A stretch of 64,000 nucleotides of DNA from Massalongia carnosa (taxonomy: Eukaryota), in assembly GCA_965645245.1 (NCBI GenBank), contig OZ287083.1, positions 496,001-560,000 on the forward strand. The letters run 5' to 3'. The notes under the pieces were generated by a model. It was given only the letters and a program-made list of their open reading frames with translations. It searched no databases and had not been told where the DNA came from. The position numbers were made by a program, and so were the translations under genes. Below, piece after piece: positions 1 to 64,000 of the stretch. Numbering within the stretch: position 1 is the stretch's first letter; the number at the start of each line of letters is the position of its first letter.

Positions 1-2385
1 GCGGGATTCACTGATTTTTTTTTCTCGAACTGTCACTGATAATGATTCATGGTGCACTGAGGGGTATTGGACATTGTTCCTCCAAACTGCCAGCGGCATT
101 GACGGGCTTTAGGAAACGCATAACCATCAGCTAATGATCCTAAAGAGAAATCCTACTAACTTTCATCTCTCATGCTCGGGAATGTAAGATACTCAAGCCC
201 TGTCTTTACTTCAGTAGAGCATTTTTCACATTAATGGCTCGTTTTTTCTTCTTTTTTTTCTTTCCTTCTTTCGTTTCTCTTCTTCTCCCCACTACAATAA
301 CAAAACCTTGACGTATGCACCAATGTGGTGAAAATCTAGAAGGGAAATGGTGATGGAACGCAAAGTTCATCCAAAACTGATTTGGTTTCATGAATGGGCT
401 CTTTCGCCTTTTGGCATCCAGAGTCTCTGCTTCTATTTAATTAGGTTCTTTAAAGTAATTGACATAAGGGGCTATGGAACGACAATCTTGTTCTTTTTGT
501 CCCAAGGCACAATCGATCGTTGTGACTGATGTAAACCGCCACACCCCCGCAGCTCCCTCGTGAGACTTCCGCCTGCCAGATCGAGGGTATGGGACGTGTT
601 GAAAGTGTGGATTCTACTACTGTACGGTTTGGGCGTTCATACACACTACGTGATACCTAGGGACGTTGAGAGGGGGAGGGGGGGTAGTTCCCTACATACC
701 TACCTATGAGAACCCTAAACTCAGACGCTCCTTACAAGAACGCATGTACGCCGATCGCATTCCATCCCAATATTTCCCTCTCTCCCCCACACCTTTAGAC
801 CCCCAAACGAATGTCGCACTTCTCCCCCCTTGTTTTCTATATCATTCCAGCAGCAGGTTCCTGCTGTAAGTTTCCATTTTTTCAGCGAGAGCAAAATGCT
901 AGCTTATTATATGTACTAGCTGGACTGATCATAAGCGGACTTGAGGGTATGGGTTGACTGACCGGGCTTAGATGGATGGATGAGTGGATTTTTTGAGGAG
1001 GAAGGGGGTTGGTGGAAGAGAATGTTTGGTACTGAGAGGGGTGGTTAGAGCTGGAGGACTAGGTCATCTTTATGCCTACCGAGTTATGGAATGTTTTGAG
1101 CTTATTCTGTATGCTAGGGGATATCAAGTTACAATTCTCCGAGGAAGGGATTTAGGGAGAATAGGGTTCCTGCTTTGAGCTGGTCCTTGGATGGAAATAC
1201 ATGATGGCGAAGGGATACAGATTTTACTCGCAGAGTGTTCCAATGATTTTGTCATGTTTTGTCAACGTAGTAAGGGATTTTGGTTGTGGTTATTTCATGG
1301 CCCCAGCTACAGCTAGGGAGCGATCACGGGGGTCCTGGTGGGGATATGGCAACGCGATGAACGGTTTAGGAGTCAGACAGGAGAGGTTGGTGATAATTCA
1401 ACTGTTTTACTTGGTTAATTCAACCGGTAGAATCCCGAGCGCCCTGAACTTTAACTTCAATCCTGTCACTGAATAAGCAGCCTAATACGGCGCTGATGTC
1501 TTTCTTATAAGACATAGTATATCAACCCAAACTACCTCATAGACGTCTGTCTTTGTGGAAGATTGCACTTTTCTTCCTTTATGAAATTAACCGTTTCAAC
1601 TACCTTGAAATCAATGTTCCTTATAGCCTTGTTGGCTCCGCCTCAAGTCCTCAGTATTATTCCCTTTTTATATCGTCTATCCTCCATAGCTATATGCGCA
1701 CGCGGCATTGCTTGAGCAGTTTCTGTTTTCCTGAATAACTTTATCATCATTTCTCCCTTCCTCCCTGGTATCGTTCCTAAGTGCTGCAGTATCTTCGTGT
1801 CTTGTGGTGAAACAAAAGGTCATAAAATCTCAACCTAGCAGCACAGATATACATATGGTCTTGATGCCTTAAGCCCTGCTTTTGATGTTTCGATTAGGAG
1901 TCGGAAAAAAGAAACCCTGACTAGATATGTGCCGAGTCAAGTCTAGCCAAGTTTTTCGACGATACACCTGATAGCTAGGGACGTTTCTTTGAAAACTTTG
2001 GCAGATATATCATCTACTATATCATACAACAGTAACAGCAAACAGACTCATCTACATCAATTCGCACAGCTTCAAGGTTTCCCATATGTGTCACATAGGC
2101 ACTGGGGTTTTCAGATTATCGGCATGGCATTTTCAGCGGCTCTGGACTCATCCTACAAGAGGTTGTTTCAAGTAAGAGCACCAATGATTAACGTTCATAT
2201 TATGTGCTTGTTTCAATGCTGTCATATCCCATCTCAAATCATGAAGAGGTACTGTTCAAAGTCCTCAACCAGGCTCGAATCTTAATCTTTACCACAGCCG
2301 TGGAACATCTACAAATAGCTCGAGGATGGGTTCTCTCGGGTGTAACGCAACGGGTTCTGTATCTCATCCTACTACCAGAATATTG

Positions 2386-3851
2386 ATGCATATGCTTCTC
2401 AGTACCTTCACGTATCTATCCATGCTACATGGTGCCTTTGGGCTTTTTGAATTCCCAGTTGCTCAGATATCTTATAATACGGCGAAATATACGGACAGCA
2501 GCTTCTATTGATTGAATGTAACAGTGCACTAAAGCTCGTATCTAGAGACGAGGAAGATTGGAGCTACTTCTGGGGTACCAACTTTGCGTTTCAAAAACCC
2601 ACATTAAAACCACCATATACATACTACAAGGAGACGGAGCCCTCTTTGTACCTTGATTTTAAGGAAGAGTATCGCCAATCTCGGGGTTACGACCCGAAAA
2701 GCTGACACTGGTATGCAGCCGCTACTCAGGACTGCAAGATCACCCTCTCGTTCGCGTATGCGACTACCGGCACTCTCGCTGAAATCCGAGTTTCGCTAAG
2801 CAAAATCAGAAGTTCATCTTCTTCCCTTTTTCCAAATAGGAAATGCATCAACCGTAAGGCATGGTGGAACAAGTTCTATACGACTGCGTTATTTATGATG
2901 TTGATTATTGGTATGAATGGAGAAAGTACCAGTTCGCTAACGACCACAAAGATGTTGGAGGTTATATCACGTACGAACTTGTAAGAAACGCTGGCTATTG
3001 GGTCTCCGATGCTGGTAAGAAGACGCTCAATCTATGTACGCTTCTCACGATAGGTGCTGATAAAGGCGCACTATGACCGCAACCTTTCATGACTATCACC
3101 GTGTCCGGTCCAAGTTCAGACGAACCTGAGCCTGGGAGCACTGATCATAGGATCCCTGCTGCCATCATTAAAGAATTATTTAAAGCGTCTTTACGAACGA
3201 GGCGTAAACAACCAAGCCATCCCAAATTCCATTTCCACCTTGTAGATCATAGAGCACCAACTAGTGGTCAAGCTGCCACTCGATGAAACTTGGGCTACAA
3301 GTGTTTCCACCAAAAAAGCAAAGTTTATTAATTTTAGTGGCCTCAATCCTACGTGCAAGCCTACGTTTGGGTATCCAAGTTTGGTCAGCGTCTGCATGTA
3401 GTGTGGGAGATTTCCACTGCCGGGAACGTGGAACTAAACTCACAAAATGGTCCTTGGATCAAGACGTCTGGTAACTGCGCTATTGCCATTGGGTTCCAAG
3501 GGGCGGTGGAGCTTGCCTGGGAAATGATTAAGACGGTGATAGCCTCGCTTCTCAAATAATGCTTAGAAGCGCCGAAAGCGCGGCATGTAGGAGGCATGAG
3601 TGTTAGTACTTTTAGAGGTGGTGATGCACCAAAAAGAGGTAAATGGAATCATTGTCTTTCAGACTGAAGAAGATGATACTGACGCGATTCCAGATGGGTC
3701 GGTTCCGTTTCCTGCCGAAATGGAGGTAGCTATCTACCAAGAAGACGATACTCATGGCCCGCTAACCAGCACTTGTGCTTGGAAGGTGATTTCAAGCCAT
3801 CAAGGTGATATCAGACGCTGTGCTAGGAAAACCCCACTTCCAAGGCGATAG
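2386..3851 (+). pseudogene. Degraded gene for a probable secreted protein
   Basis: Signal-peptide-like start (MHMLLSTFTYLSMLHGAFG) followed by a chain of short same-strand protein-like ORFs (2508-2705, 2861-3076, 3089-3286, 3353-3559, 3600-3851) broken by stops and frame changes. Boundaries are approximate. Confidence 0.35.
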
Positions 3852-4739
3852 CCTTATAAGACCTTGAGATGGAAGCGTATTTGTGGTACCTCCGGATAGA
3901 GGATGCAGCATAGAGGTTTTGTTTATTGAAATTCTCAACAGCTCTCTACGTTCTTTATTGATTAGCTCTGTCCTTGCAAGGAAAGGATCGATCATTCAAG
4001 GCAGCAAAAAAAAAAAAAGGGTGCAAATGACAGAACCCTGAAGCTGTCAATCCGAATGTCTTCTGATGCAGCAAATAAGAAACCTTCGAGGACTGCCTAC
4101 AGCTTTGAACACCCTACCTGATGAATAAAGGACCAGTTTCGCCAATCGTCAACGAAGACTCCCTCCGCCTCAACCACCTTATCCATCTCTTCCCATGATC
4201 TATGTTTGACCCCCCACCCAACGCAAGTAACCCGGCGGTATAATCGTTAAACGCCAAAAAAATGTGTGGCATGCATGTATGCAGTCAATTAATCCATCAA
4301 TGTCTACTCTCTTCGCAACTACTCAGCGATCAAATATCTAAGTTCCTAGCTGAGATCGATAGAATACAACCCCATGCAACGTATAGGAGCCCTCATAAGG
4401 AGTTTTTTGCAAATTTTTTTTTGAAGAGTGGCTTGGGGGAAGACCTGTTGGGGTGAGATTTAATTCTCACGAGCTTCAAACTTCCCAGGGAGGAAGGCCA
4501 GGCTGATGGGATTAATGTGACTAGGGGCTGTGAGGGGGTGGGAAAGGTATTTCCTTGACGTGGGTATGGGAATGAGGTATGTATTACCGCTCTTAACAAA
4601 ATCCGCGCTCGACAGAGGCATCCAGATGAACACAGCAACCCCACTCCCCTATTCCTCAATCCCCAACCTTTCACCATCATCATAACTCGCGTCTTGATTA
4701 TTCTGCCCATCCCCCTTATCGTTCCGATAGGTATTTGAA

Positions 4740-4996
4740 CCCCCCCCCCCCCCCCAAAACAAAATAAAACAAAACTATAAATTCCGTCTCTTCCCATCGT
4801 TGCGCAAGTCTCTTATCCGTCGCCGTCTAGTCTATGTATCTTTCATTCTTTCTCTCTCGCGCGCGCGCGAGAGAGAAAGAGTGCGTCCAGTGAAGGGGGG
4901 GGAGAAAAAAAGAAAGAAGAAAAAAAGGGGGGGGGGACTCTGGAACAGAGAGGAGATGAAAAGGTCAGAAGGAAGGTAGGTATTGTACGTTGGGCG

Positions 4997-5027
<31 letters not shown>

Positions 5028-5136
5028 GGGCTAGCTGGCTAGCTGAACAATCAATACACACTATATCGAGGTAGGTCATTAGTGAATGAGCAACTAAATG
5101 AATGAGAAGGGATACATACATACCCATTCATTCATT
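4740..5136. repeat. Simple-sequence cluster: poly-C, poly-G, (GA)n, (GGCT)n, (ATTC)n
   Basis: Directly visible runs downstream of the RRP42-like gene. Confidence 0.85.
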
Positions 5137-5381
5137 TCATTGCCAAAATAAGAAAGTTACGATAACGGTGATGGTGAGGGAAAGCCTCTTCATATTTCCG
5201 TTCATTGATTGACTACTGATTGACGGGAGCTGCGGCGGAGGAGAAATGAGGGAGCGAGCGAGTATAATTATCACCCTCTCCTTCCTTCCTTCCATGCACA
5301 ACCGACCGACCGACCGACCAACCCGGGTATGTATCTTGGCGAACAACGAAAGCGTCCACCCCCCCCCCCCTCCCCAGTTAG

Positions 5382-6650
5382 TTAGCCCGCTCCTGGCCAG
5401 CCCTCCAACCCGGCCAGAACCTCCTCCCCCACCCCCCCTGGATCCACCACCAAGGCAACCATCCTCGCCAAAATGGCCCTGCTGACACCGCCCCTCCGCC
5501 GCTTCCACCAGCCCTGCTCTCCTTCTCCCTCTCCCTCTGCCATCATCCCAGCTAGCTGCCTGCCCGGGGGCTCTACCGTTCTTACGGCCAGCAATCTAAC
5601 TCCTCTCGCTCCTTCCCGTTTCTTCTCATCATCATCCCCACCACCAACCCCCCCGCGACAAAAGCTAACTGCAACCACGGCGTCCGCGACCGCGAGCTCC
5701 TCCCTCGACGGATCGAAGAACACGTTCTCACCTACCGCCATGACAAGCACAGTGACGGGGGGCCGCGCGGGGGGCGCGTATAGCGGGAGGGCGGCGGCCC
5801 AGTCGTCGGCGAAGAGGGGGTCGTCGGTGGGGGAGGAGATAGGGGCGGGGAGCCGCGTGGTGAGGAGGGCGAGGTGGACGGTCAGCGAGAGGAGCGGGAG
5901 GGGATAGCTGTGGGGGGGGGAGAGGAGAAGGATCTGTATACGAGAGAAGTTAACTTGGGGGGGTGGAAGCAATAAGCCCGAACACGCAGCGATGGGTGTG
6001 CGGCCCGTAGTGAGAGTGAGAGATTCCCACGCAAAAACATGCGGAAGCCTCATGATGCTCGTGAGACAGCCGGAACAAAACCAAAAAAAAGGAAAATAGG
6101 TATCACGTACATCAACAAATAACCTCCAATGCCACCTCTCCCCCAGCCTCAGTCTCTCTCTTAACCCCCCACCCCCTCCATCATCACCTACCAAGCCTTC
6201 CCAAAGCACCTGTTCTAGAAACCCCATCGCGGTCTCCCCACCCCCACCTCCACCCCGCTGTTGCTGCTGCTGCTGTTGGCCCGCCACCTCGACCGTAACC
6301 TCCACCCACGAATCTTCCCCTCCTCCTTTTCTCCCTTCTTTTTCGTCTCCTTCCCGCATACCTACTATCCCCGTACCTCCTCCAGCCACTCTTCCCACTC
6401 CAGCAAGCTCGCCACCACTCCCGACAGTCCTTTCGACATCCGCGCGCACGCTGACGATAGCTTCGGTGCCGTCGGCGAAGCAGATGCGCGCGCTGCCGTT
6501 GGCGGCGGGGAGGAGGTCGGTTTCGGCGAGGAGGGGCCGGAAGGAGGTGGGAGTGCGGGCGTCGGGGCGGATAGGCGGACGGAGAGAGAGGGAGGCGTGT
6601 AGGTAGGCGAGATGGGGGGGAGAGAGGAGGGAGGTGTGGGCTGGGGGCAT
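5382..6650 (-). CDS. RRP42: Exosome complex RNase PH-like subunit Rrp42
   Basis: N-terminus LLSPPHLAYLHASLSLRPPIRPDAR...TDLLPAANGSARICFADGTEAIVSVRADV, then WHWRLFVD/ILLLSPPHSYPLPLLSLT and FFDPSREELAVAD. Likely ATG at 6650 and one intron at 6110-5934 (GTACGT...TACAG). Confidence 0.85.
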   Translation of the reverse strand: MPPAHTSLLSPPHLAYLHASLSLRPPIRPDARTPTSFRPLLAETDLLPAANGSARICFADGTEAIVSVRADVERTVGSGGELAGVGRVAGGGTGIVGMREGDEKEGRKGGGEDSWVEVTVEVAGQQQQQQQRGGGGGGETAMGFLEQVLWEGLVGDDGGGGGLRERLRLGERWHWRLFVDVRDTYFPFFWFCSGCLTSIMRLPHVFAWESLTLTTGRTPIAACSGLLLPPPQVNFSRIQILLLSPPHSYPLPLLSLTVHLALLTTRLPAPISSPTDDPLFADDWAAALPLYAPPARPPVTVLVMAVGENVFFDPSREELAVADAVVAVSFCRGGVGGGDDDEKKREGARGVRLLAVRTVEPPGRQLAGMMAEGEGEGEQGWWKRRRGGVSRAILARMVALVVDPGGVGEEVLAGLEGWPGAG

Positions 6651-7567
6651 GTTTTGTTTTGGTGTTTTTAGTTGTTCTTTTAAAGGAAAGGAGGGGAAGG
6701 GGAAGGGGGGAGAGGGTTTCGTTATGGGCACATAACTAATGTAGCGGGATAGTGGGTTTTGGAGAGAGAGAGAGGGAGGAACGGGGATCCTAGGGAAGTT
6801 TAGGTAATTTTGGGTGTTGTTGCTGGAATTGGTTTGTTTGTAAATGGAAGATTTGTAGCCTAGGAGACTTATTTAAATCGCAATAACTGCGTGCCAGAGA
6901 ATTCATTACTCGAAACACCGACATTGATTATTTCATATGTTAACTAATGTCATGCTTGAAGAGGCCGCTATATAATAGAACAAAAGAGACCGAGCAATTT
7001 GGCAATGCTTCCATTTCCCCTACTATTTACAAGTGAGCCTGCGCCGTAAATTTAGTAAGGCTAACCTCCCATCTACGAACCCTCTTCAATGATGGTGAGA
7101 AAGATATTTTACAATCCCCAAAGACGATAAAGAGATGTCGGTAGCTGTAGATAGCGTGAGCGAATGTAGCACAAGATAGCAAATGGTGTCCGTGATGGAA
7201 GGTGTGAGCTCAGCCGGAAGCTTGGCCTTTTTAAATAAGAAATTAAGAGTAGGTAAATGGTAAAGCTGGCAACGCGAAGCCTGGAAAGTTCTATAACAGG
7301 CCACCGGGGTATGAAGCGCATATCAAAAGCAAAAAGCAAAGATCGAGAGGTAGATTGGATAGCTCCGTAAGATGGCTAACGCCCCAAAATTCTTCTGATA
7401 GGTACCAAAAGCCTGTCCGGTGCTGCTGACCGCTGCCGTGCCTGACGGAAAGCGGATCGGATCGTGTGAGGAATAATGAATCAGAGCGTAACTGCATCCA
7501 CGTTGCGGAAGCCGACAATGTTATTATAGCGTACGCGTTGGAGGGGGGATTTTTATGCTTAGTTTTA

Positions 7568-10148
7568 TCACCGGTAAGCTGAGCCCGCTGCGAAGATGCT
7601 GGCAGCGGCGGCTGTAGCCCATTCGTTCTCTTCATAAGGTGGCGTTGACCACTTGGTACTGTTTTCCTTTGGTGGGATCTTGGATATACTTAGGGGAGTG
7701 ATAGGTTCTCCCATAAGATTCTGACTGAAAAGTATGCCGTTCCGTTTGGCAGAATTAGACGGTGTCGGATAAGGGTTCAATGAGACCTCGTTGCTGTTTG
7801 ACGGTTGTAAGGGCTGTCTAGTTTTTTCTTTGGTAACAAGGGTACTGCGATGGCTCTCGGTCTCTCCTACCTTCCGCTTCTCAATGCCCTTAGGCAATTT
7901 CTGGGCGCTATTCAAAGCCTCATGTAGGAGCTCATCCTCCTCGTCTGGAGTTTCGTACATCTGAGCCGGTTGGGTTGATATATGAAGCGCTCGTCGAGTC
8001 CGACTCGAGACTGGACCGGTGCTACCGCCTGGTGTGTGAGCAGCATCTAAAATACGGGGGATTTGTCCCTCAGGCATTCTTTGGTGGCGATCAGGAGCAG
8101 GGCTTGGACTACTACCTGCGGGATTGTAGCTACCCTTTTGCACCTGCGGGGATGGTGACCCCTCTACCACATATCGGTTGTTTTGAAAGGTTTTGTCGAT
8201 CTCGGGTAGGTTCTTCTTCATAACCGTCTCCATGCTAGAATCTATGATCATGGACGACCGATTGCTCTGCCATGGTCCACAGCCCGCGTTGGCTTCAACA
8301 TCGTCCAAAGATGGGGATAATGGGGCTTGAGGACGTCCGGAAAGCCTTCGAGCCTTTTTCCTCAGGTGGGAAAAGAAACTCTCCTTGTGATAGCCACTGG
8401 GTGACATCGAGTCCCGGTTCCCATTTAAAGCTCGCTCGGCCTCTTGACGATGGCTGTCGCCATAGTGATTTCCATTCGAAGCAACGGATAATTGCCGCCC
8501 TATTTTCCTAGACGACTTGGTATCCGCAATAGAGTTGGCATTGGAATTTTGACCAGCGCCATTGGCTGCAAGCCTACCATGTGCTTGCGCTGTCACAGTA
8601 TCAGAGAATGGAGAAATAGGCCGAATAGATGGGAGAATTGGCATTGGCGCTCCACTCGAAGGAGTAACTCCATTCGTCCATGTCGCTCTTTTGCTTGCAA
8701 ATGGACGGCTCTTAGTGGTCGTCGTAATAGCCGAGCTTGAATTGGCGTGAACCAAATTTGTGTGGATAGCTGGAGATCCAGACGAACTAGTTTGAGATTT
8801 GGTGTTTGATGGAGGAATAGCTGGCATGCTTTCTCTTGCAATGAGTGATTTTCGGAACCAGGAAGCCTTGGTGGATAATGGCGGCCGATCGCTCGACTCG
8901 CTGTTTGGTTTAGATTCTATACTCGAGTGCTTCTTGCCTAGAAGTCGTGTCGTGGAGGATCGGGGACGTAGAGGATCCACCGCGTCCGCAAAGTACTCGT
9001 GGCTCATTGCCTGCGCCGATGTAGGACGATTTCGTGGATCCCACATCAAGCACCATGTGACAAAATTACTCAGCGCAACTGGCCATTGAGGTGGTCGAAG
9101 GATTGTTTCCATGGAATGCGGAGCCATCTAGATTGTAATCAGCAACTTGTTATAATGCTAATGAGAAAGAATCGTACCTTAGGGAAAGAGAATCCCAGCT
9201 TCTGAGCCAAACGGGTCCCCTCCCTCCAGTCCCCGCCTCCAACCTTGTTACCAGATTTATCGTACCAGTTACCAGGACTCCCCATAATCTCGCATACTCT
9301 CCATACCTGATCTACCTCATTGCCTCCCGGGAAGAGAGGTTTGAGGTTGGCTATCTCTACGGCCATCGCACCTATGGCCCAAATATCGACCGGAGCCGAA
9401 TATTCACCTGCTCGAAGTAGAACCTCAGGAGCACGATACCATCTGGTCGACACATACGTTGTATATGGATGTTGTGAATGAGTTTCACGAGCCAGACCGA
9501 AATCTGCAATCTTGATGGAATATGAAGGGGGCGTGCTGGGTGGTGTGACTAGCGTGGAATATCTTTTGAATGTAGTAGCTGATTCTTGAGGTGCAGAAGA
9601 AGTTACTAAAATATTCTCTGGCTTGATGTCCCTATGAAAGAAACTGTGACCATGAATGTGATTCAGCCCAGAAAGTATTTGGAACAGTATGCTTTTGACG
9701 CTGGCGTTATCCAAGCATTTGTGATCTCTTGCTTTCATGAGCTGATACAAGTTCCCGTCCATATATTCCATGCAGATGTGGAGCTTCTTGGTGGTTGGGT
9801 CCAGGAAAATATCCAGAGCAGGCACCAAATGAGCGTGGTTGGGCAGCGTACGTAGAAATATAACTTCCCGAAGTTCCAAACATGGCGCCATCGATTCAAA
9901 GGTTTTTTTCATCGTCTTAATTGCAATCTGGGATATTATAAGCTCATGTAAACCATTTTTGATGAAGCACATACCACGCTACCTCTTCGAGCAACATGGG
10001 CGCCAGCGGTACGAACACGAGCCAGCACCACGCTACCAAAACTCCCATCTCCAATGTCCTTGAGAACTTCAAATTTGTCTTCCAGACAACCTGCGGACGG
10101 TGCCCCGCTTGACGATCTTCGCGTTTGAATATCTTGGCTGACCGTCAT
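7568..10148 (-). CDS. IME2: Ime2/ImeB-family Ser/Thr kinase (MAK/ICK-like)
   Basis: IGDGSFGSV, IAIK, HRDIKPEN, DFG and the activation loop PYTTYVSTRWYRAPE (TxY), followed by a long S/P-rich tail. Exons 10148-9975, 9927-9178, 9127-7568 with GT-AG introns of 47 and 50 nt. Confidence 0.95.
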
Positions 10149-11702
10149 CTTTGTTGATTCGAGATTATGGAAAAACTGATTGGTTTTCACAATAAGCTCG
10201 TCTTCTACTCTCTTGCACAGCTCTTAAAAAGATGCTGAAGATCGCAGGCCTCGTTTACGATCACTTCCAACAACCTTTGAGGAGCTAGGTGAAAAAAGGT
10301 AGCGCTTATATTAATTGTGCTGTCAGAACTGTTCTCATCTCTTCTCCCTTATTGCCTGTAGCAACCAGTTTACCAATCGAACTTGTAGAATTATTTTGCA
10401 GCACCGAATTGCTACTACCGGCCCGCCCGAACTGAGAATGTACTGTAGGATCCCGATGACATCGACGAGGCTGGTATTCCAGTTTTGTTGCTAACGTGAT
10501 TTTGGTTCAGGCCAACAATAGAGTGATTGTCGGTGTCACCTTGGTTGCGTGGGCTTGGGATGGGTGCGGCTGGAACTTGGCTTCAGCATAAACTCTAACA
10601 ACAGGGCTCTTCGCCAGCGGCTGTTCAAAGCAATTCCCCAGCAGTACAGCAACGTACCAAAATGCTTTGCTTTGGGTTGACCACCGGGTTGAGCTGGAAA
10701 AATGTGCGAATCCGCAGTTTGTCTAAAACGTGAATTGGTGTAAATGGAAGGCCAATTGTTACAGTTGCAGAACGGATAGTATTCGATCAGAGCGAGGGAT
10801 TATGCGAACCCTGAACAAGGGAGGTTGTAGGTGGAAGATGTTGGCGTTGATGTTTGGTAGGAAGCCGGCACTTGTAGAAAGCAGGGTGTGCGATCAGCCA
10901 GGGTAGGTAGCTAATAACCCCCAATTTTGGCAAGCAAGGAGCGAGGATCAAACGGAACTAACGAAGTGAGTAATGACACGAATCTTTTGAGCGACATAGA
11001 TTATTGAACCATTAGGGGATGAAGAAGAGAAAGATTAAGATGTGTAGGGGCAATACGCGGTCGTTAGTAGCATCATGCGATGATGGGCGGAGTTGAGGGT
11101 GGTAGCTATGACGGTTGAATTTGCGTGGGGGAGAGATGGGATGTGAAGCTGACTGGAAAGGGTAGGAAAGGAAATGCAGCGGCGGGATTATTTTCGCGTG
11201 AAAACGTGGTTGCCAGCTAAAGGGACAAAAAAGCGACCCTAAGGCCCTAAGGAACTCTAAGGGAGTCTAATCGAGTCCAGGGAGGGTTTAGCAGGTTTAA
11301 GAGTCAACTACACTTCATCTTACTTCATGCTAAAACTCACCCAATCGGGGATGATAAAGGGGAAAAACCCGCCGTATCGCCTAACACTGATCCTAAGATT
11401 CCCTAGCTGATCGAATTCATCGTCCATGGATGCTTGGCGGGTTTAACTAGTTTCTCAAGATCTCAAGAGTTTTTCTTAACCTCATAAAGCCAGCGTGGTG
11501 AATTCCATTTTAGTATGTGTATGATCTATGGGGAGGCTGGGTACAGTTGACTAGTTAACCCTCCCGCGTTCCTGGCTCATGGCTGGTGTGATACTTTCCC
11601 TGGAGTCTCAACATGGTACAGAGGAATCCGCACCTCCAGAAAGGATATCTATCTGTCCTCCGTATGAAAGTATATCATTCTCTATCTTCAGCGTACTCAG
11701 CG

Positions 11703-11761
11703 TACTCTGTATCCCTTACTCTGTATCCCTTACTCTGTATCCCTTACTCTGTATCCCTTAC
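11703..11761. repeat. 14-bp minisatellite (TACTCTGTATCCCT) x4
   Basis: Four perfect tandem units plus a partial fifth. Confidence 0.95.
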
Positions 11762-13303
11762 CAGCTTGCACTATACCCTTCATAGACTACGTACTAAATA
11801 ATACTACGCACTAAATACTACAGCGGCTTGCTGTCCTTTCCATGTGCTGATGATGCAAGCGGTGGCAGTCAAGCCCTGTGGACTGAGAATGGAGCGATGC
11901 AATGGTGCAGCGTGTGCAGCGTGCATGCATAGGGGGCAAAGCCCCCTTTATCCTTTCACTATCGTTCCTGGCCCGACCCGTATGTGCGCGTGAAGGATGC
12001 AAGACTATCACAAAACAAGGATAGCACCCATGTCAGACTCCTTCCCACGGATCCTGGTCGGATCGAGTGGTCCCTGATTATCCCATTGGCAGACATGCAG
12101 ACCGCCTTGGAAGCAAACGGTGATTGGCTTGACAGTTGGGCCATGACAGACTGTGAGTGAACGGCGTCGGGGCTTACGGGAACCCAATGATCTGGAATGC
12201 GGGAGCCGCTTTGCGGATCTATACTTTAGTCTCTCGTCGAATGCAGACATACTATCAAACACCCATTTGATATTCGAGAAACAATGGCGTAGGAAAGACC
12301 ACAGTCCATATCAGCAAGGCAAACAAGTTTTGCATATCGGTTACGGGGTACAGTACTTGGTTCGAACATCGCTCTTGATGTTCATCCAAAACCAACCACA
12401 ACGCAGAGATTGCGCAGTCTTTGGTGGATTGGTTGCCTTTCTTTTGGTCATACTATTTCTCCATGTTAGCGAATTTAGGCCTGGATTTTAGCATGAAGGT
12501 TAGCGTGAGCAGCCAACCACGAAGGACAAAAGCGGGGGAGTGAAGATCAATCATCGCCCAGACTAGCGAGTGATCATCCGAGGATATGCCACTGACAACC
12601 CGAATGTCGGGATGCCTGACTCTTTTCAATCGATCCCTAATCTTCAAACTGATACTTCGTATTCGTCTTCAGTTGTGTTTACTTGATCCGATGAACCTTG
12701 AACGTTTCTGCTGATCCGGCAGTGCGGAAGAGCAGGCGGAGAGAGACAGAAAGATGACGTGCAGCCTTAGAGAAAGAGGGCCTCCAACCGAGAAGGGCCT
12801 CTAGTTATTGCCACGCACTTCGTTCGCCTAGCTCGCATATGTAACAACGAACGCTCAATCAAACCAATAACGAAAGAAGTGCGCCCCTTTATGTCATTGA
12901 TTGAGTTCCATTTGCATTGCAAGTAAGACTCAATCTGTTCTGCAAGGACCAATATAGTTATTCATGTTTTCTTTGACCGCTAAATTCAATTTATGCAATA
13001 CTTCGACAGAACGCAAAATATCTTATGCTCAACGGCTCAGGCTGACTACTTTTTAAATTGTTGGTGAGGATGAAAAAAGCCGTTTGCAAACTCCTTGGTG
13101 CCGAAAGAGTTAAAATTGCGTAGGTGGTGGAGAACTCTAGAATGAAAACGGAATTGCATGCTATATGAACGATTCTGAACATGATTAGGCAGATACAGAG
13201 TACCCTATACTTAGAAGTAAAAATGATATCACCGTTGGTACTCTAATGTTGGGGTGTTTTAATTACACGAGGAAATCTACTTCGTACAAGTCATTTCTAC
13301 TAT

Positions 13304-13857
13304 GAAGCCCCTCCAGATTAACCTGTTTCGCTAAGTTCCTTCGGATTAGCGTCACAGCTGACTAACATGGCTGCGATAGCACGTTTTGAGCGCAAAACTA
13401 AAATTACGATCAAATATTCATAATAAATCGTGTACTATTCGAGTTTTTGATGATTGACTCTTTTCACTTGCACGATCTGATTATTCAAAGAATTAAAATA
13501 GAAATCGTACGAGAAGGTTCATGAAACTCCTAGTCGTTGCAAAGTTCATGGGGGATAATCTGATTGCACTTCGCATACAAATGAAGACGTATGTAAAATT
13601 GCTTTGCATGTTGTAAACATGAATAAACCGTTGAAATTGATAACGAAAGAAGCAATAATAGATTGATCATGGCCATATCAAGCGATGACGATGTCATAAA
13701 CATGAAAATAATGAAAATGTGACGTTGTTTTGTGAGATCGAAATCATCATCGTCCTGATCATTAAAGCCATATCTGACTGTAATCTTGAGTTTTGCGCTT
13801 AAACGAAGATGATGCGTGGGGGCTTAACGTTCTGTAAGGATAATCTGAAGGGGCTTA
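13304..13857. mobile_element. Degenerate MITE-like non-autonomous TIR element (~550 bp)
   Basis: Left AAGCCCCTCCAGATTAACC matches the reverse complement of the right end (AAGCCCCTTCAGATTATCC). A second inverted block GCGCAAAACT lies at ~13390 and ~13790. The interior is AT-rich and non-coding. No clear TSD. Confidence 0.55.
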
Positions 13858-14323
13858 GCCGGGCAACGTCTGAGGTACCACTGAGGCAAGCAACTCTACT
13901 CAGTTCCCGGGAGGAAACGCAACCTGAAGCCATTTAGATATCTGTTCTTCATACCATGCCTCAATGTGTCTCTAGTATATCGGAACCCTGTTTATTAGGA
14001 TCCATTTCCAACTCCCTTGAATAAGCTCATATGCGGTAGGCTGCTTGCTCTTTGGGAAACCTGAACCTCACATAAAAGTCAGAAAGTGAATCAAACTTGC
14101 AGCTCGTTCACTTTAGTAACTCATTTCCCTTAGCCCTTTGATCTCTTCGTCTCATATTGCCGTGGAGGTTTCCTTCTTCTCTAATCTTCACTGGCTTTGC
14201 TGGCATTGGAGACAGTCCGTACCTTGATTTCCCATCAACGACCGCCAAATTCCTCTTATTACTTTCACTTCTGAGGAAGACCTTTCTCGATACATTGCAA
14301 GTCTAGCTTCTAGAGTACTCAGC

Positions 14324-15610
14324 ATGCCTAAGAAATCTGTCTTTGCGGGCGGCTGGAGTGAAACTAAAGCCGAACAGTAAGTTTTATTTTGCTGGACTTA
14401 ATTCTACTCCAGCAGATGCCATAATTGCCTGCTTTTCAATGTTTGTTATCATCGACGACGGTATGAAACTGACCAAGCTATGGCTAGGATAGAGAAGATT
14501 GAGGTGCCACCTAAGTGTGTATCGGAAAAATGACGATACAGCGAAATAACGGTCAAGCTAATCATGACCTTCAGAATACGCTGCAGCGTTTGTAAGAAAA
14601 TCAAAGGTGCAGACACGTACTCGAAAAAGCAAAGATTGGACTTGAAACATTTCATTGCCCTCGGCCATGACATCAAGCATAGCAGTATCCGATGCCGTAA
14701 ATGTACTGGAACGCAAACCCACGAGATGACCTGCGCCATCTGTGGCGAGACCAAGGGACTTGATGGGTTCAGCAAGGCTCAGCGACGTACACCGGACAGT
14801 GCGGTATGGACTTGTTACGATAACCAGGTCTTGTAAAAAGTTTCCTGATCTAGCTTTTAGCGATGCTATGAATGTGTCAATGAGCATCTGGCTTTAAGGC
14901 CCGGTTACAAAGATGTTTGGGATGTAAGTTCCGACGACGACGACGAGGTCAGCGATTACGATTCAGACGAACTTACCAACAATTACGAGTCGGCGGTAAG
15001 GATCTCCGTGTAGTTTTACAACTGTGTCTCTACTAAGAGGTCTCAACAGACTCATGACCAAACGGATGACGACATTGATGCAGCTACAGCGAGCATGCAA
15101 CGACTTACTGCGCAAAATCTCGAGAATCACGGCGGATCAGAAGTGCCCAAGGCCAGCGCAAGTGAGCCTGACACCGAGCAGCTTTCTATTGTCGGCAAAG
15201 AGAAGGGACCAGCGCGTGCTAGTGAAAACAACCCATATGTGAACCGATGGAACTATGCCAAAGCCAACAGCAAACGTCCCACGGAATTTACAGCATACGA
15301 CTCTACAGGAACCGCTCATCAACGAGTTCGTGCACCGTCCACTGCTGCTAGCGACGAGTGGGGTTCTGTTCGAACTCCCAGATCATCTAATTTTGCAAAG
15401 GTCAAGGTTTGTGATCGGGATAGCCTTCCTTTCTTTCCTATGCTGTCTGAATCTGATTGCCACATCTAGAGCTCGGATGCAGGCCCGAGATTTCCCAAAC
15501 TTCCCCGTAATCCCACTCCACCTCCATTCCCGGTTCAAACAAGGAATATTGTGGGGCGTCAAGTTCAGTATTCTGACAGCGAATCCGACGACGAATGGGG
15601 GACAGTCTAG
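14324..15610 (+). CDS. Stc1-domain zinc-binding protein
   Basis: Spliced ORF MPKKSVFAGGWSE...IRCSVCKKIK..YSKKQ..IRCRKCT..MTCAICGETKGLDGFSKAQRR..RCYECV (four CxxC pairs), an acidic stretch, and a C-terminus ...SDSESDDEWGTV* at 15610. Several short GT-AG introns. Confidence 0.8.
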
Positions 15611-16763
15611 TTTGGGGAGTGATTCCAATGTTCTTTTGGTGGGCTATCCACGGCCAGACAGGCAGGACAATGTTGAACGACCACCAATTGAATATTGGCA
15701 CAGCAACGGAGAGCGGGAACTGATAAGAAAACGAGACTTCAAATTAGTTGGCTTGGGACGGAATGGAAATTTAGGACATCAAGGCCTTTCCACTAAGTGC
15801 ATTGAAGGCGGCAACTTGAGTAGCATAACCAACTACTTAACTGAATGTTCAATCTATGATAGAAGTCCTGATGAAGGATGAAGTGCTTTTTTGTATCTGA
15901 CCGCGATAAATACTATGAATTCTCGGTCATGTACGGAGTACTCTGTATCTATCATCAAATATGATTCTAGAACCGTGCCCCCGCAATGAGGCGCATCCCT
16001 ACACCTTAAGCCCCCCTGTCTGAAGCTGCTCAAGTCAACCTGTCATTTACCGTGTAAGCAAGCCTAGTAAAACCTCCCTAACATCAAGAGCATATTTTCA
16101 TTGCCTGGACCCTTGGCCATAGAAAGTTCTCGCAATGCATTCTTACTCTGCCCCAAATATTTTTCTTTTCGGGTCCGTGAATAAAATAGCCCCAGGTGGC
16201 GCGTATAGTGCAAACCGTCGGTAAATATTTTGAGTGTAATGGGGCTTTGGAGTCTCGGCGGCTAAGGGGACGTCAGTTGATAGGACTTTGGCAGTACAGA
16301 GTATTCTTATATACCTAGATAATTATTGAGGGGGGTTTCATGGTAACGTTATGGGACGCAGCAAAGAGAAGCTTAAAGTGAAAGAGGATAGTCGTATTAC
16401 TTTAACCAACTCTCAGAGAATGGAGTTATTCAGGGAACGTTGTGTTTGAGGGTGAAGCAAATGGTGGCGGCTCGTTCGCTTCAAGCAACTGTAAGAGCGT
16501 GACCAGGGAGGGATCTACAACGTGCGTCATCATATAGGGTCCAATTGGTGAGTGGTGAGGAAGAGCCATTGTCACTGAGTACTTCGTTCACCTTCGCATT
16601 CATGCTCGAGAAAACCCGTGGCATGTTCGTTAACCCCAGCTGCGGCGAGTTGCATAACTAGCATCATTCACCATCATATCATCTAAAAGGACCTACCGGA
16701 TCGGCATCTGTTCCTACTTAGTATTGAAGGCAATCGTGCCAGCACTGTCGTTGAGGGGTTCTA

Positions 16764-18864
16764 ATGGCGTACGAACCATCCAGCTTTGACTACACAGATC
16801 CGCAAATGCAATACTCGGTGGACCCCAGTCAATTCGAATCACAGAGAACAAGGCCCCGAGAATCATCTAATGCTCGCGGTGAAGCAAACCACTCAAGTTA
16901 TGCTCGATCAGCTCAGCCTCATGAGCCTCCACTTAGCGAGGCTGTCTTTTCGGCCTTAGGACATACTGACAGCTCTACCAATGTCCCTCCAGAGCTCATT
17001 GCCCAAATTACGGAGAGTGTCATTAAACAGCTTAAGAGCAGTGGCTTAGACAACGGGACACCCGCACCACCAAATCAGAAACCCTTCCCTCCTCCATTAC
17101 CGATACACCAACCGATTCCTCTATCAGCCTCAACCGCTTCGACAACCTCTCCACCAATGCATACTAGAAACGCATATACGCCTCCTTCACCACACTGTCA
17201 CCGGGATTATGGTGGCCATGGGTCACCAGAGCCGCACTCAAATACCCCGCACGGCGCAGCCATCAGTCCTCGAGGGTCACCAACGGCTCAGTTCAAAGAT
17301 AGAAGAGTCTCTTCTCCTTTCAGCCCGGATACCGATTCGGGTTATGCTCGGCCGAAAGGCCCGACGAGGCTCTCGACTGGTAGGGACGAGACAACTTTAG
17401 AAAAAATTTGGGGCCAACTCTTTGATGAAGAAAGCAATCCCACACCCAGACTTGGCCAATTCCTGCGAGGGCTTGCAATGCATATTGTATGTGAATAGAA
17501 AAGAATGAGATCGGATTGCTTGGTAGGGATATTAGCTGATGGTGGCTATAGATTGAGGATTACGAGCCATGTCACAGTATTGTAATTACTCCGGCAAAGA
17601 TGGTCAAATACTATCAAGACGTCAGGCTTCCCCACGAGAATTATCCATGGTCTGGTATGTATCGCTTGCAGCTGCCCTGATATCATGTGGCTAATTGCAA
17701 GCGTTAGCTGTATTTGACGACGAAAGATCATCCATTTCGCGAATGTACAGGCAACTTGGTTGCCAGCACCATCTAGTTCAAGAACGTAACGATGAAAAAC
17801 CCGACATTCCGGGTCTCACACCGGTTGGATTTGAGCGATGGGTGACGCTCTTAATACAAGCTCATCCTGATGAAGAATATAATCGACTTCAGAAGGCCGT
17901 TCTAGCCATGCCCATCAGCAGCCCGGATAAGAAGGAGCGGTTTCCGAAGGACATATCTCGAAGATTGTTCCCTGGTACCGGTGATCGTAAGATCCGTGAG
18001 CGCCTAGATGATGCTATAGCTGAGCACGCCGACGTGGAAATTCCAAAGCGTAGCAAGCGCGAGGACTCTCCCCATAAGTTGAGTGTTAACACGGAATCGA
18101 CGTATGTCCCGCCGACGCATCGGCGGGAAGCAAGTATTGGGGGTGAACCGGTATCAACATTGAATTTCATGCCGTCGGCGCTAGAACGTGAGAGAGCGCC
18201 GTACGCCAACACGCCCTCCGAAGCCATTATTGATAACACAAACCCGTTTCCACCTCCCGCCAAGCCTATAGAGAGGGAGCGGAAGCCTTATAGCGCCGTA
18301 CCTGGGGGTGGCAAAGCATTCGAGGATGATTTGAGAACAACAAAGCCTAAGTCTGAATCTACGGCATCTAGAGCTGGCAAATCCGATTCCACCGCCAAAC
18401 CTCGTCCTGTCCAAGCCAATACCAATGGACCACGGCCCATGGAGATGCCCAAACCAGAAATCCACAATCCTCATCACGCCACCAGCAACGTCCGACACCA
18501 GCGGAGTCCATCTTTCAGCCATGCGAACAATGATTTCCGGCGCTCCGACAGCGACCTGCGTGGATACCCACCCGTGTTCCAAAGTTCCTCTGTGCCTCCG
18601 GCCGAAGTCTTCGAAGAAGACCCTCGGCGATACGCGCGGGATCGTACCGACCGAGCTCGACGACAGGCTGACGAGGATTCACGTGCATACGGCGAAAGTC
18701 CCAGCACCCGTGCTCGGTACGACCGGGGGCCAGACCTCAATGGACCGCCGCGAGGCTCATACCCGAACGAGGAAGAATACTATCGTGGTGGTGGCCGGGG
18801 TGGCCCGGGCGGTGGGTACGAGTATCCACAGCCGCCGTATGGGGGGGGACCTGTGTATCGATAA
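16764..18864 (+). CDS. Conserved fungal proline-rich protein (DUF7514-like)
   Basis: ORFs 16764-17498 and 17695-18864 joined through two introns (~17487-17550, ~17655-17708). Core LEKIWGQLFD...RLGQFLRGLA..IEDYEP..PDIPGLTPVGFERW..RFPKDISRRLFP. Confidence 0.8.
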
Positions 18865-20884
18865 GGGGGAGCTGGAATGATTCCATCACGACGACAAGAG
18901 GAGCGGGGAGGGGAGGCTTCATGTACTAAATTCTCGACCACGATCCACCTTCTTTGGGCTTTTAGCGCAGCGAGCCAGTCTTTAATTGTTAATTCCCCAT
19001 TTGCCTACCTCCTTGGCTACCTACTACATACAATTGCTTTGCCGATTATTTTCCAGGGCCGTGTCCCACAGCACCTGCATCGTTCCCCACGATTGGATGG
19101 GCGGCTGCGTAGCCCCTCCAGTTTCGCCCAGGCCCAAGGTGGGCAACATGTCGGCGCCATCTGATGCTACATGAGAACTACGCTAGGTGCCCCGCAGACC
19201 CCCTCTACGTTTGGCTGCCGCCCGCGTACTCCCCGTCACGAGTATCGTCACCCCGTAACTACTCCGTACCCTGTACCCTTACCCCGTAGCCAAGGTATCT
19301 ATCTACACTTGAGAACAAGGTGGTCAAACATGTTTGAAGAAGCACCCGGCACTAGTCTCCTGTAGGTGGGAGGGGCAATTTTTGGGAAAAGCGGAGGGTT
19401 TCGGGTCATTTGATGAAGGGTTCGTACAGAGTAGAATACATACTAGTACAGGGTACCGAGTAAAGTACCTGCGAGTACATGATTGGCTACGATCCGCAAG
19501 GGTTTTGTGTTGCGTATGATTTCGTTCACTTTGCGTGGCTTTCACCGAGTCGTTGTTCCGATTTTCGTGTGCAAATATACTCGAGTACGTCTCGTTCACT
19601 CGTACCGAGTATTGCTGTTGTACGAGTAATGTATCTCAAGGCTTGATTGCTTACCGTGTACGGAGTATGTGAAAATGGCAGAAAACAAGGTTCTCCGATA
19701 GACTTTACTCCATTCGGGTTAAGTTAGTCATCTCCGATGATCGGTCACACGCCGCTGAGTCGCTGATGGGTCAGCCGGACTGTGGCTGCGGCGTCGCAAA
19801 TAAAAACAGGATTACCGAATTGATACAGAGTACGGAGTACGGAGTACGGGATAATGGATAAAGACCTGGCGACGTCCACCTTTCCATCCGATGGACATCG
19901 TCGCAACGCCCGTTGGCGGTGTCCCCTTGCACGCTATAAAATTAATTCCTTCAGTTATCGCTTTCTCCACGCCTGACAGGATATTTCGCGCTGACGATAT
20001 TACACTTTTACAGAGTATGGACCATGCTCTCCAATCAAGCTTCCAGCGACCTGGGCGCAAAAGCGGCGCTACGCAAGTCAACGCGTTGAAGAGGAATCAC
20101 GCTTCATGCACCTGGATGGAGTTCATACCTTTCTAACGCCCCCCGTGTGGTTTCACTAAACCATTGGAGAGTCAATGTAGCAATGTATGAATGAGGATGA
20201 TGACGATGACGATGATGACTGGTCGTCCACTGGTCTTCGCGATGGATCGAGCGGCGCCTACACAGGTCACGCTCAGCCAATCCCCGTCGCGTGAAGACTC
20301 CAGCAGTAGAAGACGAAGAAGGAAGAGAAGGAAGAAACACGATCCATCGACACTTTGAAACGGGTCACGCCGGCACGGACCAATTGTTTCGGATTCACTT
20401 CGCTGCACTCTTGCTTTGGTTGAACGAAAGCCTATGATCGTCGCGAGCCGAGTGAGTCGTTCAACACTCTCGTTGTCCCTCGCTCTCGTGTTCTCGTGTA
20501 CTCGCATTCGGTCTCGTTCGTTCGTTCCTATTCAGATCGATGCCTTTGGTTGCTATTCTTGTCCATTCACTTCTTTGACCCATCCGTGTCTGGTGGCTTC
20601 CTCGTCTTCCTTTCTTTATACTCGCCTCTTTGTCCACTTCACTGTACTTTTCACATCACGTCTGCGATGCTGGCCCTCTCTATGATTCACGATTTTCTTT
20701 TGTAGTTTCCTTTCTTTTCCTTTGCCCATACCCTCACATCATCCTCATCATTCATCACCATCGTCCAATTCATCCACGCTGGCCGACCGTGTTGCCTACA
20801 TCCATAAAATAAACCTTAGACTAATATCTTCCGCTGGCCGGATCTGAAGAAGATCATACATACATACATACATAGACCATCACG

Positions 20885-23101
20885 ATGTCTACTACCGGGA
20901 ACCAGCGTCCCATAAATTTTCCGGCTGTGCCTTCGTCTCTCTCCGCTGGCGGTCGTGGGATACGAGATCATTATAGCACCGCTCACAATGCAATGCGACC
21001 TGCACCACATACAGCAAATTCAATCACTCCATACCTCGGACTCCGTGCCCGCCTCTCGCAGGTATGGATCAACCGATGGACCGTTCTCTTGTTTCTCATC
21101 CTGGTCCGAGTCCTCATCGCCATCTCGGGCTTGCACCACGACCTCGACTCCGCCAAGACGGAAGCCCTTTCGGCATGCTCGGCGGTCGAGTCGATGGGTA
21201 GCACCATGGCGTCGATGCCTCATTACATGTCGCAAGGCGTCAACGAGCTGGCCGCGACCGGTGTCGAGAAGGCGGTCAACGGCCTCATGTCGATGCTCTT
21301 CCTGAGTCTCACCGCCGTCGAAGAGCTCGTCGTGTTCTACCTTAACCTGCTGACCTCGACGTACGTGTGCCTGATTACGCTCGTGGTCAGCGGGAGCTTG
21401 CACGCTGCGGTACAGGTCGCGGAAGATGTCACGACGTTCCTCAACAAGACCCTCGGGGATATCGGATCGGACATCCACAAGGGCATTGACGGATTCCAGA
21501 GCGATCTCAACAAATTCACCGACGCGCTGAACAGCGTGCCCAAGATTTTCGGCAGCCAAAGCACGATCCCCAAGCTAAACGTGGACGACGATCTGAACAA
21601 ACTCGACCAGCTGACGCTTCCCTCGGGCGTGAGTGACGGCTTGGAGAAGCTCAACTCGTCGATCCCCACATTTGCTCAAGTCCAGAATTTCACTGACATG
21701 GCCATTCGCCTGCCGTTTGAAGAAGTGAAGAAGCTCGTCAATCACTCGATGACCGCGTTCAAGTTCAACCGATCCGCTTTCCCGGTACCGCAAAAGGAGC
21801 AACTCACCTTTTGCTCCGACAACAACGGGATCTCGGACTTTTTTGACAGCCTCGCAGACATCGCCAACCTGGCTCGCCGGACCTTTACCGGCGTGTTGGT
21901 CGTCCTCGCGATCTTGGCTTGCGTTCCCATGGCGTGGCGAGAGATCCAACGATGGCGCACGATGCAGCAAAGGGCGAGACTCGTCCGAGAGGGATCCTAC
22001 GAACCCTTGGATGTCATCTACATTGCTTCGCGCCCTTACACGGCCACCGCCGGCATCAAAGTGTCGTCGAGGTTTGCCTCGATCCGGAATCAACATCTGG
22101 TCCGATGGGTCATCGCCTACGGCACTTCGACTCCCGCGCTCCTCGTCCTTTCTCTTGGTATCACCGGACTTCTGGCCTGCCTATGTCAATTCATCCTGCT
22201 CAAAGCTGTCGAGAAGAAAGTCCCCGCGCTTGCGAACGAAGTGGGAGACTTTGCGGGAAAGGTTGTCAACGTGCTGAACAACGCGTCCGCGCAATGGGCC
22301 ACCGGTACGAACCAGGTCATTGCGAAAACGAACAGCGACATCAACACCAACGTCTTTGGATGGGTCAACACAACCACCGGAGCCGTCAACAACACCCTCA
22401 ACGTTTTCGTCGACGAAACCACCAAGGTCCTCAACGATACTTTCGGTGGGACCATTCTTCATGATCCGATCCAAGGTGTTTTCGACTGCTTGATCGGCCT
22501 GAAGATTGCTGGCATCCAGAAAGGCCTGGACTGGGTTTCGGACCACGCGCAGGTGAACTTTCCGCTGTTCAACAACGACACATTCTCTCTTGGCGCTGCG
22601 GCTAGCCTGGGGTCGGATGGCAAGCATCCGACGGAAAGTTTCCTCGCGTCCCCAGGCAGCGAGGCCACTGACAAGATCACGAGCGCCGTCGAACGGGTGA
22701 CCAGACACATTGCGGAGGCGATTCGTACCGAAGCCATCATTTCTTCTTGTATCCTTCTCGTGTGGTTCATCGTTGTGCTCCTTGGCCTCGGTCGCGCCCT
22801 CTTCCTCGGATGCAAACGGAGTAAAAGCCGCGCTGAGGGAGGCCCGTCGTTCGCCGGAGACATACCGCTCGATCAGCCTACGCGGCCATATTCCGGTGCA
22901 GCACCAGCTTACGAGCCACCCACAGCACCCCCTTTCCCCAACTTTAACAGAACACCCGCAGAACGCCAACGTGAGTCTGGCGGCAACGGGGGGGGATGGC
23001 AAGATCGGAAGTACGGTTTTGCCGGCGAGAGAGGGCCTGCAGATCATTTCGCGCCTGCGCACGTGAGGAGCAGTTCGTACGGACAGGTTGAGAAGATATG
23101 A
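20885..23101 (+). CDS. PRM1: Plasma membrane fusion protein Prm1
   Basis: 738-aa intronless ORF with TPYLGLRARLSQVWINRWTVLL, ACSAVESMGSTMASMPHYMSQGVNEL, multiple TM segments and many N-glycosylation sequons. Confidence 0.95.
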   Translation: MSTTGNQRPINFPAVPSSLSAGGRGIRDHYSTAHNAMRPAPHTANSITPYLGLRARLSQVWINRWTVLLFLILVRVLIAISGLHHDLDSAKTEALSACSAVESMGSTMASMPHYMSQGVNELAATGVEKAVNGLMSMLFLSLTAVEELVVFYLNLLTSTYVCLITLVVSGSLHAAVQVAEDVTTFLNKTLGDIGSDIHKGIDGFQSDLNKFTDALNSVPKIFGSQSTIPKLNVDDDLNKLDQLTLPSGVSDGLEKLNSSIPTFAQVQNFTDMAIRLPFEEVKKLVNHSMTAFKFNRSAFPVPQKEQLTFCSDNNGISDFFDSLADIANLARRTFTGVLVVLAILACVPMAWREIQRWRTMQQRARLVREGSYEPLDVIYIASRPYTATAGIKVSSRFASIRNQHLVRWVIAYGTSTPALLVLSLGITGLLACLCQFILLKAVEKKVPALANEVGDFAGKVVNVLNNASAQWATGTNQVIAKTNSDINTNVFGWVNTTTGAVNNTLNVFVDETTKVLNDTFGGTILHDPIQGVFDCLIGLKIAGIQKGLDWVSDHAQVNFPLFNNDTFSLGAAASLGSDGKHPTESFLASPGSEATDKITSAVERVTRHIAEAIRTEAIISSCILLVWFIVVLLGLGRALFLGCKRSKSRAEGGPSFAGDIPLDQPTRPYSGAAPAYEPPTAPPFPNFNRTPAERQRESGGNGGGWQDRKYGFAGERGPADHFAPAHVRSSSYGQVEKI

Positions 23102-24571
23102 GCGTGTTTCCTATCTTTTATTTCGATGAACTTAGAATTCCATTCATCCACATTCACGACTGCTCAGGAGCAGGTTTCCTTGAGGTTATGACGTGTGATT
23201 GAAAAACAGTCGCTGTATCCCTGGCTTTGCCTCGTGTCATCATGTATTGCCATTGTTCGAGCTTTCCCGCCCGTAATCGCCTGGGCGGGGGTGTTTTCCT
23301 ACATAATATTTCTTGCGTCTTAGGTTGGGTGGTTGGACGACCGCACCCCTTGTGGGGTTAAAGTGATTGGAGATTTCTTTTGAGACATCAGGAGGTTTTC
23401 GGATGGAGAATATGCCAATCATTTCGCTGCTACCACGGCCCTCGGAATCTGAGGTACATTCCCTGCATGGATAGCTAAGTATGGAACGGAAAACTCTGAT
23501 GCCATCACGTCCAACACCCGCTGTGCAAACTTACTCATCGAGATAGGCGGAGCTGAACTGGACGCGCGCCCCAGCGGCTGCTGCTACCTCTTCCTCTTCC
23601 CACTCTTGCGCACGCAACAGTTTTCAGGGTCGAGCTCCATAGCTATCGCCAAGCATCAGATTACAGACGGGCCATCGGACGCGCGTTATGAGTGCACATT
23701 CACCCCAACCTCGCCAACGTTTTTCGCATCAACCTGATTTTTCTACCAGCTCTTGCCCTCAGCGCCATGGATCCTTGATCCTAGCCGCAGCTCGTGTGGC
23801 GAGAAATGGATTTCGGAAACATTGGATACGGAAACATGGGCGAGTGAACAGTTTTCTCTTCATTCCTATCTTCCCTTCACGCTTGGTACTTGGCTTCGGA
23901 GGAAGAGAAAAAACGATGAGGACCCCGCTGCTGCTACCCGTGTTGCCCTGACCCTGCCCTCCATTTGCGGAAGGGTTCCGTGGCGAAGGGACGCGCGCGG
24001 GGGTCGAGAATTGGAAGCTGCGTTTTTCTAAGTGGACGAGGGGCAAGCGGGCGCGGGGAGGAGCTCACTTTAGTCATTCGTTTGAGGAGTTTCATATGTT
24101 CTTGACGGAGGATGATGAGAAGATGGTTCTCGAGGAAGGAGGTTGTGGATAATGGTATTAAGGGTTCATTCATACTTGAATTCGTAGAATCAAACGTATC
24201 CACAAACATCTTTTGCGCCATACGTTATGTGTGAATTGATTGCAGTGCAGGGCAATGGTGTTGGGGACGTTGGTTAATCACGATATATCTACAAAGTAAT
24301 CAACAGACCAGTAAGGCTTTCATGCAGCGTTTGTAACGCCAAGCCTCCTTTGCGGACGCCAACTTCCCTTCCCTGAGTGGACCCTGGAGTATCTTGAGAC
24401 CGAAGTCGAGGGGAAGGAGCGTCTTTCTTTCGATGGCATGAATGACCGCGATGGGAGTACGGAGCTGAACAGCAAGGAAAGGAATCGATGCTTAACTGTT
24501 TTAACATTAAATGCAGCGAATAAATCTATTCTTTTAATCTCGCTTACTCCGACGCCAACCGAAGATTAACT

Positions 24572-26341
24572 ATGGCTCCCTCCAGATATCGCCGACCCGC
24601 CTTGTCCACAGCCTATCCCCGGAAACAATCGTCCCCCCGGCGGGCCCTCAAGCTCGTCGCAATCGGCATCACCGTGCTGTTCATCTTCCTGCTGCTGACC
24701 TCGTCGCCGGTGCCCGCCGCCACGGTCGCCAAATTCCCCGCGCTCCGCCCGACCGCTCACCAACCGCCTGCGCAACCCAACAGCACCAGCGGCGACGCGA
24801 AATGGTATAGCGACTGGAAATGGCACAACCCGTTCTCGTTCGCCATCACGCAGGACGAGACGCGCTCGGTGCTCCCGCCGCTGCGGCCGAGACCGCCCAT
24901 TTACGCCTTCTACGATGCGGGGGCATCGAGCAAAGACAGGCCCACCCGAGCGGCCGAGGCGAAGCTGCTGCTTGTGTGGAGGCGGGCCTGGTGGGCGCAG
25001 GGGTTCAAGCCGATGATCTTGGGCCGGGCGGAGGCGATGAATAATCCGTTGTACGAGACCTTGCAGGGGAAGTCGATGGAGAAGTCCCTCGAGACGGAAT
25101 TCCTTCGATGGATGGCGTGGGGGACCATGGGAACGGGCATTCTGGCCAATTGGCTGGTTCTCCCCATGGCCGTTTACGACGATCACCTGCTCTCGTATCT
25201 TCGCCGAGGCGAGTATCCGAAGCTCACCAGGTACGAGGGGCTCAGGGCGGGCTTCTTCTCGGGCGAAAAGAGCAGCATCAACGGCGCGTTGGGCGAGGCG
25301 CTCAAGTCCCGGAAGCTGCAGACCGTGACTACGATCCTCGACGCGATCCCCGCCAACACCTTCGCCGTCGACCCCAAACCCGACGCCCTCGCGTTCTACC
25401 AATCCGCTACCCTGGCCGAGCTCTACAAACCGCTCGTGGCCACTATCGCCGAAGACAAACCCGCCGGTCTCCTGGCCCTTGGCCACCTCATCACCTCCCA
25501 CCTGCATCTTACCTTTCTCAACTCCTTCCGCGCCGGCATCGCCATCCTCACCCCGTACGAACCGCTCTCCTCCCTCCTCGCCCTCCCCGCCGCCCAAGTC
25601 GCCCACGCGCTGAACACGTGCCCATCCACGCCCATCCCTTCCTCCTGCCCCCCCAACAACCAGAAATGCGGCCCCTGCTCCCCCGTCCCGATCACCACGC
25701 CCGAATCCCACTCCAACTCCTCGTCCCTCTACACCATCGGCACCATCCCCCATCCATACACCCTCACCTCGCTGCTGGTGCGCAGCAAAGACGTCACGGT
25801 GCGGCAAATTCGGCGCGACATGGACCGCGACCCCTGGCTGCACATTGTCACGGAAAAGACGCTGGGGAAGCAGCTCGGCGGGCCGTCGAGGATCGTTCCG
25901 TTCAAGGAAACGGTCGCGTCGGAATGGGGCTTCGCAAGGGGACTGTGGATGACGGAGGACGGCACTCCGAGCCGGCGCGACTTGGCCTGGCGGTTTGGAT
26001 TCGCGTTGAGCGGTCATAACGCCTCCTCCTCCCCTTCCTCCCCCTCACTCGCCATGCCCGAGAAACACTCCCGGGCGCAACACGAGCTCCTCGCCACCGC
26101 GCTCGAGGTCGTGCGGAAAAACGACGCCGGCCCGGCGAACGGCATCCGGGACGCGGTCGAGGCGTGGAACATGGCGGACACCGAGGCGTGGCGGTTCGTA
26201 CGGGCGTTTGCGGCCCGGGAGGTGGTCGAGAGGCGGCGGTGGGAGGAGGAGGAGAGGCGGTTTGCGGGAGGAAAGGAAGAGGAGGAGGAGGAGTTGGGAG
26301 AGGAAGGGGGAAGGAGGGATGAAGAGGGGGGGTGGAAATAG
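24572..26341 (+). CDS. Conserved hypothetical type II membrane protein
   Basis: 589-aa ORF with strong GC3 bias, an N-terminal signal anchor (LKLVAIGITVLFIFLLL) and motifs WKWHNPFS, WRRAWWAQGFKPMILG, VEAWNMADTEAWRFVRAF. Confidence 0.85.
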   Translation: MAPSRYRRPALSTAYPRKQSSPRRALKLVAIGITVLFIFLLLTSSPVPAATVAKFPALRPTAHQPPAQPNSTSGDAKWYSDWKWHNPFSFAITQDETRSVLPPLRPRPPIYAFYDAGASSKDRPTRAAEAKLLLVWRRAWWAQGFKPMILGRAEAMNNPLYETLQGKSMEKSLETEFLRWMAWGTMGTGILANWLVLPMAVYDDHLLSYLRRGEYPKLTRYEGLRAGFFSGEKSSINGALGEALKSRKLQTVTTILDAIPANTFAVDPKPDALAFYQSATLAELYKPLVATIAEDKPAGLLALGHLITSHLHLTFLNSFRAGIAILTPYEPLSSLLALPAAQVAHALNTCPSTPIPSSCPPNNQKCGPCSPVPITTPESHSNSSSLYTIGTIPHPYTLTSLLVRSKDVTVRQIRRDMDRDPWLHIVTEKTLGKQLGGPSRIVPFKETVASEWGFARGLWMTEDGTPSRRDLAWRFGFALSGHNASSSPSSPSLAMPEKHSRAQHELLATALEVVRKNDAGPANGIRDAVEAWNMADTEAWRFVRAFAAREVVERRRWEEEERRFAGGKEEEEEELGEEGGRRDEEGGWK

Positions 26342-26590
26342 GGAAGGGAAGGGAAGGGAAGGGAAGGGAAGAGGTTGTTGTTTCTAGATACTTTATGGCC
26401 CAGATTGCGATAGGGTAGGGATACCTATTCGATTTCTTTTCATCATCACCATCACCACCACCTCATTTACCTACCTAGGTAAGTACATACATATCCAAGT
26501 ACAAATAAAGACCAAATTTGCGAACCCTACCTACCTACATCCCATCCCCCTCTCCCCTTCCTTCTTCCCCCGACACATGTACACATCTCA

Positions 26591-26622
<32 letters not shown>

Positions 26623-26644
26623 TATATATATATATATATATTAT
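26341..26644. repeat. SSR cluster ending in a compound (CA)n(GA)n(TA)n microsatellite
   Basis: (GGGAA)n, (CAT/CAC)n, (TACC)n, then CA, GA and TA runs directly before the MULE and cassette array. Confidence 0.9.
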
Positions 26645-29306
26645 GAGTACGGATACGTGGACACCCCTTTGGTTACCTGGACACCCCCTGAGGTTACCTG
26701 GACACCCCCCAGTGATACACGGACACCCCCTTCCTAGAATAGGTAAGAATCAAGGGTTCAGGCCCCTCACTTACCCACTTCGGGGTAAGCTCCCGGGCGC
26801 ATATCGGGGAAATTTTTTCCTTCACCTTTTGAAAGTGGTCGGGAGTTTCTGAAACGAAGTCGATTGGCACTGTCTTTGCAAATCAGACTCTGATTCTAGA
26901 AACTAAGCCTCATTTGGTCTAATTAATGATGATAACCTCCTCATCTCCGCTTGCTGTCGCTGTCCCCCCCCCCCCTGTCGCCGTCCCCGCCTCCGAGTCA
27001 TTTGTAGTCAGCCTATCTGCCAATCCCCTTGTTATAACCCCTCCTCTAGCCCTACCTCCCCGTCCCCGTCCCCATCCCGATCCCCGTCCCCGTCTGCCTC
27101 GTCCACGACCAGGTGCCGGGTCCGCTCGATGAACGGCTGATTGATCTGCATCCGGGTCCACCCGCTCGAAAAGGGAAGGATCACGATTAGTAGATGCCTC
27201 GAATGCTTGCTGTCTTCTATTCAAATTCTCCGCACCTGGAGGTCTACCCCTTGGTCTAGCAACTTCGGGTGCCTGAACCCGAAGATAAGGATTATCAATA
27301 GCCACACGGGCTGTCCTATCAAACCTCCAATGAGGATGAATATCTTCCAATAGCAACTTTCCCCCCCCATCCCCATACAATCGTTCCTGAATCTTATGAC
27401 TGCACGGAAGACCCATGGTTAAACTGAACGTTCCAGTACAGGCCGGAATAGCTGTTGGTTGACCAACCAAACGTTCGTATTGAGGCATTATCTTTCTCAA
27501 AGCATAGGAAGTGACGTATGGACTGATTTCCTGAAAGATAGGTTTGCGAATATCCATAGGTAGTCGCACCTTCGCTTCATCAAGACGAATCAGATGATTG
27601 TGAAGTTCATTGATCAATAGAAGATTGATTCCGTCCACCACCGTCTTAAGATCTCCAGATGATGACCCTAGCTGTCGCTTAAGTACTGCATGCCCACCTT
27701 CACCTCGAGAGGTAGTGGTGGTTTCGAAATGAGTAATCATACTGGTATAGCACTTGACAAAACGATGTCGGAAGGGTATGTAGATGTCGTTTAGATATTC
27801 CACACATTGATCCTGACCCTGATACTGAATCCTGAATCGCTCCCATGACTCCAAAAACTCTGGTTCTGACGAGGCATAAACGACCGTTTTCCAGTCAGCG
27901 AAGAAGGAGTCTCACGCCTCTTTGGTATCGAAGCTCTTCTTGCAATTGGTCAGGACGTTATTATTGATGTGCCATAAGCAAAGCAGATGATTGGTTGCGG
28001 GGAAAACATCCTCAATTCCAGCTATCAGACTCTTTTCCATGTCCGTGACTATGACGATCGGGTTAGGAAGCATCATCCCATCATACATACCTCGCAATTG
28101 CTGCAACATCCAGGTATAATCAGACGTGGCTTCCTTGGCCATGAAGCAAAATGCCACATAGAAGTTGGTATGTAGGGCGGTTTGACCACTGATGATCAAT
28201 AAGGGCATCTTATATCTGTTGGTTTTGTAAGTGGCGTCCATCACCAACACCTCGTAATTCGTCTTCAATAGTCGTTGAGAACAGCCCTTAATAAAGAATA
28301 AATGAGTTATTCTATCTATATCATCCTTTTGCATCTGATACGTCCAATCTCCTTGATCCAGCTCTCGGATTAATGCCTGAACCGGAGTCAATGGGCCGAG
28401 TGTCTCGCGACGAAGCTGTGCTTTGACGTTGTAGATATCCCGAGGTTTGAATAAGGGATTGATGATGTAGGGATTTTCTGGATCGTCAAAATTGATTCCC
28501 GTCGTCGGATCAGCAACACGAAGACTAGATAAAATCTTGAAAGGGGCTGTTTGCACGATCAGAGCTCGGGAAATCTCACTTTTAACCTCTTTCGTCATCG
28601 CCAATTTCCTCAACGCTAGATGAGCACCAGCGAGGGTAGAAGCATGATTATGAGTCGATTTGACCACCTCCAAAAACCAGATACCACTGTCGTTTTCTCG
28701 TGTGGCCACACAAGAGAAAGGGCATTCAATTCGTCGGCTACCCGTATGTCGCCGATCCTGACCTCTTGGTCCGTCGGTTTTTCTTCCTCGATCACATATC
28801 AGCCATGCCTTTCTTGTTACCTTAAGTTTCGACTTCTTGGTTCGACCCAAAACGACTGCGTATCCTTGACGACCAGCATGCTCATTGACTCGTAGAACCA
28901 GGTCTTCCAGACTTTCAAAACTTTGTCCATCCTCGGGGGGTGCAAGTCCGCCAGGGGGTAGAGGGCCAGGTGGTCGGGGTGGAGTAGCTGGTTCATCTTC
29001 GAGGGGTGCAAGTCCGTCAGGAGGTGGGGCAGGAGGTGGGGGGTCAGGAGGTGGTGCAGACATGATAAAGTGTCAAAATGTTGGTGATGAGGATGTTTAC
29101 TAAGTGCCAAAATGTTGGTGTTTACGGTTGAAAAAAAATTCCCGAGGTGCACCCTCGGGAGCTTACCCCGAAGTGGGTAAGTGAGGGGGCTGAACCCTTG
29201 ATTCTTACCTATTCTAGGAAGGGGGTGTCCGTGTATCACTGGGGGGTGTCCAGGTAACCTCAGGGGGTGTCCAGGTAGCCAAAGGGGTGTCCAAGTATCC
29301 GTACTC
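26645..29306 (-). mobile_element. Mutator-like DNA transposon (MULE), 2662 bp
   Basis: 151-bp TIRs (26645-26795, 29156-29306; start GAGTACGGATAC; 3 mismatches), 8-bp TSD TATATTAT (26637-26644 and 29307-29314), internal transposase. Confidence 0.95.
26919..29063 (-). pseudogene. MULE transposase with one internal stop
   Basis: The two ORFs are in one frame, separated only by TGA at 27912-27914 (TKEA*DSFFADW). FAR1/WRKY-like finger (ICDRG..ECPF..HNH), catalytic motifs VMDATYKTN, VTDME, LCLWHI, TTSRGEGGH, SWIM-like CTG..GLPCSH, AT-hook RPRGRP. Confidence 0.9.
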
Positions 29307-29531
29307 TATATTATATACACCCCGAACTTAGGATTGGCAATTACCGTTTACGATCAGGAAAGGGAGCAGGGCCGCTTTAGAGGGAGCATCGAGGGAGCAA
29401 CGGGGGAGCAAGAGGGAGCAAGGGGAGCACCGAGGGAGCACCGAGAGAGCAAGAGGGAGCACTATGGGGCAGTGCAAGGGCGCAGCAGGTGGGAGCCTGA
29501 AATGGCTCCATTGATATCGGCTTGAGCTGCC
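29307..29531 (+). repeat. Cassette left end, copy 1, with GGGAGCA array
   Basis: TATATTATATACACCCCGAACTTAGGATT...about 9 GAGCA units...TCGGCTTGAGCTGCC. Confidence 0.9.
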
Positions 29532-30054
29532 TTTACTGTTGATCACTTCACTGAGGCCCACCTGCTGTTACCGGCCAGGCTACGCCTGTGCTATGCTTTG
29601 CATGCTTACCTCTTCATGTTTCGGTACTGTAAGATCCGGACCCCTAGCACGGCGACGTCGGGTGCTTAGCGCCCTCCTTTCGTTGTCCGGGCTCTCGTAG
29701 ATACATTAAGGCAGGCCGCCCCTAGATTGCTCAGTAGCAATTAGTCTTCTACCATCTCCGCTGTCTGCTCACCGGTGCCGCGCCTTCGTATCGCCTGCTT
29801 CACGCTGTCACACCTCCAACCCTACAGGTACATAAATCGGATTAACTTAACTCCGCACAAAGCTTTCCTCTTCTACGCCTTCTATACTCGCTTTATCTAA
29901 CTAGATAAATTATTCTAGTCTATATGTACCCCGTCGCTCCTTGACCCAAGAACCCTCGATATTGCGCTTTTCCGCTTTTTAGTTTTCACAGCAGAGCGGA
30001 TTTTGCTAAAAGACGTATTTCTAAATTCCTATGCTGACGTAATACTCTAGAGCC

Positions 30055-32057
30055 ATGATACCTGTGGAGCCGATCAGTCTGTCAATTAGTGCGGTGGCCC
30101 TCGCGACTCTCTTCAGCTCTTGCTTGGAATGTTTCGACTACTTTCAGAGCGCCAAATCGTTCGCGAATGATCTTGACCTTCTGCTCGCGAAACTCGACTG
30201 CCAAAAAGAGCGACTGCTTACTTGGGGTGATCTGGTTGGTATCTCTAAATCTATTGAGGAAGGACGCCACCCAGATCTAGACTCTTCAAAAGGCGGACTT
30301 ATACACAGGTGCCTCCACTCCATCGAATCGCTGTTCTCGAGCACGGACAAGCTTCGAAAAGAGTATGGAGTGGAAAGTACAACCGCCCCTTTTTCGGCCG
30401 AAAACTCTCCAGATTACCTCAGCTCCAATAGAATGGATCGATTTCGAAAGTCTTACCTGCGGATTCGCTCATCCCCCACGAACCAGAGTAGAGGTAATAT
30501 TTTGTCAAAGACGAAATGGGCAATCCACGATAAAGCCAAGTTTGAGGCCCTCATCTATCACATCAAAGATCTTACCGTTGATATACATAACATCATACCA
30601 GTTTCAGCGCGATCTCAAGATAAAATGGTCCACAAGGACATCGCTTCCCTCGCCCTTCCAAGGTTACGCTTAGTCCAAAATGCTTGTGAAGGAACGTATC
30701 AAAACTGGTCAGATGTTGCCAGTGCCATCTTGATGGCCTCGGAGGCTGGGACAATCGACCGTCGAAGTGTTCGGGAGTGGCTTCAAGATACCAAGAGCGT
30801 AGAGCACGATGTCGCCGAGACTACGATAAGCACAGATGTCTCTATCGGATCTACTTTGGTCCACAAGGGTAAATTTTGTTTCAACAGAGTGACGCGATCA
30901 CCTTAACTCACATTCGTAAAGGGTTCGACCTCAGTGTCTCATCAAACACCAAATTCTACTTTGTATTTACCTCCGGCTGCTTTTCTAACGACTCGGAGAC
31001 GTATTGTCAACAAAAGGCATTCGGGCTCATGAGCTTGAAACAAAAAGGGGAAAGCTTCCTTCCAGGATTAAGTACATCACTTGCTAGAGAAGGAACTCTT
31101 GGACGTCGAATCACGAAGTCTATGAACGTGAAATTCGACTCGGATGATCTTGAAATGCTTCGCCAAGCAAACTACGATGTCAGTGATTTTCAAAAAGCTG
31201 CAATAGAGGCAAATCTGCCTTTAGGAAATGTATATGTATATTGTGCCCCATGTGCATGTGCTGTGCGAACCGCTCTCACAGTATGTGTTCAAGGTAGCTC
31301 GAAGTATCTTCCCTACAAGACAAGGGTGGACGACAGAATTTGCGCTAGTTGTTGTCCAGAGACGACCAAAATGGACCGGCTCATCTCTCTAGTTACCACT
31401 ATCAAAGAGATCGAAGCAGCACTTGTATCCGAAACAAGTGAATTTAATACGACCTGGGTAGGACACCTCGATCGTGTTTGGATTGAACAAAGAGTATACC
31501 GACTAGAAGAAGAAATCTATGCCCAGAATGATCCAAGATCTCGATTGGAAAGTGGAGCAGAGCTTCTGACAGAGTTTGCAAAACAAGAAAAAGCGACTGG
31601 CATTGTTTTCCTCGGAGAACTCGATTACTGTCAATGGATGTTACAAACGCAGCCTTTTCCATGGAAAGCGAGGGTTCCGAAGGAGACCGAGATCTATCAA
31701 CTTGAAAAGACGGCAAATCGACAGGGTTGGGATCGGAAATATCTCGGGACATTCACTCCGAAGAATTTCACCGCGACTGCAACCTACCTAAAGAGCGGCA
31801 CGTCAATGAAAACGCCTAAGTTAGAGGCAGCAAAAACTTTACCTTCGTTGCGTCCCACGCTGAGACATGCCCCGCCAAACTTGGAGCGCCAAGATTCTGA
31901 AGAACAGGAAGGGATAGATTCCAAGAAAAACCCAAGAGTGCAAGCTTCTACCAGCACACCTATCTCTAAAAATAGCACGGGAAGAGATGCTAAGTCCGAG
32001 CTCCAACCCATCTCAGAACCTTTTTTAGTTAAGACATTACTCCCGAAAATGACTTAG
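30055..32057 (+). CDS. HeLo (prion-inhibition)-domain protein with an unrecognised Cys-rich C-terminal domain
   Basis: EPISLSISAVALATLFSSCLECFDYF..DLDLLLAKLDCQKERLLTWGDLVG..KTKWAIHDKAKFEALI. A phase-1 intron at 30869-30921 joins the two ORFs in frame with no internal stops. Confidence 0.88.
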
Positions 32058-32239
32058 GCATATTGGCACATCCATTAAATCGAATGCAGTAGGCTATTGT
32101 CTTGGTTGTGGGTTGAAATTCACCCATTTTAGGCTCCGATTACTACGCCACTGCACTTCCCAATAGCGATCTTTTCGCGTTCTCGATACTCCATTGATAC
32201 TACCCCTTGCTTCCTTGCTACTTCCCCTAATACGGCCCT

Positions 32240-32624
32240 GCTCGCTTTAAAGGGAGTACAGAGGAAGCACTGAGGGAGCATAAGGGAGCATCGAGGGAGC
32301 ATGGGGGAGCATCAGGGGAGTAAAAGCACGAAGCGGGCCTTCGCGTGGGAGCAATGTTGCGGTGCTGAATATTTGAATCTTGAGGATACAATATATATAT
32401 ATTATATACACCCCGAACTTAGGATTCGAGATTACCGCTTTTGATCGGGAAAGGGAGCAAGGCCACTTTAGAGGGAGCACCGAGGGAGCAAGGGAGAGTA
32501 CCGAGGGAGCACCGAGGAAGCAGGAGGGAGCGCCGAGGGAGCAAGAGGGAGCACTATGAGGCGGTGTAGGGGCGCAGTAGATGGGAGCGTGAAATGGGTC
32601 CCCCAGCCTTCGGCTTGAGCTGCC
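32240..32624 (+). repeat. Right end / (TA)n / left end junction between the cassettes
   Basis: GGGAGCA array, 62-bp right terminus ending GAGGATAC (32389), short TA run, then left end copy 2 (32398-32624). Confidence 0.9.
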
Positions 32625-35600
32625 CCCGTCGTTTTCAATACCTTCAACCCCACTCCCACAGAATCTGTAACGGATTAACCCTTCGAGCGCGTTCTGCCCT
32701 GCCAAGGTCCATGTCAAGGATCTATGCATCAGTGATCATGACCTGAGCATGCCAAGCCATGCGCCTATTCGGGTTTAGCTTAGTAAGGCTGATAGGGCTG
32801 AGAAGCATCCTTCCTGGTCAACATAGATAGATTTCTTTATCAATCATACAATGATTCGACCAACCACCAAGCAACAGCTTAAAACCTCAACACTGTGGCT
32901 TAGCTAACACTTAAGCTTTCTTAAGTCTCCGGTTGACCTGTACACCCCCGCGCAGGCCTGTCGCCAAGCCTGTAGCACTCAACCTATCTATGGGATAGCT
33001 CCTAACAGCTTCGTTCCAGTTTCCTACGTTCTACAGTGCCTCGTAAATTACTCGTGCCACCTAGTTAGGCCGCTTTCTCAATGGTATCGCTTAGCTTGTG
33101 CTCTTATTTAGCACAGTAGTCTGTTTCAACGAGCCTCTTATATCAACTTATCGGACAAGTCAGGCTAATGGACATCTTCACCAGGAAGCGGAAGCAAGCC
33201 GGTGATCAAGAGTCGCTCAATGAAGGGTCCGATTCGTTGAGTATGAAATTGAAGAAGATATCACGCACGTATGGGCTTGAAATGCTTTATCAACCGGAAG
33301 ATGAGTCGAGTGCGACTAACGAGTTAGTGCCGTGAATGCATATCTACGGTTCAGGCTAATTCAATACAGTATTGTCTTTGTCTACGGCTTGGGAGGAAGT
33401 ATACAGACTACTTGGCTTCATGAGAAGTCTAAGGTTCACTGGCCAAAAGCTTTTATTGCCCAAGATCTTTCGAACTTCCGCGTGTTCGCATTTGGTTATG
33501 ACGCCGATGTTGTCAACACATGGAATCCAGCCTCTAAGAGTCGTATAACAAATCATGCACAGGATTTATTGGATGCGCTGGCTGGTGAAAGATATCTCTC
33601 TGAAACAGTAAGTTATAATGAAAGGCAAAACGACAACAAGTGTCTAAAGAATAAAATCTTTGAACAGAATGAACGAATGATTATATTTATCGGACACAGT
33701 CTTGGCGGACTGGTCATTCAACAGACGTTGTTAGCGTCGAAGAATGCTGTCGAAAAGTATATGCAAATGATTCACAAACGTACCTATGCTATTGCTTTCC
33801 TCGGAACTCTATACCAGGGGGCGGATCTGGCTAGATGGGCAGCATTCGGATCACAGATCATGAGTGTTTTCAAGTGCTCCAACACTGCTGTGCTCGACGT
33901 TCTACGACCTGGATCCGAATTGTTGGCGCAAATCCAGGAGAATTTCCAGAAAATGCTACGACTACGTAAGAGAGACGGTAGACCGATTCATATTATATGT
34001 TTTTATGAGCAGCTACCGCTAATGGTTACTGGAGACGTGAGTCATAATAATTCTATTTTTTACACTACAACGCTGATCTTTATAGCTTGTAGTTACTGCG
34101 CAGTCGGCGGTCCTACTAGCCTATCCGAGTTACGGCATTCATGCAAACCACATGGTTAGTCGAGCAGGCTAATATTGGAAAATATACTAATTTGTTAGGA
34201 CATGACGAAGTTCGAAACGCGGGGTGACGATGGGTATCAAACCGTCCTAAAGAGCCTCTTGATTTGGCAAAAGGGAATGTCTCAGATAGAGTCAGGTTCC
34301 ACGTCTAGGTGCTGTACGTAAAGAGAGCTTTTTTTTGAAGATCAACTAAACCCACGATCTTAGCACTTTCCGCTAGAGACGAAAGGCTTCTTCAAAAGTT
34401 CTACACTTGTGACTATGAAAGTCATAAAATGCTGTTACCTTCCGCAGTTGCCGGGACATACGAATGGATCCAGCAACATCAAAAGTATATACAATGGAAA
34501 GCTGGGTTTGGACCACGCCTTTTATAGATGACCTCTGATCCTGGATGTGGAAAATCGGTCCTGGTCTCATATCTTATCGATCAGCTCTATAGCGAGCGCA
34601 AAGCTGGTAGCAATGTTTGCTACTTCTTCTTCAGCGACTGCGACGGAGAGCGGAATAATAGTTCGAGTATGACGCGTTGCGTACTTCACTAGATTTTTAC
34701 CGCACAACCTCACCTTTTCAGACACGCGGAAGCGGAATTACGCAACAAAGGGAGCAGAGCCACCGAGCAATTTGCTACCATATGGGGAATTTTCCTAGCC
34801 GCTATCAGAGATCCACAGTGCAGAGAATTATACTGTCTTATCGATGCACTAGACGAGTGCGAATCTCACAGTCGGCAGCAGCTCATTAAGGCTTTGTCAG
34901 AGCTTTTCTCCAGCGAACCATCTGGCTGCGAAACAGCGCGGATTCGAGTGTTTGTGACAACTCGTACTATTGAGTACCTCAAATCTGGACCTCGTGGCCC
35001 TCAGAGCGTGACTTTAAGCGGGGAAGAAGCAATGGAATCCATCAGTAACGACATCTCTTTAGTTGTAAGAGCTAGGGTCAACGCGTTGACGCAAAGAAGG
35101 CGACTTCCAGAAGACGTTCAAAATCGACTAATTCAGCAACTTCAGAAAGATGCCGACCACACCTTCTTATGGGTTACACTTGTGCTTGAAATGTTAGAGG
35201 ATTCAGCAAATGCCTCGGAAGAAGCTTTGAATATCATGATTCAAGATCTGCCAAACGATCTGGATGGCGTATACGAGAAACTTCTATCACAAGCCAGTGA
35301 TGTTGAGATGGCTCGAAGAATCCTTCATATTGTCGTGGCGTCCTTCAGACCCTTCACGCTGAAGGAGATTAACATAGCTCTAGCCATACACTCTGACGAT
35401 TTTGCGATTGCAGATATGAAGCCTAAATTGGATCCAAGCATTGATTACGCTATCAGGAAAATATGTGGACCTATCGTTCGAATCAGTGACTCTAAGGTGA
35501 CTCTCGTCCATTCAACAGCAAAGTCTTTTCTACTCCGAAGGCCTCTCTATCCCGCCTCGGCAGGCAACTCGTGGAAGCGCTCGCTGTCTTCTGTTGACTC

Positions 35601-37547
35601 ACATAGTCTACTCGTCGACATCTGCACAAAATTCCTCTCCTTGGAAGAGATCAAAAATGACAGCATTTTGGATACTATCTATCCGAGCGATGTCGAAAGT
35701 GATGATCGCGAAAGCCAGTGCGGGAGTACGATAAACGATACAATTCGAAAAGGAGACCCATACGATAAAGAACGATTAGTGCTTATTGTGGATATTTATA
35801 CAAAACGATATGAATTCTTAGACTATTCTGCAAAACACTGGACTGAGCATTATCGCCGAAGCGAAAGAAAATGGTCGCTGATTCCTCGTATTGCGAGTCT
35901 CTGTGACGCATTCCAACCGTCTAGTTACTACACATGGTTTTACGTCTACACGACTTCTTCACCAATGTGGGGATATGAATACATTGAACTCTCGACGCTT
36001 ATGGTTGCGTCTTACTTTGGGCTTGAAGACCTCGCCGCAGAAGTGATCGGTAGCGGTGTTCGGATAGACGAAATTGATAATTGTAATTGGACCGCTTTGA
36101 TGTACGCAGCATGGAGCGGCTCTGAAGGGATTACAAAGATGCTATTGAAGAACGGGGCTAGGGTGAACGCGATAGGAGATTCACACACTGCGACTTTTCG
36201 AGAGGAGCACACGGCACTGATGGCTGCAGCGGCGAATGGACATACGGAAATCGTTCATCTGCTAATAGACCATGGCGCTGAAACAAAAACCCACACGGAA
36301 TTTGCGCTTTCTACAGCAGCTGCGAAAGGTCATGAAAGTGTAGTTGCCACGCTCCTAGGCAATGGCTGCGATATTGAGGAGTGCAATTATTACGGACAAG
36401 TCCCATTGCATCACGCATGTCTTAGCGGAAGAGGCAATGTGTTCAAGCTCTTGATTAGCCATGGTGCAAACCATTTCACCAAAGACAGGAATGGTAGGAG
36501 TGCGCTGGACATGGCAGTAGAATCCGGCTCCGAGGAAATCGTCAAATGGTTGCTAGCAAAAGGCGCAGACATTAACGGCACTGATTGCTATGGTACGACA
36601 GCCTTTGATCTTGCGCACTTTTTCGGACACAATCGCGTCATGCGTCTTCTTCTCGATCACGGAGCAAAGAGTCCTTATCTGGGAGATATTGATGAGAATC
36701 AGATTCAACCAAAGCAAGACGAGTTTTCATATAATGAGCGCTTAAGAAGCCTCGATTTCAATTCATTTACTTTAATGGAAATCCTTTGCTGCTTCCCTTG
36801 GGTCCTTCGAAAGGCATTACTGAGACCTGATGGTAAAGGCAACTTCGAAGATAATTCAAATTGGGGCGATGGGTTGGAAGGCCAGGTTCAGGAAATAGCA
36901 AAAAGGGTTGTTGCAATGATTGACGCATAATGTTGAGGGACAGGAAAAATCTTGATCAAGATAATGGAATCGTCTCTTTTTGGGGTAATTTTGTGGATGG
37001 TACAGGTTTTGGATCTAAAGTAATAAATCTAAATTCGTACCCAATGTCGCAAATAGCCAAAGTGTAGCCAAAGTGTCCCCGAAGCCGCGCTTCTCCCCTC
37101 GCAGGATTTGCAGTCTGAAACATGAGGGAGACGGCTGGCTCATATTGGTAAAGAGAGAGATGATAAGGGTCTTACACAGGATTCGGAGACTTTCATACCG
37201 ACTATAGTTGACAGAATCCTCACAACAGAGGGTTAGTGGTGAGTTATATTAGGCATAGCGAAAGAGCTAGGGGGTGTTGGAGGGAGGTAGCGTCTGAGCA
37301 GTCCCTGAGCAGCAAGGGAGTATTAAAAGAGTATAGAGGAGTAGCGAAAAAGCAAAAGGGCGCAGCGAGGGAGAGCATGGGGGAGCAGCGAGGGAGCAGG
37401 GGAGAGCACGAGGGAGCCTAGGAGCGAGCAGTGAGGGAGCAGGGGGATGCAGCGGGGGAGCAGCGGGGGAGCATGAGGGAGCAAATTAACGAAATGGGCC
37501 TTAGCATGGGAGCAATGTGGCGGTGCTATACTTTTGAAACTCGAGGA

Positions 37548-37550
<3 letters not shown>
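32398..37550 (+). mobile_element. Putative mobile cassette 2 (left end - NLR gene - right end)
   Basis: Same terminal modules as cassette 1 with an unrelated interior, followed by (TA)19 at 37551-37588. Confidence 0.75.
33168..36930 (+). pseudogene. Fungal NLR: alpha/beta-hydrolase (SesB-like) - NACHT - ankyrin repeats, with two premature stops
   Basis: DIVFVYGLGG, FGYDAD, nucleophile GHSLGG, Walker A DPGCGKS, Walker B CLIDALDEC, TFLWVTLVL, ankyrin repeats (WTALMYAA, TALMAAAANGH, PLHHAC). In-frame TAG at 34525-34527 and 34690-34692. Several short introns in the 5' part. Confidence 0.9.

Positions 37551-37588
<38 letters not shown>
37300..37588 (+). repeat. Cassette right end, copy 2, plus (TA)19
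   Basis: Long GGGAGCA/GAGTA array. 37489-37550 aligns ungapped with 32328-32389 at 51/62 identity. Confidence 0.9.
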
Positions 37589-37590
<2 letters not shown>

Positions 37591-37725
37591 AGTTTACGCG
37601 CAGGACGAGGAAAGTCGGATGGATGGATGGATGGATGGGCTTTTTTCTTCTTCTTCTTGTTGTTGCCGTCTGGTTTTCTTGGTTTTTTTTCTTGGGGTTT
37701 TTTCTTCGGGATCCCGCCCGCCAAC

Positions 37726-37757
<32 letters not shown>

Positions 37758-38027
37758 GATTGTCTATGTTGTTCTGGCTTCCTTTTTATTTATTTATGTA
37801 TTTTTCAACTCCGTGCCAGCTATGTACAATTTGTTTTGGAAATACCATTGAGATATTTTGAGCAAAAGGGTTGGGCGACGCCAATCAGAGGTTAGATAAC
37901 GATCAGTCATAGTAACCGAGAAAGAGTTGTATGATCAACTACACATTGTACCAAGGCTGTCCAACCTCTAGCTCAAGGAACTTCTTTGGTATATGGGACT
38001 CCTGCATCATCATATGTCATAGAGCTA

Positions 38028-38730
38028 TCAATAAGGGTTCGAGACGGGGTGAAATGGTTGTGGTCTTGTGACTTCATTAGATAATTTCCCTGTTTGAACA
38101 GCGTAAAAAATACAAAAGTGTATAGGTTTCTCGCTTGGTCTGAGAGGGTGGATGAAGGCGAATGTAAAATGATACTGGGGAGGGGTTGGAGATATAGCTC
38201 GAGAATCCTCCTGGACTTCATCACATCTCTTTCTCAGACTTTTCACATCCTCCGTTACAACGTTAACCATTTCTTTCAATGCTGTTATACTTTTCCTTAC
38301 GTCGTTTTGAGAGTCTATGATCTCTCGATGTGTGAAATTCAACCTTTGCGGAATAAGCTGTCCTCATTTCTAATTGAAAACATGATGCCTCTTCGTTGGC
38401 GCAATGGTTGGATGTTCACAAATATGTTTATCCTTGTGGCAATAACTGTATTTCGGTTGGCCCTCGTTGCGCCTGGTCTTCTTTAGGCGACAAGTAGAGC
38501 AGGCCTAGCAAAGGAGTCATTTTGACAGCAATCAATAAAGAACCTAGTCGACGTACCCGTTCCGCTCGTGAGTGTTTTTTGGATGCTTCATTCATTTCGT
38601 TCATTTCTAAATAGTTCGAAGGCGCATCGAAGAATGTATTGCCATTAACCGGGATATCAAATTCTTGGAATGGGGCGGAAGGGAGAGGACATTGACCATC
38701 AGTGTGTGCATCAGGAGGAAATAGGTACAT
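38028..38730 (-). pseudogene. Degraded gene relic with Cys-cluster remnant and coiled coil
   Basis: Reads KKTRRNEGQPKYSYCHKDKHICE, then stops, then the heptad-like segment IIDSQNDVRKSITALKEMVNVVTEDVKSLRKRC. Confidence 0.3.
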
Positions 38731-41272
38731 CTCGCGGTGTATCGCGGTAAGAGCAGAGCCAGGTTGTAGATAGTAGATTAAGGGTCAGGGTAGAGAATAT
38801 GGTGGAGCATCAGGTGGCGAATATGCTTGTGGAAGACATATTTCACCGGTGGGCTCGGAAATTAGAAAGCGCCAAAGGAATATAGCGCTTGGGGGTAAGG
38901 CTTGGAGAGCATGATTGATAGCGGTTGGGTGGGTAATTGTATCGGCCCCATTTTGGATAACTTTGTTATATCGAACGGGAGGGTAGTCAGGTGGGTTGGA
39001 ATGAGCAGATATTGAACCAGGCTGATCAATCGGCTGAAGAATGGAAGCTAGCCCACTAAGGAGAGAATAATGCGTGTTTTGGTTGGATTGACCAAGGTGG
39101 GACCGCAGAGAACAGTCTAAACCGGGATCCGAGAGTCGTTGCGAGCTCTCTTCGTAATGGGTTGAAGGTTGAAGTGGAGGAGTTTTCTTGTTCTCGACTT
39201 GCTGAGATGGATCAAATAGCGCTGGTCATTTGCAGTTTAGAGGTTGGCTTAGGCTGGCCGAACATACGTAAGTTTGCATTTCCAAGAGTTTGGAATATCG
39301 AAGTAAGGCAACAAGAAAAATCGCATGCAGGACATACGCAGTGCAAGCCAAGCATTTGTTATAGGTCCTTTGGACTCCATGATATTGTTCCACACACACA
39401 TCCTCTACACACATCCACTCCACCACACACATCCGCGCCTCCACACACAGCCGCTACCTACCAATATGGCTGAGTTAGAAGCAGTTTGTAAAGGGAACTT
39501 TTTATCTATCTAGATGGTGCATCTGGTCTGGGGGTCAATTGGAATGGGATCTTCTGAGGAGGGTGAGAGGGTAGCTATCGACAGGAACATAGACGGAAAC
39601 ATGGATGGAAACACGAAAAGGCGCGCTAGATTAGCGATCGGTACTTTGTCTTGGAGTCCAGAATTGCATCCACAACGATGTTGTACAGTCTTAGATTGCG
39701 AGGGTTTTATGTTTGCTAAACACAATGATGATGATTATAAACTCTTGCTCCGATGTGGTACCGGCCAAAGGCCAGCTCATGCGGGCTGACTCTACGTTTC
39801 TATGTTACATAGAAAACCTTTCTAGTAGGAGGAAAAATTCATATACTCCGGGCGATGCTCTTGCGAGTGGCCTGAGTGTATCAAAGTGACGAAACAGTGA
39901 GACCAATGATAAAAGGAAAGAAGTATTGTTGGCACAGTAGCTGGGTCAGTAGTATTCCTGACTGCATTAGTTAGGCGGTAAGTGCTTTGATTTTCTTTGG
40001 TGATTCGGTGAGTAGGCTCCGCAATATTCATGATATTTCATGATCAATACTTAACCAAGTTAGAGTCCGAAGAGAAATCTCGAACTCTTAGTGCACACTC
40101 CACACAGATCCCTTTCTCTCATTCCTTTTGAGATAGCGAGTAGCAGTCCGCTGAGATGTCCGATCTTTCTTTGTCCAAGAAAATATAGTATAAGACGGTC
40201 AAGCGATTGCCTTCGGCGCCACTTACGAGATCGCAGTTTGCAGTGTGAACTACATATAAGGGAGTATGCAAGCAGATTCCTCAACGCTCAAAGGCAAATG
40301 CCAATGCTCACCGGTGTGCTCTGTGTCCCGGGGCTTTCCTGGAGAAATGGAGACTCAATAATAATATGAAGAGCCGTGTATATCGAATCAAGGCTTGATG
40401 AACTCTGTTGAGACATGTAGATGGCTCTGCAACAAAAGTTTGCTCACGTTGTAATAAGACGCTCAAACAAAGCTTTTCTTTGACGGAGCATCAAAGCTGT
40501 GGCCGTTGCAACCCGTATATCAGTAAGATATTACTTTAAATTTCAACTCTTCAGGTTCAGCTATTGATATATTTCTACAAAGCTCTCGAGAAAAACCGCA
40601 GCGTTCTCGACCAACAGGATACAAGGTTAAACGGCGAAACCTATGAGACTTCAGTCAATATGCATTATACGAACCTGTTCCAAGACCAACTTTACCCTTT
40701 GACCACTGCTCCTATCCATGGAGCTGACGGTGACGTTGCAAGCAACAATTTTGTTGCTACATCTAATTCCGATGTCCCATTGCTTCCCTCCCATCCAGCT
40801 CTCTGGCAGAAGGATTTCAAGAACTGAGGTTCGTATTCTATTCAAGCAGAGGAGACCTTTGCGGAAGGCTGCAGAAATACAGAAAATATAAACGATTTAT
40901 ACCGCAGCCCAATGGTGGATAGCCTCAGTGCCATTTGGGAGCAAAGCAACCGACGGTCAATATTTTCGGTGGTATGTGGCAGCAGAACGCTCCAATGGTC
41001 GATATGATGTAGGCGTGAGTCCCGACCAAGCTTTAATCAAATTGATCTAATGGTCAATATTCTTCCTCGAAGCAACCCAACAATCAATCGAAGATGAACG
41101 CAGTGACAGCATTATTCTATTGGCTATGTTGCTTATTTTACTACAGTAAAAGGATAAGATACAGATTCTTGAACTTATAAGGAGGATTTCGATCCATTTC
41201 AGTCCTAGAAAATCGTTGTGTTATTAGTTCAACAAAATACCTAGTCTACACTACTAAGAGAAATGATGAGCG

Positions 41273-41788
41273 TTACTTCTTAAAAGATAGAAGTAAGCCA
41301 AAACTAATGTCAGGCCCCTCGTTATAGTGAACGCTCGTGTCGCCATCCCAATAGAATACATATCCACTTTCAAGACTTTCTTGAGGGACGAAATCTGGGC
41401 CTAGCGCTGGTACGCCGCTATATCTGCCGAGGGCTAGCAACCCTATAACACACTCGCTATTGATCTTGATTTGCTTGTGAGGGCTTTCTCTAGGGTTCCG
41501 ATAAAGAACTGCATACTCTGCCCATACCACCTCGATCTTGTCGCGGCGTATTTCAATGTTTTCGAGGAACTTCGGATCCAGGCTCTGCTTTGTTAAAGGA
41601 CTGGACTTGTCAGCGAAACGATCCTTCTCAAACTCGGCTTTGGCCTCCGCTGTCTGATCGAGCTTAAGGTAGATATCCAAAGACCTTTTCTGGATCTCGT
41701 CCTGCGTCATCTTTGAAACCTGGTCCACTAGGCTTTGACGCGCTCTTTCCGCTGTGGCAGGGTCTATGGCCCGATGCCGAGAACCCAT
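41273..41788 (-). CDS. Hypothetical protein, 171 aa
   Basis: ATG-initiated open frame with globular composition. No family recognised. Confidence 0.5.
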   Translation of the reverse strand: MGSRHRAIDPATAERARQSLVDQVSKMTQDEIQKRSLDIYLKLDQTAEAKAEFEKDRFADKSSPLTKQSLDPKFLENIEIRRDKIEVVWAEYAVLYRNPRESPHKQIKINSECVIGLLALGRYSGVPALGPDFVPQESLESGYVFYWDGDTSVHYNEGPDISFGLLLSFKK

Positions 41789-42623
41789 AGAGTTCTTGCG
41801 TATGGTTTCAACAGAAAGATTATTGGAGAGTGATGACTTCGGGCTAACTTACCAAACTGATAAAGTAGTCTGGATTTGTGATCCGCGATAGCTGCTTCCG
41901 AAGTTAGTTGCTTTTACGGAGAATCCCCACCAGCTGGGGACGCTACTAGCGCAGAATGAAATGTCATGTATAGGTAATACGGCAGGACGCCACAATGTGT
42001 TTCTTTACCCTATACAGAGTACTCTATACAGAGGTGATTCCTAGGTATTTAAAAACACCCACAAATCCCATTCAAATCTATCTCCTAATCATGAAACTTG
42101 ACAACGCGACCGACTAATACAAAGCCAAGAAGCTACATAGACTTAAAGTGATCATCTTATTTCGGACTGGACGGTAAGAGTAAACCTCCCCCATCATTCC
42201 CACAATCATGGTCTTACATCTAGTCAAGATGGACGTGAAAGAAGACGAGCAGTGAATCTACAATGGACTTACAAGATAAAGAAAGTGAGTGCTTCCTGCT
42301 TATGCAAAGATACCTCTTCTGATCTTTGATAGGAAAGCGCTCTCGTGGAATAACTCGGGAACTATCACTCAAACCTCTTTGTAGAAGCTTAGGACTTGAA
42401 CGTCTCCATGATTAACTCGGGCCTAAAGGCGAGGACGTGGAACAATACAAACCTCCCTCTTCTCCGGTGAGTAACCTTCCTTTGAATCGTACCTCATACC
42501 GTGTTATGACGACTTATTCAGGACGGAAGTTCTCCCTAGGATTCATTAGCTTCCGAAAAACCCCATACAATCGAATCTTGGATCCTAAGCCCCACAGCGT
42601 GCGATCCTCTACCAGTTGGTAAT

Positions 42624-43791
42624 GTGACAAAGAAGCGCACGCTTGACTCCGGCGACGAGGACAGTTCTGCGTTTTCTAAACATATATTAAAAGGATCCTG
42701 TCTAATAGCTCAGCCTCTTACAAGAAAAGCTCTCAAGCAACACGACTCGAAGACCAACAAGCTTCATGGGTTACCAGGAGATCGATCACAACCCCTGGCT
42801 GATATTATCTCTCAAGTAACCACTTAAGACACTATGTCAAAAGCCTCTGCTCTATCTACCATCACTGCTGATGTTTTTGCATACGAACAAGAACTACGGC
42901 GCCGCAAAATCTTTGATGCAGATACAGAAACGATATATGAGTATCCAGATAATTGGACAGAACTTGAAAAAGTTCTTCGACAAGGCAGAGATTCTCCAGA
43001 GCCCACATCTATTCAGCATAAAGGGTTTCGCCAGATAGTTTTTAATGCGGACAACGAAGCTTCGGTCATGGCTTTGGTATGTCCTAAGTTTCTTGAGGAT
43101 CAGTGGTTCGACGAGCCTGGTATTGCTTGGCAACATAACAAGCTTTAGACCAATGTACCGTTCTACCCTCATATGGAACCAAAACTTCCGGCTCCCAAAC
43201 CCGATCAGGCAATTGGCTGGACCTCTAAGCTATTTGACAAATTTGATGCGAGGGCATTATCGATTGATATCTCATCTACTGGTCCAAGAGCTGTGCGGTC
43301 CTTTGCAGCCCCTGGAGAAAATATGCATTGGCCGGTTTTCACAGTCGAAGGCAAGGGTGCCGCAGGCCAGTTACGGAAAGCACAACGTCAGAATCTGTAT
43401 AATGCCGCCATCATGATCAACAATCTTTTGGAGCTGAAGAAAATGGTTACATCAAAGGATTCGCCCTTTGGTCGAGCTCTGGTGATGTCAATGGAGCTTA
43501 CGGCAGAGGTCGTCCAACTAAACTGCCACTGGGCTATAAGATCCGCCGAGGGAGATATCATTTTCTATGGCAAGACTTTGGGATCTTGGTCCCTCCACTG
43601 CCCTCGCCCAGATACATAAGGAAGCCAAACGGAGCATTTCAAATGGTGTGGACTGGATAAGAAAAACTGCTTGCGCCGGAATCCTGCGGGATCTTTCCAC
43701 CCTTGAAACCCTACCCATTGTATCAATGATCCAAACGCCTTCAGATAACCAACAATTTTTGGCTCAGGCTAACAAACCTCCTGACATCTAG
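42624..43791 (+). pseudogene. DUF7924-like (restriction-endonuclease-fold-like) pseudogene
   Basis: ORFs 42624, 42834 and 43173 are one frame split by TAA (42825-42827) and TAG (43146-43148). Motifs LPAPKPDQAIG and WPVFTVEGKGAAGQLRKAQRQNLYNAA. Frameshift near 43615. Confidence 0.65.
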
Positions 43792-44458
43792 CGCTCATCC
43801 TTGGCCAGACTAAGCTTTATTCATGAGCAAATACAACCTTTAGATACAGATATGCAAGTGGGAGATATATCATCAACCCTGCCAAAATTTCGCAGGCGCA
43901 AGACATTACCGGGTAAGCGAGAGAACCCTCAAGCAAAGGTGTGATCGATGGTAACCAGCTTCTTGGCGCATAGCTAACTCTAGATTAACTTTAGGTTCAG
44001 AAATATACCGAAGAGGTTATAGAGCCTGAGGATGAAGTATTTGATTCGGCCCATTCAGATGTTTCTGCTGCCTGACGAGCGTGTAAATCATGCATTCAAC
44101 CAGGCAGACAAGTATAGTGAAGGCAATAAAGGCCGGCAGAGATTTTGGGTTAGGCGGTGGAAAATGATTCTACGCCCACCTATACTTTCAATAACTGTAT
44201 ACCTATCTAGGTAGTTTAGCGAATTGAAACAATACAATATCTTTCCGAGGTCCTTTTTACGCAGCAGCAGGATCTTTAACAGATTCGGCCTTGTGTTTAT
44301 GCAATCGAAAGTAGGGCTTTGAACAAAGGTTTACATAAGAGAAGGTTATTTTGCTTCATACCACCTTCTGTCACATCTCCGGGAGCGTCTTCTCGATTTC
44401 CCTCTAGAAACTAGGAAGCAATCTTCTTACACATCTGGTTGTAGGTACAACCTGCAAA

Positions 44459-45500
44459 TCACCAAATCCCTAACCATTTCTTCACCAGCTTTTTCCTCCC
44501 TTCCCAATCCGTATACATCGCATCCGCAGTATCACCGCTATTAGCCTCTCCCTGACCACCTACCGCCACAGCCGCCGCCGCCTTCGCTACCCCCTCGCTA
44601 CCCCCCACAGATGTACTCGACGCAGTAGCCTCTTCCCCGCCCCCTCCACCAATCCACCCAGCAAAGCCGTTCCGTTTCTTGTCCAGCCCGTGCGCCTTCC
44701 GATACGCAGCCCGCTTCTCGACGTCCTCGAGATTCTTGCGCCGCCGCTCCGCCGTCTCGGCGCTGACGTGCGCCATGTGCAGCTTGTAGACCTCGAGGCC
44801 CTGGGCCACGAAGGCGAGGGGGTTAGTCCAGAAGGATTTGCCGGCCGGGAGCAGATCAGCCACGGGCGAGGTGCGGCGGAAATCGGTGATGAGCGTGAAG
44901 AAGGCGAGGGAGAAGAGGGTGGACTTTTGGGGATTTGTAAAAAAGATTAGACTGTTAGTTGTGGTCCTTTTCTATTTTTTTGGGGCAATTTTGCTTTTAT
45001 TTTGTGGGATTGTGACGACAACCAGTAAAACAGCGGGTAAGGGGGAAGGGGGTGGGGAGGCGCGGGGCTATGGGAGGGATATTTGTCTATCTTCTGCCGG
45101 AGAAAAGCCCTCCCTCAACGCCACGGGGGATGGGGGGAAGGAACGGGGTTCTCACCAGCGTAATCCAAACGTGTATAGACCGATTGGTCAGAAACCAGTG
45201 CATGAACGTCCCTTCGGGCGGCATCATGTTCGGGTACTTTTTCCGCTTTTGCAGCTCCTTCTGCGCCGGCGGGATCGGGGGCCCGGGGTATTCCCGCGGT
45301 GGTGATGGTCGGCGCGCGGGGTGGGAGGGGGGGGTGAATTTGGTAGGTTTCGACAAGACTTTGGGTTTTGGGGCGGTGGAGGAGGAGGAGGAGGCATGTC
45401 GGTAGTTGAAGAGAGGGGGGGGTAGGGAGGTAAGAATATGTTTGAAGCTCCTTCGCGGTAGAAGGGGGAGGGGGAGGCGTGGAGTGGTTGGGATTGGCAT
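44459..45500 (-). CDS. Conserved fungal hypothetical protein, probably mitochondrial membrane
   Basis: Arg/Ser-rich presequence, KPTKFTPPSHPAR, KYPNMMPPEGTFMHWFLTNRSIHVWITL. Exons 45500-45156 and 44923-44459, ending KKWLGIW*. Confidence 0.85.
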
Positions 45501-46389
45501 CGTTATGTATTAGTTTGGTTGTTGGTTGGCGGGCGGAAAATCTTTCGCAAAGGGTGGGATATCCATTTCTTACATAGTTTTGTATATATACATGTACATG
45601 TCCATATTGCTTATATACTTCTGGTACCGTCAATTTCTCGAACAGTTATTTACATCAAGACACACGGTTTTATTAAAGTGACCTCCACACTGTTTCCTGT
45701 CCACAGACAAGGCTTCGACGCGCTCTCAACTATGTATCCCATATGTATCAGGACTCATTGATGTCATGATATATTCAAGCCTACCCAAAAGAGTCTGTCA
45801 TGGTCACTATGCCAGTGTTAAGTACCTTGTTGGCAGTCCCACATTCTTTCAGCTCTTGATCACACTGGCTGCGGCTTTTCCTCTAGTGGAAGCCATTGTT
45901 GCTTCAAGGAAGGGTTGCAGATGTTCAAGATCGCTGGGTAGATATGTAAAAGGACAAAGCATACAGAAGGTCCGAGACGCGGTGACTGCTACAGACAACA
46001 AGACGATTTGTTCATTGATTTATTGATTCATTCAATGAAATATCGTGCCCTCATATAACCTATTTCTCGTCACAGCGTCGGCCATGTATCCTGTATCGCA
46101 CATGTTATTTTCTAGTTGTATATGCTAGATGTCGCCCGTCGAGTTGCCCGAATCCCTCATGCGAAGCAACATCTCATGTGAGAAGTGGTGTACGCTCATT
46201 ATCACCTTCCGTCTCTCACTTCAACTTATGCCTTAAGTGGTAAGAATTCCAGTAGTCATTGGTCAGCATCTCAGAGGCAGTCTTGGCTCTTACACTCTTC
46301 GGTGGAACCTGCATCCAAACATCTGGCTTGCCTCGAAAGCGTATTGATCCTCATGCGTCCCGATGTCTCTATTCTTTTGTTAACCAGTA

Positions 46390-47030
46390 TCAGCAGTTTT
46401 CAAAGCTATGATGTTATTATCAAAACCGCCTCTGATGATCACGTGGATCGGGTTTTAAGCGAATTAAACAATCTTCAAGCTCGTCAGGGCAATCGCTCCT
46501 TTCGTCAATTACTTGATTGATGAGATCATGCAAGCTGTGTCCGACCTGAAAAGTGAGCAGCGAACATTTCAACTGCAGGATATCAAATACGTGGGCCAAT
46601 CGTTACTTAGAGGGCTGAATACATTGTACGAACATAAGCTGGTACATAGAAGTACTTCGCGGACATACGCCCTATCGCCTGCAATCCATCAATTTTTACT
46701 GAAGTTGAGCTCGAGATCTCAAACCTGACATCTAGATCGATTACGACAAAAATGGCGTTTTGTATGACACTTGCTGATTCTAAACCTAGATGCTCTATAT
46801 ATTAACTAGGCTTAATATCTTTGCACCGCCTGATATGTAAGACGATCATCCGAACTATTGCATGGAAGTCCTTGGACGACAGAATCTTATTTTCGGACCC
46901 TTTGACCAGAGCTTGGTGGAAGCCGTGCACCCTGATGAAGCGGAAAATGTAGGAAATTTAGCGGCCGAATTCAACGAGGAGTTTGCTTTCGAAGCATTTC
47001 ATCATGCAGGTCGATCCAAATAAACGACCA
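46390..47030 (+). pseudogene. Protein kinase relic
   Basis: Fragments DVIIKTA..ELNNL..FRQLLD, DIKYVGQSLLRGLNTLYEHKLVH and DLKPD (~46715), interrupted by frameshifts and stops. Confidence 0.55.
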
Positions 47031-48173
47031 TCGGCATGCGAGCTTCTACAAAACCTGTGGCTCGAGAGCCTGTAAGGTTTGAGCTTTCCATTCCTTTACC
47101 AGGTAGTTCACATCATGTACCCTATACTGGCAGAATATGTCCGACTCATAGCAAATTAGTTATATTGACTGCCTCATCGCCTAATGCAAGCAAGCACTGT
47201 TCACCAATAACTCATCCATCCGTCTTCGCAAAGATGATGTAGCCAGCACACCGCATCGCCAACAGCGGTGCTTATGGGCAACTGATGAGAATTGATCGAA
47301 CCTTCTTACGAGAAGGGAGCTCACCTCTGACTATACGAGGAGCATAAATAAGACTTTAGCAAAAAGAAACTGTTCAGGTAAGCAAACAAGACCACTTGAA
47401 TTACATCTTCATGGCTGATTATTCGAAAGACAGTGAGTTGATGATGAAACTGGTTGAGCATGCTGCTGGTATGGCGGGTGATCTGTGAACATGCAAGTAG
47501 CTCTTGTTATCTCTCTCCTCAAGCACTGCCATTGCCGCTGCCGCCATTTTCTTCATACAGCAGGATTCAATCTTTCATCGCCGATAATCTCGATAATCTC
47601 ACGATATATGCGCTCGTAAATGGCTTCAATGTGCCTTTACGAGCTCCTGGGAACCCATCTTCAGCGAGTCAGCGATCTGGGAAAAGGCGGATGAGATGCG
47701 ATGAATCAAAGCATATCAAGCGAACATCCACGATGCCAACACCTGCTGTATGAAAGCAATCAGGGGGGCATACTGTTGACACGTTAGGTTATATTAGATA
47801 GCTAATACTTAAGAATACGAGCTGGTAAGTTATGGCACGACGGTAAAAAGGGCACGACGTCCAAGAGATGTGATGACCAAGCAAGATATCCGTGAGTATC
47901 TAGTTCAACTCTACCAGCTAATAAGTTAGATTCCTGTTGACGCTGGTCCAATGTGGGAATGGCAAGCTTGTTCTTTATATCAGTCTCGATACGGGTGCGA
48001 AATGCTAAAGCAACTTGAATAGGAAGCTTATCAAAGATCATGACCTCGATCTACTTTCTCCCTGGTGTCTCATCATCGGCTTTCATGTCATACACTGCAG
48101 TGGTTGTTTAGGTCTTGATGACCCCATCATCCCGTTGCCTGTTTTGACTTTCTGTTCAAGTAGCGCTAGAAAG

Positions 48174-49267
48174 CTACCAAGGATGTTTCTATATTTTCTT
48201 AGCGTGTTTAGTTAAAGAGAATGGTCCTGCTGAGCATACTTTTCCTTCCCATGTCCAGAATGTCCCTGAGTCGTTGATCGTCTTCGTCCTGATGACTTCT
48301 AACATTCCTGACACCGACTCCTCTGTGCTGATGATCCCTTCAACTTCCCACCCTAGCGGTACATCCACAATATCTCTGCAACCAATCAAAACCCAGCATT
48401 GATGAAGGAACCAGGTTGGGCTCACGTTGCCACTTCACCTGGATGCATCGCCAGTATTGATGTACTGCTTTTTTTCCGGTTCAATTCCGCGGCCATATGC
48501 TGAGGATGCTCTGTTAGTGAAGCTCAGCCTTTGAAAGATAGACATTTCTACCCTGAGTGCTTGGTTGAGCGCTGCTTTAGATGCAGCATAGGCAGCAAAG
48601 CTGGGGAGAGTCCTTAGATACAATAATACCATGATCTAGGAATGCCATACCCATCTTCAAATGCCCGGAACTCGGTAGCGGATCCAGAATCACTGGATAT
48701 GAATACAATGGTGCCGATAGAAATACCCAGCTTGAGAAACCTTTGAGCAATAATAATTGGGCCAATGGCGTTGGTTTTCAAGTGATTGTTGAAATCCTCA
48801 AACGAGCTAAGTAGCCTCAGTCCAAGATTTGGCATGGAAAGACGGAAATCAATACAATTCTGTTGCTCTCTGCACCGTCTCAGTAGGACTTAGAATAACC
48901 CTATATGCACTCAGCTTCAGCTTACGTTGGGATAATTTAAAATCCCAGCATTCAAGACAACATAGTCGATCCTTCGCAAGTCCTTCATAGTAGAAACGTC
49001 ATCAATGAATCTCTAGCGTTCTATATCAGACGTAAGAAACAAAGAATATCGGTGAATTTCACAGACGCTGATGCTTCCATCCACGGTGACATCGCATTCC
49101 AGGAGACGGCAGGTATCCAACGGAGCTGCTCCCGCCAACCTCCATAGATCTGACGCTCTTGTGGCGTTTCGCGCTGTTGCCAACAATCGATCACCTCGTT
49201 TAAGCAATTGTCGTACAAACTCAAGGCCAATGCCTCTGGTGGCTCCCACGATCACCCAGGTTGCCAT
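48174..49267 (-). CDS. Short-chain dehydrogenase/reductase (CsgA/C-factor-like)
   Basis: WVIVGATRGIGLEFVRQL, YVVLNAGI, TNAIGP, YAASKAALN, MHPG, FWTWEGK..HPW*. Multi-intron gene. Confidence 0.88.
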
Positions 49268-49592
49268 GTTTGTATTCTATGCCTTGCCCCCCATGAACTG
49301 AACTGGTCTGTGATTGTGGGGAAGAATATGGGTTTTAAAGTTGGTTGTGATGCAACAACATATCAGATCATGCGGACGAGATAAGCGAATCTAGCGGGAA
49401 AAACCGGAACTAGTGATTAGTCATCTATTTTCATGCATTTCTTAAATACGGTTCTATTTGATTGGCTTCCGGTTCTGCTGAAAATAAAAAATATTTCAAT
49501 CTGCCAACTTTCCTCCTTCCTTTCAACCCCAAGCTCCAAATCTCGCCCTATCCTCAAATTACCGTTTTATACACGTCTAGAAGTCCTTCATT

Positions 49593-50383
49593 ATGGCCAA
49601 AGATGAGTTTAAACCTGGTGAGTGAGCTCTTTTCGTTGTTGTTGCTTGCGCCCCTGTGTGACATCATCCACCCTGGGCTCCTGTGAGTTTCGTCACTCAC
49701 CGCAACGAATCTCGAAACATTTTTATGCAAAAGCCTCTAGGTTGTACCCGTCGGGTAACTGAGAGCAGATGGCTTGAACATTCTGTTTTTGGCCTTTGAT
49801 TACCCGAACAAAGGCTTAACGTTGGCGGCTACGTCCAACTAAAGTGTAGCCGTTTGTTCTTCACTGTTATAGTCACTTCAGCTGACATCTGAGTTTAGGT
49901 GATGACAAAAAGGGCGCGAATCTTTTCAAGGTCGGCCTACGCCCCCAGCGAAATTTGGCGGTTCTTAGAGCCAAGCAATGTTAATGACCATTTCAGACTC
50001 GATGCGCACAATGCCATACTCTAGGCAAGGATGAGGGTAACAAGATCGGTCCAAATCTACACGGTCTCTTCGGTCGCAAGACGGGTCAAGTCGAAGGTTT
50101 CCAATACACGGATGCAAACAAGGCTAAGGGTATCGAGTGGAAAGAAGACACCCTAGTACAATGCCCTTCAAAGCAGCAAAGTCGAGAGGGTATTGCTAAC
50201 ATGGCGAAAAGTTTGAGTACCTGGAAAACCCTAAGAAGTACATTCCCGGGACGAAGATGGCTTTCGGCGGCCTGAAGAAAGCCAAGGATAGGAACGACCT
50301 GATTACGTTCGTACATCCCTCGACCGTCGAAGTTTCAGCAGTTTTTAACATTCTTTAGCCATCTGCGCAATGCCACGAAGTAA
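49593..50383 (+). CDS. CYC1: Cytochrome c (not captured by the ORF track)
   Basis: Five exons give [82 protein letters not shown]. CxxCH haem motif. First intron 49618-49898. Confidence 0.97.
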
Positions 50384-51228
50384 ATGGACCCTACAACTCG
50401 CATCCTTCTCCCCTCCTGTTTTTATGACCTTTTTGCATGTATGCGGGCGCGAAGTTTGTACTATTAGATATAGATTCCAGCTGATGGAAAGTCCCTATTG
50501 TTGGAAAAGAGAGCCCATAGATTCGGAGTTGGTCCGGTTTATTGCTGCATACCGGGAGCTCTGTTGATAGCGGTTTGCACACAAGGGCTTGTTCCATTGG
50601 AAGACGCAATTCTAGGCGATTGTATATATTTCGTGTCTTGAGCGCGCAGATTTTGCTTCATTAATCCTATCATAATTCTCCGCTGCAAACCGTCTCACAC
50701 CGTTCCATATCTCTCGCCTGCGACGACATTTAGTTGTCCTCTCGCAAAGCCTTGAGAGTCATATCCGAAGAGGACGGTGATCCTTTGCAGCAGTTGATCC
50801 GTGCGCTAGGCAGGATCAGGATCTGATTGGACAGGGGTCTGCTCGGCTTGATTCGTCCACGACTGTCCGTATCCGCATCTGGGTCTAGTTTCCACAAGTT
50901 CCGAACCTGTTGACCAGCCACTCTCTTTCTGTTCTTCAACTTCGACCTCAGCGTCCCTTCATCCATTGAAACCTGCTGGTCATGGTGAATTGATATTTGA
51001 CACTTGCTAATCCATGCTTTGTAGCTTTGCGCTTGAGTCACTCTTTGAACTGCCGAGCAACAACGCTAAATGTTGTAAGGCTGCAACACGTCCAAAGGCT
51101 GGCGGAAGTACTATATCTGTAGGTATATCAGGTTCTCTTCTCCGTTCTGATTTTCAGCTTTCAAACACTTTGACTGGATGAGATTGTCGTGGTATTGCTG
51201 AACCCTGGTGGAAGCAACTCTTGAAGAG

Positions 51229-53002
51229 ATGGCGACAAACCGCATGGATTTGCTTGAGGAAGCGTTCGATGACCATCCGTCGCTATCAGCGTCTTTGGAG
51301 GATTTCGAACACAACGAAAACCGCTCTCCAATATTCGCCCTCCCTTCGCAACACTCGGGATTCAAGTCAGATGAGTCGGAAGCAGGCGCAGAGACAAACT
51401 CGGAAGAGCCATGGTCTCCACCTGCATGGAGGACGCAATGCACCGGGGGCGGTTGGTATCGACATCAGCCGTATCCATTCAACAACCCCAGCCTTAAGCC
51501 ATCGGTAAGCGCATCGCGTTCGAGGGACACAAGTCCGCATTATGAAAGCGCCAAAGAGGAGGATGGGGACCTGACAGTGCCGGCGAATATCCCTTTACCA
51601 AGAGGGTCTTTGTCACCGGTCAAGGAACGTTCTCTAAGCCCTTCACCAGTTCGTGAAGCAAGGCAAGAGTTTGAGACAACCTTTGAGCAGCCAAATGATT
51701 CTGTACCTATACCTGAGCCGTCAAACAATTGTGCGCAACCATGTCATGTACCTATGCTTAGATATCACTAACGATTATGAAGATATTCGTTTTGCCGTCC
51801 GTGCAGAGGTCCAACATCGCACCGAGCCAATTGAGGCCGCGCTTTCATGGATTCGCACATATTTCAATCACATTTCCAAGTCTTGGAGCTCTTTTTCGTC
51901 CTCTCTCTTTATGATGATAATTGCTTATGCGGTTCTTCGATTCCTCATCCATACCCCGGCGTCACCACCTGTGCCAGATCTGGTCAAAGTCGCTGGTCTT
52001 GCCCGCTCATTTGAACCCCTGATTTTCTATTCTGAACACGGCGTGCAGCAAATCGGCGACCTGCAAGAGACTGGCGTTGCCGTCTGGGATCTGGGCGAAA
52101 GCGTAAGGTTCGCAAACATGACGTCGGCCCCAATCATCGTGCAAGAACTCGACGGCCTGAGTGAAAGCCTCAAAACGTTGGCCGTCGAGCTCACGCGCTT
52201 TTTCGCGAACGTGGACGGCGACATTGACGGCATTTTGATCGTCATGGAATGGGCCAAGCGGGAGCTCTCGGCCCTCTCCACCCTTCCCCTTTCCTCCCTT
52301 TCATCCGCCTTCACCAACATCCACACCCTTCTCTCGCGCCTTGGCGTGTTCGAGAATCGTTCCACTGGCCTCCCCACCCCGCTTGGAGCTCTCTTCACCG
52401 ACCTTTTCGGCGCCACCTTGTCTCAACGCACGCATCAAACCCTGCACCGTACCTTCAACGAGTTCCTCGGCGTGCTGGAAGAAAGCATCAATTCGGAGCT
52501 CACCTACAGCTCCTCGCTCTTCGCTCTCTTTGAGTCCATCGACCGCCAGTTCCTCAACCTGCAGCGCACCGTCATCCGTGAAACCGACACGCAGGAGCGT
52601 CTCGAGGGCGAGTTCCTCTCGTCGATGTGGGTGCGCATCGTGGGCGCCAACGCGTCGCGCCTGCGCAAGTACGAGAAGAACAAGGACCTGCTGTCGAGCG
52701 TGCGGGCCAAGACGACGTCCAACAAGAGCATGCTGGTCGAGCACAACGGGAAGCTGGTGGCGCTCAAGGGAAACCTGGAGAACCTGCGCCGGAAGCTGGT
52801 GAGCCCGCTGGTCCGACGGGAGGACGGCAGCACGGTGGGGGTGGAGGAGCAAATCCGCGGGTTGGAGGGCACGTACGAGCACTTACGACGGGTGCGTGAG
52901 AGGCAGAAGGGCCGGGTGCTAGAGGTGCTCTATGGGGTTGGCGCCGGGGCGCGCAGGAGCGTTTTGGGCCGGGAGGAGAACGTAGCTATTGAGGGAAGAT
53001 GA
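51229..53002 (+). CDS. Conserved fungal hypothetical protein with one TM segment and coiled coils
   Basis: Intron 51731-51782 joins the two ORFs in frame (NNYIRFAVRAEVQHRTEP). Motifs PWSPPAWR and PVPDLVKVAGLARSFEPLIFYSE. Confidence 0.85.
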
Positions 53003-53199
53003 TGATGGGAGTGGGCGTAAGGAAATGGTCGAGAGCGGGATAACTAGGCGTATGCAAAAGGATCTGGGTTGACGTTTTGGGTGGGTTAGGAGCGGGGCCT
53101 TGACCCAAGGCAAATCGTTGGAAAAGAGGGGGGGAAGCGAGACCCGGGTCTCTTTTTTGGGATATCAACTAGGTAGGTAAGTAGGTAGTTATGTAACGC

Positions 53200-53234
<35 letters not shown>

Positions 53235-53265
53235 CTTCCAGAACCGTCAAAGATTCAGCACGGTT

Positions 53266-54810
53266 TTATCGTCCCCATGAAGAGCCCATAGCTGAGCGAA
53301 AAACATCTTTAAAGGGCGGTTTCAAGATGTGATAAATCGGAGCCAGGACGCAATCACGAAGATTACGCGGTCCGGGGATGCCTACGGGATTGATGAATGG
53401 GGGGGCGGCGTACGGGAGGCAGGACTCGCATTCTTGGTGCGTGCAGCCGCATTCGTAAATTTGTGAGAGGTTCGCAAGGGCGCACATGCAGCATTTCCAG
53501 GAGTACATGGTTTTTCTAAAGCGGATCTTGAGGTTTGTTTCAGTTGATGGGGATGTTTGGATGATGGGAGGAAGGTTGCTTTTGGGGAGCCTTGATGAAG
53601 GGGTTGGAATCTGCAGTGAATGCGCGTGTTGCGTGCGGTTTTCGCACTCTTCGTGGGTGCAATACTAGCAGTAAAGTTTTATTTCCTATTTTGCTGAGCC
53701 ATAGACGTAGCAGTGCTAGAGGTTTATTGGTAGGTTCTATATCTGAGGAAGAGTCCCTTTTCTTCAAACAAAGGGTTCCGAACAAGGGGTTTCTGAGCAA
53801 GATACTCCAAAGAAAGGAGTACGAACAAGACCTTCTGAATAAGGGGTTTGTCACAAATTTCCTAGAATGGCTGATATGTAAACGTGCGTACAAAGGACAA
53901 TGCTTGCACGACTGTTTCAAGTTACTTCTCAGTTGTCAGTCACGAATGTGCAACAAATAATCCATGTACTCATCAGTAGGATGGATGATAGAAAGCTTTT
54001 GTTCTTATCTTCGAGATAGCGGTTGAGGCCGTCAGAACTATACTATCATGTGATCGATGTTTTCCAATGGATGTGTTAAACTAAAATTGGAAAACATATG
54101 AAGCCACTCGTGGCTCAACCGAAACAACCCCTAGTAAGCAATATAACACTTATAGCACAACTAGCTATGCGTTTATTTTGATAGTGATAAGCAGTATTGG
54201 CGTTACTTTATAGTGCTTATGAGAATCTGAGGAAAAGCAGTGTGATAGAAAGAGCCAAGTGATCTATTACTCCCGTTGGGGAGTACAGAATTCACATTCA
54301 GTATGATGGCAGCGATGACACCAGCTGTACTGGCCTGAGTTGATAGTTAAACACGGTGACACTGCCAAAGATACATTCAGAAACTGATAGCCGGGTGTAT
54401 CTGTTATATGGGTTGGCAAGGTTGAAAGGTTTCTCAAACACTGCTTAGAGAAAGATGAGCTTGTTATTTACTGATAAGGCTGTTGACCGCAGGTATCGCA
54501 TTTGGTGCGTTCACTGTGATGGCAAAGCTGGTACTGTACTGAAGTTATGTTGAAACACATGCAGTACTGCCAGATTCTCATTAAGGGTTTGACGATGAAC
54601 AGGATTGATGATATCTTTATATTCTTGGTCCTAGATATGGTTACCTAAAAAAGCGCCCTCCAGAAAGTAATTTGAACGATTGAACGGGGACGTAAAAATG
54701 TATAGTATGTGGGCTATACAACTCGTAGTCCTTATGATGGCAACAGGGACACTAAAGACCCTTCCGAACTTCTACTCGTCGTAGGTGCAGCACTTCTACC
54801 AGTAACTTAT
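53266..54810 (-). pseudogene. Eroded tandem array of Cys/His-rich zinc-ribbon-like repeats; last unit open (53266-53508)
   Basis: Units starting at 54810, 54581, 54376, ~54210, 53973, 53727 and 53508 fit M-x2-W-x-C-[CH]-x-C...C-x1-2-C-x-H-x2-C-x2-C after allowing for substitutions and frameshifts. Confidence 0.7.
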
Positions 54811-55222
54811 TTAGCGCAAGGCTAGTAGATTAGCTTATGGATTGGTAGAAAATAGGCTGCTGAAGAATATGGGGACTAGGCTGGAGACTTGATGATGTCT
54901 TGCTGGAGGCGTAAACTCTGAAGATAGAACAGACCCCACATTACTCGCAACTGCACTTGACATGGCCAGTGAATCAACATACGATAACCAAATCTAAGAG
55001 AAATAGTAAATCAACATACTAGGGTTGGAAGAACGGAGGTTGAGGAACGAAGTTTGGGGTGATCAAAATCGGTAGAGCTTGAACGCCGAAAGTTTAAGGA
55101 AAGATGTGGATGGATGATGGAGAAATTTGATGGGGATTGCTGCTTAAATAGATGCAAAGGAAGACGAAAATTTTCATAATCATCTTTATAATTCATGCTT
55201 TTCTGAGTCGCTTTTATGACCC

Positions 55223-56366
55223 CTAGGTTAGAATCACCGGTTTGAGTGATGCAGCAACAGACTCATTGCTCTTCAGTGCATTCATAATTTCCTGCCAGAC
55301 TTGTTTCTGTAGTTCTTTGCCTTCTGGGCTAGTCACCAGATCTCCTTGCCTGTTGGCGTACTTGGTTGTCAGTATATCTTATTCATAACAAAGCATCGAC
55401 GACATACGGCTGAAGCTAACGAGAGATCTTTATAAAAGCTATAGAAGAATCCAGCGAAGACAATGAAAATCGAACAAACCTCTTTAATATATCGTTCTTC
55501 CAATAAGCTCCATGACTTTGCGCTCCCAAAGTTGCTGCGCTGACCAACGTACGACTACCTTCTTCCCTGCTTCTTGCTAAAAGCGAATAAATAGCCCATT
55601 CTACTATTCGCTCGTACCACCTATTAAACTCCCTCCCCAGGTCGGAGAAGCAGAAACCAGGGCAACAGGCGGTTACTAACACCTGCGGTTCGCCGTCTGG
55701 AGACGTTGCTAGCTCCGTCAAAGCTTTTAAGCCGTACATGAGAAATAGCTTAGAGATCCCATATTGGGTTCTACCATGAAATGTACTGGCGCTGAAGCTG
55801 GAAGCCTCAAATATTTATAGCGTTTTAAAAAAGCGATGAGCGCTGCACCCACTCATGAGCCTCCGAGGACACGAGTACAAGGTGAGGAAGCGCGAGCGCG
55901 GATTTTTTGGAAGCTTGCAGTTTGGGGAGAAGAAGCAACGATAATAGTATCGTAGAAAGAGTGTTGACTTGCAACGTTTCCTCCCATCCTTCAGGACTTC
56001 GGCGATACTTTCGGTTGATGATGCCAGCATTCAAAACCACCACTCAATGTTTTCATATTCTACCGTAACGCGCTCAGCAAACTCGAGAACGCTAGCATAT
56101 CTATTCATGTCTAGAGGCATGACAGTAACTTTGGTATGACTTCCAGAGGCCTCCATGTCCAGTTTCTGTTTGGCGACAGCTCCTTTGGCTGGGTCACGAA
56201 CAGCAAGAATGACATTAGAGGCCGACAGAGCGATGAAATGCTGAGCAGCGTAAAAACCAAGCCCAGTGTTTGAACCAGTTATAATTATTGTTTTGGTCGC
56301 AAATGAGGTGGTTGGAATGCGCGGCGGATACCATTTCGCCCGGAGTGCGTTAAGCATCACTGACAT
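55223..56366 (-). pseudogene. Retinol-dehydrogenase-like SDR, frameshifted
   Basis: IIITGSNTGLG, VVLNAGI, LQVNTLST, YGISK, CCPGFCFSDLGR. One base is missing at ~56044 (expected IDVVVLNAG) and a second frame break occurs at ~55815-55827, neither with splice signals. Confidence 0.75.
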
Positions 56367-56980
56367 TATGGATGATAGAAAGATAGGAACGTTAGTATCC
56401 CAAGGTGGTCGTTAAGACGTTGAGTAGCGGAACCGTTACGACAGGATAGAAAGTCAAGGTTCTTTTACAGTTCCGTCACGTGATCTGGCTCTACTCTGAA
56501 GGCAATACGAAGTATCCATTTGTGAGCGCCAACGACAATCATCCATCATTCGATAATACAATTTAAAACAGGCAGCCTAGCTTACAAAAAAGGCCAGCCA
56601 TTTGCGACTAACATAACATCCTGGCATAGGACCTGCATTCCTCCCTTTTGCTGGAAGCAAAGCCAGGGAGAAGTGAAAATAGAAAGGAAACCTAGCTACC
56701 CAGCTAGCTTGTCAACGTAACTGCAATAGCGGCAAATCTTGAAGAGAATGAGCGCGCCATCCGGTCCATACCCCTATTTTCTGTCCGTTCATGAAATGAA
56801 CCTTTTATGTAAAGAGGGATGGGCCTTGCGAAGCACTCCCTCCAACCTTCATCGGCCCTCTTCCGCGTGCCTTTCACCAAGTATCACCTCCCGAATGAAT
56901 CGCACCAACAAACCTCCAACCCTTTTGCTTTTAGAATAGTGAAGTAGAAAACACACAACGATCGTAGAGGTTTCATAGCA

Positions 56981-59900
56981 CTACCCGCTCGCCATAAGAG
57001 CCTCGTAGTATCCCAGTCCCAGCTCCAGCGTGTGCGTTAGGTAGCCCTCCTCGGGGAGCGGCAAGTGGAGGATGCGCCATGGTTCAATGCCCTATTCCAA
57101 AGCAACTTCGCGTCAGCAAAAAGAATAAATAGGTAGATAAGGAAGAGACGCAAATAACGACAAAACTCACCTTCGCCGTCGTTCCCGCCAAGTCGGCAAC
57201 TGCTCTTGCGACTACCGCGCTCATCTCCCTCACCGCCACCGTTTCCTCCAAGGCTAAGCACCCCGTCCGCTCTTGCACCATACCTGGAAGCCCATCCAGC
57301 AAGCGGTTCAGCACAGCCAACTTGCCCGCTTCAGGCTTCTTCCTCTCCGCGTCATTTAGCACCAACGTTATAAAATCTTCGTAAACCCCACCGCCGAGGC
57401 CCCAGTCCCCGACGTGCTCTCTACCTTCGCCAAATAGATTTAACAAGTCATTCAGCCCGGCGTACTGGCGTTCGATGACGGCGCGGGGAGCAACTTCTCG
57501 ACAGAGAGTTTTGTGCGCTTCGTCCCAGTTGCGAGCCTGCAGGAGAAATCGTACTTCGCGGTCATGGTCCTGCGTGACGGAGCGCTCATACAGGGCTTTG
57601 GCTTCCCAGATCCAGGCTGCAGGGATTAGGAACTCATGGATGAGGGTTTTGAAAGTGGGATGATCGTCGTCGTTAAAATCCACGGCGTGAAGGGCGAGTA
57701 GAGACTGGACAGAGTTTTGGCGTTGTAGGTGATCGGAGAGATGAAGCAGAATGAAGACGGCCCAAAGCCATTCTCCTGCAGAATCGAGATGTATGGAGAA
57801 GTCCAGGGCAAGTTGGTCACCTTTAGAAGTATCCGAAGCAGTGGGAAAGAGCAGTGAGAGGGTGTGGTAGAGCTGAAAGCTCAGACGAGAGTCAAGTGGG
57901 TTGCCTGTTGAATTGTGAGGGGCGACAATTGAGGAGATGGATTGATGTGGGAAGGAATTTTGAGAAGCGGCATAAAGCTTGAGAAAACCCCAGAAAATAT
58001 CTTCGCGGAGGTCAGCATGAGGATCTGTCCACTGCCCTCTGGTTCTTTCTTCAAGGAACCATGGTAGAGGTTTTATTCGCTCGTCTTTTTCTAGATCGTC
58101 TGTATATTTTTTCACTGCAGCTTCAATGGGTTCTTCTGCCTGGATTCCATACCATAGCCGTAGTCCAAATGCTCGCTTCCAGTCCATGCCAAAATGCTCG
58201 CTAATGACAAAGGTTATTGCCCTATCTTCCAAGGGCCCTTTCGTCCCTTCGCAAACACATGTGTTGCCGGCCAGGAGCTCGTACAGCGCGCGAATAGGCT
58301 CGGTCATTTCTGAAAGCACTTTCAAATCTCTCCATTCATTTATTTGAGAAGCTATATCTTCACGCATGATTCGATCGCCCCCGATCTGGGCAGTTAATAT
58401 AGCTAACCGATAATCTTTCCCCTGAAGCAGTTCATCACAGGCTTCGACCACATTGTTGGCGGATAGTTGAGCGATGGCTCGTTCTTCGGCATTTGGGGCA
58501 TTTGCGACAGCTTTTAGGGCTGTCGACAAACATAAATTTTGCCACATTGACGTCAGTTCGTCCTTACGAACACGATGGCTGAACGCAACGGTGTCGATTG
58601 AAGAATCCAATTTGGTGAAATCTGGTCTATTTTCATCAAAAAGTATCGTAGCCAACTCCCAAACAGCATACTCTCGATCGGCTTTGCTGACAGTTTCGGC
58701 AAGTTCTCGGAAAGGAATGCGATGTACTTCTGCAAAAGGAACTCCTTTTTTAACAGCAATTCTGGTATAAGTCCGTTGTTTAACGAGTGTCTCAGGGATA
58801 AGCTGAGGTTAAGTTCAGTACCCATACAAAGAACACATGGGCAAGCCGACTCACAGGGGAATTAATAGCGAACTTCGCAAAGCGTATATCCTTACCTTCG
58901 GATACAAAGGTTCCCTTTTGATCGTTCAGGAGAGAGTTTTTAGGGTTATGGTTACTCTGGGAAAAGTTGAGCTTGCTTGACATTGCATAAAGCAACGTAC
59001 TCTGTGGCCCCCAACGAGGTTTGTAAGATTCGTGGAAGGTTCGCTCTGTCTCGCTCATGTTGTCTTCTTCGCCCCCAGAGGTCTTCGACTTTCTTGAATA
59101 AGGCCACTAGAAGAAATGCATTCTCAGCTCAATGTTCTATCAATTCGAGTTTACGTACATGATTAGACAAGAAAACAGCCCGCTTTGAGAAGCTTAATCT
59201 CATTCCAACGAATAAAAGCAACGCTGGGTAGATAGGGAACATTATCAAACCTTGAGTCCTTTTTCCTTGGCAGCCTGGTCGACAGTTCGTCCGCTCGTCC
59301 GCGCTTTTTCTTGCCCAAATAGAGAGTTCATCAAGTCAATGCTTGTAGAAAGCGAATTAGCAGCTCCATTCAATTGCGATGTTATCTTTGGCGTAGGTTC
59401 ATGATGAACCTCCTGATCCTCAAGCACATGTGCCTGATTGTCGCGAAGCGCCTGCCGATCCTGCTTTCTGGGACTAATGGTACGCTGTAGCTCCTCAGGC
59501 CAGTCGCCGCTTGGATTGAACCTTAGCTTGAGCGGCGTACCATATCCACCTTGCCCTTGATAAGTGACCTTGAGGATGGACTTTGGTCCAGGCAGCCCTC
59601 CATTTGGGGTTAGGGTCGCGTCCTCCAAGTCACCTTGTGGAAATGCCCCGGCCATATCCATATCATCGTCCTGCACAATCGACGACCGATCTTCAGCATT
59701 TTCATCGATATCCTGCAGCTCACTTGGCTCGTCACTACCACTTTCAGATGGCGATGCACCCAGCTGTTCATTTGAAAAAGACTCGTTGTCATGTGAGGTA
59801 TCTTCCATTTCAAATTCAGTCTCAAACGGGAATGTATCATTGAAGGTACCTGGTAAAACCTTCTTTCTCCGGAATTCAAAAGTATCATCGGGGCTTGAGC

Positions 59901-62900
59901 TGCTCAAGTACTGTTCATCAGACAAAAATGAGGGCTGCTGTGTAGAGTCAATCGGTTGAGATGTATATTCCTCCCTTGTGGCCCGAGATTTCGGAGTCGG
60001 CGTATCAGGAGCAACGCTCATTGTGCTCGTGAGCAGACTATCACCCTCGCTGCCCGTCTCATCAAAGTCCAATGCATAAGTCGTGAAGTGCGGTACTTTA
60101 AACACCCAAGTCCCGGTATCTTTCTCATATCTTACAAACTCGGTGTCTCCAACCTTTCGTAGACGGTCAACATGCCTGTTGAATCTTGGACCACTCTTCT
60201 CGTGGGACGGCGTTTTTCGATCTTTTTGGCGAGGCCAAGAATTTTCCAGGTAGATGGTGGATGGCACATTAAGGCCTTGCCCAACAGGTGGTTTTTTGTG
60301 TGAGTCCGGATACACAGTAATAGAGCGCAGTTCGATCAGAACAATTTTGCCATAAAGATCATCCAAAGGTGTAAGGGTAAGGTCCACAGGCTCGTCAAAG
60401 GTAACATGACCGCACGCCTCACGTCCAACGCTGAAGCCTGAAAGATGTTTAAGTTCTTCTGTAGTCAACTTATCAAGCTCTTCTCGTGGAGGGTACATGT
60501 TGTAAGCTTGAGGTTTCGGATCAGTTTGTGGGATTGGAACAAAAGATCGAATGGTCGCGTTAGGCAAAGACTCCGGAGAAGCATCCTCATGAACAATGGC
60601 AAGTTCATTGCCTTTGACTTGTTCCATTTCAGACTCGAGCAATGTTCCGTTGGATTTCGAGGTCATCAATCGAGAGTTGGCACGCGTTGATGATCTTAGG
60701 AAGCCTTGCTCTTGAGCGCTCGGAGTAGCACAATCGTTGATATCTTCGACAAGGAAACCATTGGCTCCATTAAGCTCCACACCGTTCTGGCCGGTACCAT
60801 TGCCTCCCACGGTACTAGCATCAAAGCTGACTTTCTTCTTCAATATACCAGGTTGTCTTGACTGATCGACTTTGTCTGGACTGGTTATCGCAGCTGGACC
60901 TTGTTGACCGAACAAATCCGTACGCAGGTTACGATCAATAGTTAATCTCTTTAGATTGCCCGCTCCAGATAAGCGAGAGCTACCCGCAGAGAAAGCCCCT
61001 GGTGAAAGAATACTGTCTCCATCGCTGTCAAAGGTCCGACGGAGGTTACTTGTCGACAAACTCTTCCCAAGACCTCGCCCAATGCTGCCATATAGCAAAC
61101 TACTACTCAGTCCGCCAGGGGTGCTTTGGTTGCTAGAAACGCTGGACGGACTCCCGTAAGTGGAGTAAGAAAACCCAAAACCATGCTTCTGTGGAGTTAC
61201 AAGTCGAGAAGCTTGATTAGGATTGATCTTGTACTGAGGCAAGACTGCACTCTTCTTCAGCTTTTGGGCTGTGCTGATTGGCGTCGCAATTGGGCCAGTC
61301 TGCTGTACTGGAGGAAGACCCCAGAAAATTGATGAGTTTCCATACGGGTTCTGGCCCAAACTTGCAAATTGAGCTTGGGGAGGCTGCAACGCGTTCTGCT
61401 GTTGCTGTGGGGTATTATACAGGCTCGAAGATCCAGTGTTAGCGGAAGCGCCAAAGAGGCTAGGGGTTTGGGCCTGGTTGTTAGATCCTAGATTTCCGAA
61501 TATGGATCCACCGGATAACTGTTGGTTATTAGTGCTAGGGAACAAACCACCCGTTGTCGCAGTAGAAGTTCCAAATAAACCACCAGGCTTCTGCTGTTGC
61601 TGCTGTTGGTTGCTGACACCAAAGGGTCCGGCCCCTTGGTTCGGCTGATTTTGGTTATTATTGTTAATGGTAAATGCAGAGCCAGGAAAAAGACCGGTTC
61701 CGCCATTGTTGGTAGTATTCGGAGGTTGGCCAAATAGCCCTTGGCCAGTTAAGGTTGTCTTTGGCCCAAAAAGTGAAGTGCCTGGTTGGGTATTGGTATT
61801 GGTACCAAAGATACCACCTGTTGATGGCTGTTGATTATTTTGTTGGGTATTTCCAAACAGTCCGGATCCGCCGTCACTCGAAGCAACGGGCGTGCCAAAA
61901 AGCCCTGGCTTCTGCGTTTGCTGATTAGCTGTCCCAAAGCCCCCAAATGTAGAAGAGACGCCCGTTTGTGCTTGGGGTTGATTGGTTCCAAAGTTGCCAA
62001 AAGGATTCGAGGCTGCTGTTTGTGGCTGTTGTTGACTACTGCCGAACGCAGTTGTGGTTTGGTTGCCACCAAAGATACTATTTCCACTATTCGTAGCACC
62101 AGCTGCACCTGTTCCAAAGGGGCTGCTTGAGTTCTGGGTGCCAAATGAAAAATTGCTCTTCGGCGCCTGCTGTTGGGTGCCTCCCCCGAAAATACCTCCG
62201 CCTCCAGTATTGCCAGTGCCAAAGCCAGTGGTAGATGCGGTACCAAACCCTGTTTGGCCAGCAGCGCCAAATATACCGCCACTTGGTTGAGCGGCAGCGG
62301 TGTTTGTGCCGCCAAAAATGCCCGCTGTAGGCTTTGCTGCTCCAGTGCCAAAAAGACTAGTCCCTGTACCAGCGCCTCCAAAGCTAGCCCCTGCTGTTTG
62401 GGTGCCACCGAAAGGCGAAGCTGTGCTTGTGGATCCGAATACTCCACCTCCAGAGCCAGCACCTGCTGAGCCAAAACCTCCGGTATTATTCTGCTGCCCA
62501 AAACCTCCAAATCCTGTAGTGACTCCAAATGCGCCTGCTTGGCCACCAGAGTTACCATATCTTCGCCCTTGATTATAATCAGCTAATCTCAGTTCCTATT
62601 CATGGGTTAGCGACCTTCAGCAAATAACGCGTCGCGTGTTGTGGCCTACCTCAAAAGAGTAATTCTTATAAGGCTGCATGAAGGGGATACTTTGAAACTG
62701 GTTAGAAACGTTGGTGCCTGACTCTTTTTCTGAATACGCTTGAAAAGGAGTGACAGCAGTGCCTTGGGATTCTGCAACATTCGCGCCCAGAGCGGAGCTC
62801 AAAGGAGCCCCAAAGGCACCAGTTGATTGAGTATTGGACGTTCCAAAGGTGTTTCCGCCAGATCCGGATCCAAACAAGCCTCCACCAGAGGTGGTGCCGG

Positions 62901-63612
62901 TCCCAAAAGCAGGCTTGCTAGCTCCTCCAAACAATCCACCAGAGGTGTTATTGCTTGTACTGCCAAACCCACCAAAGCCAGTAGAGGCACCTGCTGTAGC
63001 TGTAGTGCCACCAAACATGCTACCACTACTAGTCGTATTGGTTCCAAACCCAGGTCTGCTGGTCCCAAATGGGGTGGTCGTCGTGTTTCCGGAGCCAAAT
63101 CCTCCAGCTATAGCAGGTTCAATAGTTAGTGATGAAAGAATAAAGGTCTACTCAACAGTGAGATGCCTTTCTTTGTTTACGAGGCTGTGGGAAATTTCCA
63201 GATAAATCTTAGATGAAGTAATGGATGGAGTCATGGAAGTGTTGAGAGAAAGTGAAGAATAAGGTCTCAGAAATAGAGATGAGTCACGTTAGGCAAAATT
63301 ACGGAGCCCACTCACCTCCAGATCCGAATCCGCTGTTAGCACCGCCGAAGATACTCCCAGAAGTGTTCGCGGCGCCCCCAAAGCCAGTATTCTGCGGTTG
63401 ACCAAAACCTAAAAATCAAGTGTTAGGGCGATTGAGAAAATTGATGAATTGAGCGCTTCAATGAGACAAAATGACGAAGGTTTCTACAATTATCCCGCTT
63501 CCGAGACAGTATGCGACGTACCTGGCGCATTGTTGTTATTATTTGTACCGAATCCCCCAAACCCAGCGCCCTGCTGGGGTTGGTTGTTATTCTGCTGGCC
63601 AAAGAAAGACAT
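56981..63612 (-). CDS. NUP98: Nucleoporin Nup98-Nup96 precursor (Nup189/Nup145/SonB)
   Basis: ATG at 63612 (MSFFGQQN), FG/GLFG repeats, GLEBS-like FQSIPFMQPYKNYSFEELRLADY, autopeptidase domain ending WVFKVPHFTTY, Nup96 domain (MDWKRAFGLRLWY), last exon ending ALMASG* at 56981. Several GT-AG introns. Confidence 0.96.
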
Positions 63613-64000
63613 ATCTCTGTTCCAAGCCTGAAATTGAAGGTCGAAAGGATAAGCCGCCAGCGAGTTTTAACGGCTGTGTTTGTTGGACCAAGAAGAAAAC
63701 GCGGTCTTTCGCGGGTTTGGGACGGGATGGAAGTACAAGATATTTAAAACATTATAAAGGCCCGTGTACGCAAAGAGCAAAGCGGAGCTCCTCGTTCAGA
63801 GGTAAGGAAGTGAGGTCAAAGAACCGTGACTGACGCGCCGTTGCATTTGGATTTACTTCAGAGTGAGGTTGAAAGGGATTTCAAAGTTAAACCCAACTAC
63901 TTAACATGAATTTCGCTTAATAATATGTCTGTAGTTGAGGATGCTCATTGGCTGAGATATAGGCACCCAGGTGATTTAGGCACGCCACTCCTGCCTGGAT

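Follow-up and report, generated by a model that had tools for sequence, protein, structure and literature searches.

The two gene cassettes described here belong to a family of elements with defined boundaries (L at the 5' end and R at the 3' end), which sit in TA runs or create them, stack there and carry cargo, one cassette being present at two loci. It is very likely that the L...R elements form a mobile family, mobilised in trans and associated with TA runs. More specifically, they are probably a non-autonomous, trans-mobilised, TA-run-targeting DNA transposon family of ascomycete fungi, most like the plant MULEs that target TA microsatellites, and the mobilising enzyme itself is tentatively regarded as Mutator-like. 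The cell-death and immune genes borne by the elements suggest how fungi shuffle genes for self/non-self recognition.

Array and element ends

The window, i.e., the whole 64-kb stretch of DNA that was analysed, contains in order (TA)10, a MULE, L1, a HeLo gene, R1, a TA run, L2, an NLR gene, R2 and (TA)19. The first-pass annotation had already described this array, and its coordinates and all the numbers checked agree with our results. TA runs are located at 26622-26641, 32391-32402 and 37551-37588, the last being the (TA)19 that forms the right TA tract of the array. The left tract (26589..26644) is a compound microsatellite, (CA)10(AG)7(AT)10 followed by TTAT, whose last 8 nt, TATATTAT, constitute the left-hand copy of the duplication at the MULE target.

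Both cassettes lie on the plus strand. L1, the 5' end of cassette 1 (29307..29531), has ATTATAT-ACACCCCGAACTTAGGATT as its tip, a minisatellite, and an inner block that ends in GGCTTGAGCTGCC; the 3' end of this cassette, R1 (32200..32389), combines a minisatellite with a type-1 terminus (...GGGAGCAATGTTGCGGTGCT...CTTGAGGATAC). A short A/T spacer (32390..32397) makes the head-to-tail junction to cassette 2, which is bounded by L2 (32398..32624) and by R2 (37300..37550), again a minisatellite with a type-1 terminus, ending in ...CTCGAGGATAC. L2 shares 83% identity with L1: their first 29 nt agree throughout, and the alignment matches at 192 of 232 columns, as far as TCGGCTTGAGCTGCC. The 62-nt termini of R1 and R2 match without gaps at 51 of 62 positions, against a mean of 16 and a maximum of 27 in 2000 shuffles, and the L-tip 19-mer and an R 20-mer have two exact copies each in the 64-kb window versus 0.01-0.02 expected. 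The interiors of the two cassettes have no similarity to each other at E<=0.01.

All four ends contain a GAGGGAGCAnn minisatellite in one orientation (L1 29362-29462; R1 32254-32317; R2 37357-37483; and in L2); its 12 matches in the window, where 0.01 would be expected, are all on the plus strand and all within L1, R1, L2 and R2. The same plan holds across the family. The conserved L of ~225 nt has the ATTATAT-ACACCCCGAACTTAGGATT tip, the GAGGGAGCA minisatellite and the inner block ending in GGCTTGAGCTGCC; R shares the minisatellite and its orientation and has, in addition, a conserved ACGAAATGGGCCTTAGCGCGGGAGCAA block and a variable tip of 30-45 nt, which always halts before a TA run. The elements start with ATTATATACACCCC... 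at the 5' end and finish with ...GAGGATAC or ...GGGGAAAC at the 3' end. In the type-2 R, the commonest R variant elsewhere, the tip repeats the L tip imperfectly and in inverted form, with 11 of 16 positions matching between ACACCCCGAACTTAGG and the reversed TTTCCCCGAACCCAGG; in many copies the two lie equally far from the TA border. The ends had been called asymmetric and devoid of long TIRs. Long TIRs are indeed missing from L>R> elements, but the asymmetry is not complete, since the ends have a direct minisatellite in common and the type-2 R carries the L tip as a short, imperfect inverted repeat. Both the minisatellite of the two ends and the inverted copy in the common R variant had been overlooked in the first-pass annotation.

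The cargo of cassette 1 is a HeLo-domain gene (30055..32057, plus strand; PF14479, E=3e-44) with a predicted intron at 30869-30921, the C-terminal 394 aa of its protein having no Pfam match. Cassette 2 carries an NLR gene (33168..36930, plus strand) with several introns, encoding a DUF676/sesB-like hydrolase domain, NACHT(NPHP3_N) and ankyrin repeats; because two in-frame TAG stops (34525-34527 and 34690-34692) interrupt its reading frame, this copy is probably a pseudogene. The start codons lie 524 and 544 nt after L in the window. This similar spacing, pointed out earlier as a feature of the cassettes, is not kept in other family members, where the distance varies from 371 to 2392 nt.

An unrelated MULE is inserted in the same TA tract of the window (26645..29306, minus strand). 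It has 174-nt TIRs at 93%, with 21-nt repeats in each TIR, and a transposase on the minus strand, with a MULE transposase domain, which is interrupted at 27912-27914 by a single in-frame stop. The 8-bp duplication flanking it occupies 26637-26644 and 29307-29314, and the insertion point is the TA/ATTATAT leader of L1. This MULE is not a member of the L/R family: its TIRs have no relation to the L/R ends, and it is absent from the 124 metagenome loci listed below.

Copies outside the window

An exact search for the L-tip 19-mer in metagenome contigs gave at least 124 loci on fungal contigs, with at least 146 exact matches and 113 distinct copies or contexts among the matches listed; all these loci come from one accession series and may, therefore, stand for few species. 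As a control, 596 Gb of prokaryote genomes contained the 19-mer once, in a context without TA run or minisatellite, and viral contigs had no match to it. Moreover, two other sequencing runs (Logan contigs of X9 and X5) contain L in many copies and with a sharp 5' edge; the depth of the L bin there was 109 versus 9.6 for single-copy sequence and 375 versus about 8, respectively. Many contigs of these runs break exactly at 29307 and 32391/2, with mutually discordant flanks. In the window's own organism the family has few copies, with a depth of about 3.6x over the R1/L2 bin (run X3). The 19-mer matches and the multicopy L rule against a local duplication and bear out the earlier proposal of a dispersed family.

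The association with TA runs, likewise proposed before, was evident in most copies. Among the matches listed, (TA)>=4 lies no more than 40 nt upstream in 93 of the 113 distinct copies, and ATTATAT is directly upstream in 86 of 113. L stands directly behind an R end in 11/113 and head-to-head with another L in 8/113 of the same copies. On the other side, 32 of 34 R-end matches pass immediately into TA-rich sequence, and the next L follows within 22 nt after 11 of 23 distinct R ends, so the stacking of cassettes at TA runs extends to other genomes. Arrays of 3-5 units were found at loci L060, L022 and L026. Both element orientations occur at one TA run, and there are also members bracketed by two inverted L ends (L><L), whose arms are 74-86% alike over 36-166 nt.

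Among the loci listed, 28 elements are complete; 10 of them are short L-minisatellite-R copies of 159-644 bp without cargo and the rest measure 1.5-9.8 kb, the interior usually being one whole host-type gene. In single-gene L>R> cassettes the gene points along L>R in 6/6 cases, and multi-gene cassettes contain oppositely oriented genes. HeLo, HET and NLR genes are fungal cell-death and allorecognition (immune) genes. They make up about half of the distinct cargoes of the complete elements among the loci listed, next to kinases, hydrolases and one Zn2Cys6 factor. The suggestion that the family carries immune genes is hence right as to a diverse cargo rich in HeLo, HET and NLR genes, but non-immune genes are carried too. 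The L/R ends are ~80-85% alike between elements with unrelated cargo, and the HET cargoes of different cassettes share only 31-46% identity, a contrast that speaks for constraint on the ends. One HET cassette was recovered at two loci, L006:6818-10019 (also L053) and L060:10001-13213 (also L061), with 99.4% identity over 3.2 kb; beyond its ends only a TA flank of 10-22 nt aligns, the remaining flanks being unrelated, which supports movement of the cassette as a unit.

Proposed mode of movement

As the elements encode no enzyme, they would have to be moved in trans. The likeliest mover would be a Mutator-type DDE transposase that acts by cut-and-paste and prefers (TA)n, as for MuTAnT and SaTar. 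Since each inserted copy is bordered by TA, new copies settle beside old ones without interrupting them, and the resulting arrays are head-to-tail, head-to-head or tail-to-tail, that of the window being one of them. Recombination between the two direct minisatellites may delete the interior and so leave the short cargo-less copies. The perfect TA run before ATTATAT most often measures 9 nt (15 of 90 copies) or 10 nt (16 of 90), and the spacing between an R end and the ACACCCC that follows it is most often 16 nt (9+7; 5/11 junctions); both are hints of a Mutator-like 9-bp duplication.

The family had not been recognised as a described one. Its architecture has a plant precedent in SaTar (guayule, rice), MuTAnT (Medicago) and TAFT (maize), TA-microsatellite-targeting MULEs which have G/C runs at the tips, form non-nested mixed arrays and show 9-10-bp duplications only outside microsatellites (PMC5907723, PMC4486113). 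The L/R elements resemble them in being non-autonomous and (TA)n-flanked, in their linear mixed arrays without interrupted units, in the imperfect TIRs with G/C-run tips and in the presence of autonomous MULEs in the same tracts (PMC5907723, PMC4486113). However, the plant elements are gene-free and 0.2-1.7 kb long, whereas the L/R elements are fungal, mostly carry at least one whole gene when full, and have largely asymmetric ends and direct subterminal minisatellites; no MULE transposase matching them was found among the ORFs scanned. Pack-MULEs mostly bear gene fragments. The L/R elements are similar to them, and to fungal TE transduplication, as non-autonomous DNA transposons with host sequence between the ends, but hold complete genes, including introns and their own upstream regions. 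Transduplication in a fungus is reported in PMC3538342.

Several observations weigh against the transposon reading. No empty site was recovered. Neither an autonomous member nor a mudrA-type transposase with matching ends was present among 141 representative ORFs (1.29 Mb around L copies) or 87 in-element ORFs (12 cargo-bearing elements); the latter agrees with the enzyme-less interiors noted before, and the anticipated member encoding a recombinase or transposase did not appear in either set. The sole transposase signal in these ORFs came from Tc1-like DDE_3 remnants (L078, L026), whose inverted repeats are unrelated to L, and Tc1/mariner membership was rejected accordingly. No target duplication could be proved; flanking 9-mers mismatch where the flanks are not pure TA (e.g., L029, L060:3416). 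The long TIRs typical of MULEs are absent from L>R> elements, which have only the 11/16 inverted tip, and the arms of L><L members are alike only to the limited degree given above; such members could be two separate insertions instead of one element. Direct subterminal repeats at both ends are also unusual for DDE transposons.

Alternative explanations

An integron-like process, as suggested in the first-pass annotation, would have circles with an R-(TA)n-L recombination site enter genomic TA runs through a tyrosine recombinase of the Crypton/Starship-captain type encoded elsewhere, or through homologous recombination between TA tracts. We consider this unlikely. The type-2 R-(TA)n-L junction, GTTCGGGG..(TA)n..CCCCGAAC, does flank a TA spacer with two inverted arms, as the core site of a recombinase would; the spacer in head-to-tail stacks is short and fixed (16 nt in 5/11 junctions), no target duplication is provable, and the SaTar authors propose circular intermediates recombining into microsatellites (PMC5907723). 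In contrast, no recombinase gene was found among the ORFs scanned in and near the elements or in the window, both orientations occur at one TA run together with L><L pairs, neither a circle junction nor the empty (TA)n allele predicted earlier was recovered, and no result is specific to this mechanism or favours it over transposition. The likeness to integron cassettes, i.e., promoter-independent single-gene units that stack at one site and share a repeated junction element, is architectural only, without an integrase, attI or common promoter. Membership in an integron-like system was rejected, the array neighbours in the window being a MULE and housekeeping-type genes, with no integrase next to a primary site and promoter. 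The Starships and ToxhAT of Pezizomycotina also mobilise accessory genes, with NLRs and patatin-like genes among their typical passengers (PMC13486527; 10.1101/2021.12.13.472469; PMC12506042). Starships, however, span tens to hundreds of kb, have their own tyrosine-recombinase captain and short direct repeats, whereas L/R elements are 0.2-10 kb, enzyme-less and in TA runs; Starship/Crypton membership was discarded, with no such ORF in the 12 cargo-bearing elements or the window.

Even less probable is a non-autonomous rolling-circle element of the Helitron2/Helentron type, with L as the conserved 5' end, genes captured by read-through and R ends variable because of end bypass. It would account for the asymmetric ends, whose 5' tip recurs as a short inverted repeat in the 3' region, for the variable 3' tips, the central tandem repeat, the capture of whole genes and the tandem arrays. 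Most fungal Helitrons belong to the Helitron2 type, which has asymmetric TIRs; gene capture, tandem copies and non-autonomous members are further traits that Helitron2/FoHeli elements share with the L/R family (PMC5148889). An enrichment of Helitrons in lichenised fungi is reported in PMC13535494. Yet the L/R elements differ in terminal sequences, position of the 3' repeat, hairpins and insertion site. They lack TC...CTRR ends as well as the FoHeli ends (TCAG...ATTTT or TGCCT...CTCCTGT; PMC5148889), and their 3' inverted repeat is 4 nt away from the tip instead of 20-50 nt, on which grounds Helitron/Helitron2 membership was rejected. As single-stranded DNA, 0/7 ends fold better than shuffled sequence (z-scores from -1.7 to +1.3), no Rep or helicase was found among the 141 representative and 87 in-element ORFs, TA runs lie on both sides, and the modal run of 9-10 nt would be left unexplained.

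Finally, it is highly improbable that L and R are immobile and serve a gene family as conserved promoter/terminator or insulator modules, spread by local duplication and gene conversion: the consistent gene direction in single-gene cassettes and the few copies in the window's own organism would suit such modules, but they are contradicted by the cargo-less copies and by the same 3.2-kb cassette at two unrelated loci, where the match stops at L and R, as well as by more than 100 sharp-ended copies whose flanks are unrelated, the oppositely oriented genes of multi-gene cassettes and the varying distance from L to the start codon.

The array in the window and its ends

Reading of positions 26400-38000, together with repeat searches, bore out the layout proposed in the first-pass annotation. 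From left to right, a compound microsatellite (CA)10(AG)7(AT)10 is followed by a 2.66-kb Mutator-like element (MULE; 26645-29306; TIRs of 174 nt at 93%, MULE and FAR1 domains) with the 8-bp duplication TATATTAT on either side, the conserved 5' end L1 (29307-29531), a HeLo-domain gene (PF14479, E=3e-44) and the conserved 3' end R1, which ends at 32389. After a short A/T spacer come L2 (32398-32624), an NLR gene (33168-36930; DUF676/sesB-like hydrolase, NPHP3_N/NACHT and ankyrin repeats) and R2, which ends at 37550 and runs into (TA)19. The similarity figures given earlier for the ends hold as well: L1 and L2 are identical in their first 29 bases (192/232 aligned columns match overall), the R termini match at 51/62 positions (shuffles: mean 16, maximum 27), and the interiors of the two cassettes have no similarity to each other at E<=0.01. 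The L-tip 19-mer and one R 20-mer occur twice each in the 64-kb window, against an expected 0.01-0.02. Moreover, a GAGGGAGCAnn minisatellite is present in each of the four ends, always in one orientation; its 12 matches in the window (expected 0.01) are all on the plus strand and all within L1, R1, L2 and R2. Elsewhere in the window the genes are ordinary ones (kinase, Nup98-96, DUF7514), with no recombinase found among the ORFs outside the array.

The window's NLR copy is probably dead, since its frame contains two in-frame TAG stops. Both are at positions within 33168-36930 where relatives would presumably have Trp or Gln (motif LWxxGxPGxGKS). The conserved motifs nearby also carry changes of the C>T or G>A type, and the gene looks like a case of RIP-like decay. 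The adjoining HeLo gene has an open reading frame; the C-terminal 394 aa of its protein (30922-32054) matched no Pfam family.

The resident MULE was considered as the driver of the L/R family and found unsupported: its TIRs, in which a 21-nt unit with GGACACCCCC is repeated about 3.8 times, have only the heptamer ACACCCC in common with the L tip, and none of the at least 124 L-carrying loci contains it. In X3, a public sequencing run with the same organism label as the best-covering run, the depth of the MULE is about 60-70 times that of single-copy sequence. The window's copy has its transposase split into two ORFs by an in-frame stop (27912-27914), and at 27912 the other copies in X3 mostly have another letter (10150/11007 depth).

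Dispersal and anatomy of the L/R family

The L/R family is real. Among public sequencing runs 23 were matched, 21 of them, none an RNA run, with some of the window, from 13 studies; Logan contigs of four (X3; X4, organism B; X9, organism C; X5, an air metagenome) were compared with the window at 80% likeness. The L1 bin had a depth of 109 in X9, against 9.6 for the single-copy NLR interior, and of 375 against about 8 in X5. Contigs stopped right before 29307 (5 in X9, 8 in X5) and right before 32391/2 (16 and 8), and their loose flanks beyond the L edge were A/T-rich with a mutual agreement of only 47-55%. The high depth, the contigs ending at the L edge and the disagreeing flanks are together what dispersed copies of L, sharply bounded on the 5' side, would produce in these two runs. 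In the source organism the family is small, the L/R bins of X3 having only 1.6-3.6 times the depth of single-copy sequence. Cover was uneven in X9 (none over the HeLo interior and the right flank, almost none over the left flank) and thin throughout in X4, and no inference was drawn from this.

The dispersed family envisaged earlier was also recovered from metagenomes: the exact L-tip 19-mer is present in at least 124 stretches, with 146 exact matches, of which 113 are distinct copies with enough flank. The contigs, up to 754 kb long, encode HET, NLR, Zn2Cys6 and other fungal-type proteins and are, judging by this gene content, ascomycete DNA. None of the at least 124 stretches had nucleotide similarity to the window's cargo or flanks, so they belong to other species that have only the ends in common with the window; the number of these species may be low, since every stretch belongs to a single accession series. 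In a control search of 596 Gb of prokaryote genomes the 19-mer was found once, a chance match in a context with neither TA run nor minisatellite, and it was absent from the viral collection.

Among the matches listed, the L 5' consensus reads (TA)n-ATTATAT-ACACCCCGAACTTAGGATTgggAATTGCCGTTTTCGtTCGGGAAAGGGAGCAGGGCCGCTTTAGAGGGAGCA and leads into the minisatellite. ATTATAT is immediately upstream of ACACCCC in 86/113 of these listed copies, (TA)>=4 occurs within 40 nt upstream in 93, and an inner block GGCTTGAGCTGCC (<=3 mismatches) is retained in 62, compared with 4/113 in shuffled sequence. At L091:301 and L123:301 the same 19-mer tip follows A/T-rich sequence and leads into a quite different interior without the minisatellite; thus, a second family may share the terminal module. 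For the R ends, BLAST with six R queries gave 34 matches, including the window's two and overlapping or orthologous loci. They have a common subterminal block ACGAAATGGGCCTTAGCGCGGGAGCAA... with the minisatellite before it, and diverge from one another in the last 30-45 nt into type 1, the window's form (...GCGGTGC..ATATTTGAAACTCGAGGATAC), and the commoner type 2 (...AGTCAGC..GGTCACGTGTTGGCCTGGGTTCGGGGAAAC). TA-rich sequence directly follows R in 32/34 matches, the exceptions being a partial 27-nt match and locus L042. The ends had been described as asymmetric, which is largely so; however, the four window ends have the minisatellite in common, and the type-2 R tip repeats the L tip imperfectly in inverted form (CCCCGAAC..AGG, 11/16) at a nearly equal distance from the TA border. 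Rfam returned four weak matches, which scored well short of the gathering thresholds and were outside L and R proper.

When each listed L was joined to whichever R or inverted L came next, 39 pairs resulted; 28 were left once repeats had been removed by end sequence, and about 21 with evident orthologues between assemblies merged. The many L...R pairs flanked by (TA)n with diverse cargo, which the first-pass annotation had led one to expect, were therefore found, with 28 complete elements and a TA run upstream of most listed L copies. Elements with one L and one R (L>R>) form the majority, and those bracketed by two inverted L ends (L><L) account for 7/28, about five of them distinct. Ten of the 28 are short (159-644 bp), namely nine cargo-less L-R pairs and one inverted L pair (L021, 484 bp); the others measure 1.5-9.8 kb. 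The short L-R copies are without the inner block of L, which would fit their origin by interior deletion through recombination between the two direct minisatellites. The L><L elements were not accepted as proof of a TIR transposon: the divergence between their arms, which over 36-166 nt are 74-86% alike, is too great for a decision, and movement as one unit cannot be asserted for them. One of five otherwise 98-99% identical assemblies has a 3.1-kb insertion (L072:14946-18024) in a 6.7-kb L><L element (cf. L024).

Stacking, mobility and possible mechanisms

Stacking at one site, proposed for the window, recurs in other genomes. Among the matches listed, 11/113 L copies are directly behind an R end and 8/113 stand head-to-head with another L across a TA run. 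The next ACACCCC is no more than 22 nt away in 11/23 distinct R ends, most commonly at 16 nt (5 of the 11 junctions), and three to five consecutive units with different interiors occur at loci such as L060, L022 and L026. The window's array is thus typical of the family. Two type-2 R ends also meet tail-to-tail across a short TA run at L037:3600-3700, L050:13900-14000 and L029:13540-13600, so neighbouring elements occur in all three relative orientations. Array content differs between close relatives at the same position, as L002 and L056 (also L085) are 98.4% identical over 6.4 kb until about 70 nt into L, beyond which point their cassettes differ.

That L...R moves as a unit is best supported by a HET cassette found at two loci, L006 6818-10019 (also L053) and L060 10001-13213 (also L061), with 99.4% identity over 3.2 kb. 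The alignment extends only 10-22 nt, all of it TA run, beyond the L start and the R end, and the flanks are otherwise unrelated; in L006 the cassette is alone between unique sequences and in L060 it is mid-array. The empty (TA)n alleles anticipated in the annotation did not appear: every upstream L flank was searched against all listed loci (1.29 Mb), and only the known HET-cassette pair matched. L026 against L022, tried as a case of cassette presence and absence, is actually a replacement of 3.5 kb versus 0.3 kb with its left breakpoint outside any TA run.

The observation that no enzyme is encoded inside the cassettes holds for the window's two and for every further element scanned (87 ORFs >=110 aa in 12 cargo-bearing elements; the 12 exclude elements <1 kb, the window's own pair and near-duplicates from L028, L065 and L022), and the expected member with a recombinase or transposase was not among them. 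The ORF scan of the loci covered 141/312 clusters, all those with >=2 members or an ORF >=300 aa. The sole transposase signal in all scans, a Tc1-like DDE_3 remnant, was rejected as the driver, its inverted repeats being unrelated to L.

Three mechanisms fit the architecture. In the first, a DDE transposase supplied in trans would move the elements, using the subterminal repeats as possible binding sites, and insertion would yield a 9-bp duplication of a TATATATAT target. Such a duplication would fit the TA run before ATTATAT, modal at 9-10 nt (31/90 listed copies), and the 16-nt (9+7) R-to-L spacing; the short inverted tips and the occurrence of both element orientations at one TA run also argue for it. 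Insertion of this kind has been described for plant MULEs that target TA microsatellites. On the other hand, no matching transposase was found in the ORF scans, a duplication could not be proved at sites with flanks other than pure TA, the L>R> elements are without long TIRs, and the subterminal repeats are direct. The enzyme could quite plausibly be Mutator-like, whereas another or an unknown DDE enzyme is a lesser possibility. The second mechanism, recombination of circular cassettes into TA tracts by a tyrosine recombinase or plain homology, is suggested by the resemblance of the R-(TA)n-L junction to a core site, but with no recombinase, circle or empty site seen in the loci and ORFs scanned it is unlikely. 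Helitron2-like rolling-circle transfer would account for asymmetric ends, variable 3' tips and gene capture, and is nevertheless more doubtful still: the terminal sequences and the position of the 3' repeat do not fit the Helitron2 description (PMC5148889), TA runs flank both sides, and there are no hairpins, 0/7 ends folding better as single-stranded DNA than their shuffles (z-scores -1.7 to +1.3). That the elements are not mobile at all is very improbable given the two-locus HET cassette.

Cargo genes and related systems

The cargo tally is based on about 13 distinct cargo-bearing elements. HeLo cargo is represented by the window's first cassette; NLR cargo by its second, by L002, with a PigL_N (HeLo-like) N-terminus, and by fragments in L019; HET cargo by L006=L060 and L048, with the L024 group HET-related by BLASTP only. 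One element each carries an APH kinase with a carboxylesterase, a Zn2Cys6 factor with a dienelactone hydrolase, and a fructosamine kinase with a HAD hydrolase, DUF7881-HNH_2 and Tc1 remnants; three have cargo without a Pfam match. Pfam-supported HeLo, HET or NLR cargo is thus present in 6/13, far above the few per cent, taken as a general background figure, that genes of these types make up in ascomycete genomes. More HET, patatin, NB-ARC-TPR and Schlafen-like helicase ORFs adjoin L copies whose other end is undefined. HET proteins from different cassettes are 31-46% identical, and the ends about 80-85% alike. The DUF7881-HNH_2 endonuclease (L026:8408-9055, in a multi-gene cassette, antisense to L>R) occurs in only one element and is therefore read as probable cargo, not as the mobilising enzyme.

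In all six single-ORF L>R> cassettes the gene is parallel to the element, which is often not so in multi-gene cassettes. The similar L-to-ATG spacing remarked on earlier is true of the window's two cassettes but is not a family trait, since across the family the first ATG is anywhere between 371 and 2392 nt from L; the same range rules out L as a fixed-distance promoter.

Strains of fungi differ widely in which NLR, HET and HeLo genes they have, in how many, and in where these are located. The L/R family might, as a tentative proposal, be a dedicated, horizontally spreading vehicle for such genes, exchanged between genomes, perhaps species, of rock- and lichen-associated ascomycetes and stacked at TA tracts by an enzyme reading the asymmetric L and R ends. 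If so, part of the fungal allorecognition repertoire would be a mobile, shareable pool of single-gene immune cassettes. A 5.3-kb contig of X9, a differently labelled organism, spans the NLR interior and shows 220 differences from the window's cassette across about 4.6 kb (roughly 95% identity), which is compatible with exchange but does not show it. The interest of the family is high because cell-death and allorecognition genes would have in it a concrete means of moving: small and enzyme-less, with one complete immune-type gene between defined ends, landing beside earlier copies. With such a defined vehicle, both the origin of immune-gene clusters and their possible passage from genome to genome become open to direct testing.

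Among described systems, the SaTar, MuTAnT and TAFT elements of plants come closest, resembling the L/R family in TA targeting and modular arrays; the L/R family differs from them in its fungal host, whole-gene cargo and largely asymmetric ends. Microsatellite-targeted modular arrays, until now described from plants, would with this family become known from fungi also, and with whole genes as cargo. Another TA-flanked example is the rice element Micron. Among fungal elements, Starships and ToxhAT, the latter reportedly a mover of accessory genes, resemble the L/R family in this function but are much larger and encode their own enzymes. A search of the full-text literature, with Repbase/Dfam outside its scope, found no description of a fungal family of this kind. 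MuTAnT copies are located in (TA)n, with 9-nt duplications only outside perfect repeats and with GGGG/CCCC tips (PMC4486113), SaTar elements and autonomous MULEs join in arrays whose unrelated units are not nested (PMC5907723), and Starships move accessory genes including NLRs (PMC13486527). At L032:11568-12695, about 1.5 kb from an L copy, there is an ORF with a DUF3723 domain (E=4e-81), a typical Starship auxiliary gene family according to a paper on lichen Starships.

Follow-up and report, generated by a model that had tools for sequence, protein, structure and literature searches.

A repeat-flanked TA junction in Massalongia carnosa as a probable seam between two gene-carrying units

The locus and its repeats

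The stretch of DNA analysed (the window) comprises 64,000 nucleotides of contig OZ287083.1 of Massalongia carnosa (assembly GCA_965645245.1, positions 496,001 to 560,000 of the forward strand). Around the region of interest it is an ordinary fungal chromosome segment, the long ORFs of which encode a Nup98-96 nucleoporin, protein kinases, and fungal DUF proteins. Two units were identified, each with a left end (L), a gene, and a right end (R), and the HeLo and NLR-type genes lie side by side, each in its own unit (Table 1). The HeLo gene consists of two ORF segments, probably with one intron between them. The NLR-type gene has, by Pfam, a DUF676 serine-esterase N-terminus, an NPHP3_N/NACHT-like NTPase, and ankyrin repeats. 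The left ends are 84-87 % identical to one another and the right ends 82 %. There was no match to known RNA families (Rfam) at 26000-38500 with E up to 0.1. GC skew climbs to about +0.2 across 36000-40000. Within these limits are R2, the (TA)19 tract, and several short tandem repeats rich in G and T (37674-37757 and 39402-39454).

The host microsatellite at the left is the left flank of the two-unit insertion, later split by a Mutator-like element (MULE). This element has inverted arms of 174 nt that are 93 % complementary, sits in the TA tract of L1, where its insertion produced a duplication of 8 bp rich in TA (TATATTAT), and is not a member of the family to which L and R belong. Once the MULE and one copy of the duplication are taken out, the host TA tract is followed immediately by L1, so that the locus resolves into two L-gene-R units, head to tail, in one TA microsatellite. 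The MULE arms contain 21-nt subterminal repeats (ACCTGGACACCCCC...), its transposase frame is split between the ORFs 26919-27911 and 27912-29072, and its summed contig depth in run X3 is approximately 60-fold that of the flanking bins.

Table 1. Features of the two-unit locus in the window
Feature	Position	Strand	Basis or content
Host (CA)n(GA)n(TA)n microsatellite	26590..26644	.	Sequence read; TA x9 at 26623-26640
Mutator-like element (MULE), nested	26645..29306	-	PF10551 MULE transposase domain, E 4e-27
L1, left end of unit 1	29307..29531	+	Similarity to family stops near 29550
L1, A/T tract remnant	29307-29317		
L1, terminus	29318-		CACCCCGAACTTAGGATT
L1, repeat array and GGGAGCA cluster	29362-29461	+	8 GGGAGCA
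L1, L tail	29462-29531		
Unit 1 cargo, HeLo-domain gene	30055..32057	+	PF14479 HeLo, E 3.8e-44
R1, right end of unit 1	about 32150..32389	+	Head, repeat array (about 32252-32317), tail ending GAGGATAC
R1, GGGAGCA cluster	32274-32353	+	5 GGGAGCA
A/T tract between R1 and L2	32390..32408	.	AATATATATATATTATATA, 19 nt; 'TA core' of the sequence-only reading
L2, left end of unit 2	32409..32625	+	Terminus (CACCCC from 32409), repeat array, L tail 32554-32625
L2, repeat array and GGGAGCA cluster	32453-32553	+	6 GGGAGCA
Unit 2 cargo, NLR-type gene, several exons	33168..36930	+	Pfam matches, ORFs
R2, right end of unit 2	about 37300..37550	+	Repeat array 37371-37514; tail ending GAGGATAC
R2, GGGAGCA cluster	37381-37514	+	7 GGGAGCA
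(TA)19 tract, right flank of two-unit insertion	37551..37588	.	Unique host sequence beyond

An earlier reading of the DNA from its letters alone (the sequence-only reading) had likened the joint between R1 and L2 to a tyrosine-recombinase attachment site, with a TA core and helically phased arm repeats. Its description of the repeats is borne out. The window contains 34 copies of GGGAGCA where 9.2 would be expected, a count reached in 0 of 100 shuffles, and 26 of the 34 are on the + strand, in four clusters. The units do have the same orientation on either side of the TA tract and are mostly 10-11 bp apart. The GAGCA starts that it listed for L1 are correct, that at 29447 being a GAGAGCA variant, and the measured spacings (20, 11, 11, 10, 9, 11, 11, and 10 bp) agree with its statement that most are 9-11 bp; Tandem Repeats Finder gives periods of 10, 11, and 21. 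The 11-bp block GAGCAGGGCCG of L1 (29364) recurs inverted in the head of R1, at 32233-32243, one base to the left of where it had been placed. An A/T tract does separate R1 from L2, although the supposed TA core is 19 nt of A/T and not a bare TA dinucleotide. The head of R1 (32200-32262) contains a few inverted repeat units (CTTGCTTCCTTGCTACTTCCCC) together with the inverted 11-mer, followed at once by units in direct orientation. This local palindromic junction is absent from the R end of locus L080, the head of which aligns directly to L.

The dispersed family, its ends and its cargo

Further copies were sought with an exact 18-nt word from the L head, searched against fungal metagenome contigs. 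At least 124 matching stretches were found, nearly all in one set of assemblies. The loci studied come from a small set of related assemblies, with full flanks covered for 80 of them, and because they were drawn with the exact L-head word the sample is biased toward L-bearing loci. Among the matches listed there are 122 distinct L heads, in which a 75-nt head is strongly conserved. The order in L is (TA)n, TTATATA, CACCCCGAACTTAGGATT, approximately 26 variable bases, GGGAGCAGGGCCGCTTTAGAGGGAGCA, the repeat array, and a tail of approximately 70 nt. A possible hairpin in the head, CCCGAAC...GTTCGGG, has a right arm that varies without compensation and a left arm that is fixed by the search word.

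Between members, similarity is confined to approximately 235 nt at L and 240 nt at R, and the approximately 500 nt that lead from the L tail to the start codon differ in every unit. Nearly all L heads among the matches listed are preceded by an A/T run, mostly of 13-26 nt, and then by unrelated sequence. The R tails form one alignable family with a longer and a shorter form, which differ by a 20-nt block; both finish in ...GATAC or ...GAAAC and are followed by a TA run. In run X9, from a second organism, unit 2 (32471-37286) is covered at about 95 % identity, and the contig depth on L and R is several times that of the single-copy unit 2. Contigs with loose ends, five just before 29307 and 16 before 32391, have mixed AT-rich flanks. 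Cover was lacking in X9 for unit 1 and the right flank, and almost lacking in X22, and this is not read as absence.

The termini were compared in 27 R and 117 L ends among the matches listed. Terminal inverted repeats are present in the family, short and imperfect, and many R ends carry an inverted copy of the L terminus. The L-type terminus motif is TTATATACACCCCGAACYYAGG. In the better-kept R termini the reverse complement reads TATATA-GTTT-CCCCGAACCCAGG, where L reads TTATATA-CA-CCCCGAACTTAGG, so that TTATATACACCCCGAACTTAGG of L pairs with reverse-complemented TATATAGTTTCCCCGAACCCAGG of R. By reading, CCCCGAAC is exact in 8 of the 27 R termini and near-exact in two to four more, among the matches listed. 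In one member (L050, 1244-6573) two full L ends are inverted around a HET gene. R1 and R2 of the window have the degenerate type of inverted terminus, GTATCCTCGAGTTTCAA, which is why the sequence-only reading saw weak inverted similarity and nothing stronger beside the core. That similarity is real, and comparison with the family identifies it as what is left, after decay, of a short terminal inverted repeat.

For the genes between the ends, 186 ORFs of at least 220 aa from related loci (40 + 86 + 60) were scanned with Pfam, as were 22 ORFs of the window. HET domains were present in 9 of the 186 (by count), and NACHT, NB-ARC, or NPHP3_N NTPase domains with ankyrin or TPR repeats in at least four. 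Other domains included SesA, PigL_N, and Schlafen-type helicase, the rest being housekeeping genes of the flanks. Among the matches listed, the first long ORF within 3 kb of the L head was on the same strand for 23 heads and on the opposite strand for 11, and 25 had none (n=59).

This excess of same-strand ORFs, many of which start about 570-1070 nt from the L head and nine of which (9/23, by count) are of HET or NLR type, would be expected if L were chiefly a regulatory module before HET, NLR, or HeLo genes, serving as promoter or insulator and containing phased factor sites together with a TATA-like tract, with R as the terminator-side module and mobility secondary. The mimp elements that reportedly lie in Fusarium effector promoters would be a precedent. 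It is nevertheless very unlikely that this is the main role of the ends: the sequence of about 500 nt from L tail to start codon is unique to each unit, 25 of the 59 L heads lack a long ORF in the nearest 3 kb, and some adjoin housekeeping genes.

No transposase attributable to the L/R family was found in the 186 ORFs, the transposase domains there being two Tc1-like DDE_3 matches, in L001 and L080; termini were read for the L001 element alone. Likewise, no tyrosine or serine recombinase was found in the 186 ORFs near the listed family members or in the 22 window ORFs; such an enzyme might still act in trans from another part of the genome. Two candidates for an autonomous partner were rejected. 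The DDE_3 gene of L001 belongs to a separate element with its own, unrelated inverted repeats. This Tc1-like element (about 6500-9400, - strand; DDE_3 ORF 8520-9254; inverted repeats TTCCAAACCCTTTTAAGGCC) is nested about 500 nt inside a unit of the L/R family. The MULE of the window has inverted repeats unlike L, with, by reading, ACACCCC alone in common between the termini, and no homologue in the 124 loci listed.

Junctions and the origin of the R-TA-L joint

L heads were merged when at least 94 % alike over at least 600 nt, which reduced 75 to 64 independent loci among the matches listed. At 12 of these, including that of the window, the L end is part of an R-TA-L joint; five are inverted L-TA-L junctions, one adjoins an inverted repeat array, and 46 border unique sequence. 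Of 35 distinct R ends among the matches listed, 16 are in R-TA-L joints and eight in inverted R-TA-R junctions, and 11 are followed by a TA run and unique sequence. Joints between R and L therefore exist outside this tandem. Every junction type is at a TA tract, and R-TA-L joints have A/T runs of 8-23 nt, mostly 17, which do not exceed in length those before solitary L ends. The three junction types fit repeated insertion, in either orientation, into tracts bordering earlier insertions; since TA is palindromic, the pattern alone is also compatible with crossover inside the tract.

Modular arrays in which no element interrupts another are seen in the window, with two units, and in L061, L023, and L027, with three to four L heads. 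A single member was found in two settings: 3242 nt of L061 (9984-13225), comprising L end, HET gene, and R end, are 99.4 % identical to L006 (10035-6805), and the homology extends exactly from the A/T tract in front of L to the TA run that follows R. The L061 copy is within an array, where its neighbours are an R end to the left and an L end to the right; that in L006 (and in L054) is solitary, with unique sequence on both sides. The number of repeat units in R differs between the L061 and L006 copies. These comparisons support L and R as the ends of discrete mobile or duplicating units, joined to the genome and to each other by the TA tract.

Every complete member examined lies between (TA)n runs, and a target-site duplication is unreadable for that reason. 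Filled and empty versions of a site were sought among orthologous loci, and no clean pair was found: of 15 large indels, the ends of six kinds were read and none was of the L/R family. Beside the L tract of L023 and L027 a segment has been replaced (275 vs 3476 nt), which is not a clean insertion. An unrelated miniature element of 751 nt (L055 1470-2220 vs L035 2188-2197) is polymorphic between two assemblies, with inverted termini GGGGTTACAGTTGG... and a 10-bp duplication, GTATAAAACC. Further polymorphic insertions are of 580 nt (L051 7256-7835) and 3077 nt (L073 14946-18022).

Taken together, the R-(TA)-L joint is most readily read, with a probability of roughly 60 %, as the seam between two neighbouring elements that are non-autonomous, have inverted terminal repeats, carry genes, and home to TA tracts. 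In a member, an A/T tract is followed by the L terminus TTATATACACCCCGAACTTAGG..., then by a block of approximately 160-200 nt with a GAGGGAGCAnn array, one complete gene with its own flanks (often HET, NLR, or HeLo), a second repeat block in the same orientation, the R terminus as an imperfect inverted L terminus, and an A/T tract. The cut at the inverted termini would be made by a transposase acting in trans, which may be Mutator-like as it is for the plant elements, and the element would be pasted into a TA microsatellite. As insertion would leave TA tracts on both sides, later insertions could adjoin earlier ones and so build non-nested arrays. The 10/11-bp repeats may be either protein-binding sites or just a fast-slipping 21-bp minisatellite. 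Against the seam reading, direct repeat blocks in the L-R forms are unusual for subterminal transposase sites, the inverted terminus of R1 and R2 in the window is degenerate, and the 186 ORFs contained no transposase of the family. In its narrow form the result is sobering, the 'att-like' joint being probably two neighbours in one TA tract.

The inner blocks of L and R share approximately 160 nt in direct orientation, including the repeat array, with a score of 101 direct against 32 inverted. Three short members consist of L head, repeat array, and R tail, without cargo (L048 18511-18768, L061 3405-3627, and one in L023). Of 79 L heads among the matches listed with enough downstream sequence, 51 continue into an L tail, one is followed by an R end at a distance of up to 650 nt, and in 27 neither is present. 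Apparent joints from L to R in contigs aligned to the window (for example 29400 to 37373, with a shorter side of 26 letters) lie inside the repeats and are too short to count as proof of short forms, and a back-joint from 32512 to 32296 is ambiguous too.

Such direct blocks, with the TA tracts, could be substrates for homologous recombination by the host, which might itself shuffle the units: exchange between L and R would loop out the cargo and leave a short form, and the reverse or ectopic exchange would place cargo at other copies. The short forms, the replaced segment in the orthologous L023 and L027 arrays, and the gain and loss of repeat units in near-identical copies agree with this. 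As an explanation it is considered distinctly improbable, since the 46 of 64 L ends (among the matches listed) that border unique sequence indicate that new sites have been colonised, the L006 copy is solitary with unique flanks on both sides, and homologous exchange alone would not maintain conserved inverted termini.

The number of GAGCA cores per L array ranges from 0 to 17, with a median of 6 (79 L copies among the matches listed). Of 392 core spacings, 106 are 10 bp, 168 are 11 bp, and 88 (22 %) are 20-22 bp, and the mean of single spacings is 10.55 bp. Successive spacings are 10-10 in 11 pairs, 10-11 in 61, 11-10 in 71, and 11-11 in 37 (chi-square 44, p 3e-11). The alternation of 10 and 11 is far above chance and the real unit is therefore a 21-bp GAGGGAGCA dimer, equal to two helical turns. 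In 55 of 77 copies among the matches listed, a distance of 46 nt separates the terminus from the first core. Other copies in the organism of the window show insertions of 11- and 22-nt units.

Spacing, for which conservation across copies had been the proposed check on the sequence-only reading, is thus constrained to 10/11 bp and mostly starts at a common offset. Given this and the R-TA-L joints elsewhere, neither of the two outcomes named as refuting that reading, unconstrained spacing or a joint confined to this tandem, was seen. Core number is not constrained, and even the copies with 99.4 % identity differ in it. Constrained spacing with free number is accounted for equally well by slippage of a 21-bp unit and by selection for phased binding.

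The attachment-site idea itself can be put as follows: a circle is the moving form, the R-(TA)n-L joint is its attachment site, and the phased GAGGGAGCA repeats bind a recombinase that carries out crossover in the TA tract against genomic (TA)n, in either orientation, as TA is palindromic. The TA tracts on both sides of every unit, with no readable duplication, would fit, as would the failure of A/T runs in the joints to exceed those at solitary L ends, the strict alternation over two helical turns, the fixed offset of the first core, and the lack of a transposase among the 186 ORFs. Nevertheless, neither the 186 ORFs near members nor the 22 of the window include a tyrosine or serine recombinase, the variable core number is not what arm sites would predict, and the inverted termini and the inverted L-L member, L050, fit a DDE transposase better than they fit fungal Cryptons, which are not known to have inverted repeats. 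Contigs cannot tell a circular R-L joint from a chromosomal tandem joint. With 46 of 64 L ends solitary among the matches listed, the analogy to a tyrosine-recombinase site with arm sites found no specific support, and it is judged distinctly unlikely. Because no enzyme, duplication, or empty site was found, both this reading and host recombination keep a small probability beside the preferred one of two adjoining transposon-like units.

A wider proposal, unlikely as it stands, is that the family forms a fungal 'gene cassette' system. In this, small TA-homing elements, each with one complete allorecognition or immune-type gene (HET, NLR, or HeLo) between direct G-rich blocks of 21-bp period, would line up in modular arrays. 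Exchange between L and R blocks would replace or remove cargo, and the short forms would be emptied docking sites. If true, it would be a eukaryotic analogue of cassette arrays and a driver of rapid turnover in fungal NLR/HET repertoires. Fungal HET, NLR, and HeLo genes are numerous and strain-variable, and their spread is poorly understood outside the giant Starships. A TA-homing family that stacks one-gene units would give a simple mechanism for changes in HET/NLR/HeLo copy number and position.

Comparison with known elements

SaTar elements, which include rice Micron, are described as non-autonomous Mutator-like elements that are flanked by (TA)n and form modular non-nested arrays, with 10-bp duplications for members outside microsatellites (PMC5907723). 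MuTAnT of Medicago is a Mutator-like family targeting TA microsatellites (PMC4486113). SaTar, Micron, and MuTAnT are like the L/R family in their imperfect terminal inverted repeats, (TA)n on both flanks, linear non-interrupted arrays, and lack of an internal transposase. They are plant elements of 0.4-1.9 kb without genes, whereas the L/R family is fungal and its members are 3-6 kb with one complete gene. Unlike in them, the ends of the L/R family have a minisatellite block that is direct, not inverted, and neither a 9-10-bp duplication nor, with the MULE of the window as the one compared, a matching autonomous MULE was found. The L/R family would extend microsatellite-targeted modular array assembly, described so far in plants, to fungi. 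A listing-level literature search found no report of such a fungal gene-carrying element in TA microsatellites.

Pack-MULEs are plant Mutator-like elements that carry gene fragments between long inverted repeats. They share with the L/R family a non-autonomous nature, inverted repeats, and host-derived coding sequence between the ends. Their cargo is fragments, whereas that of the L/R family is a whole gene with introns and its own flanks, biased to HET, NLR, and HeLo genes. Tyrosine-recombinase elements, such as Cryptons and phage or ICE att systems, are like the L/R family in having short identical flanks, no readable duplication, and repeated motifs near the junction. Fungal Cryptons are not known to have inverted repeats. 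Unlike these elements, the L/R family has inverted termini, 0-17 'arm' repeats, and no recombinase among the ORFs scanned.

Starships are giant fungal cargo elements of tens to hundreds of kb. Tangerine, a Starship of lichens, has a tyrosine-recombinase captain and 4-5-bp direct repeats (PMC13486527). Both Starships and the L/R family are fungal and move NLR, HET-type, and other accessory genes; unlike Starships, which are giant and, in the case of Tangerine, have a captain, the L/R units have a single gene and no captain and lie in TA tracts. The mimp elements of Fusarium are reportedly short, of Tc1/mariner type, and located in effector promoters. They resemble the L/R family in their TA target, short inverted termini, and tie to a particular class of gene. 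Mimps, however, are short, lie in promoters, and have a TA dinucleotide, whereas an L/R unit encloses its gene between its ends and is bordered by long TA runs.

Two further classes were rejected. Helitrons have a 5′ TC, a 3′ CTRR, a 3′ hairpin, and insertion between A and T, and the termini here are ...TATACACCCC and ...GATAC or ...GAAAC. LTR retrotransposons have identical long direct terminal repeats, TG...CA, and a 4-6-bp duplication; L and R share an internal block of approximately 160 nt only, their outer parts differ, and the cargo keeps its introns, so neither an LTR element nor a solo LTR is indicated.

DUF7924 reading frames were noted in the window and in L061. In the window (42540-43619) they are broken by stop codons, with consecutive ORFs at 42828-43148 and 43149-43619. 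In L061 an intact DUF7924 ORF (17588-18514, E 5e-82) is present 4.3 kb downstream of the fourth L head.
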